Source of the DNA: a bacterium
Lineage (GTDB): Bacteria > UBA8248 > JACPRG01 > G963555815
Assembly: GCA_963555815.3 (NCBI GenBank)
Contig: CAUVWX020000002.1
Coordinates: 576,001 to 640,000, forward strand
Reading direction: 5' to 3'
Length of the DNA stretch: 64,000 nt
Made by a program: the position numbers and the translations under genes. The first letter of the stretch is position 1; the number at the start of each line of letters is the position of its first letter. The notes below the pieces were generated by a model, which saw only the letters and a list, made by a program, of their open reading frames with translations, was not told where the DNA came from and ran no database searches. Shown piece by piece: positions 1 to 64,000 of the stretch.

Positions 1-570
1 CTTCCCAAATCCGATGCCAGGGTCCAGGATGAGATTTCGGATCCCCGCCTTGTCGGCAAGCCTCGCTTGGCCGTCGAGATACGCCTTCACCTCCTCCACG
101 ACGTCGTCATAGCGGGGAGAGCGCTGCATGGTCTGAGGCTCTCCCTGCATGTGCATAATAACGGCGCTGGCCCCAAAACCCCCGATGACCTCCCGAAGGG
201 CAGGATCTCTTAAGCCTCGGACATCATTGATGAGCGGGACCCCTCGGGCCAGGACCTCCTCCGCAACCTTGGGCTTAGAGGTGTCCACGGAGATGAGAAG
301 AGAGGGGTCCTTCAGGAGGGGTTCGAGAACCGGAAGGAGACGGTCGAGCTCCTCCTCGGCCTCAATGAGGTGGGCCCCCGGCCGGGTCGACTCCGCCCCC
401 AGGTCCAGGATGGCCGCCCCTTCTTCGGACATCTCTCTCGCTCGCCTGAGGGCATCTTCGGGGCGCACATAGAGACCCCCGTCGGAGAAAGAGTCGGGCG
501 TGAGATTGAGGGCGCCCATCACCTTCGGAGGCTTGAGGGAGAGCGAGCGACCCCACAGATGAAACTTCAT
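1..570 (-). CDS. folP: dihydropteroate synthase (5' part; runs off window edge)
   Basis: Not in ORF track. Minus strand from ATG at 570 reads MKFHLWGRSLSLKPPKVMGALNLTPDSFSDGG, later GAESTRPG, ISVDT and MHMQG; directly downstream of folC. Confidence 0.93.
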   Translation of the reverse strand, partial: MKFHLWGRSLSLKPPKVMGALNLTPDSFSDGGLYVRPEDALRRAREMSEEGAAILDLGAESTRPGAHLIEAEEELDRLLPVLEPLLKDPSLLISVDTSKPKVAEEVLARGVPLINDVRGLRDPALREVIGGFGASAVIMHMQGEPQTMQRSPRYDDVVEEVKAYLDGQARLADKAGIRNLILDPGIGFGK

Positions 571-574
571 CTCT

Positions 575-1966
575 TCACGCCTCATGGGGATAGAGGCTCC
601 CGGTGGCCAGGATCTCCTCCAAGGGGTGCCAGTGCTCTCTGAGCTCTCCGACCAGGAAAAGGGAGCCGGTGACACAGATGAGGTCTTCCTGGCCGGCTGC
701 GTTCAGGGCCGCATCCAGGGCGTCAAAGGGGTCCAGGAAGACCCCGGCCACCGGGGCGAACTTCCCGCAGAGTTGGGCGAGCCTCTCAGGAGGACATGGC
801 GGCCGCGGGGGGGAAGTGGGGCGCGTCACGAAGACTCCGGCGCTCCCCGGGGCCAGGACTCTTGCGATCCCCTCGACGTCTTTGTCGCCGAGGACGCCCA
901 GGACCAGGTAGCGACGCTTGGGTGAGAAAAGGTTTAGAGCTTCTCGAAAGGCCGATGCCTTGTCGAGGTTATGGGCCCCGTCCAGGATGACCCGGGGGGC
1001 CTCCTGGACGCACTCCATTCGGCCAGGGAGCCTGGCCCCCAGAAGCCCTCGGCGGATGGCCGAAGCCGGAAGACCGAGGAGCTGGGCGGCCGCAGCGGCA
1101 AGGGCCCCATTTTGAGCCTGATGGGCTCCCCCCATTTTTAGTTCGAGCCCTCGCATGGGCTCAAGCCCACAGGCCTCCAGATGAAACCGTGTGCTTGACG
1201 GCGTTGTCCCCTCAAGGGCCACCCCCTCCGCCAGGGAGAAGAGCCTGGCGCCTCGGCTGGCACAGGTCGCCTCGATGACCTTTCGGGCGGGGCCCTCCTT
1301 CACGCCAGTCAAGACCAGTCCACCGGGTTTAATAATCCCCGCCTTTTCTTTAGCGACCTCTTCCTCGGTCTTTCCCAGGATATCTGTGTGATCCAGTCCA
1401 ATGTTGGTGATGACGGTGATCGCGGATCTCGGGAAGACGTTGGTGGCATCCAGGCTTCCCCCGAGTCCCACCTCGAGGATAGCCCGTCGGCACCCCTCTT
1501 CATAAAAGCAGAGGAGGGCAAGCCCCAGCGTCGCCTCAAAATAGGAGGGGATCCCAAAGGGGCCCTCCCGATGCGCCCGAAGAAGGGTGGGCTTGAGCGT
1601 CTGGACGAGCTCCACCAGCCGGGACGCCTGGACCATCCGGCCGTCTATCCAGATGCGCTCCAGAAGAGTCGTCACATGAGGGGAGAAGAAGGCCCCGGTG
1701 GGGCCGACCTTCGGGGCCTCCCTGAAGATGGAAGCCAGCATGGCGCAGACGGAGCCTTTGCCGCTCGTCCCACCCACATGAATGACCTCGAGTCCATCGA
1801 AGGAGAGACCCATGGAGTCCAAAAAATCCTCCATCCGCCTGAGACCAATGACAAAAGGTCTCCCCTTTCCAGCCGGGTAGTCCCGGTGGTCATGCTGGAC
1901 CAGGTCCGAGAGGGAATCCAGCCAGCGGATCGTGCGGTGATAGTCGAGAAAGGGCCTGGAACTCAT
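575..1966 (-). CDS. folC: dihydrofolate/folylpolyglutamate synthase
   Basis: HVGGTSGKGS P-loop, LEVGLGGSLDATNV, LDHTDILG, LPGRME, ILDGAHN, GSLFLVGE motifs. Confidence 0.95.
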   Translation of the reverse strand: MSSRPFLDYHRTIRWLDSLSDLVQHDHRDYPAGKGRPFVIGLRRMEDFLDSMGLSFDGLEVIHVGGTSGKGSVCAMLASIFREAPKVGPTGAFFSPHVTTLLERIWIDGRMVQASRLVELVQTLKPTLLRAHREGPFGIPSYFEATLGLALLCFYEEGCRRAILEVGLGGSLDATNVFPRSAITVITNIGLDHTDILGKTEEEVAKEKAGIIKPGGLVLTGVKEGPARKVIEATCASRGARLFSLAEGVALEGTTPSSTRFHLEACGLEPMRGLELKMGGAHQAQNGALAAAAAQLLGLPASAIRRGLLGARLPGRMECVQEAPRVILDGAHNLDKASAFREALNLFSPKRRYLVLGVLGDKDVEGIARVLAPGSAGVFVTRPTSPPRPPCPPERLAQLCGKFAPVAGVFLDPFDALDAALNAAGQEDLICVTGSLFLVGELREHWHPLEEILATGSLYPHEA

Positions 1967-2006
1967 CCCGGGCCTTCCCTGAATCGAAGCACAATGAATG
2001 GCGGCC

Positions 2007-3590
2007 TTAATGGCGAAAATGTCTCATCCGGGTGAGGACCATCACGATCCCCGCCTCGTCTGCGGCCCGGACGACCTCCTCATCGCGGATGGAGCCGCCG
2101 GGCTGGACGATGGTTTTAATACCGGCCCTGGCGGCCTCGTCAACCCCGTCCCGAAAGGGGAAAAACCCGTCGGAGGCAAGGGCAGCGCCCGACAGAAGGC
2201 GTTCATGTCTCTCCTGGGCCTTCCTGATGGAGAGCTTTACGGCGTCCACTCGACTCATCTGTCCGGCCCCGATCCCAATGGTAGCCATGCCTCCCTCCGG
2301 GACCCTGGCGGCCAGGACGATGGCGTTGGACTTCACGTGCTTTGAAACCTGCCAGACAAATTCAAGGAGGGAAAGGGCCTCAGGAGATGGTTTCTGACGG
2401 GTGGGAATTTCCGCCCCTTTGAGGTCGACATCTCCCCGGTCACACTCCTGAAGGAGGAGGCCCCCGAGAACAGATCGCAACTCTGTTCTCTCTTCACCCA
2501 ATGGCCCGTCTGCCAGACCCGGGAGACGGAAGATTCTCAGATTTCGCTTCTTTCGGATAACCTTCAGGGCTGCGGGCGCAAAATCCGGCGCCGCCAGGAC
2601 CTCAAGAAAGCCCTCTGCCAGAATCTTCGCCCCCTCCTCCTCAAGCGGCCGGTTCACAGCCACCACGCCCCCATAGGCCGAAACTGGATCGCAGTTGAGC
2701 GCGTGGCGAAGGGCGGGGGTCGGGCCTTCGGCCGTTGCCGCCCCACAGGGGTTCCCGTGTTTAATGGCGGCGGCAGAAGGCCTCTGAAACTCCCGAACCA
2801 GAGAGACGGCGGCATCCAGATCGAGGAGGTTATTGTAGGAAAGCTCTTTTCCCCCCAGAAGCTCCCCATCTGCCAGAGAGAGGCCAGGCCCCTCGGTCCG
2901 GTACCAAGCCCCCGCCTGGTGAGGGTTTTCGCCGTAGCGAAGAAGACTGAGTCTTTGGAAACCCAGTGAGAGGACATCAGGGAGAGGATCTTTTGCCCCG
3001 GCGAGGACCTGGCCGATCAGGGCGTCGTAGGCCGAAATCTTCTGAAAGGCCTTCGCCGCAAGGCGCCTTCTCACTTCTAAGGGTGGACCCGCTGGCCCTT
3101 TTTTGAGATGGGCCATGACCTCGGAGTAATCGTCAGGCTCTGAGAGGACGAGGACTCGAGAATGATTTTTCGCCGCCGCTCGAAGGAGGGAAACCCCGCC
3201 GATATCAATGAACTCCAGGAGCTCCTCTGTGAGGGGGTTTTTATGGCCGGCCCGCAAAAACTCCTCGGCCTTCTCCTGAAATGGATAGAGGTTGACGGCG
3301 ATGAGGTCGATGGGAGGAAGATCTTGTCCCGGGCCTTTAGGCTCTTGCTCCCTTCGGTGAAGGATGCCCCCAAAAATCTTGGGGTGGAGAGTCTTTACCC
3401 TTCCCCCAAGGATCTCGGGCTCCCCTGTGAAGTCGGAGACCCTGCTCACCTCAAGACCTGAGGATTCTAAAAGTTTATACGTCCCCCCTGTCGAGACGAC
3501 CTCCGCCCCGTGGTCCACAAGGGCCCGGGCGAGGTCCACGACCCCTCTTTTGTCATAGACGCTGAGGAGCGCCCTCTGAACCCAGCTCAA
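2007..3590 (-). CDS. purH: bifunctional AICAR transformylase/IMP cyclohydrolase
   Basis: RALLSVYDK, GRVKTLHP, LRYGENPHQ, KHGNPCG, GQMSRVDA, C-terminal RHFRH. Confidence 0.97.
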   Translation of the reverse strand: MSWVQRALLSVYDKRGVVDLARALVDHGAEVVSTGGTYKLLESSGLEVSRVSDFTGEPEILGGRVKTLHPKIFGGILHRREQEPKGPGQDLPPIDLIAVNLYPFQEKAEEFLRAGHKNPLTEELLEFIDIGGVSLLRAAAKNHSRVLVLSEPDDYSEVMAHLKKGPAGPPLEVRRRLAAKAFQKISAYDALIGQVLAGAKDPLPDVLSLGFQRLSLLRYGENPHQAGAWYRTEGPGLSLADGELLGGKELSYNNLLDLDAAVSLVREFQRPSAAAIKHGNPCGAATAEGPTPALRHALNCDPVSAYGGVVAVNRPLEEEGAKILAEGFLEVLAAPDFAPAALKVIRKKRNLRIFRLPGLADGPLGEERTELRSVLGGLLLQECDRGDVDLKGAEIPTRQKPSPEALSLLEFVWQVSKHVKSNAIVLAARVPEGGMATIGIGAGQMSRVDAVKLSIRKAQERHERLLSGAALASDGFFPFRDGVDEAARAGIKTIVQPGGSIRDEEVVRAADEAGIVMVLTRMRHFRH

Positions 3591-3614
3591 GGGGATATTC
3601 TCTCCTATAGGACC

Positions 3615-4820
3615 CTACACCGTGTCGGCCCGGTAGCCTTCATCGGCCAGGCGCTCCAGCAGCTGGTCCAGATGGTCCCAGCCCCTGACCTCGACATGGA
3701 GCTCGACCAGGGTCTGCCCCACAGGGAGGTCCGGGCGGGTCCGGTCATGCTGAATGTGGAGGATGTTAGCACGGGCGGCCCCCAACACCTTCCCGAGCCG
3801 GCCCAGGGTGCCCGGGTGGTCTGAAAGCTCGACCCGGATTCTGGCGAAGCGGCCGGACCGGACGAGTCCCCGCTCAATGACCCGGGAGAGGAGATTGACA
3901 TCTACATTTCCGCCGCTCACGAGGAGGAGAACAGGGTCGTCGCCGGGGATCTTGCCGTCCAGGAGGGCCGCCAGTCCCACCGCCCCCGCCCCTTCCACCA
4001 CCGTCTTCTCCCGCTCGAGGAAGGTCAGGATGGCCTGGGCGATGGTGTCTTCATCAACCGCCACGATGGCATCGACCCATTGGGTGATGAGGGCAAAAGC
4101 CTGCTCTCCCACGCGGCGGACCGCGATACCGTCGGCCATGGTATGAGAGAAAGAGGTCTCCACACGTTCTCCCGACCGAAAGGAGAGGGCGGGGCTCGGG
4201 GCCTCTGCGGCGCACACACCGATCACCCGCACATCCGGGCGCTCTATCTTCAGGGCGAGGGAGACCCCCCCGATAAGTCCTCCCCCACCGACGGGGACCA
4301 CGACGCTCCCCACCTCCGGGGCCTCCTTCAGGATTTCGAGCCCCACTGTCCCCTGCCCCGCGATGACCGCTTCGTCGTCAAAGGCGTGAAGGAACACCCT
4401 TTCCTCCTCGGCCGCCAGAGAGAGGGCGCGATCGAAGGCCTCCTCATAGGTCGCCCCGGCGAGAAGGGTCTTCGCCCCCCCCTCCCGCAGCCCCTGAAGC
4501 TTTGCCTGAGGGGTCTCCTCTGGCATGACGATGAGGGCCGACGTGCCAAAGGCCAACGCCGCCTGCGCCACCCCCCGGGCGTGGTTCCCAGCCGAGGCCG
4601 CGACGACCCCCCGAGATCGCTCGGCGGGCGAAAGGGTGGCCATCCGGTTGAAGGCCCCGCGAATCTTGAAGGACCCCGTCACCTGGCGATGTTCGGGCTT
4701 CAGGTAGACCGGGCGGCGGCAAAGGGTCGAAAGCTCATGGGCCCTCTCAACGGGGGTCGGCCGAAGAACCTCCTTGAGGCGTTCGGCCGCCGCATAGATG
4801 TCATCGGGAAAGGTCACCAA
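3615..4820 (-). CDS. ilvA: threonine ammonia-lyase with C-terminal ACT domain
   Basis: GSFKIRGA PLP lysine, SAGNHA, VGGGGL, SGGNVD, short ACT domain (SDHPGTL). Confidence 0.9.
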   Translation of the reverse strand: MVTFPDDIYAAAERLKEVLRPTPVERAHELSTLCRRPVYLKPEHRQVTGSFKIRGAFNRMATLSPAERSRGVVAASAGNHARGVAQAALAFGTSALIVMPEETPQAKLQGLREGGAKTLLAGATYEEAFDRALSLAAEEERVFLHAFDDEAVIAGQGTVGLEILKEAPEVGSVVVPVGGGGLIGGVSLALKIERPDVRVIGVCAAEAPSPALSFRSGERVETSFSHTMADGIAVRRVGEQAFALITQWVDAIVAVDEDTIAQAILTFLEREKTVVEGAGAVGLAALLDGKIPGDDPVLLLVSGGNVDVNLLSRVIERGLVRSGRFARIRVELSDHPGTLGRLGKVLGAARANILHIQHDRTRPDLPVGQTLVELHVEVRGWDHLDQLLERLADEGYRADTV

Positions 4821-4959
4821 TGTCCTCGCCTCTAAAAATCAGGGCGGACAGCGCCCTTCTTGAAATCCTGTGTCGTTCGGTTAAGTATAATGCCACTTCT
4901 TGTCCCTCTTGAGTAGACGAGCGGGGGGGCAGTTGAGGGGGGGTGCCTGATGGGCGCCC

Positions 4960-5634
4960 TTGGAGATGGGGACCATGCGAAAGAAGGCTCGGAATTCCTT
5001 CTGCTTCTCCGGGTGCTTTGAGCTCCGGGAGATCCTGGGGAAGGCGGCCTGGGACACGAGGGAGCTCCTGGAATTCTTGGAGGAGGTCCCCGAGGATTCC
5101 GTCTATTACCACACCCACAGCTATTTCCTGCGCCATCCCTATATCGCAGGTTTCTATCCCAATGATTTCGCTCATTGGGCAGCCACTCAGGTGGGAGACA
5201 AGGTGCTGGCGGAGCGTCTGGCCGTTCTCCTTCCCCGCGATTTTCTTGACCTGGAAGGCCTGCGAAACGCCATGCTCAACGTCCTGGACCAACACCTCTC
5301 ACACCTCGACCTCGTCTCGCGGGTCGCCTATGGGGAAGCCTTTCATTTTATGCGGTCCACAATGCGCAAGGTGGATACAGGCCTTGAGGCACGGAATCTG
5401 AAGACCTTCCGGGAGATCCTGGCGGGTGTGGACCTCAGCGTCATCTTTTTCCATACCTTTGAAGCCTGGTTCCGCCACGGGCGCATGGAAGGAGATTTCG
5501 CCATCTGGCTCGATGAGGAGCTGGGCCTGAGGGAGCTCCGCCAGCGGATTGCCCAGTTGGACCCTTACGCCATGAGCCTGGAGGGATACCGAAAGAGGCT
5601 CCTCGCCCTCTGTGACGAATACAGGAAGGCTTGA
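4960..5634 (+). CDS. DUF5752-like protein (usual neighbour of TreT-type trehalose synthase)
   Basis: Two internal repeats (YYHT...NDFAHW / FFHT...GDFAIW) and position directly upstream of a TreT-like glycosyltransferase; family assignment from memory. Confidence 0.75.
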   Translation: MEMGTMRKKARNSFCFSGCFELREILGKAAWDTRELLEFLEEVPEDSVYYHTHSYFLRHPYIAGFYPNDFAHWAATQVGDKVLAERLAVLLPRDFLDLEGLRNAMLNVLDQHLSHLDLVSRVAYGEAFHFMRSTMRKVDTGLEARNLKTFREILAGVDLSVIFFHTFEAWFRHGRMEGDFAIWLDEELGLRELRQRIAQLDPYAMSLEGYRKRLLALCDEYRKA

Positions 5635-5639
5635 CAGGG

Positions 5640-6855
5640 ATGGCCATCGATCTTGAGCAGTATCGGGAGGTGACCCTGCCGGGGACCGTGGATCTCCTCT
5701 ACCGGCTGAGCGATGCCGCCCGGGGAAAAAGCTTCCTCCGCGTGAACTCCACGCGCCATGGAGGCGGGGTGGCGGAGATCCTCCACCGCCTGGTCCCCCT
5801 CCTTCAGGAGCTCGGGATAAAAACCCGTTGGGAGGTCATGGAGGGAGATGAGGAATTATTCTCCGTCACCAAACGCATGCACAATTGCATTCAGGGGGCG
5901 GAGCAGACCATCCCGGAGTCTCTGCTGAAGGCCTACTCGGCATGCAACCGGCGCAACATTGCCCGGATGGATCTGAGGGCCGACATGGTCTGCATCCACG
6001 ACCCTCAGCCGGCGGCCCTCGTGGAGGGACGTCGGGGCCGCGACCGCTGGCTGTGGCGCTGCCACATTGATTGCTCCCGCCCTCAGCGTCGCACATGGAA
6101 TTTCCTCCGCCAGTTCGTCGTCCGCTACGACGCCGCCATCTTCTCCCTGCCCAGATTAGCTCATTCCCTTCCCATCCCTCAATTTCTCGTCTATCCCACC
6201 ATCGACCCCCTCAGCGACAAAAACCGGCCTCTCTCTAAGCGGGAGGTGAACAAGCGGCTTAAGGCGCTCGGCATCCCCCAGGATAAGCCCATCGTCCTTC
6301 AGGTCTCCCGCTTCGACCGTTTTAAGGACCCTATCGGCGTTATCTCGGCCTTCCAGAAGGTCCGAGGGCACACTGACTGCAGACTGGTGCTGGCGGGCGG
6401 AGGAGCCGAGGACGACCCTGAGGGGCGCTCAGGTCCTCACGGAGGTCAAAGAGGCCGCGGGAGAGGATCCTGACATTCACATCCTTGTCCTCCCCCCTTC
6501 GGCTCACCTAGACATCAATGCCCTTCAGCGGGCAGCTGCGCTGGTCCTACAGAAGTCGACCCGAGAAGGGTTCGGCCTCACCGTCACCGAGGCCTTATGG
6601 AATGGAAAACCCGTCATCGGAGGGGCCACGGGGGGGATCATGGTCCAGGTCATACCGGGTGTGACCGGGTATCTCGTCAACTCCGTGGAGGGGGCCGCCT
6701 TCTACATCCGAAAACTCTTGAACGACCCTTCCCTCTGCCGCACCTTGGGAGAAAACGCCAGAGAATACGTTCGAAGTAACTTCCTGATCACCCGTGTCCT
6801 GGGAGACTATCTCATCCTGATGACTTCTTTGAAGCAAAAATCCCGGAAACGTTAG
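5640..6855 (+). pseudogene. treT: TreT-like trehalose synthase (GT4 glycosyltransferase), +1 frameshift at ~6422-6425
   Basis: NSTRHGGGVAEIL, IHDPQP, WRCHID, QVSRFDRFKDP. Removing one G from gaggggcgct restores DDPEG-AQVLTEVKEAAGEDPDIHIL...QKSTREGFGLTVTEALWNGKPVIG and joins ORF 6640..6855. Confidence 0.85.
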
Positions 6856-7255
6856 GGGTCCGCTTTTGCCCTGTGTCGTTGGCCCCTGTCGAATAACGGG
6901 ATTTTTCAAAGAGGTGCCTAAAGATCGGTCGGCCTGTTGAATGCTAAAAAATATCAGTAGGTTCCTTTCCTTTTCCCCAGCTTTATCCCCAGGTAATCCA
7001 CAGCAAACGGGGAAAACACCGAAAACCCAAGGGTTCGGAAGGTCTTAGAGGAAGGAACATCACGTCCCATATTGAGGATGGAGTCCACCACAAAAACTGT
7101 TCTAGACCTCTCTGCCAGAGGCGGGTGAGAGTTCCTGGATACCGAGGATGGATCTGCCGGAATCGAAGTTTGGGCGCTGTTTGAACCGCCAGATCGCGAA
7201 ATCTGTCTACCCCCTGTCTACCCCAAGGTGCGGGAGGAATTCGCCCCCGGCTACA

Positions 7256-7284
7256 TTGACAGCGGACGGCAGCCTTTCTATATT
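7256..7284 (+). promoter_or_regulatory. sigma-70-type promoter of leuA
   Basis: TTGACA (7256-7261), 17-bp spacer, TATATT (7279-7284). Confidence 0.65.
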
Positions 7285-7352
7285 CTGAGGGTTACGGAGC
7301 TTTCGATAAATCTCCGCGCCAGGAAATGTGGTCCTGGCCAGAGGGAGGACGC

Positions 7353-8864
7353 ATGCGGGAGCAGGTTTACATCTTCGACACCACCCTTCGGGACGGAGAG
7401 CAGTCTCCCGGGGCCAGCATGGATGCCCAGGAGAAGCTCGATCTCGCTCTTCAGCTCGAAAGGCTCAAGGTGGATGTCATCGAGGCTGGCTTTCCCATCG
7501 CCTCTCAGGGAGAGTTTGAGGCCGTCCGCGAGGTCGCCCGGCATGTCAAGGACTGCCAAGTGGCGGGTCTGACCCGGACCCGGCGGGCGGAGATCGACCG
7601 GACCTGGGAAGCCCTAAAGGAGGCCGAGGCCCCCCGCATTCACACTTTTATCGCCACTTCGGACATTCACCTCCACCATAAGCTCCGGATGACTCGAGAG
7701 CAGGTTCTCTCCGAGGCCGTCGAGGCTGTCCGGCACGCCAGGAAATACTGTGAAAATGTGGAGTTCTCCCCGGAGGATGCCTCACGGACCAATGTGGACT
7801 TCCTCTGCGAAGTCATCCGGGCGACGATTGAGGCTGGGGCCAAGACCATCAACGTCCCAGACACAACAGGTTACGCGATCCCCGAGGAAACGGCCCAAAT
7901 GTGGCATTCCATCTTCGAGCGAGTGCCGATCCACGAAGGGGTTGTCTTCAGCACCCACTGCCATGACGACCTCGGCCTTGCCGTCGCCAACAGCCTTGCA
8001 GCCATCCAGGCGGGGGTCAGGCAGGTGGAATGCACAGTGAACGGGATTGGCGAGCGGGCCGGAAACGCCTCCCTGGAGGAGGTGGCGATGGCCATCAAAA
8101 CCCGGGAGGACTTTCTACCCTTTTTCACCCGCATCAAGTCCGAGGAGATCTACCGAACGAGCCGGCTTCTCAGTAGCCTGACCGGCCTCGCCATCCCCAG
8201 ACACAAGGCCATCGTCGGAAAGAACGCCTTCGCCCACGAGGCAGGCATCCACCAGCATGGGGTCATTCAGAAGGCCCTCACCTACGAGATCATGAGGCCC
8301 GAGTGGGTCGGGCGAAGTGACAGCACCCTGGTCCTCGGAAAACACTCCGGGCGCCATGGCCTTCGCAAACGATACAGTGAACTGGGGCATGAGCTCACAG
8401 AAGAGCAGCTGAACGAAATCTACCCCCGGTTTCTGAGGGTGGCCGACAAGAAGAAGGAGGTCTATGACGATGACCTCCTCGCCATCCTGTCGGACGAGCT
8501 GAAAACCCACGCACAAAGATTCCAGTTGGAGTACCTCCACATCACCAGTGGGAGCCACGCCGTCCCGACCGCCACCGTGAAGCTGAGGGACGGGGAGCGT
8601 GTCCTCATGGAGACGGGAAACGGAGATGGGCCCGTGGAGGCCACCTTCAACGCCATCTCGAGCATCACTCAGCTCCCAGGCAAGCTCATGGACTACTCTG
8701 TCCATTCCGTCACCCGGGGAAAGGAAGCCCTCGGGGAGGTCTTCGTGAAGGTAGATTTTGGCGGAAAGGTGACGGGAGGAAAGGGGGCCAGCACGGACAT
8801 CATCGAGGCCAGCGCCAAGGCGTACCTCGATGCTCTCAACAAACACTTGGCAGGCGGTCGTTGA
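7353..8864 (+). CDS. leuA: 2-isopropylmalate synthase
   Basis: [38 protein letters not shown], regulatory domain; GGAGGA SD before ATG 7353. Confidence 0.97.
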
Positions 8865-9210
8865 GAAAGCATGCGGCCCTAAAGCGGCGAACGAGACGGC
8901 CAGGAGCGGGCCCCCCCTCATCAAGGCGCGGCTCAGGCCCCGCGGCGCCCCCCCCCCCAGGAAGAGGCGTGTCTGGCTTGGAATTCCTGACATGACTCGC
9001 CTGGAACCGCGTCAGTTGTGGAAAAAAAGGGGTGGGGGTGAGAAAAAAGCCCTTCGGGAGGGTTGGAATTTTGCAACTATATGATTTTAAAAGCATTATT
9101 CCGTTGAACAAAAAATAGGCAATTCGGTTAAACTAAAGGAAAAATGAGGAGTTAGGAGCTATCGGGCCTAAGATTTCCGCAGGTTTTCCACAGGATCGGT
9201 GGAAAAGAGC

Positions 9211-10350
9211 ATGCCCCTGAACGCAGACCGATTCAACGGTGCTCAGCCCGAGGAGCAGGCCCCGGAGCGGGTCGTCATCGCCATGAGTGGCGGTGTCGAT
9301 AGCTCGGTGGCAGCTGCCCTCCTCAAGCGGGAGGGAAGAGAGGTCATCGGAATCGGGATGCACCTTTGGAATTATGAAGAGGATCGCCTCGCCTTTGACT
9401 CCTGCTGCTCTCCCTACGATGTCCTGGATGCCAGGGCCGTGGCGGGGCGTCTGGGCATTCCTTACTATCTACAGAATTATGAAGAGAGTTTCCGAGAGGA
9501 GGTCGTCGGTTATTTCATCGGCGAATACCAGGCCGGAAGGACGCCCAATCCCTGCGTCGCCTGTAACCAGCGCTTCAAGTTCTCCCACCTGCTGAGACGG
9601 GCGAAGGAACTCGGGGCCGACCAGGTCGCCACGGGGCACTATGCCCGCGTCAAATGGCTTCCCAGGGAGGACCGCCCCGGTCTGGGGGGCCGGTTCGGCC
9701 TCTTTCGGGGCAAGGATCCAGTTAAGGATCAGAGTTATTTCCTCTTCAGTCTGAACCAGCCCCAGCTCGAAAGGGCCCTCTTTCCCGTAGGGGACCTCAC
9801 GAAGGAGGAGGTCAGGGAGCTTGGCCGGGAGCTTGGCCTGAAGACGGCCGAAAAGCCCGAGAGCCAGGATATCTGCTTTGTGGCCGGTGGAGACCATAGC
9901 CGCTTCATCGAGGAGCAGACAGGCGTGGCCTCGGCCCCCGGGCCCATTGTGGATCGGGCTGGCAGAACCCTTGGTCAACACCAGGGGCTCACCCACTACA
10001 CAGTGGGGCAGCGAAAGGGGCTTGGCGTCTCGGCGAAGGCACCCCTTTATGTCCTCGAGCTCGATGGAGCCCGAAATCAAGTCGTAGTCGGAGAAAAAGC
10101 AGACCTCGAGCGCTCGGTCTTCACTGTCCGGGGCGTCAACTGGATCGCACCTCCAGGTGAGGAGAGCGGAGGAACCCGCGCCTGGGTCCAGATCCGCCAC
10201 CACCACACCCCTCAGCCAGCCCAGCTCCTTCCCATTGCGGGAGGGCGAGTCCAGGTCGAGTTTGAGGCCCCTGAGCGGGGCATCGCCCCAGGCCAGGCCG
10301 CCGTCTTCTACCGGGAAGATGAGATATTGGGCGGGGGATGGATCGAATAA
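9211..10350 (+). CDS. mnmA: tRNA 2-thiouridine(34) synthase
   Basis: AMSGGVDSS, TPNPCVACN, ATGHY, KDQSYFL, ESQDICF, APGQAAVFY; exact start uncertain (9199 or 9211). Confidence 0.96.
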   Translation: MPLNADRFNGAQPEEQAPERVVIAMSGGVDSSVAAALLKREGREVIGIGMHLWNYEEDRLAFDSCCSPYDVLDARAVAGRLGIPYYLQNYEESFREEVVGYFIGEYQAGRTPNPCVACNQRFKFSHLLRRAKELGADQVATGHYARVKWLPREDRPGLGGRFGLFRGKDPVKDQSYFLFSLNQPQLERALFPVGDLTKEEVRELGRELGLKTAEKPESQDICFVAGGDHSRFIEEQTGVASAPGPIVDRAGRTLGQHQGLTHYTVGQRKGLGVSAKAPLYVLELDGARNQVVVGEKADLERSVFTVRGVNWIAPPGEESGGTRAWVQIRHHHTPQPAQLLPIAGGRVQVEFEAPERGIAPGQAAVFYREDEILGGGWIE

Positions 10351-10453
10351 AAGGGAAAAGAGACCCCAATAACGACTTTCTGAAACCCCTCGGTCAATTC
10401 CTCGTCTTAGCCCCGTCGAATCCTCAATCTCTTTAATCCACGCAAACTGGACC

Positions 10454-11308
10454 CTAGCGGCTGAGATTTTGGAGGAATCTCTCAGCGTCAGTCGCCTGGG
10501 TGCTTTCGATTCGACGATAGATCTCAAGGGCTTCTATCGCATACAGGATGGCTTGGTCTCTTGAGCCCAGGGCTTTGGCGAGGACGGCAAGGCTGAAGAG
10601 CGTCTCTGCAGCGCCGGGCTCGTCGCCAATCCTCCTTCGAATCTCCAGGCTTTCCCCGTAGAGCCTTTCGGCTTCGTCATAGCGCCCCAGATCCTTCGCA
10701 AGAGTGCTGAGGCCCATGAGGGTCGTCGCAACGCCGGACTCGTCGCCAATCCTCCTTGCGATCTGGATGCTCTGCTGGTAGAAGTCTTCGGCCTCGCCGT
10801 AGTGCACAAGTTTCCAAGCGATTATCCCGAGGCTGTTCAACCTTCTAGCGACGGCCGGTTCGTTGCCAAGTCTCCTCTCAATCGTCAGGCTCTCCTGGTA
10901 AAGCACCCTGGCCTCGAAATAGTTCCCCAGATTCTCGGCGGCAGCGCCTAACTGATTTAGGGCTGCGCTTCTCCCTCTCCCATCTCCCTTCTCCGTGACA
11001 AGGGAAAGGGCGCGTCGTCCCACCTCTTCGGCCTCTTCCCACCTCCCGTGCTTCCCCAGGGCTTCTCCAAGCCCTTGCCAGGCCTCGACAAGGTCCGGAT
11101 CAAGGTCTAGGGCCTGCCTGTAGAGGGAGATGGCCTCATCCCAGCGGTGGCGGCCATGCGCCTCGCGCGCCTTCGTTAGGAGGACACTCTTCTCTTCGTC
11201 AGAGAAGGAAAGGCGAAACCCATCGGGGAGCTCTCCCAACCGGCCCCCTTCAACAGGGAGCGTAGGGAGCGTCAGAAAGAGACTGAGAAAGAAAACGAAA
11301 AGGGGCAT
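10454..11308 (-). CDS. signal-peptide-bearing tetratricopeptide repeat protein
   Basis: Hydrophobic N-terminus; ~40-aa repeats of the form LNxLG...YxEAxxxYxESLxIxRRxGDE. Confidence 0.85.
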   Translation of the reverse strand: MPLFVFFLSLFLTLPTLPVEGGRLGELPDGFRLSFSDEEKSVLLTKAREAHGRHRWDEAISLYRQALDLDPDLVEAWQGLGEALGKHGRWEEAEEVGRRALSLVTEKGDGRGRSAALNQLGAAAENLGNYFEARVLYQESLTIERRLGNEPAVARRLNSLGIIAWKLVHYGEAEDFYQQSIQIARRIGDESGVATTLMGLSTLAKDLGRYDEAERLYGESLEIRRRIGDEPGAAETLFSLAVLAKALGSRDQAILYAIEALEIYRRIESTQATDAERFLQNLSR

Positions 11309-11352
11309 GGGACCCCACCCTTATAGGAGAGAACCCTGAATCTTGGGGGACA

Positions 11353-11694
11353 TCACCCGGGGGGCCAGCGAAATCCCCGGCCGCCGAGGAGGTGAAGGTG
11401 GATGTGGAAGACAGATTGCCCCGCCCCCCGGTTACAATTCAGGACAAGGCGAAAGCCGGCCTCAAGCCCCCTCTCCCGGGCGATATCAGTGGCCTTGAGG
11501 TGGAGGGAGCCGAGGAGCTCCGCGTCCTCCTTCTTCGTGTCCAGAAGGGTTGAGATGTGCTTTCTTGGAATGAGGAGGACATGGGTTGGAGCCTGGGGGT
11601 TGATGTCCTCGATGGCGATGAGCTTTTCGTCCTCATACACCTTGGTCGCGGGGACCTTGCCTGCAATCACATCGCAGAAGAGACAGTCGGCCAT
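11353..11694 (-). CDS. hinT: histidine triad (HIT) nucleotide-binding protein
   Basis: MADCLFC, DINPQAPTH, HIHLHLLGGR, WPPG end; GGGGAGG SD before ATG at 11694. Confidence 0.93.
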   Translation of the reverse strand: MADCLFCDVIAGKVPATKVYEDEKLIAIEDINPQAPTHVLLIPRKHISTLLDTKKEDAELLGSLHLKATDIARERGLEAGFRLVLNCNRGAGQSVFHIHLHLLGGRGFRWPPG

Positions 11695-11793
11695 GCGCCT
11701 CCCCATTCTCGAAACAGATCGCGCCTAAGGACCCCCCCTACGGCAACATCCCCCTCACCAGCTTTTCAGGGGGTAGCCCTATCTTGGAGGGCC

Positions 11794-13128
11794 TCAGGCC
11801 TTGGCGAAAAATTCCCGGGTCCCCTGGGCCTCGATGGCCTCCGCCAGACGCCGAAGGGCCAAGATATAAGCCGCCGTCCGGTTGTCCGTGGAATACTCCT
11901 TGGCCACACTGAGCAGCTCACGGAACTCCGTCACCATGATGGTCTTAAGCCGGCTGTGCACCTCTTCCAGCGTCCAATAGAACCCGGCCCGGTTCTGAAC
12001 CCACTCAAAATAGCTGACCGTCACACCCCCCGCGTTGGCCAGAATGTCGGGGATGAGAAAGACGCGGTGCTTCATGATGGCGCTCGCCTCTGAGGTAATC
12101 GGACCGTTGGCGAGCTCCACCATGTAACGGGCCTTCACCCTCGGCGCGTTCTCAGCCGTAATCACATTCTCCAGGGCGGAGGGAATGAGAATATCCACGT
12201 CCAGCTCCAAAAGCTCCTCGTTGGTGATCCGGTCGTGGGGGACCTCCTCAAATTCGCCGTTGCGCCGACTCACCCCGGCCACTCTCCCCTCCACGTCCTT
12301 GTGGGCCTTCACCGCCTCCGGATCAAAACCCTCCGGACGATAAATGCCCCCCTTGGAGTCACTCAAGCCCACAATCCGATAACCGTCCTGGGCAAGAAGC
12401 TGGGCCGCAAAATAACCCGCGTTCCCATAGCCCTGAATGGCCACCGTCGTCTTCTCGGGCTTCAGCCCAAACTCCTTCGCCATGACCTGGATGGTGTAAT
12501 AGCCTCCCCGGGCCGTCGCGTCCTCGCGGCCCAGACTCCCACCCAAAGAAACGGGCTTGCCGGTAATCGTCGCAGGGGTCTTCATCCGACGAATCAGACT
12601 GTACTCGTCGGCCATCCAAGCCATGATGGTGGGGTTGGTGTAAACGTCAGGAGCAGGAATATCAATGTCAGGGCCAATAAACTCCGCAATGGCGTCTATG
12701 TACCCCCGACTTAATCGTTCCAGCTCCGCATGAGAAAGCTCTCTCGGGTCGACCGCCACACCCCCCTTCGCCCCACCGAAGGGAATGTTCACCAACGCAC
12801 ACTTGAACGTCATCCAAAAGGCAAGGGCCGTCACCTCGTCTTGATCCACATCCGGATGAAACCGAATCCCCCCCTTTCCAGGACCCCGGGCGTCGTTATA
12901 ACGAACCCGATACCCCTGAAAAAGACGGAGGGAACCGTCGTCCATCCGAACCGGAATCGAAACCTGAAGGGAAAGCCTTGGATGACGAAGGGTCTCCTCG
13001 ACCTCTTCACTCAGAGGAAAAAACTCAAGCGCCCGGTCCAAGCGCCGCGTGGCGTCTTTAAAGGAACCCCCTTTTGCGGCTGTAGACTCCATCTTCAAAA
13101 CCGCAGAAGGCGTCTTACTCTCACTCAT
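11794..13128 (-). CDS. gdhA: Glu/Leu/Phe/Val dehydrogenase (glutamate dehydrogenase)
   Basis: GPGKGGIRFHP, GGAKGG, DIPAPDV, IQGYGNAG, ANAGGVTVSYFEWVQN. Confidence 0.92.
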   Translation of the reverse strand: MSESKTPSAVLKMESTAAKGGSFKDATRRLDRALEFFPLSEEVEETLRHPRLSLQVSIPVRMDDGSLRLFQGYRVRYNDARGPGKGGIRFHPDVDQDEVTALAFWMTFKCALVNIPFGGAKGGVAVDPRELSHAELERLSRGYIDAIAEFIGPDIDIPAPDVYTNPTIMAWMADEYSLIRRMKTPATITGKPVSLGGSLGREDATARGGYYTIQVMAKEFGLKPEKTTVAIQGYGNAGYFAAQLLAQDGYRIVGLSDSKGGIYRPEGFDPEAVKAHKDVEGRVAGVSRRNGEFEEVPHDRITNEELLELDVDILIPSALENVITAENAPRVKARYMVELANGPITSEASAIMKHRVFLIPDILANAGGVTVSYFEWVQNRAGFYWTLEEVHSRLKTIMVTEFRELLSVAKEYSTDNRTAAYILALRRLAEAIEAQGTREFFAKA

Positions 13129-13217
13129 GACATGCTCCTCGTAACCTCAGGAGTCAAACAGGGAGGGGGGGGCCATCCCCCCTCCTGAAAAGCTCCTAAA
13201 AATCGAATAAACGTACC

Positions 13218-13246
13218 AGTATAGCCCCCTTCCAAAAACCCTGCAA
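13218..13246 (-). promoter_or_regulatory. sigma-70-type promoter of gdhA
   Basis: Minus strand TTGCAG-17 bp-TATACT; a GC-rich hairpin (13159-13187) lies in the implied leader. Confidence 0.5.
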
Positions 13247-13278
13247 CGGACAAGGACAACCCTGAGAAACAGGGCCCC

Positions 13279-14466
13279 TCAGCGCTGGGTCACGAGGTAT
13301 TCCGCCGCCCGAAGGGCTGCCTTGGCCCCCTCCCCTGCGGCCACGAGGATCTGTTTGTCCCTCACGTTGGTCACGTCGCCTGCGGCGAAGACCCCCGGGA
13401 CGCCTGTGTTCGTATCGCAGTCAATGAGGATCTCGCCAATTGGATTCGTCTTAAGGGCGTCCAGGGCGAAGCCCGAATTCGGCAGCAGACCGACCTCGAC
13501 AAAGACCCCCCGGACCGAAAGGGTCTTCTCCTCCCACGAACTTTTAGAGCGGACGCGGACCCCCTCCACCTCGTCCTTCCCCAGGATCTCAAGGGTCTCA
13601 TGTCCTGTGAGCTGTTCCATGCGCTTCGTCTGCCTCAGCTTGTTCACGAGAACGTCGTCACCCGTGTAGTCCCCGACGACGATGAGGTAAACCTTTTTGG
13701 CCATGCGGTCGAGCTCCAGGGCCGCCTCTATAGCCGAGTTCCCACCCCCCACAACGGCCACATCAAGGCCTTTGTAAAAGGGGGCGTCGCACGTGGCGCA
13801 AAAGGCCACCCCCTTTCCCATGAGCCGCTCCTCGCCCGGAACCCCTATGCAACGCGGGCGTTTTCCCGAAGCGATGATGAGGGAACGACCCTGATACTCA
13901 TGGCCCGTCTGCGTGCAAACGCGCTTTATCTTGGGGAGTGCCTCCAGGCGGACGACGTTCGCCCCGATGATGCGGTCCATCTCGAACTGCTTTACGTGCT
14001 CGTCGAATTTGTCGATGAGGCTCTGGGCCTCGATGTAGTGGAAGCCCAGGTAGTTTTCGAGTTCAGCCGTGATGTTCAGCTGGCCCCCCACGTCCTTTCC
14101 TAGAACAAGGCATTTCAAGCCCTTCCGGCTGGCGTAAACGGCGGCCGTCATCCCGGCGGGGCCGGCCCCGATGATGATGACGTCATAGAGGGTTTTTAGG
14201 TCCGCCCGCTTCACAAGACCCAGCTTCTCATCGAGGACGCCCGTGGCGTTGAGGGCAGCAAGCTCGTCGTAACCCCCAATGACCTCCTCATCAATGAGGA
14301 TCTGGGGGGTGGTCCGCCCCCTTGTCCGCTCGATCATGGTGTCCCAGCCAGGGGTCCCGCCAAGGACCTCGATCTCCTCCGCCGTCACTTCCTTCTCCTT
14401 GAGCAGCGCCCGCGCTCGATCGCACCAGGGTCAGCCAGGTTGGGAATACATGAGGACTTTCGCCAT
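13279..14466 (-). CDS. glutaredoxin(Sec)-thioredoxin reductase fusion; predicted selenoprotein, 395 aa, U12
   Basis: AAGGAGG SD, ATG 14466, MAKVLMYSQPG-TGA-PWCDRARALLKEK in frame with ORF 13279..14388 (Grx TTPQILI...IGGYDEL; TrxR GAGPAG, CATCDAP, GGGNSA, AAGDVT). Confidence 0.9.
14401..14417 (-). promoter_or_regulatory. candidate SECIS hairpin of Grx-TrxR
   Basis: GAGC-GC-[GGGC]-GC-U(bulge)-GCUC at +14 to +30 after the UGA; folded by eye. Confidence 0.5.
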
Positions 14467-14640
14467 GAGGACCTCCTTTCGGTGGATGAGAGAAACGTGA
14501 TGGGGGATGGATCATCGGCCAGGGAAAGGGATTTAGACCCCTCCCGATTTTCGAAACTCCCCCTCCTCCCCCTTATAATGAAAAGAGATTGAAGAAACCA
14601 TTATAATTAGGGCAAAAATGCCACCGGAGAGAAGGCCATT

Positions 14641-15633
14641 CTGAGACCGCCACAATTCCGCCAAGCCAGGGTCATCCGGGGGTTCTTCTGGGGCCTTCTG
14701 CTGACGGGTGCTTTCGGATGCGCCCAAGGTTCCCATTCGAAACACCCAGGACAGGAACCCCCCCCCCTTCTCGACACGGTGAGGCTCCTTGAGGGACGCA
14801 CCGACCAGGAGAGATTGCTCGCCGTCGAGGAGATCTTGCAAGGAAAGGGGGTCCCTTTTGAGAGACGACCTTATCTGGTCTCGGGCGAGGAGAGGCAAAA
14901 CCTCCTTTGGGAGGTTCACCCGGGCCACGAGATCCTCATCCTCTCGGCCCACTATGACGCCGCAAGGGGCTCTCCTGGGGCAAATGACAACGCCTCCTGC
15001 GTTTCGGTCCTCCTTGAGGCGGGAGAGCGCCTCGCCCGGGAGCACCTTGGCCCCCTGGGCCTTCGAATTCTCTTCTTCGGAGATGAAGAGGGAGGGCTCC
15101 TCGGGAGCCAGGCCTACGTTGCGGGGGAAGACCTCAGGGAGGTCATCGGCGTCCTGAACCTCGAGCTTTGTGGGATAGGGGATATGGCAGGGCTCTGGGA
15201 TGTCCGGAACGACGACCGGGGCTCCCTTCTCTTTCGCTCCCTCGTTGCCGCCTTTGAACGGGAGGACATCCCCTTTGGGGTCGTCCCGAGGCTCCGGAGG
15301 TTTTCCAGCGACCACCGGAGCTTTTGGAGACGGGGGATACCCGGCTTCGCCCTGACGGTGGTCCCGGAAAAGGAGGAGGCACTTCTTCGAGCTTACGTGG
15401 AGGACCCCGGGGCAGAAAGGTGGCGGGATCCTTCCTCCCGGCCCACTCCCTTTCAGACCTATCACTCGGCCGGGGATCTTGCCGACACCCTCAGTGAGGG
15501 GGCTCTTCGATTGATGGCCGGGGCCGTTGTGGAAGGCGTCCTCGAGCTCTCGAGGAAGCTCAGGCCGACGAGCCCGGATGGGGAGGCGTCCATCGAGGAT
15601 TTTTATAAGACCGAAGTCTCTTTGGTGGAATAA
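14641..15633 (+). CDS. M28-family zinc peptidase, probable lipoprotein; start uncertain
   Basis: SAHYDA, GANDNAS, GDEEGGLLGS, SDHRSF, YHSAGD. The frame is open upstream of GTG 14779 and encodes FFWGLLLTGAFG-C. Confidence 0.8.
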   Translation: MRPPQFRQARVIRGFFWGLLLTGAFGCAQGSHSKHPGQEPPPLLDTVRLLEGRTDQERLLAVEEILQGKGVPFERRPYLVSGEERQNLLWEVHPGHEILILSAHYDAARGSPGANDNASCVSVLLEAGERLAREHLGPLGLRILFFGDEEGGLLGSQAYVAGEDLREVIGVLNLELCGIGDMAGLWDVRNDDRGSLLFRSLVAAFEREDIPFGVVPRLRRFSSDHRSFWRRGIPGFALTVVPEKEEALLRAYVEDPGAERWRDPSSRPTPFQTYHSAGDLADTLSEGALRLMAGAVVEGVLELSRKLRPTSPDGEASIEDFYKTEVSLVE

Positions 15634-15674
15634 CGCTGCAGGGCACCCCTGAGGCCCGAAAGGGGTGAGGGGAA

Positions 15675-16373
15675 ATGGCTGTCGAGCGAAATCACTATCA
15701 GAGAATCCCCCCAGGGCCTCTGTTTGGCTTATGGTCCTGGCGCTATCTCGACCTCCTGAAGATGATCCGTCTCAGGCTGAACCCGCGGATCCATGGCTTC
15801 TATACAAAGTTTCCCACCATTCCCCCCCCCGGCTCCAAATTCCCCGAGGTCGACCTGGAGACGGTGGACGGAGGGAGAATCAACACAAAAGCGCTTCAAG
15901 GGAGGAGGCACTTCGTCCTCCTCACCGGGGCCCTCACCTGACCTCCGACCCGGAGGCAGTTGCCTCTCATGGAGGAGCTGGCAAGAAAGTATAAGGACCG
16001 GGGTGTGGAGGTCTTCCTCATGTACGTCCGGGAGCCCCATGCGAAAGAGCGGGGCTTTCGCCAGTACCGAAAACATGAGAGTTACGACCACAAGATGGAG
16101 TACGCAAAGCTCCTGGTGAAAAAGCACAGCCTCGTCATCCCCTGTCTTGTGGACAGCCTTGATGAAAAGTTGCACCAGATTCTTGGAAACCTTCCAAATC
16201 TTGTTTATGTGGTGGATAAGAAAGGGGAGGTCTTCTACAAAAACACCTGGACAGACGCAGACGCCATTGACGAGATCCTGGCTGAGCTGGTGACGGCGGA
16301 AGACCCATCGCGCCCCGTCCAAAAGACGATGGACAGTCGCCACGTGCCGGGCCGGATCCCCGTTGAGGTGTAG
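15675..16373 (+). CDS. iodothyronine deiodinase-like thioredoxin-fold protein; predicted selenoprotein, 232 aa, U89
   Basis: ORFs 15675..15941 and 15960..16373 are one frame separated by a single TGA (15939-15941): VLLTGALT-U-PPTRRQLPLMEELARKY...FLMYVREPH, matching the deiodinase GSxT-U/C-PP...YIxEAH motif. Confidence 0.88.
15953..15966 (+). promoter_or_regulatory. candidate SECIS hairpin of deiodinase-like gene
   Basis: GAGGC-[AGUU]-GCCUC after an 11-nt spacer from the UGA; G at +18. Confidence 0.6.
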
Positions 16374-16512
16374 GTCCGGGATGAGCGGCCCTCCCACACC
16401 ATCCGGCCCCAGAAAGTTCTTGTCTGAATGTTCTCTTGGATAGTACTATTTAGCCCTTGATAGGGATCCAGTGAAAGGGGCACAACCGACCCCTCTTTTC
16501 GGGAGAACACCC

Positions 16513-17688
16513 ATGATCCTCGCCAGGATATCTCTTCTCGCCCTCTTTTTCCCTCTTCTCCTCGTCCTCCCAGCCGAGGGGGTTCGGCAGGTCTCTGCTG
16601 TCTTTCTTAAGAACCAAGCCGGGCCTGAAAGCGGTGCGCGGGACCATCGGAAAGGGCTCGACCCGGAGCTTCTTTCCTTCTTTGGCCCCTCTGATGAAGA
16701 GAAGAATGCCATCCTAACGAAGGCGCACGAGGCTCATAACAGTCAGCTTTGGGATGAGGCCGTCTCTCTCTACCGCCAGGTCATTGCCCTCGACTCGGAC
16801 GACGCCGAGGCCTGGCAAGGGCTTGGGATCGCACTTCAACACCAGGAAATATGGGGCGAGGCACAGGACGCTGGGAAGCAGGCCCTTTCCATTTTCACGG
16901 AGCGCGGAGACGAGAAGGGGAGAGGGGAGGTCCTCTACAACCTCGGCAACATCTCTGAGGACCGCGGGCACCATGACCAAGCCGAAAGGCTCTACGGGGA
17001 AAGCCTGGAGATTCAAAGGAGGATTGGCGACGAGCCCGGCGCCGCAGAGACGCTGAACAACCTGGGAATTCTCGCTGGGATCCAGGAGCGCTATGTCGAG
17101 GCCGAGACGCTCTTCCAGGAGAGGCTGGAGATCCAGAGGAAACTCGGCGACGAGGCCGGCATCTCAGAGACGCTGTACAACCTGGGAGTGGTCGCCGAGA
17201 GGGAAGCACGCTACGACAAGGCCAAAGAGCTCTACCATGAGGGCCTGGAGATTGAAAGGAAGCTTGGCGATGAGGCCGGCTTGGCGACGACGCTGAATAA
17301 CCTCGGCGATGTTGCCGCGAGACAAGAACAGTACGAAGAGGCCAATGGGTTCTTTCAGGAGAGCCTGGAGATTCAAAGGAAACTGGGAGATGAGTCGGGG
17401 CTCGTCGTGACGCTGTTCAACCTGGGAGTGGTGGCCGAGAACCGCGAGCAGAGCGGAGAGGCCATGGGGTTGTACCAGGAGGCCTTAGAGATCGGCAGGA
17501 AGCTCAACGATGAACCCCTCGTCGGGCAGACTCTATTCTCCCTCGCCCTCCTCGCTGAGGCTGAGGGCTCAAGGGACGAGGCCGTCGAATACGCAAAAGA
17601 GGCCCATGAGATATTCGGCAAGATAAAGAGCCCATTGGAAGTGAGAACCCGAAACTTCCTGCGAATCCTGGGATGGCCCGTTCCGTAG
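16513..17688 (+). CDS. signal-peptide-bearing tetratricopeptide repeat protein (paralog of 10454..11308)
   Basis: MILARISLLALFFPLLLVLPA signal-like stretch; multiple ~40-aa LxNLG...ESLEIQRKLGDE repeats. Confidence 0.85.
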   Translation: MILARISLLALFFPLLLVLPAEGVRQVSAVFLKNQAGPESGARDHRKGLDPELLSFFGPSDEEKNAILTKAHEAHNSQLWDEAVSLYRQVIALDSDDAEAWQGLGIALQHQEIWGEAQDAGKQALSIFTERGDEKGRGEVLYNLGNISEDRGHHDQAERLYGESLEIQRRIGDEPGAAETLNNLGILAGIQERYVEAETLFQERLEIQRKLGDEAGISETLYNLGVVAEREARYDKAKELYHEGLEIERKLGDEAGLATTLNNLGDVAARQEQYEEANGFFQESLEIQRKLGDESGLVVTLFNLGVVAENREQSGEAMGLYQEALEIGRKLNDEPLVGQTLFSLALLAEAEGSRDEAVEYAKEAHEIFGKIKSPLEVRTRNFLRILGWPVP

Positions 17689-17719
17689 GTCTTCATTCGT
17701 CCAGATCGAGGCCAGCACG

Positions 17720-18493
17720 TCACCGCGCCGCCCGTTTTGCCTCCTCCCAAAGGGCGTCAAGCGTCGCCCCATCCACCTGCGAGGGGGTGAGACCTCTTGT
17801 CGACAGAGAGGACTCGATATACCGAAAGCGTTCCATGAACTTTGAGGTGGAAAGCCGGAGGGAGGCCTCGGCGTCGATGCCAAGGTGACGGGCCGCGCTC
17901 ACCAGGGCAAAGAGGAGGTCCCCAAACTCCCGCTCCGTCTTTTCCTGATCCCCAGATTGTCTCGCCTGATCGAGCTCACCAAGCTCCTCCCGGACTTTCT
18001 CAAGGGCCCCTTCCGCCGCCTCCCAATCCAGCCCCACGCGCCCCACCTTGGTCTGAACCCGCTGGGCCTTCAAGAGGGCTGGAAGGGTGGTGGGGACCCC
18101 GTCCAGGACCGACCGTCCCCCCCCTTCGCTCTGTTTGATGGCCTCCCAATTTTTGAGGACTTCCTCCGGCGTCTCTGCCAGGACATCCCCGAAGACGTGG
18201 GGGTGCCTCCTGACCAGCTTCTCATGGACCTCCCGGATGACCTCCCAAACGGTATAGCGGCCTTCCTCAGCGGCGATCTGGGCGTGAAAGACGATCTGGA
18301 GGAGGAGATCCCCTAATTCCTCCCTCACCTTTTCGTCCGCCCCCGCCTCGATCGCCTCGATCACCTCGTAGGCCTCCTCAATGAGATAGGGTTTTAGGGA
18401 ATCGGGCGTCTGCTCCCGGTCCCAAGGACACCCCCCTTCCCCCCTCAGGCGGGCCATAATCTGAACCAGGTCTTCAAAGGATCGCTCAGGCAT
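17720..18493 (-). CDS. mazG: nucleoside triphosphate pyrophosphohydrolase
   Basis: GCPWDREQT, EEAYEV, EELGDLL, RRHPHVF, EFGDLLF. Confidence 0.96.
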   Translation of the reverse strand: MPERSFEDLVQIMARLRGEGGCPWDREQTPDSLKPYLIEEAYEVIEAIEAGADEKVREELGDLLLQIVFHAQIAAEEGRYTVWEVIREVHEKLVRRHPHVFGDVLAETPEEVLKNWEAIKQSEGGGRSVLDGVPTTLPALLKAQRVQTKVGRVGLDWEAAEGALEKVREELGELDQARQSGDQEKTEREFGDLLFALVSAARHLGIDAEASLRLSTSKFMERFRYIESSLSTRGLTPSQVDGATLDALWEEAKRAAR

Positions 18494-18738
18494 TTTTTCG
18501 TCTTACTTTCGTGAAACAGAGAAGTATATTGCCACTAAACAGAAGGGTCCTCCTTATTATAGATACGCGGCGAGGCCTCGCAAGGGGAAAAGTGCCCCTC
18601 CCCTAAAACCCGACATTTTGTAGTGGCAGAAGAAAAAAACACCAGGGGTAGTATCTTTTCTCTTGACAGGCCCTTTTCCTCGGGAGTAAAGAAGGGACAC
18701 TTTCCATCTTGTCTGAAAAGCCATCTTCGGAGAAACTC

Positions 18739-20501
18739 ATGGAGCCGAAGATCCAGGTTCTTCCTCCTATCCTGGCCGACCAAATTGCGGCGGGGGAGGT
18801 TATCGAGCGCCCGTCCTCGGTCGTGAAGGAGCTCCTTGAGAACGCTCTGGACGCCGGGGCCAGGTCCATTGAAGTCCAGATCAAAGGGGCCGGTCGGGGT
18901 CTCATCCGGGTCCTCGATGATGGGGAGGGGATGAGTCCTGAGGACGCAAGGCGGGCCTTTCTTCGCCACGCGACCAGCAAGATCGAACGTGCGGAGGATC
19001 TCAGGGCCATCCGAACGCTCGGCTTTCGGGGTGAGGCCCTGCCGAGCATCGCCGCCGTATCCCGAGTCACACTCATCACGCGCCCAAGGGGAGGAGGTCC
19101 CGAGGGGACGCGCGTCCTGATCGAAGGCGGCAAGGTGAGAGACGTCTCACCGGCTCCGTCTCCTGAGGGGACGTCCATTGAGGTTCGGGATCTTTTCTTC
19201 AATACGCCGGCGCGTCTTAAATTTTTAAAAAGCCCGGGGACCGAAATCTCCCGGATCGTCGAGGCAACCTCTCAGGCGGCCCTCTCAGCCCCCGGCCTTC
19301 GCCTGAAGCTGACCCATGAGGGACGGGCCCTCCTCGACCTTCCCCCCGCGAGGGACCGGGGGGAGAGAGTCCGAAGGCTCCTCGCAGGAACAGAAGCAAA
19401 GGAGCTTTTTTCCCTCCCTCTCTTTGAGGAAGGGCCCAGTGGAATCAGGGTCGAGGGCTTTTGTTCGCCCCCTCCCCTAACCCGGGCTTCCAGGTCTTGC
19501 CAGCACGTCCTCGTCAACGGCCGCTACGTCAGGGACCGGATCATCCTGAACGCCCTCTCCGAGGCCTATCGAAACCTTTTGCCCGCCGGAAGGCATCCCC
19601 TTGCTTTCCTCTTCATCGAGATGGCGCCAGACGCACTCGATGTGAACGTCCATCCGGCAAAGGCCGAGGTGCGCTTTCAAGATGGGAGACAAGTGTTCTC
19701 GGCGGTGAGGAAGGGAGTCCTGGAGGGCCTGGTCCGGGCCGGGGCCTCCCCCGCCCTCGAGACGCCAAAGGGGCCCGCTTATTCTATGAAGGGCCATAGA
19801 ATGCCCGCGCCGTCTCCTGCGAGATGGTCTCTTCCCGTCCGCTCTCTGGGAAAGGTGGTGGCGCTGGCGCCAAAGGAGGCGCCTGATGAGCCCCTCCCCC
19901 TCCTTGCACCTGGGACACCAAAGAACCTCCTCTCGGAGGGCCGCGTCCTGGGCCAGCTCCACGCCACCTACATTCTCTTGGAGCACGCCCGCGGGATGAT
20001 GCTTGTGGATCAGCACGCGGCCCATGAGCGGCTCCTCTTTGCCCGTCTGAAGGACAGGATTGAAAAAGGGAAGGTCGAAGGCCAGGGCCTCCTCCTCTCC
20101 CTCCCCATTGATTTCTCTCCGGAAGATGCCGAGGTCCTCTCCGAGCGCCTGGAGGATCTCAAAACCCTGGGATTTCATCTCGAACCCTTTGGGCCAAGGA
20201 GCTTCCTTCTGAGAGAGGTTCCCGCCCTTCTCGCCCACGAGGACCCGGAGGAGCTTCTCAGGGAACTCCTGGCCGGCCTGAAGGAGGGGAGGGACAAAAA
20301 ACTCTCCGAGCTCGGGGAGGGCCTGCTTGAGCAGATGGCCTGCCGGGGAGCCCTCAAGGCGGGAAAGACTCTTAACCGTGAGGAGATGGAGCACCTCATC
20401 TCTGAGTGCCTCGAGCTCGATCTCCTCTTTGCCTGCCCTCATGGGCGGCCCATCACCCTTCTTCTCCCAAAGGAAGAAGTAGAGCGGAGATTTTTGAGGC
20501 G

Positions 20502-20505
<4 letters not shown>
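18739..20505 (+). CDS. mutL: DNA mismatch repair protein MutL (endonuclease-motif type)
   Basis: IAAGEVIERP, KELLENALDAG, GFRGEAL, DQHAAHER, ACR, CPHGRP. Confidence 0.97.
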
Positions 20506-22821
<2,316 letters not shown>

Positions 22822-22870
22822 GATCCATTTAGGCCGGGCCTCGCGCCCTTTACGTATGAAAAGAGGGAAG

Positions 22871-24436
22871 ATGGCCTCGAAGGTCCTCATCCTCGATTTT
22901 GGCTCTCAGTACACCCAGCTCATCGCCAGGCGGGTGAGAGAGCAAAAAGTCTACTGCGAGATCATGCCCTGCACGGTGTCTCTCGAAAAGATCCGGGCCT
23001 TTGAGCCGGGGGGCCTCATCCTTTCAGGGGGTCCCTGGAGCGTCTATGGGTCAGACGCCCCCAAAGTCCCGAAGGCCGTGCTGGAGCTCGGGGTCCCGGT
23101 CCTTGGGATCTGCTACGGCCTCCAGTTCATGGCCCACCATCTGGGCGGAAAGGTCCGCCCACAGGCGAGACGGGAGTATGGACACGCGGGGCTCGAGATA
23201 CTGGACTCCTCAGACCTCTTCCAGGGCTTTGCGGGCGAGATCCCCGTCTGGATGAGCCACGGGGACGCCATCGAGGAGTGTCCGCCCGGGTTTCAGTCCA
23301 TCGGGCGGACCGAGAACTCCCCCGTGGCCGCGATGAGGAACGGGAGCCGAAAACTCTTTGGCATCCAGTTCCACCCCGAGGTGGTCCATACGCCAAAAGG
23401 CCGGGAGGTGCTGAGGAATTTCCTGTTTGGGATCTGCGGCGTCGCCCCTGAGTGGACCATGGCTTCCTTCATCGATACCTCTGTCCGAACCATCCGCGAA
23501 CAGGTCGGGGAGGAGGGGGTACTGCTCGGGCTTTCAGGGGGCGTCGATAGCGCTGTCGCCGCGGCCCTTCTCCAGCGTGCCATTGGGGATCAGCTGACCT
23601 GCATCTTTGTGGACAACGGCCTCCTACGAAAGGGGGAGGCACAAGAAGTGCTGGAGTTCTTCCAAGACCACATGAGGCTTCGGCTTCGCTTTCGGGAAGC
23701 CGGCCTGGAATTTTTAACGGCCCTTCGGGGAGTGACCGACCCCGAGGAGAAGCGACGGAGAATCGGTCGGCTCTTTATCAAAATATTCGAAATGGAGGCC
23801 GAGGGTGCCGAGCGCGAAAGCGCAAGAAGGCCCTGCCCTGCGCCGTTCACCTACCTATCCCAGGGGACCCTCTACCCCGACGTCATTGAGAGCGTCTCCT
23901 TCAAAGGTCCCTCGGCCACCATCAAAACGCACCACAACGTGGGAGGGCTCCCGGAGAACATGAATCTGAAACTCCTGGAGCCCCTTCGAGAACTCTTCAA
24001 GGATGAGGTGAGGAAGCTCGGCCAAGAGCTGGGGCTCCCCAGAGAGGTCCTCATCCGGCATCCCTTCCCGGGCCCAGGGCTCGCCGTGCGCATCCCCGGG
24101 GAGGTGACGGAGGGGGCCCTCCAGATCCTCCGCGAGGCGGACGCCATCTTCATGGAGGAGATAAAACGGGCGGGTCTCTACGAAGAGATCTGGCAGGCCT
24201 TCGCCGTCCTCCTTCCCGTCCGGACGGTCGGCGTCATGGGGGACCAACGGACCTATGAGCACGCCGTCGCCCTCCGGGCCGTAACGAGCCAAGACGGCAT
24301 GACGGCCGACTGGGTGAAACTCCCCGGGGACCTCCTGGGGGTCATCTCGGCCCGCATCATCAACGAGGTGAAAGGCGTGAATCGGGTTGTCTATGATATC
24401 TCCTCAAAACCCCCCGCCACGATTGAGTGGGAGTGA
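22871..24436 (+). CDS. guaA: GMP synthase (glutamine-hydrolysing)
   Basis: [44 protein letters not shown]. Confidence 0.97.
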
Positions 24437-24440
24437 GGTC

Positions 24441-24752
24441 GTGACGAAGAACGTCATCATGATCAATCTGATCGAGGTAAAGGAGGAAATGGCGAAAGAA
24501 TTCCTTGCCAGGTGGGATAAGGTCACTCAGTATATGCGAAAGCAACCGGGCTTCGTCCAGACCCAGCTTCACCGAAGGTTCGACGACCCCTCCCGGTGGG
24601 TCAACGTGGCTGAGTTCACGTCCATCCGGGCCATCAGGGCCGCCTTTGCCAACAAGGAGTTCGAGCTAATCTCTGGGGACTACCCCGGCCGTCGAGACAT
24701 CGGCCTCTACGCCATCGTGCGCTCGGCCCGAGCCACGAAGCGGAGGGGCTGA
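24441..24752 (+). CDS. antibiotic biosynthesis monooxygenase (ABM)-family protein
   Basis: INLIEV...FLARW...MRKQPGFVQTQLHR...WVNVAEF pattern; GTG start after GAGG. Confidence 0.75.
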   Translation: MTKNVIMINLIEVKEEMAKEFLARWDKVTQYMRKQPGFVQTQLHRRFDDPSRWVNVAEFTSIRAIRAAFANKEFELISGDYPGRRDIGLYAIVRSARATKRRG

Positions 24753-24852
24753 CTTCCCGCGCTAAAAAGATCTAATCTAGATGTCATAGCGTAGCTCTTT
24801 AGAGCCGCCCTAGGGAATTCGGTTGCTGGCGTGCCCCCTGAGGGAGTGCCCC

Positions 24853-27800
24853 ATGCCCCACTCCGATTTCGTCCACCTTCACCTCCACACCCAATACAGC
24901 CTTCTCGACGGGGCGATCCGGATTGAACCACTCCTCCAAAGAGCCAATGCCCTCCAGATGCCGGCCCTGGCCGTCACCGACCACGGGAACCTCTTCGGGG
25001 CCATCAAGTTCTACCGGGCGGCCAAGGCCCACGGGATCAAGCCCATCCTAGGTTGTGAGGTCTACATGGCCCAGGGGAGCCGCTTTGACCGCACCCCTCT
25101 GTCAGGGGACTCCGCCGTCGGCGTCAACCACCTCCTTTTACTGGTCAAGAATGAGACGGGCTATCAGAACCTCATCCGGATCGTCGGAAAGAGCCACCTC
25201 GAGAGTTTTTACTACCGCCCCCGGGTTGACCGCGAGCTCCTGGAGCACCATGCCGAAGGCCTGATTGCAACGAGCGCCTGCCTGAACGGCGAGATTCCCC
25301 AGCGCCTTCTCCTAGGGGACGAAGAAGGGGCTCGTCGGACCGCCCGCTACTACCGGGACCTCTTCCCGGACCGCTTCTACATCGAGGTCCAGGACCACGG
25401 CATCTCGGAGCAGAAGAAGGTCCTGCCGGGGCTCATCAAGATTGCCCGGGAGCTGGAACTCCCCCTTCTGGCCTCGAACGACTGCCACTATCTGGAGGCC
25501 GGGGACGCCTCGGCCCACGAGACCCTCCTCTGCATCCAGACGGGAAAGACCCGCTCAGACCCGGCGCGCTGGAGGTTCGGATCCGATCAGCTCTACCTCA
25601 AGTCTCCCGAGGAGATGAAGGCGCTCTGCCAGGAGTTCCCCGAGGCCTGGAAGAACACCCTTCGGGTGGCCGAGCGTTGCAACCTGGACATTCGATTCGG
25701 CGAAGGCCATCTTCCCCACTACCAGACCCCGGACGGGACCTCCCTGGACGAGTACCTCGCTCGGCGAGCGCAAGAAGGTCTCGAGGCGCGCCTCTCGACT
25801 GCGGGTCCGGCCCCCGGTTTCCCACCGGAATCCTACGCCAAACGCCTGGAAGAAGAGCTCCGGATGATTCGAGAGATGCACTACTCGGGCTATTTCCTCA
25901 TTGTCTCGGACTTCATCGACTACGCCAAGGGGAGGGAGATCCCCGTCGGTCCAGGCCGCGGCTCTTCCGCCGGGAGCCTCGTCGCCTACAGCCTGGGGGT
26001 CACCGACCTCGACCCCCTTCGCTACGGCCTTCTCTTCGAGCGTTTTCTGAACCCGAAGCGGGTCAGCATGCCCGACATCGACATTGACTTCTGCATGGAG
26101 CGCCGAGACGAGGTCATCCAATACGTCACGGAGAAATACGGGCGGGAGAATGTGGCCCAGATCATCACCTTCGGGACCATGATGGCCAAGGGCGTTATCC
26201 GCGATGTGGGCCGGGCCATGGACATCCCTTACGGCGAGGTGGACCGGATTGCGAAGCTCGTGCCGACGCGCCTGAATATTACGCTGGAGGAGGCCCTTCA
26301 GGAGGAGCCCCGCCTTCGTGAACAGCGCGACCGAGAACCGAAGGTCGCCGAGCTTCTGCAGACGGCCAAAACCCTTGAGGGGCTCTCGCGCCACTCCAGC
26401 ACCCACGCCGCTGGCGTCGTCATCTCCCCCCGGCCTCTCATCGAGACGGTTCCTCTGGCCAAGGGGACCAAGGGAGAGGCGCTGACCCAGTACGACATGC
26501 TGGATATCGAGGCCCTCGGGCTTCTAAAGATGGACTTCCTGGGCTTGAGGACTCTGACGGTCATCCGCCGGGCCGAGGAGCTCATCCGGGCCGAAGGGGA
26601 GAAGACAGATTTTCAGATCGAGGATATCCCTCTCGATGACCCCGAGACCTTCCGCCTCTTCGGCGAGGCCAGGACAACGGGGGTCTTTCAGTGCGAGAGC
26701 CGGGGGGTCCGTGAGATCCTCAGGAGGCTTCGGCCCGAGCGCTTTGAGGACATCATCGCCGTTGTCGCCCTCTACCGCCCAGGGCCCCTTGGGAGCGGGA
26801 TGGTGGAGGAGTTCATCAATCGAAGGCAGGGCAAGGTGTCCACCGAATACGATCTCCCCCAGCTGGAGGACATTCTTAAAGAGACGCACGGTGTCATCCT
26901 CTATCAGGAACAGGTGATGCAGATGGCCACCCTCCTCGCCGGCTTCAGCCCGGGCGCGGCCGACCTCCTTCGCCGGGCCATGGGAAAGAAGAAGCCTGAG
27001 GAGATGGCCCGCCAGCGCGAGAATTTTTTGCAGGGCTGCGCCGAGCGGGGGATCCCCACTGAACGGGCCGAGCGCCTCTTTGAGCTCATGGCCTACTTTG
27101 CCGGTTACGGCTTCAACAAGTCCCACAGCGCCGCCTACGCCCTCGTGGCTTACCGAACCGCTTACCTCAAGGCCCACTACCCACGAGAGTTCATGGCCTC
27201 CCTCCTCACGTGCGACATGGACAACACCGACAAGGTGATGAAGAACATCGGGGAGTGCCGCGAGATGGATATCCCCGTCCTCCCCCCGGACATCAACCAG
27301 AGCGGAAAACAGTTCACCGTCTCCCCTGAGGGCCTCCGCTTTGGCCTCGCCGCCGTTAAAAACGTCGGCGAAGGGGCTGTGGACGCGATGCTCAAGGCGA
27401 GAGAGGAAGGCCCCTTCTCTTCTCTTTTCAACTTCTGCGAGCAGGTGGACGCCCGTCAGGTCAACCGAAGGGTGGTGGAGTCTCTCATCAAGTGCGGGGC
27501 CTTCGACTCGACCGGCGCAAAACGCTCTCAGCTCATAGCCGTCCTCGACCAGGCCCTGGGAAGGGCGGGAAAGAGCCAGCAGGACCGGATGACGGGCCAA
27601 AAAAGCCTTTTTGGCGCGGACACCTCCGAGGGCGCGGCCGACCTTCCCCTTCCGTCCATAGAAGAATGGACGGACCGGGAGCTTCTGAGTCAGGAGAGAG
27701 AGGCCTTGGGCTTCTTCATCACAGGACACCCCCTCGACCGCTTTGAACGCGACCTGAAACTCCTAACAGACACCAACACAGGGGCCCTTCCCGAGGTTCC

Positions 27801-28314
27801 ATCGGACCGAAAGGTCCGCCTCGGGGGGATTGTGAGCGGCCTAAAAGTGCAAACCACAAAAAGAGGCAATCTGATGGCCCGGTTCCGCCTGGAAGATCTG
27901 GATGGCTTTGCCGACGTCATCGTCTTCCCGGACACTTATAAGGAGGCGGCCCCCCATCTTGAAATGGGCGATGAGCCGATCTTCGTCATTGGGACGACGG
28001 ACTCGGGAGAGAACGGCGTCACGCTCAAGGCGGAGAAGATTCTGCCCCTGACCCAGGCCCGGAAGAAGATGGCCTCGCGCGTTTTCATCCGGATCCCGGC
28101 ACAAGATCGAAACAGAGAGGTCCTTCGAGCCCTCCTCATCGATCTCAAAGAGGTCCTGGGGAATTTCCGAGGGGATCTCCCGCTGGTCCTTCAATTTCTC
28201 TCCGGCGCCACAAGCCGTAAGAAGATTTTTGCCGAATTCAAGGTCGATCCCTCCCCTGAGATGGTCGAGCGGGTCGAGGCCCTATTGGGCAAAGACTCCG
28301 TCCACCTGGGGTGA
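24853..28314 (+). CDS. dnaE: DNA polymerase III alpha subunit
   Basis: FVHLHLHTQYSLLDG, GRGSSAGS, MPDIDIDF, GFNKSH, OB fold. Confidence 0.98.
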   Translation: MPHSDFVHLHLHTQYSLLDGAIRIEPLLQRANALQMPALAVTDHGNLFGAIKFYRAAKAHGIKPILGCEVYMAQGSRFDRTPLSGDSAVGVNHLLLLVKNETGYQNLIRIVGKSHLESFYYRPRVDRELLEHHAEGLIATSACLNGEIPQRLLLGDEEGARRTARYYRDLFPDRFYIEVQDHGISEQKKVLPGLIKIARELELPLLASNDCHYLEAGDASAHETLLCIQTGKTRSDPARWRFGSDQLYLKSPEEMKALCQEFPEAWKNTLRVAERCNLDIRFGEGHLPHYQTPDGTSLDEYLARRAQEGLEARLSTAGPAPGFPPESYAKRLEEELRMIREMHYSGYFLIVSDFIDYAKGREIPVGPGRGSSAGSLVAYSLGVTDLDPLRYGLLFERFLNPKRVSMPDIDIDFCMERRDEVIQYVTEKYGRENVAQIITFGTMMAKGVIRDVGRAMDIPYGEVDRIAKLVPTRLNITLEEALQEEPRLREQRDREPKVAELLQTAKTLEGLSRHSSTHAAGVVISPRPLIETVPLAKGTKGEALTQYDMLDIEALGLLKMDFLGLRTLTVIRRAEELIRAEGEKTDFQIEDIPLDDPETFRLFGEARTTGVFQCESRGVREILRRLRPERFEDIIAVVALYRPGPLGSGMVEEFINRRQGKVSTEYDLPQLEDILKETHGVILYQEQVMQMATLLAGFSPGAADLLRRAMGKKKPEEMARQRENFLQGCAERGIPTERAERLFELMAYFAGYGFNKSHSAAYALVAYRTAYLKAHYPREFMASLLTCDMDNTDKVMKNIGECREMDIPVLPPDINQSGKQFTVSPEGLRFGLAAVKNVGEGAVDAMLKAREEGPFSSLFNFCEQVDARQVNRRVVESLIKCGAFDSTGAKRSQLIAVLDQALGRAGKSQQDRMTGQKSLFGADTSEGAADLPLPSIEEWTDRELLSQEREALGFFITGHPLDRFERDLKLLTDTNTGALPEVPSDRKVRLGGIVSGLKVQTTKRGNLMARFRLEDLDGFADVIVFPDTYKEAAPHLEMGDEPIFVIGTTDSGENGVTLKAEKILPLTQARKKMASRVFIRIPAQDRNREVLRALLIDLKEVLGNFRGDLPLVLQFLSGATSRKKIFAEFKVDPSPEMVERVEALLGKDSVHLG

Positions 28315-28456
28315 GAAACATAGCCCTCATGATTCACAGCCCCCCCGAGGGCCCGACCAAAGCAGACCCCTTCCTTTCTTTACTCGCCCCCCCGAAATGG
28401 ATATCCTGAGGGGACCAGGGAAAAGCTGGGGGCCGTTATCCGAGGGTGGTTTCAGG

Positions 28457-29161
28457 ATGCCGAGTTTTAACTGGACGTGGCTTGGCCGGACGGACTATGA
28501 AGAGGCCCTCGGGCTTCAAAAAACCCTCCGGGAAAGACGCCAGGCCGGAGAGATCCCTGACCAGCTCCTTCTCCTCGAGCACCCTCCCGTCCTGACCGTG
28601 GGCCGGGGCGGGAACGCGGGCAATATCCTGGCCTCCCCCAAAAAACTTCTGGGTCTGAGGATTCCTGTTCACCGCATCAACAGAGGGGGAGACGTCACCT
28701 ATCACGGGCCCGGGCAGCTCGTGGGCTATCCCATCCTCGACCTGAGGGCGAGGGGGAGAGACGCCCACCGCTACCTTCGAGACCTTGAAAAGGTTTTCAT
28801 AAAGCTCCTCCTTGGACGGGGGATTCAGGCCCGTCGATCCCCTGGCCGCACCGGGGTCTGGGTGGGAAACGCAAAGATCCTCGCCATCGGGGTCGGCCTC
28901 AGGCGGTGGACGACGCTTCACGGATTCGCCTTCAATGTCAGGACGGACCTCTCCCTGTTTGACCTCATCCGGCCCTGTGGCCTCGAGATGGGGACCGCGA
29001 CGTCCCTGGAGACCCTGGAGGGACAAAAAACGCGGGTTGAAGACCTTGTGGATGAAGTGGTCGCCCGGTTCGCCGAGGTCTTCGGGATGGAAGGAGAACC
29101 GCTTCACAAGGACGAGCTGTTCCTTCCCGTGACGCAAGTGGGAACCGAGGGGTCTCTTTGA
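28457..29161 (+). CDS. lipB: lipoyl(octanoyl) transferase
   Basis: LLEHPPV, RGGDVTYHGPGQLVGYPI, HGFAFNV, IRPCG. Confidence 0.95.
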   Translation: MPSFNWTWLGRTDYEEALGLQKTLRERRQAGEIPDQLLLLEHPPVLTVGRGGNAGNILASPKKLLGLRIPVHRINRGGDVTYHGPGQLVGYPILDLRARGRDAHRYLRDLEKVFIKLLLGRGIQARRSPGRTGVWVGNAKILAIGVGLRRWTTLHGFAFNVRTDLSLFDLIRPCGLEMGTATSLETLEGQKTRVEDLVDEVVARFAEVFGMEGEPLHKDELFLPVTQVGTEGSL

Positions 29162-30006
29162 GAGGAGGGAGGATGGGCAGGACCCAGAAAATTTTTACCC
29201 CTTCTCCGCCACCGGCGCTGGGGTCCTTGGGACGAGAGGGACCGAGGGCGGTGGGCTTCGTCTTATTGGCCATCGTGTTTTTCTTCATGGCCACCGACGC
29301 TTATGCTACAAGTCTTTTGTCTCTTGAAGGGTGGAGAGAGTTCGGGCTTCGGGGCTGGATTCTCTTTCAGCGGGGCGGGGTCGTCATGTACCCCATCCTC
29401 TTCTGCTCCATCCTGGGCGTGGGGGTTTCCCTGGAGCGCCTCTTCAGCCTGAGGCGAGGCCGCGTCATCCGGCAGGATTTTCTGGACGATGTGCGCCACC
29501 ACTGGTCCAACGGGGACGCGAAAGAGGCTCTGAAAGTCTGCCAGGGTTGCAACATTTCCATCGCCCGGGTCCTCCGGGCGGGACTTCAACGCCTCGGCCA
29601 TCCTCTTGCCGACATCGAGCGGGCCATTGATTCGGCGGGCCAGCACGAAGTCTCCCTCCTCACCACTCATCTTCGGGCCCTTGGGTTCCTGGGCAATGTC
29701 GCCCCCATGCTGGGCTTTCTCGGGACAGTGGCGGGGATGATCCAGGCCTTTAACGTGATCTCTCAAAGCGGGACAGGGGATCCGGGTCTGGTGGCGGCGG
29801 GGATCTCAGAGGCCCTGATCACGTCGGCCGCCGGCCTCGTGGTGGGGATCCCGTCTCTGGCCGCCTACCATTACTTTCGTTCCAGGGTGGACGGTTACGT
29901 CTCCGAGATGGAGGGCATCTCCCTCGACCTCCTAGAGGGTCTTGCCAAGGGGATTTCGGAGGGAGGCGCCCCGGGGGTCAAGAGCCATGCGGTTCAATCG
30001 TCCTGA
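29158..30006 (+). CDS. exbB: MotA/TolQ/ExbB proton channel family protein
   Basis: GGVVMYPI, APMLGFLGTVAGMI, GISEALITSAAGLVVGIP. Confidence 0.88.
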   Translation: MRGGRMGRTQKIFTPSPPPALGSLGREGPRAVGFVLLAIVFFFMATDAYATSLLSLEGWREFGLRGWILFQRGGVVMYPILFCSILGVGVSLERLFSLRRGRVIRQDFLDDVRHHWSNGDAKEALKVCQGCNISIARVLRAGLQRLGHPLADIERAIDSAGQHEVSLLTTHLRALGFLGNVAPMLGFLGTVAGMIQAFNVISQSGTGDPGLVAAGISEALITSAAGLVVGIPSLAAYHYFRSRVDGYVSEMEGISLDLLEGLAKGISEGGAPGVKSHAVQSS

Positions 30007-30385
30007 GGAAGATTACAACCTTCCTTTCATCTCCATGGTCGACGTCGTCTTCCTCCTCATCATCTTCTTTATGGTCTCGACCACCTTCATCGATTTCACG
30101 CGGCGGATTGACATAGAGCTGCCGGACGCGAAGGCAGGGGCTCCGACCGAAAAGGTCCACGAGATCCTCATCGAGGTGGAGGAGAACGGGGACCTATTTT
30201 TGAACGGCCAGGCGATCACGCTAATCGGCCTTGAGGCGGCCCTGGAGGCCACTCGAGGGGAAGAGAGGCGCTCGGCCGTCATCCGGGCAGACCGAAGGCT
30301 CCCCTACGGTCTCATCGTGAGAGTGTTGGGGATCTCCCGGGCCTCTGGGATTTACGACATCGGGGTCGCCTTGAAGGAGGAGTGA
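29987..30385 (+). CDS. exbD: ExbD/TolR family protein
   Basis: SMVDVVFLLIIFFMV, IELP, IRADRRLPYG. Confidence 0.88.
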   Translation: MRFNRPEEDYNLPFISMVDVVFLLIIFFMVSTTFIDFTRRIDIELPDAKAGAPTEKVHEILIEVEENGDLFLNGQAITLIGLEAALEATRGEERRSAVIRADRRLPYGLIVRVLGISRASGIYDIGVALKEE

Positions 30386-30481
30386 CCTCTCATCCCGGGC
30401 GAAAGGCACGAAAATTAACCGGGGTCATCAAGGAGTCTAAGCAGTCTATCGCCGGACGGAGTTGATGGAGCAAAAAGTCTG

Positions 30482-31261
30482 ATGGCCATCCCCTTCTCGA
30501 CGCGTCTCTGGGTCTACACCAATTACGACTGCAACCTCTCTTGTATTTACTGCTGTGCCCGCTCCCACCCCAAGGCCGAACGGCGGGAGATCGGTCTAAA
30601 AACTTTCCAAAAATTGGTGGATGAGGCCGCCAATCTTGGGTTTGAGGAACTTTATCTGACAGGAGGAGAGCCGTTCCTTCTGCCCGAGATCTTCGACATG
30701 CTGAGCCACTCCCTCCCCCGGATTCCCACGACCGTCCTCACCAATGCGACCATCTTCACGCCAAAGCGGCTCGAACGCTTGAAGACGCTGCCGACAGGAC
30801 ACCTCTCCCTTCAGGTGAGCATCGACAGCCCAGACGCCGTTGTGAATGATTTTTACCGCGGAGCGGGGAGTTTCGAAAAGGCCCTAAAAGGGGTCCGTAG
30901 CCTGACGGCGGCGGGCATGCGCGTCCGCATCGGGGCGACAGAGACGCCCAAAAGCCGCGGACAGGGGGAGACCCTCTTTGACTTCCTCTCTGGCGAAGGG
31001 ATCTCTCGGGATGACCAGGTCCTTCGGCCCCTCGCCATGCGGGGCTTCTCGGAGGACGGGAAGGAGATCACGACCGACAAGCTCCTTCCCGAGCTTTGCG
31101 TAGACCGGGATGGGGTCTACTGGCACCCCGTCTCGACGGACGAGGACTTCCGCATCTGCCAGGAGATCTTTCCCCTCTCTCGGGTTGTTGCCACCGTTGA
31201 GGCTGAACTCATTCGCAGGGAGCGGGAAGGCATCCAAAGCGTCCCGTTTCAGTGAGCCTAG
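30482..31261 (+). CDS. Rv1681/MoeX-like radical SAM protein; predicted selenoprotein ending ...VPFQ-U-A (259 aa)
   Basis: RLWVYTNYDCNLSCIYCC (CxxxCxxC), TGGEPF, DGVYWHPV; TGA 31253-31255 is followed by GCC TAG and a GGUC-loop hairpin. Confidence 0.8.
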
Positions 31262-31265
31262 CCCT

Positions 31266-31283
31266 TTGGCCCGGTCGGGCCGA
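31266..31283 (+). promoter_or_regulatory. candidate SECIS hairpin in the 3' UTR of the radical SAM gene
   Basis: UUGGCCC-[GGUC]-GGGCCGA; loop begins at +18 from the UGA, same geometry as the ArsC-like element. Confidence 0.7.
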
Positions 31284-31341
31284 GTCAAGAAGAAGATAGA
31301 CGGCCATTCAAGGTTTTTATTTTTCCATCACAAAATAACGC

Positions 31342-32328
31342 CTAAGAGGACTTGGCGCCCTCGCCTGACAAGACCTCCCAGAGACAAATGGTATTGTCCG
31401 CTGACCCTGAGGCGAGGAAGCGGCCATCCGGCGAAAAGGCGACAGAGCGGACCGTCCTTTCGTGCCCCCTCAGGCATCCCAGCTCTTTTCCTGAGGACAC
31501 GTCCCAGAGGCGGATCTTATGGTCCCGCGATCCAGACGCCAGAAGGCGGCCATCGGGCGAAAAGGCGACGGAGTAGACCCTGCCTACATTTTCGCCGAGG
31601 CGCCTCAATTCCTTCCCTGAGGACACATCCCAGAGGCGGACGGTCTCGTCAACAGCCCCTGAGGCCAGCAGGCGGCCATCGGGCGAAAAGGCGATGCTCC
31701 TGATCCAATCCCTGTGTCCATCAAGGCGCATCAGCGGTTGACCTGAGGACGGATCCCATAAGCGGATAGTCCTGTCGTCCGACCCGGAGGCCAGGATGCG
31801 GCCATCGGGCGAAAAGGCAATGGAGTTCACATCAGCCTTATGCGCTTCCTTACGTTCCTCCGTAAGGACTTTTAGCCCCTGCCCAGAGGACACGTCCCAG
31901 AGGCGGATCAAGGCGTCTTTTGACCCTGACGCCAGGACTTGACTGTCAGGCGAAAAAGAAACGGCGTAGACCCAGCCCCCAACCCCCCCAAGGCGTCTTA
32001 ATTCCTTCCCTGAGGACACCTCCCAAAGGCGGATGAAATTGTCAGATGACCCGGAGGCCAGCAGGCGGCCATCAGGCGAAAAGGCGACCGCCCAGACCGC
32101 TCTTTCGTGGTCAAGGCGCCTGAGAACTTCCCCTGAGGGGATCTCCCAGAGGCGGACGGTCTCGTCATCAGCTCCCGAGGCCAAAATGCGGCCATCGGGC
32201 GAAAAGGCGACCGCCCTTGGCCAATCTCCATGCCCTTCAAGGCGCCCATGTTCCCTCCACTCGCCTGCCAGAGACTCGTTGTCTGTCGCGGATTCATGGA
32301 TGGGGGAAGCGTTTAGTTTATCGTTCAT
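31342..32328 (-). CDS. WD40-repeat protein (seven repeats, single beta-propeller)
   Basis: Seven V/IxFSPD...LASG..D..I/VxLWD/E units. Confidence 0.92.
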   Translation of the reverse strand: MNDKLNASPIHESATDNESLAGEWREHGRLEGHGDWPRAVAFSPDGRILASGADDETVRLWEIPSGEVLRRLDHERAVWAVAFSPDGRLLASGSSDNFIRLWEVSSGKELRRLGGVGGWVYAVSFSPDSQVLASGSKDALIRLWDVSSGQGLKVLTEERKEAHKADVNSIAFSPDGRILASGSDDRTIRLWDPSSGQPLMRLDGHRDWIRSIAFSPDGRLLASGAVDETVRLWDVSSGKELRRLGENVGRVYSVAFSPDGRLLASGSRDHKIRLWDVSSGKELGCLRGHERTVRSVAFSPDGRFLASGSADNTICLWEVLSGEGAKSS

Positions 32329-32429
32329 CTCAAGTCCTTTTGTCCCTTTATACCACAAAAATCTCCTGTCTCGGTTCCGCCCTGAGCGAACTGCCGTGGG
32401 GATTATAGCGGAACGCTACAGTCAGGGAT

Positions 32430-33922
32430 CTAGTTTAAGACCTGCTTGATCCTCCCCTCGACCCGGGGGGAAACCTCGGGCCTCTTCTTCAGATACTGGA
32501 CAAAAAGGTCCCGGGGAGAGAGGGACTCGGGAAGGGGGACAGCCTCTGCTCCCGCCAGGGACCGGTGGCCATCCCCCCCCTTGGCCAGAAAATCGGTGGT
32601 CGCAAGGCGGTAGAGCCGGTCCGGAACGATCTCTGTCCCACCGACTATGAGGGAGAGGAGACGACTCCCCGGGGGCCGCTTGGGGTCGTAAGTCAGCCTG
32701 ACCCCCGAGACCTGCAAAAAGCCTCCGGTCCCACGCCGGGCCACACCGTCCTCCAGGGCCTCCTTGATGTTCGCCCCCGACACTTTTAGCAGGACCACTC
32801 GGTCATCGAAGAGGAAGGTGCCGTGTGCGAAACGATCCGTCAGCACCCCGGGCGGGACATTCTCATCGATGCGGATCCCACCCGCGTTCAGGAAGGCGAG
32901 GTCGGCCCCCGTCTCCTCTCTCAGGGCGTCGGCAACGAGGTTTCCAAGGTTTGACTCCTCAAAGCGGACGATTTGCTCAAGACCTTGGAGCGTCACGCGA
33001 GAGCGGCTGAGGGGGATTTCCGGCCCGAGCCTATCCTGAAGCCTCTCGGTCCACCTCTCGACCGTGGCCCTGACCCGAGAGTCCTCAGGAAGATCCTAGG
33101 TCAGGGGGATGACTTTGGCCGTGAGAGACCGGTCGGGGGATCCAGGGTTTTCGACCACGACACGAATGAGGGTCCGCGCGTCACTGTCGGCCTTCGCAAT
33201 AAGGGTCCGTCCCACAAAGGAGATCCGGTGATCGTGATCGTGGCCGCCCGCGATGAGGTCGATCTCAGGGTAGCGGCGGGCCAGTGCCCGATCTTCCTCC
33301 ATCGAGAGATGGGTGAGGGCGATGAGGAAGCTTACCCCCTCTCTTCTGAGGGCCTGTATGGTCTTCTCCGCCGCGACCAGGGGGTCGAGATAGCGGACAT
33401 AGGCCTGGGACCTCTCGGCGAGGGTGAGACCGAAGATCCCCACCCGGGCACTTCCCACCTCTCGCAACAGATAGGGCCTGACCCCTCCAAAAGGTTTCCC
33501 GGTCCGGGCATCCAGGACATTGGAAGAAACCCAGGAGAAACGGGATTCGGAGATCCGGCTCAGGAGGACCTTCGGGTCCGGGTCATCAAACTCGTGGTTT
33601 CCGAATGTGGCCATGTCCAGACCCGCCTGATTCATGGCCTCGATCATCTGCCTGCCCTGAAAGTGGCGACTCATGAGGGAGGGAAACAGGAGGTCCCCGG
33701 CGTGGAGGTAGAGGACATCAGACCCACGCCGCCGCTCTTCGGCCACCAGGGCGGCCACCCGGGCCAGCCCCCCCTTCGGCCCCCGTCCACGGCGCGGATC
33801 CGGTAGACGTCATTGGTCTGAAAGATGATGAGCTTCTTCGAAGGGAAAGGGTCTGCAAAGGAGGAGGAAAGAAAAACAAGAAGGCCGAGAAAGATGAAGA
33901 TCGAGGGGGGAAGTTTTCTCAT
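32430..33922 (-). pseudogene. bifunctional metallophosphatase/5'-nucleotidase (UshA-like), disrupted by a frameshift and an in-frame TAG
   Basis: Signal peptide, QTNDVY, HAGD, GNHEFD, GGHDH, ESNLGNLVADA, NAGGIR, GGDG; frameshift in C7 run 33768-33774 and TAG at 33096-33098. Confidence 0.85.
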
Positions 33923-33938
33923 GAGGGCGCGCAAAAAA

Positions 33939-34286
33939 TTAAGGCCCAAATAGCTGCTCATAAATCTTGGCGTTGAAGCCGACGGCGGTCTTCTTCCCAG
34001 CGACGACCACTGGGCGCCTGATGAAGGTATACTCTTCGGCCATATACCTCAGGAGGTCTCGTTCAGAAAGCTCCTTTCGGTCAAGGCCAAGCGTCCGATA
34101 TTTGAGGGCCCTGCGGGAGAAGAGGGTTTCTGCGCCGCCCACCGCCTTGGCCAGAATCTCGACTTCCTTTCGGCTGATGGGGTCTTTTTTGATGTCCCGA
34201 AACTCCGGACCCAGATGCCCCAAACCCTTGAGAAAGGCGACCGCCTTCTGGCAGGTTCCTCAGGTGGAAGACCAGTAGATTTTCAT
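33939..34286 (-). CDS. ArsC/Spx-family protein; predicted selenoprotein, 115 aa, U9 (UGTC)
   Basis: ATG 34286: MKIYWSST-TGA-GTCQKAVAFLKG, in frame with ORF 33939..34223 (FIRRPVVV...VGF). Confidence 0.88.
34234..34247 (-). promoter_or_regulatory. candidate SECIS hairpin of ArsC-like gene
   Basis: AAGGC-[GGUC]-GCCUU; loop begins at +18 from the UGA. Confidence 0.7.
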
Positions 34287-34471
34287 CTTTTCAGGTTAAA
34301 GGGGGCGCAGGCCGGAGTCAATCTGGAAAAAGCCCCCTGTCACAGGAGAGATTGGCAAAAATGGAAAGGGACCCGTATACTTTCTTTAAATTTCATTGAG
34401 ATGTGTTGACACGATCGCGCCACCTGAGGGCCGACAAGCCTCTGACGGAGGTTCCCAAGCGAGGAGGAGAG

Positions 34472-34789
34472 ATGGACTCCATTCGTGTGAAGGAGATGGA
34501 ACGTTATTCCGCCGAGAAGATGCAGAAGGTAAACCTCTTTGAGACCGAACGGATGTTCTGTGACGTATATTGCCTTGAGCCCGGCCAGGTCCAAAAACCC
34601 CACCGCCATGAGGGGGCCGACAAGATCTACTATGTCCTGGAGGGCAAAGGGACGTTTCAGGTGGGAAAAGAGACAAAAGAACTTTCGGCTGGCACCATTA
34701 CCATGGCCCCCTCAGGTCAGGAACATGGCGTCGTGAACGAATCCCAGGACCGCCTGCTGGTCCTCGTCTTCATGGCACCTCATCCGTGA
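34472..34789 (+). CDS. cupin domain protein
   Basis: PGQVQKPHRH...YVLEGKG...GQEHGVVN; GAGGAGG SD. Confidence 0.88.
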   Translation: MDSIRVKEMERYSAEKMQKVNLFETERMFCDVYCLEPGQVQKPHRHEGADKIYYVLEGKGTFQVGKETKELSAGTITMAPSGQEHGVVNESQDRLLVLVFMAPHP

Positions 34790-34864
34790 TCCCCAGTTCC
34801 TTTCTCCAGGAAAGGCACAAAGGGTTTTTGTCTCATTCCTCTTGAGATAAAAGGAGCCGCGACC

Positions 34865-36259
34865 ATGGCGGAACAGAGTCTACGGGATCACCTCAGTAGG
34901 CTGGAGAAGGCGGGGCGCCTCTTCCACGTGAAGGCCGAGGTGGACAAGGATTGGGAGATCGCCTGCGTCACGCGACAGGCGATGGGGCTCCCGCCGCAAG
35001 AACGGTTCGCCATCCAATTTGACCACGTCCGGGGCTTTCAAACACCGGTGGTCGTGGGAGCCATCGGGGCGTCTCGGGACATCTACGCCCTGGCCCTCGG
35101 TATCCAAGAGGGTGAGATCCACGAGAGATGGCTTCACGCCCTTCGCCACCCCGTCGAGCCCCGCATGACGACGGCCGCGCCTTGCCAGGAACATGTGGAC
35201 CGAGATAGCCAGGTGGACCTGCAGAAATTCCCGGTCCCCACCTGGACCCCGACGAAAGACGGAGGGCCTTATTTCTCAGCGGGCTGCGTCGTCATAAAGG
35301 ACCCCGAAACGGGGATCCAAAATGTGGGGATCTACCGGCTCATGGTCCATTCGTCCAACCTCCTGGGGATCCTCATCATCCCCGCCAAGCACAGCGGGAT
35401 CATCTACTCAAAGTATGAGGCCATGAATCGGCCCATGGAGGTGGCGGTCGTCATTGGCCCGCCGCCCTCGGTGGTCATGGCGGGCGCGGGGAGAGTCCCC
35501 TACGGGGTCGATGAGTTGGCCGTGGCGGGAGGCCTTCTGGGGTCCCCCCTCGACCTGGTCAAGTGTCAGACAGTGGACCTCCAGGTCCCGGCTCAGTCGG
35601 AGATGGTCATCGAGGGGGTCATCCCCCCCCATGAGCGGCGCCACGAGGGGCCCTTTGGCGAGTTCTTCGGCTATATGGGGGAGGACGGCGACGCGCCCGT
35701 GGTCAGGGTGCAGGCCCTCTGTTACCGCTCAAACCCCATTCACCAGGGGATCATGGAGCAAAAACCCCCCAGCGAGGGGAGCTACATTAAGGATATCGCG
35801 ATGGAGTCCATCCTCCTCGGGGCCCTTCGAGGGATAGGGGTCCCGGGGGTCCTCGACGTGCACGTGGGGGAGATGAGCGCTCAATCCCACGTGGTGGTCG
35901 CCATCCAAAAGCTCTTCCCGGGCCACGCCAAGACTGTCATGCACGGATGTTGGGCGAGTTATCCGAACCGTTGCAAGCAGGTGACCGTGGTGGAGGGGGA
36001 CTGTAATATCTCCGACTCAGCCGATGTGGAGTGGCATATCGCCTCTCGGGTCCAGCCGGATCGGGATATTGAGGTTATCTCAGAGGCGACGGGTCACACG
36101 CTAGACCCCTCTATGCCGGAAGGGAGAAAGATCTACGGGGCAAAGATGGGCGTTGACGCCACCCGAAAACACCCTTACCCCGAGGTCTCTCTCCCCCCGG
36201 AAGAGATGCTGAACAGGGCCCGGAAAGACTGGAAGAGATACGGCCTCCCGGCTCCTTAG
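34865..36259 (+). CDS. UbiD-family prenyl-FMN-dependent (de)carboxylase
   Basis: DGGPY, NVGIYR, VIEG, EGPFGEFFGY, RVQPDRDI, KMGVDAT. Confidence 0.92.
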   Translation: MAEQSLRDHLSRLEKAGRLFHVKAEVDKDWEIACVTRQAMGLPPQERFAIQFDHVRGFQTPVVVGAIGASRDIYALALGIQEGEIHERWLHALRHPVEPRMTTAAPCQEHVDRDSQVDLQKFPVPTWTPTKDGGPYFSAGCVVIKDPETGIQNVGIYRLMVHSSNLLGILIIPAKHSGIIYSKYEAMNRPMEVAVVIGPPPSVVMAGAGRVPYGVDELAVAGGLLGSPLDLVKCQTVDLQVPAQSEMVIEGVIPPHERRHEGPFGEFFGYMGEDGDAPVVRVQALCYRSNPIHQGIMEQKPPSEGSYIKDIAMESILLGALRGIGVPGVLDVHVGEMSAQSHVVVAIQKLFPGHAKTVMHGCWASYPNRCKQVTVVEGDCNISDSADVEWHIASRVQPDRDIEVISEATGHTLDPSMPEGRKIYGAKMGVDATRKHPYPEVSLPPEEMLNRARKDWKRYGLPAP

Positions 36260-37233
36260 AGCTGGTAGTGGTCGTAGGCCGACCCTTCGAGCGCCTGCAG
36301 ATAGTCCTGAAATCTCTCGTTAAACTCTTCTGTCCGCTCCAGGGGACCATAGTGCCCGGCCGTGGGGAGCACGAGCTTGTTAACATCCCGGAACCCTGTC
36401 GCGGTTGTTGTACCCGCACCTCGATGATCGCCCCCCGCTCCGGCCATCTGGTCGGCGGCCTTCACGTACTCGGGCCCATCCTCGGTCCCTATCACCACCA
36501 AAACTGGAGCCTGGATTCCCTTAATCCGGCCCATGAGGTCTGGGCGATTCAGCATGCCCTCAACAGTGGCGGCAAAGGCCTCAGGGGTGCTTCGGAGGGC
36601 CTGCTTCTTGACCCAGTTCCGAGTGGGAAATTCATCCTGAAGGAACCCCGCCTCCGTGTGGTGGTTAAAGAAAGGCTTCAGCCCCGGTGTATTGTCGAGC
36701 CAGTGCTCGACGGCCGCCTCGAGCCCTTTCGAGCGTGCCAGCTTGGCAATTTCCGACAGCTTCGTTTTCTCCGCGGCATCAGGGGCGTTGGGGTTGGCGC
36801 CACACATGACAAGCCCCTGGACACGCGCGGGATACTCCAGCGCAGTGTTCAGGGCCACTCTGGCCCCATTGGAAAGGCCGCAGAGGACCGCCCGCTTGAT
36901 CTTCAGGTTGTCCATGAGCCCGATGACATCCTTGGACAGGCCCTGGATGTCGTATCCATCCTTGGGCTTATCTGAATCCCCCACCCCCCGGGCATCGTAG
37001 GAGACGGTTTGACAGAGAAAATCGAGGTGCTGATGCTGATGGGTCCAAAAGTCGGACGTGCTCCCAAGCCCATGGATAAAGATCACGGACCTGCCGCCAT
37101 AATTACTTCCTGACCAGGAAATCCCCTCCCCTCCCGAGACTTTATAGGCAAGGTTCACTCCGTTCACGTTGGCCTTCTTGACCACATACTGCTCGGACGT
37201 TTTTTGCCCCAATGGGCTTCGAGCTTGTACCAT
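36256..37233 (-). CDS. alpha/beta-fold hydrolase (enol-lactone hydrolase-like)
   Basis: FIHGLG, DARGVGDS, GLSNG nucleophile, GTEDG, GHY triad; AAGGAG SD before ATG 37233. Confidence 0.85.
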   Translation of the reverse strand: MVQARSPLGQKTSEQYVVKKANVNGVNLAYKVSGGEGISWSGSNYGGRSVIFIHGLGSTSDFWTHQHQHLDFLCQTVSYDARGVGDSDKPKDGYDIQGLSKDVIGLMDNLKIKRAVLCGLSNGARVALNTALEYPARVQGLVMCGANPNAPDAAEKTKLSEIAKLARSKGLEAAVEHWLDNTPGLKPFFNHHTEAGFLQDEFPTRNWVKKQALRSTPEAFAATVEGMLNRPDLMGRIKGIQAPVLVVIGTEDGPEYVKAADQMAGAGGDHRGAGTTTATGFRDVNKLVLPTAGHYGPLERTEEFNERFQDYLQALEGSAYDHYQL

Positions 37234-37495
37234 GTACTTTCTCCTTCGTTTCAGCACTTTTTAGGATTAACGGGTTTATTAGCGAGCGGGAGTATAGCAC
37301 ATTTTTCCTGGGGGGAAAGCCTTTTTTTGCCCTTTTTTGCCCCTCTTTTTGCCCCTCCTGGGCTAAAAATTTCGGTTGACTTCTGAGATGGGAGCGGGCA
37401 AAGTAAAGGGGCAACATAGGAAAATTAGTCTACCCTTCTGCACGAAGGACAAAAGAGTGTGTGGGACTATCTGACGACAGGAGGAAAGAAAGAGA

Positions 37496-37816
37496 ATGGC
37501 TATTTTAAAGGCCCCTATTGCTGGGAAAGAGCAAGATGTGGAAAAGGCGTTTGGGACGGTCGTTGAGGCTGAGTGCAAGGATGCCAAGCTGGCCATCAGC
37601 TTCAATAAGAAGTACGATGGGTATAATCTCAAGCTGGAGAAGATGGGCGTGAAGCGGGACCTCTTCTTTCACGAGATCCGTCTCACCAGTGACCACGACG
37701 AGAAGGGGCTCATCGAGGCCGTGAAGTATGAGGCCCAAAGCCTGGAGCGGGACACGAAATACCCATCTGTCCTGGAACTCGCCCGCGGGGGGAAGGTTAC
37801 ACCAGGTTTTTCATGA
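37496..37816 (+). CDS. hypothetical protein (106 aa)
   Basis: GAGGA SD and coding-like codon usage; no family recognised. Confidence 0.7.
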   Translation: MAILKAPIAGKEQDVEKAFGTVVEAECKDAKLAISFNKKYDGYNLKLEKMGVKRDLFFHEIRLTSDHDEKGLIEAVKYEAQSLERDTKYPSVLELARGGKVTPGFS

Positions 37817-37962
37817 GAGAGAGCCCCAAAAGGGGGGCCCGAATCCCGAAGAGAAGAGGTTCTCTGCCAATCGGGTGGGAATCCTCCAAAGAATCCTCCC
37901 GCTCCAGTTACCCGTTAGCGGAAGGGTACAAAGGGGCTAAATAGCACCCAAGAGGGGATAAT

Positions 37963-38364
37963 ATGGTCTATGTAGTTATCGAGGCCTGTATCGGCGTAAA
38001 GGATAGTATCTGTGCCCAGGTGTGCCCGGCCGAGTGCATCTACGAGGGGGAGGACATGTTCTACATCGACCCCATCGATTGCATCGACTGTGACGCCTGT
38101 GTGCCCGTCTGTCCCGTCGACGCCATCTACAAGGAGGACCAGGTCCCCGAGAAGTGGAAAGACTATACCCAGAAGAACGCCGACTGGTTTATTACGGGGG
38201 ACGGTCGGGAGGCCAAGGCGACGGGCAGGATCATGGAGGGCGTATATCGAACCCTGGGCTCAGACCCGCTCCATTTGAACCGTGTCGACATGGATAAGGT
38301 GAAGGCCAAGGCCCCCATTGCCACGAAACTCAATATCGTGGCAGACGAGACGGGGGATAGGTAG
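37963..38364 (+). CDS. dicluster Fe-S ferredoxin with C-terminal extension
   Basis: CIGVKDSICAQVCP and CIDCDACVPVCP...AIY..DQVPEKW, followed by ~55 extra residues. Confidence 0.92.
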   Translation: MVYVVIEACIGVKDSICAQVCPAECIYEGEDMFYIDPIDCIDCDACVPVCPVDAIYKEDQVPEKWKDYTQKNADWFITGDGREAKATGRIMEGVYRTLGSDPLHLNRVDMDKVKAKAPIATKLNIVADETGDR

Positions 38365-38401
38365 ATCTAGACTCTTCCTTCTCGCCCTTTTCGCACGCCA
38401 T

Positions 38402-38440
38402 AAAAAGAGGCCGCTGGATTTTTTCAGCGGCCTCTTTTTT
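38402..38440. terminator. bidirectional intrinsic terminator
   Basis: AAAAAGAGGCCGCTG-loop-CAGCGGCCTCTTTTTT. Confidence 0.85.
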
Positions 38441-38460
38441 ACCCCCGTCCCCTTCCAAAA

Positions 38461-38682
38461 AAGGACGACCAGGTCCCCCAGAAGCGGAAAGACTATACCC
38501 AGAAGAACGCCGGCTGGTTTGATACTGAGGGGGGTCGGGAGGCCAAGGCGACAGGCAGGATTATGGAGGGCGTATATCAATCCATGGGCCCAGACCCGCC
38601 GCCGGGCTCAGACCCCCTCCATTTGAACCGTCTTGATATCGACAAAGTGAAGGCTGGCGCCCCCACTGTCACGAAACCCAAC
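38461..38682 (+). pseudogene. diverged partial duplicate of the ferredoxin 3' half (copy of ~38131-38334)
   Basis: In-frame KDDQVPQKRKDYTQKNAGWF...IMEGVY...DPLHLNRLDIDKVK without the Cys motifs or a 5' end; 330-bp offset. Confidence 0.85.
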
Positions 38683-38722
38683 AAAAAGAGGCCGCTGGAA
38701 AAATCCAGCGGCCTCTTTTTTT
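38683..38722. terminator. second copy of the bidirectional intrinsic terminator
   Basis: AAAAAGAGGCCGCTGGA-AAAA-TCCAGCGGCCTCTTTTTTT; serves the convergent Mo/W enzyme gene. Confidence 0.85.
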
Positions 38723-38760
38723 ACCCCTATCCCCTTGTTAGAAGGGGAAGGTCTTAGGTG

Positions 38761-41007
38761 CTATACCTGGTCGTAGGTCGTCACCGGCTCGTCGCACTTC
38801 GTAATTCGGGCAAGAACCACTCCCAGATACCAACTTCCGGTGGCCGGGTCACTGTGGTTCGGGTCGTCAGAGGTGCACAGGTTGACGTTTGACTCCCAAA
38901 CCCCAAGGAGCGTGGGCTCGGCCGCCGACTTGTCAGGGAACCACCATCCGAAGGCAGGGCAGATCACCTTGGGATGAATGGCGTCCGTCACCCGGGCCAG
39001 CTGCTTGCACCGACCGTGACGAGTCTCGATCCACACAGCGTCCCCATCCTCGATCCCGTGCTTCTTCGCCACCTCAGGGTGTATCTCACACAGCGGTCTC
39101 GGCTCAAGGCGCCGCTGAGCATCGATATGCCGGTGCGAGGAATGGAGGAACGCCTTGCACTTTCGGCTGATCATCACGTAGGGGTAGTCCTTCAGAAGGT
39201 CAGGCGTCCTGAAGGGGCTCTCAGCCGGCTCAATGTGGTCCGGCAGAGGGTCATACCCCAGGTCCTTGTAGATGGTGGAGGAGAGCTCCACCTTCTGCAT
39301 ATTGGTCCTGAAACGGCCGATCTGCTCATGCTCCTTGTGGGGCAGGACCTCTGTGTCCCAGTACTTGGTGCTGGAAAACTGCTCCCAGGTCATCCCCGTC
39401 GGCTTCAGCCGGTAGTCGTACACATCTTCCAAGGTCTCCCAGGGCCAGATCTCTTTCTCAGTTTGACCCAACCGGATCCCAAGCGCCCGCCAGAAGTCAT
39501 AATCGTCATAGCGGTCAAACTCCCCTTCTTTCTTCTTGGGAAGTGCGCGCTGGCCGGTGGCCAGGGTATTGGCGTGCTCCAAGAAGGAGAACTGGGGACG
39601 CTCGACCCAGTGGGTGACAGGAAGGACATAGTCCATCAGGGCACCCGTCGGGTTCATGGTCAAGTCGAGGTTCACCGCGAGTTCCGTGTTCTTGATCGCC
39701 TCATACACATGGCGCGAGTTCGAGAGGGTCAGTATGGGGTTCGAGCCATTGACAATCAACGCTCGAATGGGATAGGGATGCCCTGTGCGGCACGCGTGGA
39801 TGATGGAGGCAAACGGGGCCCCACGGACAATCGCGGTACGCACCGCATACTTAATCTCATCAGGGAACTTCTCCCAGCCGGGCCATGACATCGCCTTGAA
39901 GCGCTCAGACCCAACGGCCTTGCGGTACTGCTCCGGAGGAAGCGCATCGGGCATTTCCATCTTGGTCAGATAGACGTACTTCGAGTAGGCCCGGATAAAC
40001 TGGTTACCCCCTCGAACGTCCAAGTTGCCCGTGACGGCCCGCAGGCAGCACCGGGCGCGCTCCGTCCCAGAGATGTTCAGCCCGTAGTAGCCAATGGGGC
40101 TCCCCCACTGGATGTAGCCCGGCTTCACCGTCGCATACATCCGCGCAGACTCCACCACTTCCTTCTCAGTGAGCCAGCAAAGCTCGGCTGTTTTCTTCGG
40201 GGGGTACTTCTGGACCCTCTCCTTCAGCTCATCAAAGCCGTGCGTCCACTTGGCCACGAATTCCTTGTCGTAGAGCTCCTCGTTGATGATGACGTTCAGC
40301 CAGCCCATGGCCAGGGCGCCGTCCGAACCCGGGCGGAGCTGAAGGAACATATCCGCTCGGTCCACCTCACGGATCCGGGTCGGGTCGATCACGATCATCT
40401 TCTCTACGTTCCGGGCCCGGTCCCACTTGATGGGGCTCGTGATGGTGGGGCGATTCCCCCAGATAACCAGAAGACGCGTGTGAATGGGGTCGCAGGGACC
40501 GTAGTGGGCAATCCCGCCGTAGACGACGAGGTTCGCCCAGGCCTCGGTCCCACCACAGATCCGGGCGTCCGCGCTGTCCGTGTTGGGGCTCCCAAAGTTG
40601 TTCATGAAGCGCGCGACTTCCCACTGCTCATTGTAGAACCCAAAACCGCAACCTACAGTCTCGGCCCCGTACTTGTCCTTAATCTTCTGCAGCTTCTCCC
40701 CGATCTCATCGATGGCTTGCTTCCAGGAGATCTCCTTCCACTTGTTCTCCCCACGCTCTCCAGCTCGCTTCAGGGGGTAGTTCAAGCGGCTCGGGTGATT
40801 GGTCTGCTCCACTGTCCCCTTCTGCTTAGGACAGCCCTCAATCTTGAAGAAGGGGGTCATCGGGCTTTCTTTGAAAGTCGCGACCTTGACCAGCTTCCCG
40901 TCTTCAATGTGCAGCTCGGTGTGACAGATGTCGTGTTCACAGTTCTTACAGAGACCGATCTTGATCTCTCGCTTGGGCGCAGTTTTCACCGCGGGTGGTG
41001 TCGCCAT
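38761..41007 (-). CDS. Mo/W-bisPGD oxidoreductase, acetylene hydratase-like clade, cytoplasmic
   Basis: N-terminal CKNCEHDIC...CPK Fe-S motif, RLNYPLKR, FGSPN...ICGG (Cys ligand), RPGSDGALA, HSSHR, EIHP; no Tat signal. Confidence 0.9.
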   Translation of the reverse strand: MATPPAVKTAPKREIKIGLCKNCEHDICHTELHIEDGKLVKVATFKESPMTPFFKIEGCPKQKGTVEQTNHPSRLNYPLKRAGERGENKWKEISWKQAIDEIGEKLQKIKDKYGAETVGCGFGFYNEQWEVARFMNNFGSPNTDSADARICGGTEAWANLVVYGGIAHYGPCDPIHTRLLVIWGNRPTITSPIKWDRARNVEKMIVIDPTRIREVDRADMFLQLRPGSDGALAMGWLNVIINEELYDKEFVAKWTHGFDELKERVQKYPPKKTAELCWLTEKEVVESARMYATVKPGYIQWGSPIGYYGLNISGTERARCCLRAVTGNLDVRGGNQFIRAYSKYVYLTKMEMPDALPPEQYRKAVGSERFKAMSWPGWEKFPDEIKYAVRTAIVRGAPFASIIHACRTGHPYPIRALIVNGSNPILTLSNSRHVYEAIKNTELAVNLDLTMNPTGALMDYVLPVTHWVERPQFSFLEHANTLATGQRALPKKKEGEFDRYDDYDFWRALGIRLGQTEKEIWPWETLEDVYDYRLKPTGMTWEQFSSTKYWDTEVLPHKEHEQIGRFRTNMQKVELSSTIYKDLGYDPLPDHIEPAESPFRTPDLLKDYPYVMISRKCKAFLHSSHRHIDAQRRLEPRPLCEIHPEVAKKHGIEDGDAVWIETRHGRCKQLARVTDAIHPKVICPAFGWWFPDKSAAEPTLLGVWESNVNLCTSDDPNHSDPATGSWYLGVVLARITKCDEPVTTYDQV

Positions 41008-41138
41008 CTTTCTCTCCCTTTTTTTAGTCCTGTTTTCAACCCTGCTGGCGCAGAAATGTACCGAAAATCCCCTTCCGGGGAGTTGCTGATAGGCCTAACG
41101 ACAGGCTGTCGCTGCCGAACTCAGCATGAATATTTAAA

Positions 41139-41168
41139 ATATTACCCTTTCACCTCTGACCTTGTCAA
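41139..41168 (-). promoter_or_regulatory. sigma-70-type promoter of the Mo/W enzyme gene
   Basis: Minus strand TTGACA-18 bp-TAATAT; palindrome AATATT-TAA-AATATT overlaps the -10/+1 region. Confidence 0.55.
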
Positions 41169-41244
41169 CTACTATTTACTATTTTTCACCCTTCACGAAA
41201 CTTCACGAAAAACCGGAGAAAGCCAAACAAGTGCGCCAAATACT

Positions 41245-42327
41245 TCACTCCAGGTTCCCGGCCACCTGCTCACGACTCAACTGGGCAAGCCGCTCTTCCA
41301 GCTCCGCCACCTTCGCCGTCAGCCCACGAACCGCTTCGGCACCCTGCCCCGCCTCGCCCTCCTTCGCCGGGCCTCGGTCCCAAGGGGTGTAGGCGTTGGT
41401 GTTGACGTCAAGACGAATCACGTCCCAGCGAGCATCCCGCCCGCAGACGTCAATGTAGCACTTGCGGCGAAGGCCCTGATAAAGGTCCACGTCCGCATAA
41501 AGGATGGTCTCCTTCCCATACACCGGCCCCACCAGATACTCGCCATTGGGGTCAATGACGGCGCTCCCGCCAGGAAACCCCCAATGGGCGTTCCCCAAGT
41601 TGGCCACTTCGGCAGCCTCCTCAGGGATATAGGTCGAAGCAGCCACCACAAAACAGGACCCCTCAATGGCGTAGGCCCGAGAGGCGATCTGGACAATCTC
41701 CTTATTGCTACGCCCAGGGGGAGGATAATCGGGCCAGCTCCCAGGCCAGCAGGCACAATGAATCTGCTCCCCTTGAGCCATCAAGGCATATTTGAAAAGG
41801 GGCTGGAGGTGCTCATAGCAAATCAGCCCCCCTACCTTCCCCACCTCTGTGTCAAAGACACAATGGAGGTCAGAGCCATCCCCGCGGCCATGAAACACCC
41901 GCTCCCGATGAGAAGGTGTGAACTTCCGGTGACGACCCAGGACCTTCCCGTCAGGACCAAAGAAGACCAGGGAGTTGTAGAGCATCCCAGGATAATCCTT
42001 GCGGCGCTCATTCAAACCCATCACCACCACCGCCCCGGCCTTGCGCGCCGCTTCACCAATGGCCCGCGTCTCCTCGCTCGGCACCTCCACCGAATGGAGG
42101 ATCAGCTCCGCCAGATTATCGGCCCACTCATTCGGACGGGCCATGTCCACCGACCAGTTCGGAAACATGGGAATAAACCCCTCAGGAAAGGCCACCAAAC
42201 GTGCCCCCTGAGAGCCCGCCTCTTCAATGAGACGACAGGCCTTCTCTGTCGTCGCCTGCTTGTTCATCGGAAGAATGGGGGCAGCCTGAACCGCCGCCAC
42301 TTTCAGTTTTAAGACATCCTTCGCCAT
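41245..42327 (-). CDS. nitrilase (carbon-nitrogen hydrolase family)
   Basis: VAAVQAAP; FPEG, HRKF and ICYEH give the Glu-Lys-Cys triad; GEQIHCA. Confidence 0.92.
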   Translation of the reverse strand: MAKDVLKLKVAAVQAAPILPMNKQATTEKACRLIEEAGSQGARLVAFPEGFIPMFPNWSVDMARPNEWADNLAELILHSVEVPSEETRAIGEAARKAGAVVVMGLNERRKDYPGMLYNSLVFFGPDGKVLGRHRKFTPSHRERVFHGRGDGSDLHCVFDTEVGKVGGLICYEHLQPLFKYALMAQGEQIHCACWPGSWPDYPPPGRSNKEIVQIASRAYAIEGSCFVVAASTYIPEEAAEVANLGNAHWGFPGGSAVIDPNGEYLVGPVYGKETILYADVDLYQGLRRKCYIDVCGRDARWDVIRLDVNTNAYTPWDRGPAKEGEAGQGAEAVRGLTAKVAELEERLAQLSREQVAGNLE

Positions 42328-42356
42328 AGCTCCTCCCCCTCATTATCTCTGGGCAA

Positions 42357-42968
42357 TCAACCAGAACTCCTCCGCCCTTCACCCAAAAGCCGTGCCTTTT
42401 CCAATTCCTCAGGGGTATTCAGGTTCCGAAAAGAAAGGAGGTCCGGGTCGTGGCGCATCAGCGTCTCCTGGCCGACCTCCTTCACCTTAACCAAGGGAAA
42501 GAGGCCATGGATAGCCAGGCGCCCCTCCCCCAAAAGGGTCTCAATAGGGCCGCGGCAGCTCTCGCAATAGACCGCATGAAGAGGCTCCGGGCCCGAGTCC
42601 GAGACGGGGACAACGACATCGAAGCCCTCACGTTCCTCGACCAGATGCCGGATAAGGGCCTCGTTCAGAAAAGGCATGTCACAGGAGGCAAAAAAGGCGT
42701 GAGGGGCCCCGGCATGAACAAGGCCCGTATAGACCCCGCCGAGAGAGCCCTTCCCCGGGTAGATGTCCGTATGGATCTCAAAACCCAGATTTTCGTAGAG
42801 GGAGGGGGTGTTGGTGATCACGAGATTACGTTCGAATATAGACTCAAGGACCTCGGCCACCCGCTCAACCAGGGGCTTATCGCCCACGGGGAGGAAGGCC
42901 TTATCCCTTCCCATCCGGCGGCTCTTGCCGCCGGCCAGCACCACCCCGGTGACCTCTTGGTATCGCAC
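42357..42968 (-). CDS. mobA: molybdenum cofactor guanylyltransferase
   Basis: LAGGKSRRMGRDKA, SCDMPF, EPLHAVY, NLNTPEE. Confidence 0.95.
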   Translation of the reverse strand: MRYQEVTGVVLAGGKSRRMGRDKAFLPVGDKPLVERVAEVLESIFERNLVITNTPSLYENLGFEIHTDIYPGKGSLGGVYTGLVHAGAPHAFFASCDMPFLNEALIRHLVEEREGFDVVVPVSDSGPEPLHAVYCESCRGPIETLLGEGRLAIHGLFPLVKVKEVGQETLMRHDPDLLSFRNLNTPEELEKARLLGEGRRSSG

Positions 42969-43008
42969 GGTGTCTCATCCTATCCGACACAAGGGGCAGT
43001 GCCCCTCT

Positions 43009-43578
43009 CTAGGGGACAGAGGAAGTCCGACTCCCCCGCGCGCCTTGCCCCGACGCACGAGACTTAGAATTAAGAAATTTTTGCTCGATGAAGTCAGCGA
43101 TTCCCTGATCGTTGTCCAGATGAAAACGCGGGACCTCCACCGACAACTCCGTGTCCGAGGCAACCGCCACCAGGGACTCATCGTCCTGACAAAAAAGCCC
43201 CTCACCGACCTCATGACGATGGACTTCTATCTTGGGAATCTTGCTCCGCTTGTAACCCTCGACCAGGACGAGGTCCGCATCCTCGATATAGGAACGGGCG
43301 ATCTCCTCAGGTTGGAGATTGGGCGAAACCTTTCTGACGATGACCACTTCGCCCTGGGTTGAGGCGATAGAGACATGGGCCCCCGCCTTGCGGTGGCGCC
43401 AAGTATCCTTGCCTTCCCGCTCGATGCTGAAGGTGTGGGCGTGCTTAATTGTCCCGATTCGATAGCCTCTCTGAGTCAGCGCCTCAACGAGCTTGACCAC
43501 CAAGGTCGTCTTCCCGCTACCGGAATAGCCGACCACAGCGAGGACAGGAATTCCCTCTTGGTTCGAGTCCAGCGTCAC
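43009..43578 (-). CDS. mobB: molybdopterin-guanine dinucleotide biosynthesis protein B
   Basis: VGYSGSGKTT, IKHAH, GKDTWRH, LVEGYK. Confidence 0.93.
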   Translation of the reverse strand: MTLDSNQEGIPVLAVVGYSGSGKTTLVVKLVEALTQRGYRIGTIKHAHTFSIEREGKDTWRHRKAGAHVSIASTQGEVVIVRKVSPNLQPEEIARSYIEDADLVLVEGYKRSKIPKIEVHRHEVGEGLFCQDDESLVAVASDTELSVEVPRFHLDNDQGIADFIEQKFLNSKSRASGQGARGSRTSSVP

Positions 43579-44729
43579 TTTCTTCTACCCTGTTTTTGCC
43601 ACCCCTTCGCCTCCTTATCCCCCCACTTGAAGATATCGGTGGGCGAAGACTCGGTGTACGAAACGGCTTCTCCCCGCCCCGGAAAGGCTTTGAAGGAAAA
43701 GTTGAAGGGGGAGTCACGGAGGGGCCGTCTCACGCGATTTTCGAGGACCCCTATCACCTCGATTTCGCACCGGATGTCGTCGCCCACCTGGAGATACCCG
43801 CCCTGCTTCGCCTCGCCGGAACGCTCGTGGGTATTGGCGCCGAGCGCCTCGTCCGAACCCAGGCCACAGCCCCCCGGCGTCCCCATGGCGATGACAAACC
43901 CCGGTTTCAGGGACATGATTCGCGAGACGTAATGGATAGTCTCCGGAATAGACCAGAGGAAATTCTTGGTGTTATCTTCCTGGCGCAACTCTCCATTCAC
44001 CCAGGTCCTCATGCCCAGGTCCTCTGGGTGATCCATCTCCGCTTTGGTGAGGATCCAGGGCCCGAGGGCGACACTCTTGTCGAAATTCCTCCCCTGCCCA
44101 TAGCGAACGTGGAACTCCTTTCCTCCCTCCCCCCAGGGGAGAATCTCATGGTCCCGGGCCGAGAGGTTGTTGATGATGGTATAGCCGAAGACGTGGTCCA
44201 GGGCCTTCTCAGGAGGGATGTTTCGGCCCCCCTTCCCAATCACAACGCCCAGCTGAACACCGTAGTCGAGCTTCTTTATAAGACGGGGGTCGACCCAAAA
44301 CGCCTCGCCCGGACCAATCACGGTGTGGGGTAACTTGAGAAAGAAGCCGGCCTGGTCGGGCCGGGTCCGGTTGGTCTCATCGAAGTAGTCCTTGAAATTC
44401 GATTCAAGACACACCAGGGCTCGGGGGGTGAGGGGAAGCTTGGGAACAAGCGTGGACACATCGTAGGGGAGATCGACAAGCCCCTCATTGAAGATCTTTG
44501 TGCCAAAGGCGACGCCCGCGTTGAAGGCCCTCAGATACTTATCTCCCCCCTCCAGGATTTGAGCAAAATCGTAGGGGAGCCTCTCAGCGGCCATTTCTCT
44601 CGCCCTAGGGTCTCCCACGATGTCGTTTAAAAAGAGGGCGTAGCACTCCTGTATGTCGATCACCTTGTCCTCGTGGACAAAGGTGCCCAACATCCTCTTC
44701 ATCCCGTGCTCAACGTTGATAATCTTCAT
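43575..44729 (-). CDS. fumarylacetoacetate hydrolase (FAH)-family protein lacking the canonical metal ligands
   Basis: FFLK, LDYGVQL, GYTIINNLSARD, LGPWI, MGTPGG, GVLEN. Confidence 0.85.
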   Translation of the reverse strand: MKIINVEHGMKRMLGTFVHEDKVIDIQECYALFLNDIVGDPRAREMAAERLPYDFAQILEGGDKYLRAFNAGVAFGTKIFNEGLVDLPYDVSTLVPKLPLTPRALVCLESNFKDYFDETNRTRPDQAGFFLKLPHTVIGPGEAFWVDPRLIKKLDYGVQLGVVIGKGGRNIPPEKALDHVFGYTIINNLSARDHEILPWGEGGKEFHVRYGQGRNFDKSVALGPWILTKAEMDHPEDLGMRTWVNGELRQEDNTKNFLWSIPETIHYVSRIMSLKPGFVIAMGTPGGCGLGSDEALGANTHERSGEAKQGGYLQVGDDIRCEIEVIGVLENRVRRPLRDSPFNFSFKAFPGRGEAVSYTESSPTDIFKWGDKEAKGWQKQGRRK

Positions 44730-44741
44730 CGTTGACCTCGA

Positions 44742-45758
44742 CTAGGAATCCTCGTGAATCTTCTCAACCGAATTCTCCAGCGAGCCGATGGAGTCAATCT
44801 CGGCCTTAATCTTATCACCCAGCTTTAGAAAACCGCATTTCATCGCAGGAACTGCCAGGGTGGGCCCGCCGGAGTCCGACCGGCCCAGCCGGGGGCCTCC
44901 GGGGCTTCCGCTGGCGATGACAATTCCCGGGTCCAGTGTAAAGAAGGTGGAGAGGTGGCTGACGAAGGAGAGGGGGTCGATCGGCAACTCATCCGGCTTG
45001 AACTCTTCTTGGAGCTCCCCGTTGACCCATAGCCGATGCGAGAGATTCTCCACACCACCCTCTATCTCGTCCTTGGTGACGATCCAAGGGCCCAGGGCGC
45101 CCGCCGCTTCAAGGCAGACCCCCTCCAAGACCCGGCTGTGGAACACCCCGCCCTCCATGCCCATGCTCAACTGGTCTGCCGCCAAGATGTCCGTGAATAT
45201 CGTAAAACCGAAGATGTGGTCTAGGACCTCGTTCTGGGGGATATCCTTTCCCCCCTGTCCAATGATAATGCCAAGCTCTACCTCGGAACGGAGGTCCTTG
45301 GCCACCTCCGGCTCATGGGAGATAGGGTCTCCAGACCCGATCACGTGGGGGCCGGATTTGACGAAAAACTCTGCATGTCGGTAGAGGTCCATATCCTCGG
45401 CCTGTGCAGGCCCGTAGCCCGCGCACACCACCGCATCCGGTTGAAGGGGAGCCCTCAGGCGCACCTCGCGCAGAGGTCGGACCTCTGCGAAAAGGTCCCC
45501 CTCGGCACGCCGAGTTTCAAAGTGCTCGAGGGCTTGGACCGCCGCCTCCCAGGACGACTCTCCTCCACGGATGAAGTGGAGCATACTGCTTGAAATCCGA
45601 GCCCTCGCGAGTCCCTCTGCACGCCGATCTCCCTCAACCTCTGATAGATACCTGGCGTAGAGCCGCTCGAGGTCGGCCACCTCATCTCCCACAACGCAGC
45701 CGATCCTCGTCTGGCCATCAAAGACGTAGGTCCCGAGCTTCATGCGCTCACTCTCCAA
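44742..45758 (-). CDS. FAH-family protein (divergent paralog)
   Basis: SEVELGIIIG, GFTIFTD, LGPWIVT, SGSPGG, IGSLEN; start may be TTG 45758 or ATG 45743. Confidence 0.85.
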   Translation of the reverse strand: MESERMKLGTYVFDGQTRIGCVVGDEVADLERLYARYLSEVEGDRRAEGLARARISSSMLHFIRGGESSWEAAVQALEHFETRRAEGDLFAEVRPLREVRLRAPLQPDAVVCAGYGPAQAEDMDLYRHAEFFVKSGPHVIGSGDPISHEPEVAKDLRSEVELGIIIGQGGKDIPQNEVLDHIFGFTIFTDILAADQLSMGMEGGVFHSRVLEGVCLEAAGALGPWIVTKDEIEGGVENLSHRLWVNGELQEEFKPDELPIDPLSFVSHLSTFFTLDPGIVIASGSPGGPRLGRSDSGGPTLAVPAMKCGFLKLGDKIKAEIDSIGSLENSVEKIHEDS

Positions 45759-45817
45759 AAAAGCCGTTGCCAGTGCATGTAATAAAAGGAGTGTTTCGGC
45801 GACTGGTCTGTATAAAC

Positions 45818-45846
45818 ATTATCTGGCCACAGGGGCTTCCTGTCAA
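45818..45846 (-). promoter_or_regulatory. sigma-70-type promoter of the FAH-FAH-mobB-mobA-nitrilase operon
   Basis: Minus strand TTGACA-17 bp-GATAAT. Confidence 0.65.
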
Positions 45847-45913
45847 TATACACCCAGCCACGTTCCCCGATAACTCACGCCGTTTTCCCCGGCCCCTCCA
45901 CCCACTGTTGGAG

Positions 45914-47116
45914 CTACCCCCCCTCACTCTCTCTCGAGAAAAGGCACATGAGAAAGCCGAAGAGCAGGAGGGCCGCACCGAGATAAAAAGCGCCGACCAG
46001 AGAGCCCGTCAGGTCCCGGATGAGACCCGACAACACGGGGGCCACGATCCCCGAGGAGATTCCGATTAAGTTCACCACCCCCATTGCCGTCCCCATGGCC
46101 TCCGGTCTGCTTCTCGCCACATCGTCTCCGACCCACGCCAGGAGGATGGGCTCCACTGCTGGTTTTCCAGTGGCACCAAAAAACAAAAGGGCCAGGGCCA
46201 ACCCCAAAAGCGACTGGGAGTGGGCGATGAAGAACAGGCTTGCAGCCGCCAGGGGAAAGAGGACGAGGGAGAGGGGGCGCCGCCCTATCCGGTCGGAGAC
46301 CCTGCCCACGAGGATACTCACCGGGATGGCCGACAGGACAAAGATGGCTGCAAATAGGCCGGACCCCGTAACGCCGAAACCGTGCTCCGTCTGCAGGAAC
46401 AAAGGACCCCAGATGAGGATGAGCCAAAAACCATAAAGAGAGCAGAAATTAGCCAGAAATAAGGCGATGAGCCTGGGTTGTCCCAAAACGCTCCGAAGCG
46501 GTGCCCGAGGGCCTGCGGGCTTTGGAGGAAGCTCTTGGATGGCCCTGAGGTAGACCCCTGCCATCAGGGTCGTGGGGATGGCCAGGAGGACAAAGGGGAG
46601 ACGCCAGCTCTCCAGGAGCCGGAAGACGGGGCCCGAAAAGAGGAAACCGGCCCCCATGCCCACGAAGATACCCACGAAGACAGTGGCGGAGCGAACGGCC
46701 CGAAGATGGGGGGGTGAGGTCCTCAGCACATATCCAAAGGCCGAGGGAAAGTAGACGCCCGTGGCAAGACCGTGGATGGCCACAAAGAGGAGGAGGGTCT
46801 CGTAGCGGGTGGCGAGGAGTCCCAGGCCCACCAGCGCGACACCCGCCACCGCATAGCTCGTCGCAAGTGTCCTTCGGAATCCCACCCGGTCGGACAGAAA
46901 CCCTCCCAGGACCTGGGTGGACCCATAGAAGACGAAGAAGACACTGCTGATGGTCCCGATCTGGACCCCGCTCAGCGAGAAGTCATCCGCAATCACTGAG
47001 AGGAGGGGAAACAGCGTGGTCCTGTTAGCGAAGAGAAAGAGCCAACCCAGGAAGAAGATGAGAACGCCTGGACCCCAAACCTTCGCAGAAGACCTGGCCG
47101 GGGAAGTCGAGAGCAT
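45914..47116 (-). CDS. MFS transporter
   Basis: ~12 hydrophobic segments; GFLSDRVGFRR and GRVSDRIGRR motif A. Confidence 0.92.
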   Translation of the reverse strand: MLSTSPARSSAKVWGPGVLIFFLGWLFLFANRTTLFPLLSVIADDFSLSGVQIGTISSVFFVFYGSTQVLGGFLSDRVGFRRTLATSYAVAGVALVGLGLLATRYETLLLFVAIHGLATGVYFPSAFGYVLRTSPPHLRAVRSATVFVGIFVGMGAGFLFSGPVFRLLESWRLPFVLLAIPTTLMAGVYLRAIQELPPKPAGPRAPLRSVLGQPRLIALFLANFCSLYGFWLILIWGPLFLQTEHGFGVTGSGLFAAIFVLSAIPVSILVGRVSDRIGRRPLSLVLFPLAAASLFFIAHSQSLLGLALALLFFGATGKPAVEPILLAWVGDDVARSRPEAMGTAMGVVNLIGISSGIVAPVLSGLIRDLTGSLVGAFYLGAALLLFGFLMCLFSRESEGG

Positions 47117-47263
47117 TCTGACTAGACCCTCTCAGGCCCGCCCCTGAGAGGCGGTACACCGTAAAGAGTAGATTCCATCACTTGAGTTAACGAGATTGAG
47201 GCCGCCAATTTACCGGACGCAGAAAAGCCGAAGGATGAAACTCGACGCAGAGAAAATGAAACG

Positions 47264-47339
47264 TGGTGGAGGATAGGGGACTCGAACCCCTGACCTCGTG
47301 GGTGCGATCCACGCGCTCTCCCAACTGAGCTAATCCCCC
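47264..47339 (-). tRNA. tRNA-Ala (anticodon CGC)
   Basis: GGGGGATTAGCTCAGTTGGGAGAGCGCGTGGAT-CGC-ACCCACGAGGTCAGGGGTTCGAGTCCCCTATCCTCCACCA; 76 nt, G3:U70, encoded CCA. Confidence 0.97.
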
Positions 47340-47349
47340 GCAAAAACGC

Positions 47350-47378
47350 ACGATATAGGGCTGTCCCTTGACTGTCAA
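47350..47378 (-). promoter_or_regulatory. sigma-70-type promoter of tRNA-Ala
   Basis: Minus strand TTGACA-17 bp-TATCGT, ~10 bp upstream of the tRNA. Confidence 0.55.
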
Positions 47379-47478
47379 GAATCCCTGCCCTCTCTGCAAA
47401 TCCCGGGAAATCTATGTCCCGCTACTCTTGGCCGTTACTTCATTCAGGGCTCTTCTTTGTGTCCTAAGGGGAGGCCAG

Positions 47479-48432
47479 TCACTCTCGCCAGTATTGGAGG
47501 ATGTCAGCCAGGCTCTGGTCGAGGGGGATCTCGGGCTCCCAACCCGTTTGGGCTTTGAACTTTCCCGGGTCTCCGATAAGCCGAGGGACGTCCGAGGGTC
47601 GAAGACGATCGGGGTCCACCTTCGCCTTGATGGAGACCCGGGCCATGGCCAAGAAGCGGTCCAGGATCTCCTGGATACGGTGCCCCTTTCCTGAGCAGAC
47701 GTTGTAGACCTCCCCAGACACCCCCCGCTCCAGAACAAGCCAGTAGGCCCGTACGATATCCCGTACATCCGTGAAATCGCGGATTGCCTCCAGGTTTCCC
47801 ACCCGAAGAGGTCCTTGGGCGAGCCCAAGCTCCTGCTCGGCGATCTGCCTGGCAAAGCTGGAGCAGACGAAGACGTCCGAGTGCCTTGGGCCAGTGACGT
47901 TGAAGGCCCGAGTCCGGATCAACCCCAGCTGGTAGCTATAAACATACTGAAGACTCAGAAGGTCCTGGCCCACCTTGCTGACCGCGTAAGGGCTCATGGG
48001 GCGAAGGGCATTCGTCTCCTTCAGGGGGAACTCGTGGGGCTCTGCAATACCGTATTCCTCGCTGGAGCCGGCGACGAGGATGAGGGGGTCCATCTCAAGC
48101 TGGCGCACGGCCTCCAGGAGGTGGAGGGTCCCCAGGATGTTCGTCGTGAGGGCCTCCTCGGGGGCATCCCAGGAGATGGCGACGTGGCTCTGAGCCGCAA
48201 GATGAAAGATTTTCTGCGGCCGAAGATAGCGGAGCACACCGAGGACTGAGGTGAGGTCTCTCACGTCGCACTCGACAATGGAGATTCGGTCGCTCAGATG
48301 ATCGATGTGTCCCGTATCGCTTCGCCACCGGCGCGTGCCATAGATCTCAACCCCGGGAAGGGAGGTCAAGAACTCCGCTAAGTGGCTCCCGGCAAAACCC
48401 GTGACGCCTGTGATGAGAACCCGTTCGGCCAT
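47479..48432 (-). CDS. GDP-mannose 4,6-dehydratase / GDP-6-deoxy-hexulose reductase-like extended SDR
   Basis: ITGVTGFAGSHL, HLAAQSHV, GSSEEYG, SPYAVSK, VGNLEAIRDFTDVRD. Confidence 0.88.
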   Translation of the reverse strand: MAERVLITGVTGFAGSHLAEFLTSLPGVEIYGTRRWRSDTGHIDHLSDRISIVECDVRDLTSVLGVLRYLRPQKIFHLAAQSHVAISWDAPEEALTTNILGTLHLLEAVRQLEMDPLILVAGSSEEYGIAEPHEFPLKETNALRPMSPYAVSKVGQDLLSLQYVYSYQLGLIRTRAFNVTGPRHSDVFVCSSFARQIAEQELGLAQGPLRVGNLEAIRDFTDVRDIVRAYWLVLERGVSGEVYNVCSGKGHRIQEILDRFLAMARVSIKAKVDPDRLRPSDVPRLIGDPGKFKAQTGWEPEIPLDQSLADILQYWRE

Positions 48433-48590
48433 CTGGGGCTCCGTAAAGTCCGCTGAAGATCCATCTCGTATCAAAGAAAAGTCTAGCACAGGCTTTCCAA
48501 TCCCCTGGGGCCCAGTGTCTCGACGGGATCAGAGGGAGTTTCAGCACGGGGAGAAACGAGCAGTCAAAACCCAAAAAGGTGGCCCCGTTT

Positions 48591-48606
48591 TGGCACTGAA
48601 TTTGCT
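48591..48606 (+). promoter_or_regulatory. sigma-54 (-24/-12) promoter
   Basis: TGGCAC-TGAAT-TTGCT, with GG-N10-GC spacing, in a ~620-bp intergenic region. Confidence 0.65.
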
Positions 48607-49055
48607 CCTAAATGTGGGGAGACAGACCTGGAGCCAGATGCAGACAGTTTCTTCACCCCCTATGAAGGCGCCTCTGTCTTAACGGCATTCGGCTTGAAGC
48701 CAAAACCCTCGGCCTTGTTTCGTCACCTAGGGGGCAGAGGGATGGAGCGTCCGGTTCCCATGCTCCTCCCCATGGGGCCGGGCGCCAAGCTGTTTTGCAT
48801 CCAGGTTCTCATGATCGCGATGAAATCCTGATGGGGAACCGACGCCCCATGAGGACTCCCCAAGCTGTCTTTATTCCCCATGAGGCCCTCCTGCTCAGGG
48901 AAGGCCGGTCGCTCCACCCCCTACAGAAGAAGTCGGAGGGTCACCCTCAGAGGGGTTGACAGGCCTCCCCCGTTCCCCTAAAAATAAGCCCTGCCATTTC
49001 TTTGGGGATAGGCTTTTCTAGCCTCTTCATCTCAAGCAGAGAGGGGGGTCTTTTC

Positions 49056-50477
49056 ATGCCTGATTTTGATGTGGCCATTCTGGGCGGAGGACCTGCCGGC
49101 TACGTGGCGGCCATTCGCGGGGCTCAATTGGGAGGAAGGGTGTGCGTCATTGAGCCGGAGAATCTGGGGGGCACTTGTGTCACCTGGGGCTGTATCCCCA
49201 CCAAGACCCTCATCGCCTCGGCCCATGTTCTCAAGATGGCCCGTCGGGCAAAGGAGTTCGGGGTGATCATCGACGGGACCATCCGGCCGGACTTCCCAGG
49301 GATGATGGCCCGAAAGGACCGGGTCGTGGATGGCCTTGTCAAGGGGGTTGAGGGGCTCTTTAAGAGCTACGGCATCACGCGCATCAAGGGACGCGGGAGG
49401 CTGACGGGGCCGGGCCGCCTGAAAATAGACAAGGTTTCATCCTCAGAGGATGGGCCAGGCGACGTGACGGCCGGCAAGATCATCATCGCCACCGGCTCAC
49501 GCCCTGCCCAGTTCCCCGCCTTCCCAAGCGACGGAAAGCATATCCTCACCAGCGACGACGCCATGCGCCTAAAAAATCTCCCGAAGAGCTTTCTCATCAT
49601 CGGGGCCGGGATCATCGGCTGCGAATTTGCCTTTCTCCTGCGGACACTGGGCTGCGAGATCACGATGGTGGAGATGCTCCACCGCGCCCTTGCCACCGAA
49701 GACGAGGACATCTCAAAAATCCTCGAGCGCGAGCTCAAAAAGGAAAAGATTAAGCTCATCGTGAACGAGCGGATCGAAAAGGTGGATGTCCGCGGTGGGG
49801 GCGTGGTGGCCCGACTCAAGGGCGGCGACGAGATCAAGGCCGAAAAGGCCCTGGTCTCCATCGGGCGCGCCTTCAACACCGACGAGATCGGCCTTGAGGC
49901 GGTGGGGGTATCCCTTGCCAAGAACAAGTCCATTGCCGCCGACTCCAAGATGGAGACGAACGTCCCCGGCATCTACGCGGCAGGGGACGTGGCAGGGGGG
50001 AAGCTTCTGGCCCACAAGGGCTCGGCCGAGGGGATCGTGGCCGTCTCAAACGCCCTGGGGGTCGAGAAAGAGATGAACTACCTGGCGGTCCCCGCAGGGA
50101 TCTTCACCCACCCGGAGGTCGGGAGCGTCGGCCTGACAGAGGCTCAGGCGCGAGAGGGAGACCGCCCCGTCAAGGTGGGCCGCTTCCTCTATCGGGCCAT
50201 CGGCAAACCCCACGCCACGGGAGAGCTGGTCGGCGAGGTGAAGATCGTAGCCGATGAGCGGACAGGGGAGATCCTGGGCGCCCACATCATCGGCGAGTCA
50301 GCGGCCGATCTCATCCACGAGGCGACCCTGGCCATGCGCTGGGAGCTCACGGTGGAGGAGCTGGCCGAAACCATCCACGTCCACCCCACCGTCTCCGAGG
50401 CCCTCATGGAGGCCGCCCACGCCGTCCAGGGAATGAGTCTCCACCAGCCCAAGGCGGCGGGCACCCCCGGCGCCTGA
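49056..50477 (+). CDS. lpdA: dihydrolipoyl dehydrogenase
   Basis: GGGPAGYVAA, GGTCVTWGCIPTK, GAGIIGCE, LAHKG, HPTVSEA. Confidence 0.95.
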   Translation: MPDFDVAILGGGPAGYVAAIRGAQLGGRVCVIEPENLGGTCVTWGCIPTKTLIASAHVLKMARRAKEFGVIIDGTIRPDFPGMMARKDRVVDGLVKGVEGLFKSYGITRIKGRGRLTGPGRLKIDKVSSSEDGPGDVTAGKIIIATGSRPAQFPAFPSDGKHILTSDDAMRLKNLPKSFLIIGAGIIGCEFAFLLRTLGCEITMVEMLHRALATEDEDISKILERELKKEKIKLIVNERIEKVDVRGGGVVARLKGGDEIKAEKALVSIGRAFNTDEIGLEAVGVSLAKNKSIAADSKMETNVPGIYAAGDVAGGKLLAHKGSAEGIVAVSNALGVEKEMNYLAVPAGIFTHPEVGSVGLTEAQAREGDRPVKVGRFLYRAIGKPHATGELVGEVKIVADERTGEILGAHIIGESAADLIHEATLAMRWELTVEELAETIHVHPTVSEALMEAAHAVQGMSLHQPKAAGTPGA

Positions 50478-50574
50478 ACAGGTCTGGGTGATGGGTATGT
50501 GAAGGAATGTCCTTTCGCTGAGGAATCCTTCGCCGAAATCTCTCTACGATTCTCGTATCTACAGTTTCTTTCTC

Positions 50575-51441
50575 TCAAACCAACCTGAGAACGTCTGCAA
50601 TAGCCTTTGCCACGGGCTTCGTAAAATCGTTGTCGGTCCAGTATTCGGAATGTGAGAGGGGGCTCCAGGAGGAGAAAACGCCTCCCGCATCGATTTCGAT
50701 GTCTTTGGTCACCGAATCCTCGTAACGTTGATAGTCTTTACCGGGTGGGTTCGGTGGGGGGTGTGTTTCTCTGTTACCCAATGGCATTAACGGATAGCCC
50801 AACACATCGTCTGCGTCATAAAAGTTGAGCCACTTCGCGGCCGGAAGGAGATTCGGAGACAGTTCGCCCGGGGGAAATTTGATGCTTTCAACTGGGTCAT
50901 AGGCCAGGCTGAAAAGGGGGATGTTGCTGCCAAAAGTGATGAAAACCGTCAGGGTCTCCATTCTCTCGAATGCGATCCCGCCAAATTCGTTCGGATCTTT
51001 CCCCTTCTGTCTGTCCCAGATATAGTTCGACATGATGACGCTTCCCAGGGAGTGGGCCAGCACGATCAAAGGCTTGTCCGCGTTGCCCAGGTCATTGCGC
51101 AAAGCGGCCAATTCCGTATGCACCTTTTTGTGGATCTTGTCGTAGATGTCCGCCTGCTTGCCGGGGACCCGTTGGTATGCGACAGCGTCCCCAAAGGCAT
51201 TGATGATGAACTGTCTGAGTTTGACGAAGTCGAGGCGATTCTTTTGTGAGAGATCGCGCCAAAGCTGTTCTTCCTTGGATTTAAGAATTTCGGCCCAATG
51301 CACAGGTTTCCAGCTCACTTGGGCTGGATCTGCACCCAGGTCTGAGATGCGATCGTCTAGCTCCTCCATCATTGAGTCCGCAAACTTTGAGTTCTGAGAT
51401 CCCATCCCGTGCACGACCAAGACACCCAGCTTAGACGCCAT
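50575..51441 (-). CDS. hypothetical alpha/beta hydrolase-like protein
   Basis: VVHGMG, AHSLGS, TFGS, NFYDADDVLG, SHSEYW; visibly lower GC. Confidence 0.75.
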   Translation of the reverse strand: MASKLGVLVVHGMGSQNSKFADSMMEELDDRISDLGADPAQVSWKPVHWAEILKSKEEQLWRDLSQKNRLDFVKLRQFIINAFGDAVAYQRVPGKQADIYDKIHKKVHTELAALRNDLGNADKPLIVLAHSLGSVIMSNYIWDRQKGKDPNEFGGIAFERMETLTVFITFGSNIPLFSLAYDPVESIKFPPGELSPNLLPAAKWLNFYDADDVLGYPLMPLGNRETHPPPNPPGKDYQRYEDSVTKDIEIDAGGVFSSWSPLSHSEYWTDNDFTKPVAKAIADVLRLV

Positions 51442-51579
51442 CTCCACTCTCCTTCAGTCCACCCGAACTCACGAGGGACAGGTGCTCACCACAGATAAGG
51501 AATTTTTGTTCTACGATACTGGAATAGCGATCTTCTCACAACGTCAGCCTGCATCTGAAGCCCATATCAGGGTGGTAGA

Positions 51580-52446
51580 ATGGCAGGGGCCTCGGAGGAG
51601 CAACCTTTGGATTTTGAGTTGAATCAGTCCCAGCTTCGCATTCAAGAGCTGGCGCGGGCCTTCGCACGGGAGCAGGTGGCCCCCTTCGCTGGCGACTGGG
51701 AGGAAAGGGGGGAGATCCCCCGAGAATTTCTCCTTCAGATGGCCCGGCAGGGTTTTGCCGCGATGACGGCCCCCTCGGAGTTCGGCGGGAGCGGGCTCGA
51801 CCTCGTCAGCTTCGCCCTGGCCCTCATGGAAGTGTCCGAGGTCTCCCCTTCCCTCGCCCAGCTCATCTCTTCCAACACTGTGGTCTGCCACGCCCTGGCC
51901 GCCTTCGGCGCTCCTTCGCAGAAGAAGAGATACCTTGCCGAGCACGTGGCGGGCGGGGCCATCGGGTCCGTCGCCCTCCTTGAGCCCGAGGCGGGACATG
52001 ATCTGTCGGCCGTCAGGACAGGGGCGACCCCGACTGAGGGAGGATACCTTCTGAGAGGTCAGAAGGCGCCCATGACTGGCTTGGATCTTCGAGGGATCGC
52101 AATCGTCAGTGCCCGGTTCGTCTCGTTTGAGGGAAAGCCATCTGCACCGGGCCTCACGCTTTTCATCGTGGACAAGCGAAGGGAGGGAGTCCGGGTAGTA
52201 AAGACCGAAAGGAATTTCGGCCTTCGGGCCTGCGGGATTTCGTGTCTTGAGTTGGAGAATTGTTTTGTCCCCGACAAAAACCGCCTTGGAGAAGAGGATC
52301 GAGGACTCAAAATGGCTCAAAGCATCCTGGGTCTCGGGCGGGTTGCGGCGGCGGCTCAGGCCGCTCGCCCTGGGGACGGCCTTCCAGTGATTCGCGAGGC
52401 GGCCATGGCCGCTCAGGAACAGGGGGACAAGCACCTGAGGGGGTAA
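51580..52446 (+). CDS. acyl-CoA dehydrogenase-family protein, C-terminally truncated/degenerate
   Basis: RAFAREQVAP, PSEFGGSG, QKKRYL, LEPEAGHDL, VPDKNRLGEE, LGLGRV; ends at 288 aa. Confidence 0.75.
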   Translation: MAGASEEQPLDFELNQSQLRIQELARAFAREQVAPFAGDWEERGEIPREFLLQMARQGFAAMTAPSEFGGSGLDLVSFALALMEVSEVSPSLAQLISSNTVVCHALAAFGAPSQKKRYLAEHVAGGAIGSVALLEPEAGHDLSAVRTGATPTEGGYLLRGQKAPMTGLDLRGIAIVSARFVSFEGKPSAPGLTLFIVDKRREGVRVVKTERNFGLRACGISCLELENCFVPDKNRLGEEDRGLKMAQSILGLGRVAAAAQAARPGDGLPVIREAAMAAQEQGDKHLRG

Positions 52447-52452
52447 ACGAGG

Positions 52453-52776
52453 ATGGATTCCACAGACAACTTGGTCGTCCTGATGACGTGCGGAAAGATG
52501 GAGGAGGCGGAGAAGATCGCCAAGGCCTTGGTGGAGGAAGGTCTCGCGGCCTGCGTTAACCTGGCCCCCGGGATCACGTCCATCTACCGCTGGGAGGGAA
52601 AGCTCTGCCAGGAACCGGAGATTTTGATGATCGCCAAGACGCGCCCTGATCGCCTGGAGGCCTTCGAGGCGCGCGTCAAGGCCCTTCACAGCTACACCGT
52701 GCCCGAGATCCTGGCCCTCCCCTTGCGGGCCGGTTCAAAGGACTATCTGAAGTGGGTCGGAGAGGTCTGCGGTTAG
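52453..52776 (+). CDS. cutA: divalent-cation tolerance protein
   Basis: LAACVN, SIYRWEG, LHSYTVPEI, YLKWV. Confidence 0.95.
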   Translation: MDSTDNLVVLMTCGKMEEAEKIAKALVEEGLAACVNLAPGITSIYRWEGKLCQEPEILMIAKTRPDRLEAFEARVKALHSYTVPEILALPLRAGSKDYLKWVGEVCG

Positions 52777-52809
52777 TCGGCCATTAGGCCGGGCGTTGGG
52801 ACGAGGATT

Positions 52810-53553
52810 TTATTTTTTCGTGGACCAGAAGGTCTTGACCACGCCGTCAAAGGGAATCCGGAGGGGGTTGAACTTCTCAGCCGTGATCTCTTGGAACTTC
52901 GCTTGCTTAAGGAGGAGGGCGACATCGGTCCCCGTGAACATGCGCTCGGAAAAACCCTCCTTGAATCGGTCGTAGAGCTTTCCCTGCTTGATGAACCCAT
53001 TCAGCTCCGCCTTGCCAATCTTCTGAGTGGGATGATAGGTGAGGGCCAGCGTAAGGACATAATCTCGGCCCTCTATCAGCTCGCGGCGCCCGGCCCAGAA
53101 TCTTTCAAAGAATTCTTGATGGGTAATGTCGAACAGGAAGAAACCGCCCGGCTTCAGGGTCTTGTGGACATTTTTGAATACCCGCATGAGGTCTGATTTG
53201 CTCAGGAGGTGGTTCAGGCCCTCGAAAACGCAGGTGACCACATCGGCAATCCCCCTTCGCGACCACCGACGCATGTCCCCCCGGAAATAGGTGATCCGGC
53301 TCCGGTGGGAGTTTTTCTGCGCCTGGGCCAGCATCTCCTTCGAAAGGTCCACGCCGATGACGCGCCAGCCCTTTGCGGCGAAGAGCTTGGCAAGGTGCCC
53401 CGTTCCACAGGCCAGATCCACCAGGGTCCCCGGTTTAACCCCCTGCCGTTTCAGGACCTCCGTTGCGCGGCGGAAGACCTCCTCTGCATACTTGTGGGCC
53501 CACTCGCGGTCGTAGAGATCAACCGTTCGAGAGTAAGCTGGCAGCGGTCGAAT
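52810..53553 (-). CDS. class I SAM-dependent methyltransferase; 5' end uncertain
   Basis: VDLACGTG, VDLSKEML, GDMR, LKPGG. The frame stays open upstream of 53421 (IRPLPAYSRTVDLYDREW) to ATT 53553. Confidence 0.8.
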   Translation of the reverse strand: MRPLPAYSRTVDLYDREWAHKYAEEVFRRATEVLKRQGVKPGTLVDLACGTGHLAKLFAAKGWRVIGVDLSKEMLAQAQKNSHRSRITYFRGDMRRWSRRGIADVVTCVFEGLNHLLSKSDLMRVFKNVHKTLKPGGFFLFDITHQEFFERFWAGRRELIEGRDYVLTLALTYHPTQKIGKAELNGFIKQGKLYDRFKEGFSERMFTGTDVALLLKQAKFQEITAEKFNPLRIPFDGVVKTFWSTKK

Positions 53554-53798
53554 GTCGCCTCACCCCCTCCACCTCGGAAAGGTTTTTTGTCTGCTGGAAC
53601 CGGAGGGCACCACCCCCAAATTTTTCGAAAACCCTAGCCACCATTCCCCGTCGTGTCAAGGGACTAAGGAGACACCGAGACAGTAAACACAGTCAATAGG
53701 GCGGGATAACGGGAAGAGGACCGCGTTAGAAATAAAGTCAATAGGTACCATAGATTAATCAAATACTTTAGACACTCTCTCGCTTCTCACCGAAGACA

Positions 53799-53828
53799 TT
53801 GACAGGGACCATCGCTTTGTGATATAAG
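53799..53828 (+). promoter_or_regulatory. sigma-70-type promoter in an AT-rich divergent region
   Basis: TTGACA-18 bp-TATAAG with a TG extension; AGTCAATAGG repeated at 53691 and 53736. Confidence 0.5.
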
Positions 53829-53899
53829 ATAACTTATTGTAATAATAGGTGTTTATTTAATTCTGACTCACCGTAGGCCTCCAACAGGAGACGTGGCGG

Positions 53900-54740
53900 A
53901 TGCAGTCAAAAGAAGGAAACGCCCCTGTGCGGGAGCCAGCCGTTGCGGGCAGCTTTTATCCTGCCTCTGACGAGGGGCTCCGCCGTGAGAGTGGAGAGCC
54001 ACTGGGAGGCGGTGTCAGAGCCCAGGAGGGCCCTTGGGATTCTGGTCCCTCACGCCGGCCTCGTGTTCTCGGGCGGGGTCGCAGGGGCCGTCTATTCTCA
54101 GATTCTCCGGCCCGATACGGCTATTCTCATCGGCCCAGACCACCGGGGCCTGGGGGGGCCGTTAACCTTCATGGGAGAGGGCGTGTGGCGGGTCCCGGGG
54201 GGAAAAGTGAGCATTGACGCCCCACTCGCCCGAGACCTTCTCGCCCGGCTTCCTCAGGCCGTGGACGACCCCTCCCCCCACGGCCCGGAGCACTGCCTGG
54301 AGGTCCAGATCCCCTTTCTCTGGTACGCAGGCCGAGAAGAGGGCAAAAAACTCCGCATTGTCCCCGTCCTCATGCGCGACTTCAGCCTCGACTCCTGTCT
54401 GCGCCTTGACGACGCCTTGGCACAGGCCCTGAAGGACAGGGAGGACCGCTGGACCATCGTCGCCAGCTCCGACTTGAACCACTACGAATCCCAGGACGTG
54501 ACGGAGCAAAAGGATCGGGCCGCCATAGAGGCCATTCTCCAGATGGACCCCCAGGGCCTCATTGAAACCGTTCGGCGGGAGAAGGTGACCATGTGCGGAT
54601 ACGGACCGGTGGCCGCCACCCTTGCGGCCTGTCGAGCCCTCGGGGCAAAGGGCGCGGAGCTGGTCAGGCACGCGACCTCAGGGGATGTCAATGGGGATTA
54701 TGAGCGCGTCGTCGGCTATGCGGGAATCGTGATCCGCTGA
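53900..54740 (+). pseudogene. amrB: AmmeMemoRadiSam system protein B (Memo family), frameshift near 53988
   Basis: VREPAVAGSFYP is in one frame; PHAGLVFSG, GPDH, EHCLEVQIPFL, SSDLNHY, TMCG, VVGYAG are in the +1 frame. Confidence 0.82.
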
Positions 54741-54880
54741 ACGTATTCTTTACATTCAGCACATGACTCAATCAATATGGCTTTGCAGATGTGGCCTGAG
54801 ACTGGAAATACCGATTGTCTTGAAGACTCGCCCTCTAGAGAGAGCGCGGAAAGAGAATGGAGCTAAGAGGAGACCCCCCC

Positions 54881-55325
54881 ATGAGGAGAGCAAAGGTTCT
54901 AGCGTTTCTTCCCCTCCTTACCACCGTCGCCTTCCTTACCTTTGCAGCCCCGGGCAACACCCAAGAAGTGGACTTGCCCGGCTTTGGCGAGACTGAGCTA
55001 ATCGCCGTCCGCCCGGGGGCGCCCCCTACCCCCATCCCCTTACAGGCTGGAGATCGCGCGTGGGAAGACCGTCGTTTGGTTGAATGCCACCCGGGACTTC
55101 ATGTCCATCACCTTCACAGGCGGAAGGGAGGTGCAGCGGGCCTGCATCGCACCCACTGGTTTTCACCTCACGGATAAGGGGACCTATGCCGCCGTTAATG
55201 TAATACCGGGCGGGGTAGCCAGTCTCTGCTTTGTCGAGGCGGGGGAGTACTCCTTCCTGGTGTCCCGCCTAGCCTTGAGCGGCAGGTCACTTAATCCCAT
55301 AGTAGGACGAATCTCCGTAAAATAG
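54881..55325 (+). pseudogene. exported cupredoxin-fold-like protein, +1 frameshift in C-runs at ~55021-55040
   Basis: Signal peptide MRRAKVLAFLPLL..., then in the next frame PYRLEIARGKTVVWLN...FVEAGEYSF...GRISVK. Confidence 0.6.
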
Positions 55326-55622
55326 CCCCCCCCTTTTGAGGACCGAAACCCCTAACATCCATCCCCCCAGGGGGAAACCCTCATGAGTGGGGTTATCTTC
55401 CTTTCCGCCGTGGGCGAAGCTGACTGCAAAGGATCTTGGTCTCAAAGAGCCGCTGTGTTATAAGTCTTGAGGAAGTTCAATTAAACCTTAAATTGCCTCT
55501 GCCTTCTGTTTTCCTAAACAGTTTTTGCTCTCACCCAGGCCGCTCGAAACCCCCTGAATAACTTTCTCAGGAGAGGGCTTCGAGAAGGGGCCGCTAAAAG
55601 CTTGACACGAGGGAGGCAAAAG

Positions 55623-56303
55623 ATGAACGGAGACGGGAAAGCCTATATCGCTGAGTTTATCGGCACCTTTTCCTTTGTCTTCATCGGTGCCGGAGCCATC
55701 ATCACCGACGCTTGGTTCCCAGGGTCGGTGGGCCTGATTGGGATCGCGCTCGCCCACGGTCTGGCCCTCGCTATCATGATCTCGGCCACTGGCCACATCT
55801 CCGGCGGACATCTTAATCCGGCGGTCACTGTGGGCTTCCTCGTGGCGGGAAAGATGAAGGTGGGGAAAGGAATGGGCTACATTGCCTCTCAGCTCATCGG
55901 GGGGATCGTGGCCGGCCTCCTTCTTCGGGTCATCTTTCCGGCCACCATCTGGACCCAGGTGAACCTGGGGACTCCAGGTCTTGACCCCAGGATCGGGGTG
56001 GGCACCGGGATCCTGGTGGAGCTCATCTTGACCTTCTTTTTGGTCTTCGCTGTTTTCGGGACAGCGGTAGACAAACGGGCCCCCAAGCTGGGGGGGTTCG
56101 GGATTGGTCTGGTTCTTGTCTTCGACATCCTCATGGGCGGGCCCCTCACCGGGGCCTCCATGAACCCGGCCAGGACCTTCGGCCCGGCCGTCGCCTCCGC
56201 CTTCTGGACCAACCACTACGTTTACTGGGTGGGCCCCCTGTTGGGGGGCATTATCGCCGCTCTCATCTATCGCCACCTCCTCATGGACAAAAAGACCGCT
56301 TGA
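55623..56303 (+). CDS. aquaporin / MIP channel
   Basis: AEFIGTF, ISGGHLNPAVT, GASMNPARTFGP, YWVGP. Confidence 0.95.
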   Translation: MNGDGKAYIAEFIGTFSFVFIGAGAIITDAWFPGSVGLIGIALAHGLALAIMISATGHISGGHLNPAVTVGFLVAGKMKVGKGMGYIASQLIGGIVAGLLLRVIFPATIWTQVNLGTPGLDPRIGVGTGILVELILTFFLVFAVFGTAVDKRAPKLGGFGIGLVLVFDILMGGPLTGASMNPARTFGPAVASAFWTNHYVYWVGPLLGGIIAALIYRHLLMDKKTA

Positions 56304-56312
56304 GGATCCAGC

Positions 56313-56348
56313 CTGTTCGGCGGAGGGGACCCATCCTCCGCCGAACGG
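56313..56348 (+). terminator. hairpin downstream of aquaporin
   Basis: CTGTTCGGCGGAG...CTCCGCCGAACGG stem; weak U-tract. Confidence 0.55.
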
Positions 56349-56420
56349 CCCTTTCCTTCACGCCTTCAGCGGAATATACTGAAAGATTAAACACCCTATT
56401 ATCTTCCATCAGGCACCCCT

Positions 56421-59270
56421 ATGATTCAGCGTCACATCGTCATCAAAGGCGCCCGAGAACACAACCTGAAGAACATCTCCATCGAGATCCCCCGGGACAA
56501 GCTCATCGTCATCACGGGCATCAGCGGGTCCGGCAAATCCTCCCTCGCCTTTGACACCCTCTACGCCGAAGGCCAGCGCCGTTACGTAGAGTCCCTCTCG
56601 GCCTATGCCCGCCAGTTCCTGGAGCAGCTGGACAAGCCCGATGTAGATACCATCGAGGGCCTCTCCCCGGCCATCTCCATTGAACAGAAGACAACGAGCA
56701 AGAACCCCCGATCCACGGTAGGAACGGTAACAGAGATCTACGACCACCTGCGTCTCCTCTTCGCCCGGGTGGGACGGCCCCACTGCTATCGTTGCGGCAA
56801 GCCCATCGCTTCCCAGACGGTCCAGCAGATGGTGGACCGGGCAATCGCCCTTCCCCCGGGAACCCGGATCCAGGTCCTGGCCCCGATTGTCCGGGGGCGC
56901 AAAGGGGAGTACCGAAAGGAGTTGGGCGAGATGGCCCGCCGGGGGTTTGTTCGGGCTCGAATCGATGGGAAGGTGGTAGACCTCTCGACCCCCATCCAGC
57001 TCCACAGAAACCGAAAGCACGACATTGACATCCTCGTGGACCGGCTCGTTATGAAGCCGGGGATCGAGAGCCGTCTTGCGGACTCCCTTGAGACGGCCCT
57101 CGGCCTCGCCGACGGCCTCGTGACGCTCCTCGCAGTGGACAAAGAGGAACATCTCTTCAGCGAGCGGTTCGCCTGCGCCGACTGCGGGATCAGCTATCCC
57201 GAACTGAGTCCCCGCCTCTTCTCCTTCAACAGCCCGTATGGGGCATGTCCTGAATGTGGGGGGCTCGGCAACCTTCTCAAGCTCGACCCAGATCTGATCG
57301 TCCCAGATGCCACCCTTTCCCTGCGAAAGGGCGCCATCCGCCCCTGGGCCCGGCGAACCTCCGCCCATTACTTTCAGATGCTGGAGGCCCTGGCCCAACA
57401 CTATCGTTTTGATCTGAACACCCCCTTTGGCCGCCTCCCGGCCAAGGTGAGGCGGGTCATCCTGCACGGCTCAGGGGAGGAGGGGGTGAAACTTCCGCAT
57501 GAGTCGGGACGAAAACGGCGTTCCTCCTCCCAACCCTTCGCGGGGGCCATCGCCCTGCTGGAGCGGCGCCACCAAGAAACCTCCTCCTCGGAGGTCGAGG
57601 CCGAGATCGAGGAGTACATGAACCTTCAGCCCTGCGGGGCCTGCGAAGGGGCACGTCTGAGACCTGAGAGTCGGGCCGTGCAAATGGGGGGCAAATCTAT
57701 CGCCGAGGTGACGGCCCTCTCGGTCAAAGAGGCCCAAATCTTCTTCGCCGGCCTGCAACTGACCCCTTACGAAAGGGAGATCGGGGACCGGGTCCTGAAA
57801 GAGATCACCGAGCGGCTGGAATTCATGGTTCGCGTGGGCCTGGACTATCTCACGCTGGACCGGCCCGCAGCCACCCTGGCCGGGGGGGAGGCCCAGCGTA
57901 TCCGCCTGGCCACTCAGATCGGGGCAAGTCTGGCAGGGGTTCTTTATATCCTGGATGAGCCCAGCATCGGACTGCACCAGCGCGATAACCGACGACTCCT
58001 AGACACCCTGCGGCGCCTTCGCGACCTTGGAAACACTGTTATCGTCGTCGAGCACGACCGAGAGACCATCCTCTCGGGGGACTTCGTCCTGGACCTTGGG
58101 CCCGGGGCGGGGGTTCACGGAGGCCACGTTGTCGCCCGGGGGACCCCGGGAGAGATCGCGGCCCACCCCCAGTCCCTGACCGGAAAATACCTCTGCGGGA
58201 CCCTCACCATCCCCGTCCCAGAAAGGCGAAGGCCCTTGGACGGCCACTATCTCTCAGTCCTGAGGGCGCAGGAGAATAACTTGAAGGGGATAGACGTCCA
58301 TTTCCCCCTGGGGCTCTTCACCTGCGTGACGGGGGTTTCGGGATCGGGAAAGAGCACGCTGGTGGACGGGATCCTCTACAAGGCCCTGGCCCAGAAGCTC
58401 TACCGGGCCTCGGACCGGCCGGGCCGCCACTCGAGCCTAAAGGGCGCTGAGCATCTCGACAAGGTCATCGAGATCGACCAGTCTCCCATCGGTCGCACCC
58501 CGCGCAGCAACCCCGCCACATACACGGGAGTTTTCACCGCCATCCGGGAACTTTTTGCCCGAGTCCCCGAGAGCCGCAAGCGGGGCTATCAGGTCGGGCG
58601 TTTCAGCTTCAACGTGAAGGGAGGGCGGTGCGAAGCTTGCCAGGGGGATGGGCTCATCAAGATCGCGATGCACTTTTTGCCGGACCTCTACGTCACCTGC
58701 CAGGTTTGCAAGGGCAGACGCTTCGACCGGGAAACCCTGGATGTCCACTACAAGGGATACTCCATCGCCGATGTCCTCGACATGACGATTAGCCAAGCGC
58801 TGAACTCTTTTGAAAACGTGCCTAAAGTCCGGGCCAAGCTCCAGACCCTCTTTGACGTGGGGTTGGGCTACATCAGACTGGGGCAGCCCGCGACCACCCT
58901 CTCGGGAGGCGAGGCCCAGCGAGTAAAACTCTCCAAGGAGCTTAGCCGGCAAAGCACAGGCCGGACCCTTTATCTTCTGGATGAGCCGACCACGGGCCTT
59001 CACTTCGCCGACGTGAACAAGCTCCTCGAGGTCCTCCAGAGGCTCGTGGACGCAGGGAACACGGTGATCGTCATCGAGCACAACCTGGACGTCATTAAGA
59101 CGGCCGACCATCTCATCGACCTCGGCCCCGAAGGGGGCGAAGACGGGGGCGAGGTGGTGGCGGCCGGCACCCCTGAGGAGGTGGCCAGGGTGGCAGCCTC
59201 CCACACGGGCCACTTTCTGGAATCCATCCTGGCGGATTCGGCCCAAAAACCCCTTCAGAGACCCGCCTAA
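56421..59270 (+). CDS. uvrA: excinuclease ABC subunit A
   Basis: [20 protein letters not shown], zinc fingers, two ABC domains, LSGGEAQR. Confidence 0.98.
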
Positions 59271-59282
59271 GCAGGGCGCACT

Positions 59283-60023
59283 ATGGCAGAGAACATCGCG
59301 CTCACCTTGGAGTATGACGGGACGGATTACTTCGGCTGGCAGGTTCAGAGCCAAGAGCCGACCATCCAGGGGGTCCTGCAGAAGGCCATCGAGAAGCTGA
59401 CGGGGGAGCGAGTCCACCTCGCCGCCTCAGGCCGAACGGATTCAGGGGTCCATGCCCTGGGTCAGGTGGCCAACTTCAAGACGGAGACCGATCTTCGACC
59501 CAACGAGATCCTCAGGGCCCTCAACAGCCTTCTGCCCCGGGATATCGCGGTGAAGCGGGCCGAGGCGATGGCTGACAATTTTCACGCCCAGTACTCCGCC
59601 CGACTCAAATCCTATAAATACGTCGTCCTCAACCGGCACGTCCCCTCCCCTCTTCTGCAACGCTTCTCCTGGCATGTTCGCTACCCCCTGAAAATACCGC
59701 CCATGCAGGAGGCGGCCCTCTACCTGGTCGGCACTCATGACTTCAGCGCCTTCCGGAGGGCCGAGGGGGATGGCGAGCGAAATTCCACTCGGACTGTTTC
59801 CCAGCTGACGGTCGAGCAGACGGGCGACACCGTGGAGATCCGCATCACGGCCGACGGGTTCCTGCGGTTTATGGTTCGAAGCATCGCGGGGGCACTCGTC
59901 GAGGTGGGCAAGGGGAAGATGAAGCCCCTCCGGGTCAAAGAGATCTTGGACGGCAAGGACCGCAAAAAGGCGCCCCCCACGGCCCCGGCCCGGGGCCTCT
60001 TTCTCGTGGAGGTCCAGTACTGA
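59283..60023 (+). CDS. truA: tRNA pseudouridine(38-40) synthase
   Basis: EYDGTDYFGWQ, GRTDSGVHA, GTHDF, FLRFMVR, TAPARGL. Confidence 0.97.
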   Translation: MAENIALTLEYDGTDYFGWQVQSQEPTIQGVLQKAIEKLTGERVHLAASGRTDSGVHALGQVANFKTETDLRPNEILRALNSLLPRDIAVKRAEAMADNFHAQYSARLKSYKYVVLNRHVPSPLLQRFSWHVRYPLKIPPMQEAALYLVGTHDFSAFRRAEGDGERNSTRTVSQLTVEQTGDTVEIRITADGFLRFMVRSIAGALVEVGKGKMKPLRVKEILDGKDRKKAPPTAPARGLFLVEVQY

Positions 60024-60060
60024 CCTCGGGACGCACTCCCGGCCACAAGAGGGGAACCCT

Positions 60061-60142
60061 TTGAGCTTCTCTGAAACCCTTCGACAGGCCGCTGAGCCTT
60101 TTTTGGGAGATGGCCTACCAGGAGGAGGACTGGCTACTCTAG
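60061..60142 (+). pseudogene. collapsed remnant of a TenA (thiaminase II)-like gene
   Basis: GAGGGGA SD, TTG, MSFSETLRQAAEPF, then (+1 across a T6 run) WEMAYQEEDWLL-stop; resembles TenA N- and C-termini as recalled. Confidence 0.6.
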
Positions 60143-60237
60143 CGAATCCCATTATCGGCTTGACTCTTCTCCTCTTTTGGAGCATTCTTCTTGCTTACAA
60201 CTCGTGAAATTTAGCGCGCGCTATATGAGGAAACACT

Positions 60238-61266
60238 ATGGACTGGGACGAGCTTAAAAAGCCTAGACGATTTACTAGAGGTCCCGACGCCCCGCCCCCG
60301 ATCAGTCTCCCCCAGATCAAGCTCCCTTTCAAACTCCCTGGCATCTGGGTGCTGATTGTTATCGCCCTCATCATCTGGGCCCTGAGCGGGATCTATCTCG
60401 TGAGGCCGGACCAGAAGGGGGTGGTCCTGCGCTTTGGCCGTATAAACCGGGTCACTGACCCAGGACCCCACTACCATCTCCCCGCCCCCTTTGAGACGGT
60501 CCACAAACCGAAGGTGACCGAGGTCAAGCGCGTCGAGGTGGGCTTTCGGACCATCTTTCAGGGCCCTCCTGCCCGGTACCAAGACCGACCGACCGAGTCT
60601 CTGATGCTGACCGGGGATGAGAACATTGTCGAGGTGGACGTAATCGGTCAGTACCGGATCTCCGATCCCGCCAAATTCCTCTTCGCCGTGAAGGACTCCG
60701 AGGGGACCGTACACAATGCCTTGGAGGCGGCCATCCGGGAGGTCATCGGGAGCCGAGGCATCGATGAGGCTCTCACCACGGGGAAGGAGCAGATCGAAGA
60801 GGACACCCGACTGTTGGTCCAAGCGATGCTGGATCGTTACAATTCGGGTCTTCAGATGGTGGTGGTGAAGCTTCAGGACGTGGTTCCCCCGAATGAGGTC
60901 ATCGCTTCCTTCGTCGATGTGGCGAGTGCCAGAGAGGACAGAGATCGCCTCATCAACGAGGCCGAGGGTTATGAGAACTCCGTCATCCCCGAGACCCGTG
61001 GTGAGGTGGCCGAGATCCTGAACCTGGCGGCGGCCTACCGCGCCGAGAAGGTTCTAATTGCTCAGGGGGACGCGCAACGCTTCAAAAATATATTGGAGGA
61101 ATACGTCAAGGCCAAGGACGTCACGCGAAAGCGGCTTTATCTTGAGACCATGGAACAGATCCTCCCGGGGATCGAGAAATTCATCCTACCAGAGCAGGGA
61201 GGGGGAGTCCTTCCCATTCTCCCCTTGGGAAGGGGAGCGGCCCCGCCCTTGCTGGGTGGGAACTGA
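60238..61266 (+). CDS. hflK: FtsH protease modulator HflK
   Basis: GVVLRFGR, MLTGDENIV, FVDVASARED, VTRKRLYLETME. Confidence 0.96.
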   Translation: MDWDELKKPRRFTRGPDAPPPISLPQIKLPFKLPGIWVLIVIALIIWALSGIYLVRPDQKGVVLRFGRINRVTDPGPHYHLPAPFETVHKPKVTEVKRVEVGFRTIFQGPPARYQDRPTESLMLTGDENIVEVDVIGQYRISDPAKFLFAVKDSEGTVHNALEAAIREVIGSRGIDEALTTGKEQIEEDTRLLVQAMLDRYNSGLQMVVVKLQDVVPPNEVIASFVDVASAREDRDRLINEAEGYENSVIPETRGEVAEILNLAAAYRAEKVLIAQGDAQRFKNILEEYVKAKDVTRKRLYLETMEQILPGIEKFILPEQGGGVLPILPLGRGAAPPLLGGN

Positions 61267-61284
61267 GGCCAAAGGGGGTTTAGA

Positions 61285-62148
61285 GTGAATAAGCGATACG
61301 TCATCCTTATCGCCGTCGCCGTGGTTCTCTTCATTGGAGTGAATGCGACTTTCTTCACGGTGGGCGAGCCCGATCAGGTCGTCGTGACCGCCCTGGGCAA
61401 GCCAGTCAGGGTCATCCAAGAATCTGGCCTTTATTTGAAGATCCCTTTCATTCAGCAAATCACCAGGTTTGATCGCCGCCTCCTCGAATACGACGCCTCC
61501 CCTCGCGCCATCATCACCAAGGACAAGAAGACCCTGCGGGTGGATAATTACGCCAAATGGCGAATCGTGGACCCCCTTCTCTTTCTTCAAACGGTCCGAA
61601 CCGAGGCGGGGGCGCAGGCCCGGCTCGATGACATCATCTATTCAGAGCTTCGGGTGGATCTGGCCCGCAAGGACCTCATTGAGATCGTGGCCACCGACCG
61701 GTCCGAGCTCATGGAACTCGTCAGGGTCCGAACAGATGCGAAGGCGAGGACGTTGGGGATCGAGATTACCGATGTCCGCATCAAACGGGCAGACCTCCCG
61801 GAGCAGAACGAGGCTGCCGTCTTCGGGCGCATGAAGGCCGAGCGTGAGCGAATCGCGAGACAGTTTCGTTCGGAGGGGAAGGAAGAGGCTTTAAAGATTC
61901 GCTCCAACACGGACAGGGAACGGACCATCATGCTGGCCGACGCCTACGAGAAAGATCAGACCCTCCGGGGTGAGGGAGACGCTGACTCCGTTCGGGTATA
62001 CGCCGAGGCCTTTGAAAGGGACCCGGAGTTTTTCGACTTCCTGAGAACCCTAGAGGCCTACAGAAAGTCGTTAGACAACAAGACGACTATCCTGCTCCCC
62101 CCGCAGTCCGAATTCCTCCACCACCTCAACATGTCGGAAATCGAGTGA
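61285..62148 (+). CDS. hflC: FtsH protease modulator HflC
   Basis: TKDKKTLRVD, DVRIKRADLP, RMKAERER, DPEFFDFLRTLEAY. Confidence 0.96.
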   Translation: MNKRYVILIAVAVVLFIGVNATFFTVGEPDQVVVTALGKPVRVIQESGLYLKIPFIQQITRFDRRLLEYDASPRAIITKDKKTLRVDNYAKWRIVDPLLFLQTVRTEAGAQARLDDIIYSELRVDLARKDLIEIVATDRSELMELVRVRTDAKARTLGIEITDVRIKRADLPEQNEAAVFGRMKAERERIARQFRSEGKEEALKIRSNTDRERTIMLADAYEKDQTLRGEGDADSVRVYAEAFERDPEFFDFLRTLEAYRKSLDNKTTILLPPQSEFLHHLNMSEIE

Positions 62149-62150
62149 AC

Positions 62151-62172
62151 AGACCCCCTTTGAGGGGGGTCT
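62151..62172 (+). terminator. hairpin after hflC
   Basis: AGACCCCCTT-TG-AGGGGGGTCT inverted repeat; no U-tract. Confidence 0.45.
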
Positions 62173-62247
62173 AGACCATGGAAGCCCGGGGCCAGTGGAA
62201 CGCACGCGGGGCGAAGACCTGCAAACGACCGGGAGAAAGGGCTGACC

Positions 62248-62844
62248 GTGCCCTTTGATTTGGGAAACTGGCTCGGCCCCTTCACCCTCTTCGGCCCTCT
62301 AGTCTTCGGGGTCACCCTTGCCCTCCTCATCCTCTGGGCGACCCTCCCCTTCGCTATCTTCGGGACAAAGAGCCGACTGAATCACGTGATCGCCCTCCTG
62401 GAGAGGATCGCCTCAAGAAACGGGGCGGCGACGTCCGAGGGGGACGGCGGGGCAGCCCTGGGGTCTCTCTTCCAAAAACTTCGGCACGAACTTCTTCAGA
62501 GCGACACCCGCCTTGTGGAAGAAGCGCTGAGGCCAGGAGAGGTGGACCTTCTCTTGAGCGGGAAAGGACAAAAAAAGGTGGCTGGGGTCAGGGTCGCAGC
62601 CGACGTCGTCGAGGTCAGCCTCAACCTCTCCGATCTGGCGTCCCCGACTTCTGTCCAAAGCCCCGAGGACCTTCGGGAGCGCATCGCGGGGGCTTTTGTA
62701 GGCCGGCAGGGTCTGCGCGCCCTGCTCAGCCCGGACCTCGCCCAGCTCGTCATCCAAGTCCGCCCCGAGGCCGACGTGGGGGAGGTCAGAGACCTTTTGA
62801 GATCCCACGTCTTCGGCTTCCACCCCCTTGACAAGGCCCCCTGA
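62248..62844 (+). CDS. hypothetical membrane-anchored protein
   Basis: N-terminal hydrophobic helix ([19 protein letters not shown]); TGATG overlap with gatA. Confidence 0.65.
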
Positions 62845-64000
62845 TGAGAGGGGACCCCGCTTCCACCGGGCCCCCCAGCAAACCGGGGTCTAAGGCGGAT
62901 GAAAGCGCTCTCGATGTCTGCTATGCCCCCCTTCACGAGCTCTCAGACCGACTGAAAAAGAGGTCTGTCTCCTCTGAGGAGCTGACCCGCATCTTCCTCG
63001 CTCGGATTTCCGCCCTCCAGCCCTCTCTAAACGCCTATATCTCTGTCTTGGAGCAGGGGGCCCTGGAGATGGCCCGGGCCGCCGACAAACGGCTCGCTCG
63101 GGGCGAGAGGCTGACTCCCCTCACGGGCGTCCCCATCGCCCTAAAAGACCTCCTCTGCACGCAGGGGGTTGCCACCACCTGCGGCTCTCACATCCTCCAC
63201 AACTACACGTCCCCGTATGACGCCACCGTGGTCTCTCGGCTTCGAGAGGCGGGGGCCGTATTTCTCGGAAAAACGAATTTGGATGAGTTCGCCATGGGGT
63301 CCTCTAACGAAACCTCTTGGTTTGGAGTCGTAAAAAACCCCTGGGACCCACAGGCGGTCCCGGGCGGCTCGAGCGGCGGCTCGGCGGCGGCCGTGGCGGC
63401 GGGAGGGTGCGCGGCGGCCCTGGGCTCCGACACGGGAGGCTCCATCCGGCAGCCCGCCTCCTGCTGCGGCATCGTGGGCCTCAAGCCGACCTATGGAAGG
63501 GTTTCGCGCTTCGGGCTTGTGGCTTTCGCATCCTCTCTTGACCAGATCGGCCCCATGACGCGGGACGTGAAGGACGCGGCCCTCCTGATGAACATCATCA
63601 GCGGCAAGGACCCCCTCGATTCGACCTCGGCCGATGTCGAGATACCCGACTTTCTCAAGGCGCTGACGGGGGAAGTCCGAGGTCTTCGGATCGGACTCCC
63701 GAAGGAGTATTTCATCGAGGGGATGGAGCCAGAGGTGGCGACGAGGGTCCGGGAGGCCCTCAAGATCCTGAAAGACCTGGGAGCGGATCTTCGGGAGATC
63801 TCTCTTCCCCATACCGATTATGCCGTGGCTGTCTATTACCTTATCGCCCCAGCCGAGGCCAGTAGCAACCTGGCTCGCTACGACGGCGTCCGCTACGGCT
63901 ACCGGACCGAGTCCCCGCGCGACACGGCCAGCCTCTACCAGGGGACGCGACAAGAGGGGTTTGGGGAGGAGGTGAAGCGGAGGATCATGCTGGGGGCTTA
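62844..64000 (+). CDS. gatA: Asp/Glu-tRNA amidotransferase subunit A (partial; runs off window edge)
   Basis: Not in ORF track. Frame from ATG 62844 has [62 protein letters not shown]. Confidence 0.95.

Follow-up and report, generated by a model that had tools for sequence, protein, structure and literature searches.

An acetylene hydratase relative linked to a nitrilase and, less firmly, to a UbiD decarboxylase in distant bacteria

Acetylene-hydratase-like enzymes form a very large, mostly unassigned group, and the few members studied carry out alkyne hydration, dehydroxylation or C-S bond formation. Acetylene hydratase (AH) of Pelobacter (Syntrophotalea) acetylenicus (PDB 2e7z) is a stand-alone subunit with an N-terminal 4Fe-4S site and a Cys metal ligand. 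A different metalloenzyme, the heme protein OxdA, is tied to nitrile breakdown in the aldoxime-nitrile pathway, where oxd genes are linked to nitrilase and acyl-CoA genes. The catechol dehydroxylases (Dadh, Cldh and relatives) are described as the nearest bis-MGD clade to AH, with many uncharacterised environmental members, one of them in an aromatic degradation operon, and with smaller Gordonibacter enzymes; reductive dehydroxylation is the best-populated characterised sister function (eLife 50845). Finally, the metallopterin ergothioneine synthase MES, confined to anaerobes, contains an AH-related module with a Cys ligand that acts on an N-heteroaromatic ring (JACS Au 2c00365).

Here we describe a Mo/W-bis-PGD enzyme encoded in a 64,000-nt stretch of a bacterial genome (hereafter the window), within a cluster of 12 genes. 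It shares with AH the three traits mentioned above, whereas its CX2CX4C motif, its changed pocket, its linkage to nitrilase and UbiD genes and the heme-copper oxidase of its host set it apart. Unlike the catechol dehydroxylases, to which we liken it by description only, it lacks Eggerthella-type Fe-S and membrane-anchor subunits and has a nitrilase partner; unlike MES, it possesses neither a fused C-terminal cysteine desulfurase (748 aa, two Pfam domains) nor a histidine methyltransferase partner. The analogy with the aldoxime-nitrile pathway is functional only, and the cluster contains no heme dehydratase. The initial annotation recognised no described pathway with this gene set, and our literature search likewise found none.

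Organisation and transcription of the locus

All 12 genes between positions 34472 and 47116 are real, and those named are intact open reading frames of the stated families according to the ORF list and Pfam/NCBIfam profile searches. On the forward strand, a 105-aa cupin_2 protein (34472..34789; PF07883) precedes a UbiD (prFMN) decarboxylase (34865..36259; TIGR00148 over cut-off), and this pair converges, as annotated, on a reverse-strand PcaD-like alpha/beta hydrolase (36256..37233) identified by Pfam/NCBIfam profiles, a G-x-S-x-G serine and a C-terminal His, the two stops overlapping by 4 nt. Two further forward-strand genes encode a 106-aa protein without any Pfam/NCBIfam match (37496..37816) and an FdxA-like dicluster ferredoxin with a C-terminal extension (37963..38364; NF045480 106.7 bits, under the cut-off of 125). 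A degenerate duplicate of the ferredoxin 3' half (38461-38681) is enclosed, within the unstranded segment 38402..38720, by two copies of a terminator hairpin, one at 38402-38439 and the other, on the side of the Mo/W gene, at 38683-38720.

The remaining genes lie on the reverse strand. As initially proposed, a single promoter-like site (45818..45846; TTGACA-17-GATAAT, 11/12 match), kept in the sister species G001, precedes a tightly packed series formed by two FAH-family genes, FAH2 (44742..45743) and FAH1 (43575..44729), mobB (43009..43578; TIGR00176 over cut-off), mobA (42357..42968) and a class 1 nitrilase gene (41245..42327), separated by 12, -4, 40 and 29 nt, respectively; FAH2, FAH1 and mobA were assigned by profile search. 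The Mo/W gene (38761..41007) does follow the nitrilase gene co-directionally, 237 nt further on, but not under that one promoter: it has a promoter-like site of its own (41139..41168; TTGACA-18-TAATAT, 10/12 match), whose -35 is kept in G001, and the hairpin at 38683-38720. The scan that detected such sites found 5 of them, compared with 4.0 ± 1.9 in shuffled sequences. RNA contigs of three studies, from sponge and seawater metatranscriptomes, cover exactly the Mo/W gene, with ends at 41034-41200, and its transcript seems to be separate from that of the nitrilase gene. The 106-aa gene is also covered, while cover is sparse for the nitrilase, mob, FAH, UbiD and MFS genes, which, as these are contigs only, is not a sign of low expression. 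Altogether, the stretch comprises at least five transcription units.

An MFS transporter gene (45914..47116, reverse strand; profile search) closes the cluster, which lies, as noted before, 3' of a reverse-strand tRNA-Ala(CGC) (47264..47339). We considered a tRNA-anchored island and rejected it: the tRNA 3' end is not repeated in the genome as an attachment site would be, and neither an integrase nor atypical composition marks the cluster, whose gene GC3 values (0.68-0.79) lie within the 10-90% range of the genome (0.68-0.80). The flanks of the stretch are syntenic with G001.

A likely tungsten enzyme with a remodelled pocket

With PF00384 and PF01568 domains, the family fold and a single protein ligand, the 748-aa enzyme belongs to the DMSO reductase (bis-PGD) family. 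Its best sequence match is AH (E 1e-116), whose fold it shares (TM 0.90, 33% identity), and a search with it retrieved 2189 AH-like proteins at E ≤ 1e-50. In a tree of 76 sequences its subfamily forms a compact clade of its own (support 1.0). The Fe-S cysteines are C20, C23, C28 and C59, in the altered motif, and the metal ligand is C151, aligned with AH Cys141. The protein has no twin-arginine signal and no Fe-S or membrane partner subunit in the window; a rubredoxin fusion occurs in 2 of 28 subfamily members.

The equivalents of AH Lys48 and Trp293 (here W301) are kept. The position of Asp13 is occupied by Glu24, and by Asp in most close relatives, in an alignment whose register is blurred by a one-residue insertion; across the subfamily it varies among D, E, Y, G, V, A and H. 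Beside this acid residue, an invariant His25 appears to replace AH Ile14, the alignment crossing the same insertion. Ile113 and Ile142 are changed to Tyr125 and Gly152, Trp179 and Trp472 are not kept, and the pocket is polar. With the hydrophobic ring of AH taken as Ile14/Ile113/Ile142/Trp179/Trp293/Trp472, five of the six ring positions differ, Trp293 alone being kept. We reject a true acetylene hydratase on these pocket residues.

This enzyme is the only PF00384 member in the genome (95.7% complete), and the only mobA and mobB genes, both single-copy, adjoin it. The genome also encodes a TupABC-like importer, although its TupA and TupB scores are below the equivalog cut-offs, and contains no ModA over cut-off and no AOR or XDH match at that completeness. 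Given this sole bis-PGD client, the importer and the lack of ModA, AOR and XDH matches, tungsten is likely to be the metal rather than molybdenum, as far as gene content can indicate. The protein is thus likely an undescribed, tungsten-dependent relative of AH.

Recurrent linkage with a nitrilase and a UbiD decarboxylase

The nitrilase carries the triad E49/K135/C170 and matches nitrilases at E 1e-56 to 1e-35, against E > 1e-17 for amidases and carbamoylases. Nit6803 (PDB 3wuy) is the nearest solved structure (E 2e-56), with catalytic residues kept. Nevertheless, the protein scored 226 bits against a cut-off of 502.6 with the Nit1C/Nit6803 profile TIGR04048, and it lacks what we take to be the Nit1C neighbour genes. 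The UbiD protein has the three domains of prFMN decarboxylases, R158 and the glutamates of the EGPFGE motif (E261/E266). Its nearest solved structure is the 2,5-furandicarboxylate decarboxylase HmfF (PDB 6h6x, E 5e-82), whose substrate His and Arg, as we take them to be, align with other residues. UbiX, annotated as absent, is indeed missing from the cluster but not from the genome: a flavoprotein (G000:C2:69166-69678), interpreted as UbiX on the basis of its N-terminus, would supply prFMN from a distance.

We compared 155 loci, 6 of the subfamily and 149 (1.8 Mb) of other AH-like enzymes, collected in scans that returned the best 80 of at least 603 and the best 80 of at least 608 stretches, so that subfamily loci number at least 6. 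Among the matches listed, a nitrilase occurred in three of the six subfamily loci (L018, L098 and the same-genus L096) but in 0/149 of the others, and a UbiD of at least 50% identity in two (L018 and L097) against one of 149 (L083, from the same betaproteobacterial cluster). By DNA, the nitrilase clade adjoins the Mo/W enzyme in two other lineages, and equal-length contigs add three protein clusters: 3 of 29 subfamily clusters have a contig of exactly the size of one from a nitrilase cluster (P 0.0014 under the null). Clusters P0003 and P0136, from one lineage, match in 8 of 14 contig sizes, and the equal-size match of P0175 lay outside the nitrilase clade; a clade member on a contig of that size was later found. 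All DNA-verified linked nitrilases fall into a single clade (23 of 126 sequences, support 0.986). The linkage between the Mo/W enzyme and the nitrilase is strongly repeated, and both are core members of a conserved set.

For UbiD the repetition is moderate, and we regard it as a probable core member. Its clade (54 members, support 1.0) lies near the Mo/W enzyme in two other lineages. Across 51 genomes of the phylum, the distributions of the subfamily enzyme, the clade UbiD and the clade nitrilase coincide, each being found in the same three, which represent two lineages; in a betaproteobacterial family, the Mo/W enzyme is found in 1/159 genomes and UbiD in 2/159, with both in G042. Conversely, subfamily and UbiD representatives shared no equal-size contigs, the three nitrilase-UbiD matches of this type did not exceed chance (P about 0.08), and L098 has no UbiD within 19 kb. 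The UbiD clade is also wider than the Mo/W enzyme (G528 has the UbiD and no Mo enzyme in 20 kb), and in our tree the window's UbiD groups with proteobacterial sequences, not with that of L018. Elsewhere, members of the clade lie beside Rieske enzymes resembling SxtT/NdmA, PnpA/HspB-like and Mlr6791-like proteins, and transporters of the tripartite tricarboxylate type.

Further nitrilase searches, with 3-21 candidates scored per genome and misses possible, were positive in 0/401 genomes in the class of G211 and 2/401 in the phylum of G212, the latter two nitrilases belonging to a sister clade and having an acyltransferase and another UbiD (29%) as neighbours. This UbiD is broken or partial in one of the two. 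The DNA examined contained no Mo enzyme, but the gene points to the contig end. One of five other genomes examined carried a 38% nitrilase, betaproteobacterial genomes had 57-58% nitrilases only as contig-end fragments, not adjacent, and plasmid searches gave at best 38% (UbiD) and 42% (nitrilase). Some adjacency is expected, since hosts such as G044 are rich in catabolic paralogues (16 matches). Even so, the recurrence of the Mo/W enzyme with the nitrilase, and often UbiD, in distant bacteria suggests that they likely take part jointly in the breakdown of a nitrogen-containing compound. The catabolic pathway first proposed for the whole cluster thus holds for the Mo/W enzyme and the nitrilase and, less firmly, UbiD, whose co-occurrence is far above background, but not for the other genes.

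Possible functions of the core and its local additions

We tentatively favour a genus-level mosaic around a core in which the Mo/W enzyme, the nitrilase and UbiD would successively convert a small (hetero)aromatic acid or nitrile. The first would remove or add oxygen, possibly in a redox reaction resembling catechol dehydroxylation, with electrons exchanged through ferredoxin or rubredoxin; the nitrilase would convert the nitrile into acid and ammonia, and UbiD would remove CO2 last. The order of these steps and an N-heteroaromatic substrate are presumed, while the rubredoxin fusions, a CCG/GlpC-like gene 27 nt downstream of the Mo/W enzyme in L018 and the adjacent ferredoxins hint at redox chemistry. 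The core reactions themselves are compatible with the oxygen-independent route initially suggested, but the host has a heme-copper oxidase, and in Proteobacteria the same UbiD clade is found together with Rieske or FAD oxygenases that depend on O2. De-orphaning should be unusually easy for a subfamily this compact with a constant nitrilase partner, because screening the nitrilase and UbiD first would narrow the substrate, and any answer would provide a new context for Mo/W reactions. That the genome has one such enzyme only, accompanied by its cofactor genes and covered by RNA contigs from metatranscriptomes, suggests that the reaction matters to the organism.

Alternatively, though we consider this rather unlikely, the Mo/W enzyme might make the substrate of the nitrilase, its tightest partner, by dehydrating an aldoxime or cleaving the N-O bond of an oximino acid or isoxazol(in)e; with tungsten in place of heme, it would then take the role of aldoxime dehydratase in a route leading from oxime through nitrile to acid. 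AH itself catalyses a non-redox reaction of water with a triple bond, no partner subunit would be needed, and His25 beside an acid residue is reminiscent of the acid-base catalyst His320 of OxdA (PMC5391958), although its placement depends on an alignment across the insertion. In L098 the order is enzyme-nitrilase-NadX-CoA transferase, with two RidA genes, and in L018, too, NadX lies next to the nitrilase, compared with NadX in three of the 149 controls among the matches listed; yet it is convergent with the nitrilase in L018 and an ordinary single-copy gene in 46 of 51 phylum genomes. Moreover, the rubredoxin fusions and the CCG neighbour point to redox, and no Mo/W oxime dehydratase was found in the literature. 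That a nitrile-forming, tungsten-dependent subfamily (oxime dehydratase or N-O lyase) heads an undescribed route from oxime to nitrile, acid and decarboxylation, for which a sponge-associated bacterium with a 2-Mb genome maintains tungstate uptake and bis-PGD production to serve that single transcribed enzyme, is unlikely as a whole; if true, it would represent a new enzyme class.

It is decidedly improbable that the genes share no pathway and are independent scavenging functions co-travelling in catabolic islands. The separate transcription units, with the promoter and RNA contigs of the Mo/W gene, are consistent with this, as are the genus- or family-limited distribution of most genes and a gene order that differs in every lineage; against it stand the lack of nitrilases among the matches listed for the 149 controls, the single clade of linked nitrilases despite changed order, and a 2.08-Mb genome that retains all three enzymes and mobAB. 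Very doubtful, too, is a hydratase adding water to an alkyne, a nitrile or the activated alkene of an unsaturated nitrile or acid: the closest structure, the kept Cys, Lys48 and Trp293 equivalents, the acid at the Asp13 position and a stand-alone cytoplasmic enzyme agree with it, but the ring and the Asp13 position have diverged, AH itself is selective for acetylene, and nitrile hydration would need an amidase, not a class 1 nitrilase. Sulfur transfer by a reversed MES, desulfurating a thione or thioamide, is highly improbable, for although MES, through its AH-related module, works on an imidazole ring and is able to exchange sulfur (PMC9516567), and in L019 a betaine-type corrinoid protein comes after the Mo/W enzyme, there is no desulfurase fusion, and the annotated genes around subfamily loci include neither a desulfurase nor a histidine methyltransferase.

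Around the favoured core, the MFS transporter, the cupin, the 106-aa protein, the hydrolase and the two FAH proteins have been added locally, whether or not they contribute to it in this genus. The earlier caveat that the cluster may be a mosaic was right for most genes, the full 12-gene set being found only in G000, the genome of the window, and G001. We rejected the whole cluster as one conserved unit: the cupin, FAH, hydrolase and 106-aa genes are found in 0/155 loci among the matches listed, the hydrolase occurs in 2 of 51 phylum genomes, of this genus only, and neighbourhood comparison gave no link outside genus or family for the FAH pair, hydrolase, cupin or MFS. The 106-aa protein is 86% identical in G001, and a protein atlas search found neither copy. 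Active FAH-family enzymes carry acidic metal ligands (E-x-E and D) and a catalytic Lys. In FAH1 of both G000 and G001, these are replaced (DYGVQL, INN, GRNFD; G, Q, N, R), whereas FAH2 keeps E-x-E and D but not the lysine; the keto-acid chemistry first proposed is uncertain for this pair, as FAH1 lacks the usual acidic ligands. Complex prediction for FAH1-FAH2 did not discriminate, scoring 0.88 against 0.85 for one control. The FAH tandem pair is also present in G002 and G003, accompanied there by AOR, or by Rieske and DMSO-type enzymes.

Subfamily, pocket and cofactor supply of the Mo/W enzyme

The Mo/W enzyme (38761..41007, minus strand) has acetylene hydratase (AH) as its closest solved relative, both by sequence (E 1e-116) and by fold (TM 0.90 for a model with pLDDT 90). 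Among the best 120 of 2189 matches, 29 sequences besides the query (27 full-length and 2 partial) share a CxxC-xHD-x-C start with YNEQW-type and DARICG-type motifs. The 28 aligned members of this subfamily and one further sequence formed a single clade with support 1.0 in a tree of 76 sequences, and the subfamily profile matched a single 50% cluster at 1182 bits, the next scoring 850. A sub-branch in which Gln replaces the second Fe-S cysteine (CxxQ; protein clusters P0014-P0016, P0018, P0019 and P0029; locus L098:5207-7411) sometimes adjoins a canonical copy, and one genome of the same class but another family (G044; loci L018, L020 and L208) holds 16 strong AH-like matches, three from this subfamily.

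We aligned the enzyme with AH at Asp13 and Cys141, and at Ile14, Lys48, Ile113, Ile142, Trp179, Trp293 and Trp472, which we take to be the other AH sites to compare. Cys141, Lys48 and Trp293 are kept, whereas Asp13 is replaced by Glu24, Ile14 by an invariant His25, Ile113 by Tyr125 and Ile142 by Gly152, and Trp179 and Trp472 are lost. PMC11220757 names Asp13, Cys141 and a hydrophobic tunnel as active-site features of AH. On the changes at Asp13 and at the Ile and Trp positions we therefore reject a true acetylene hydratase and, judged from the alignment, the pocket looks larger and more polar.

The enzyme is the only PF00384 member in the source genome; outside the genus, each of 39 relatives has 3–20 matches. 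The genome has single-copy mobA and mobB, two moeA-like genes (by motif), and TupA/TupB-like genes scoring under the equivalog cut-offs; it yielded no ModA over cut-off and no match to the AOR or xanthine-dehydrogenase families, so tungsten is the likely metal. UbiX, reported as absent by the initial annotation, is indeed missing from the cluster, but a UbiX-type flavoprotein is encoded elsewhere in the genome, as is a second UbiD adjoining a prenyltransferase. Other members of the family have 33–68 UbiD candidates. A heme-copper oxidase subunit is also encoded. tRNA-Sec is present despite the lack of any formate dehydrogenase or NuoG-type PF00384 match; a NuoB motif occurs, and complex I may lack its N-module.

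A recurrent enzyme–nitrilase core

Two scans with the subfamily alignment returned at least 155 loci, six of them with a subfamily enzyme. In L018 (from G044), a UbiD (59%) and a nitrilase (54%) share one divergent unit; in L098 a nitrilase (56%) lies directly downstream of the enzyme, with no UbiD found at that locus; and in L097, which is betaproteobacterial, a UbiD (58%) is three genes away. L096 comes from the same genus as the source genome, L019 is short, and in L020 a deeper paralogue is accompanied by mobA and by a UbiD at 33%. Among the 149 other loci listed (of which 83 span 10 kb or more) none had a nitrilase and one, from the same betaproteobacterial cluster, had a UbiD of at least 50%. 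This cluster also occurs in G042, with the subfamily gene beginning at its edge; the betaproteobacterial loci showed no adjoining nitrilase, of which these genomes gave only fragments at contig ends.

Exact matches in source-contig size served as a proxy for co-location of protein clusters. Enzyme and nitrilase clusters gave three in 29 x 119 (null P 0.0014), outgroup enzymes and nitrilases one in 90 x 119, and enzyme and UbiD clusters none. Cluster member lists added an enzyme–nitrilase match at 3860. They also showed 8 of 14 contig sizes common to enzyme and nitrilase in a deltaproteobacterial lineage, and 2 of 15 common to enzyme and UbiD in the betaproteobacterial one. The enzyme-linked nitrilases fall in one clade (23 of 126). 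Within the phylum, the Mo/W enzyme, the clade UbiD and the clade nitrilase share one distribution, being found together in 3 of 51 genomes, which represent two lineages. Points against the linkage are the missing UbiD in L098, the lack of an adjoining nitrilase in the betaproteobacterial loci, and the occurrence of the UbiD clade without the Mo/W enzyme.

The initial annotation had left open whether the cluster was one pathway or a mosaic, to be judged by gene neighbourhoods. Taken whole, it is a mosaic of real genes, but the enzyme–nitrilase core (less firmly with UbiD) recurs in other lineages, whereas the hydrolase, FAH pair, cupin, 106-aa protein and MFS transporter showed no such linkage beyond the genus or family. 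Enzyme and nitrilase very probably act in a shared pathway, which UbiD somewhat more plausibly joins than not. The core is apparently undescribed, and it is testable. A search of main texts, mostly outside subscription journals, found no description of the pairing, in keeping with the earlier failure to recognise a pathway with this gene set; acetylene hydratase plus nitrilase gave no match, and the accessible parts of PMC13101534, PMC10098168 and PMC3971608 hold nothing specific to it.

Cupin, 106-aa protein and FAH genes occurred in 0 of the 155 loci listed, and the MFS transporter gave two weak matches, in control loci only. The hydrolase was found in 2 of 51 phylum genomes and the FAH pair in 4 of 51, all of one family, with other settings in G002 and G003. 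Judged by what we assume to be the acidic ligand and lysine set of FAH proteins, the tandem genes (43575-45743; G002:C273; G003:C1) show complementary losses: FAH2 lacks the lysine in all three genomes aligned, and FAH1 is canonical in G002 and has lost its acidic ligands in the source genus (source genome and sister species G001). In G003, an in-frame stop interrupts FAH1, and close by lies a third, partial copy.

The betaproteobacterial cluster (L097, L083, L218, L019) encodes two AH-like enzymes, an SxtT/NdmA-like Rieske oxygenase, ferredoxin and reductase, UbiD and a tripartite transporter, with the subfamily gene followed by a corrinoid protein and RACo. In L225 and L226, nitrilases of a sister clade lie next to an acyltransferase and to a UbiD that differs from the one above, giving a second nitrilase–UbiD pairing.

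Possible chemistry

Characterised relatives of the Mo/W enzyme catalyse three reactions: hydration, reductive dehydroxylation (AH-related dehydroxylases; eLife 50845) and C-S formation (metallopterin ergothioneine synthase; JACS Au 2c00365). We favour redox chemistry, because 2 of 28 subfamily members are rubredoxin fusions and because of a CCG neighbour and ferredoxins. With or without the Mo/W enzyme, the UbiD clade lies near carboxylate transporters and oxygenases closest to SxtT/NdmA and PnpA/HspB, and near relatives of Mlr6791, which we take to be a hydroxypyridine decarboxylase; these neighbours hint at a substrate with an N-heteroaromatic ring. Tentatively, the Mo/W enzyme would act on a ring of this kind through redox oxygen chemistry, followed by nitrile hydrolysis and then decarboxylation. 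Its main rival, that the Mo/W enzyme forms the nitrile from an oxime, appears unlikely: His25 would suit it, given the acid-base role of a His in OxdA (PMC5391958), as would the neighbours NadX, RidA and CoA-transferase, but it is weakened because NadX is the usual gene of the phylum. The source genome has nadA, with no nadB over cut-off.

Cluster layout and RNA coverage

The source genome (G000; 2.08 Mb, 95.7% complete) belongs to an uncultured lineage, and the window is 576001-640000 of its contig C2. All cluster genes named initially are intact and of the families stated. The proposed FAH2-FAH1-mobB-mobA-nitrilase unit behind one promoter (45818-45846) is supported by gene spacing, and the promoter is present in the sister species; the promoter scan overall gave 5 sites against 4.0 by chance, and is thus not above chance. 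A second promoter-like site (41139-41168) precedes the Mo/W gene, which ends in a hairpin (38683-38720). The sister species is collinear over cluster and flanks (91–93% identity). A recent tRNA-linked island is ruled out by the absence of a tRNA-end repeat around the cluster and by ordinary GC3.

RNA coverage was compared in seven RNA runs, which come from four studies, and in one further run whose type is unrecorded. The Mo/W gene is spanned by one contig each in X16, X19 and X20 (three studies; from 38761-38780 to 41042-41200) and by a pair of contigs each in X12 and X15; the sponge-labelled X17 and X18 (99% alike) contain fragments. X4 covers 30 of 30 bins and continues across the promoter. 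In one set of these runs, flanks including 33320-34647 were uncovered. The pattern hints weakly at a separate transcript; contigs cannot rank genes, and the X20 end, at 41200, is loose.

The 106-aa protein (37496-37816) has no family, is kept in the sister species and is covered by RNA contigs together with the ferredoxin gene. The ferredoxin 3' half and terminator recur as degenerate copies (38402-38720; L013:16880-18100), one extra in the source genome and two in its sister, an arrangement suggestive of tandem duplication in place, between genes that converge. At 32430-33960 a 5'-nucleotidase appears split into a metallophosphoesterase ORF and a C-terminal ORF; run X4 has small insertions there at 33750 and 33767, and the sister species gave no alignment over that part. 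A 290-aa ORF (50575-51447) has lower GC and no Pfam match. Two glutamate-dehydrogenase-like ORFs on contig C2 (11794-13128 of the window and G000:C2:155926-157260) are equal in length and identical over their first 100 residues, and one adjoins nadX.
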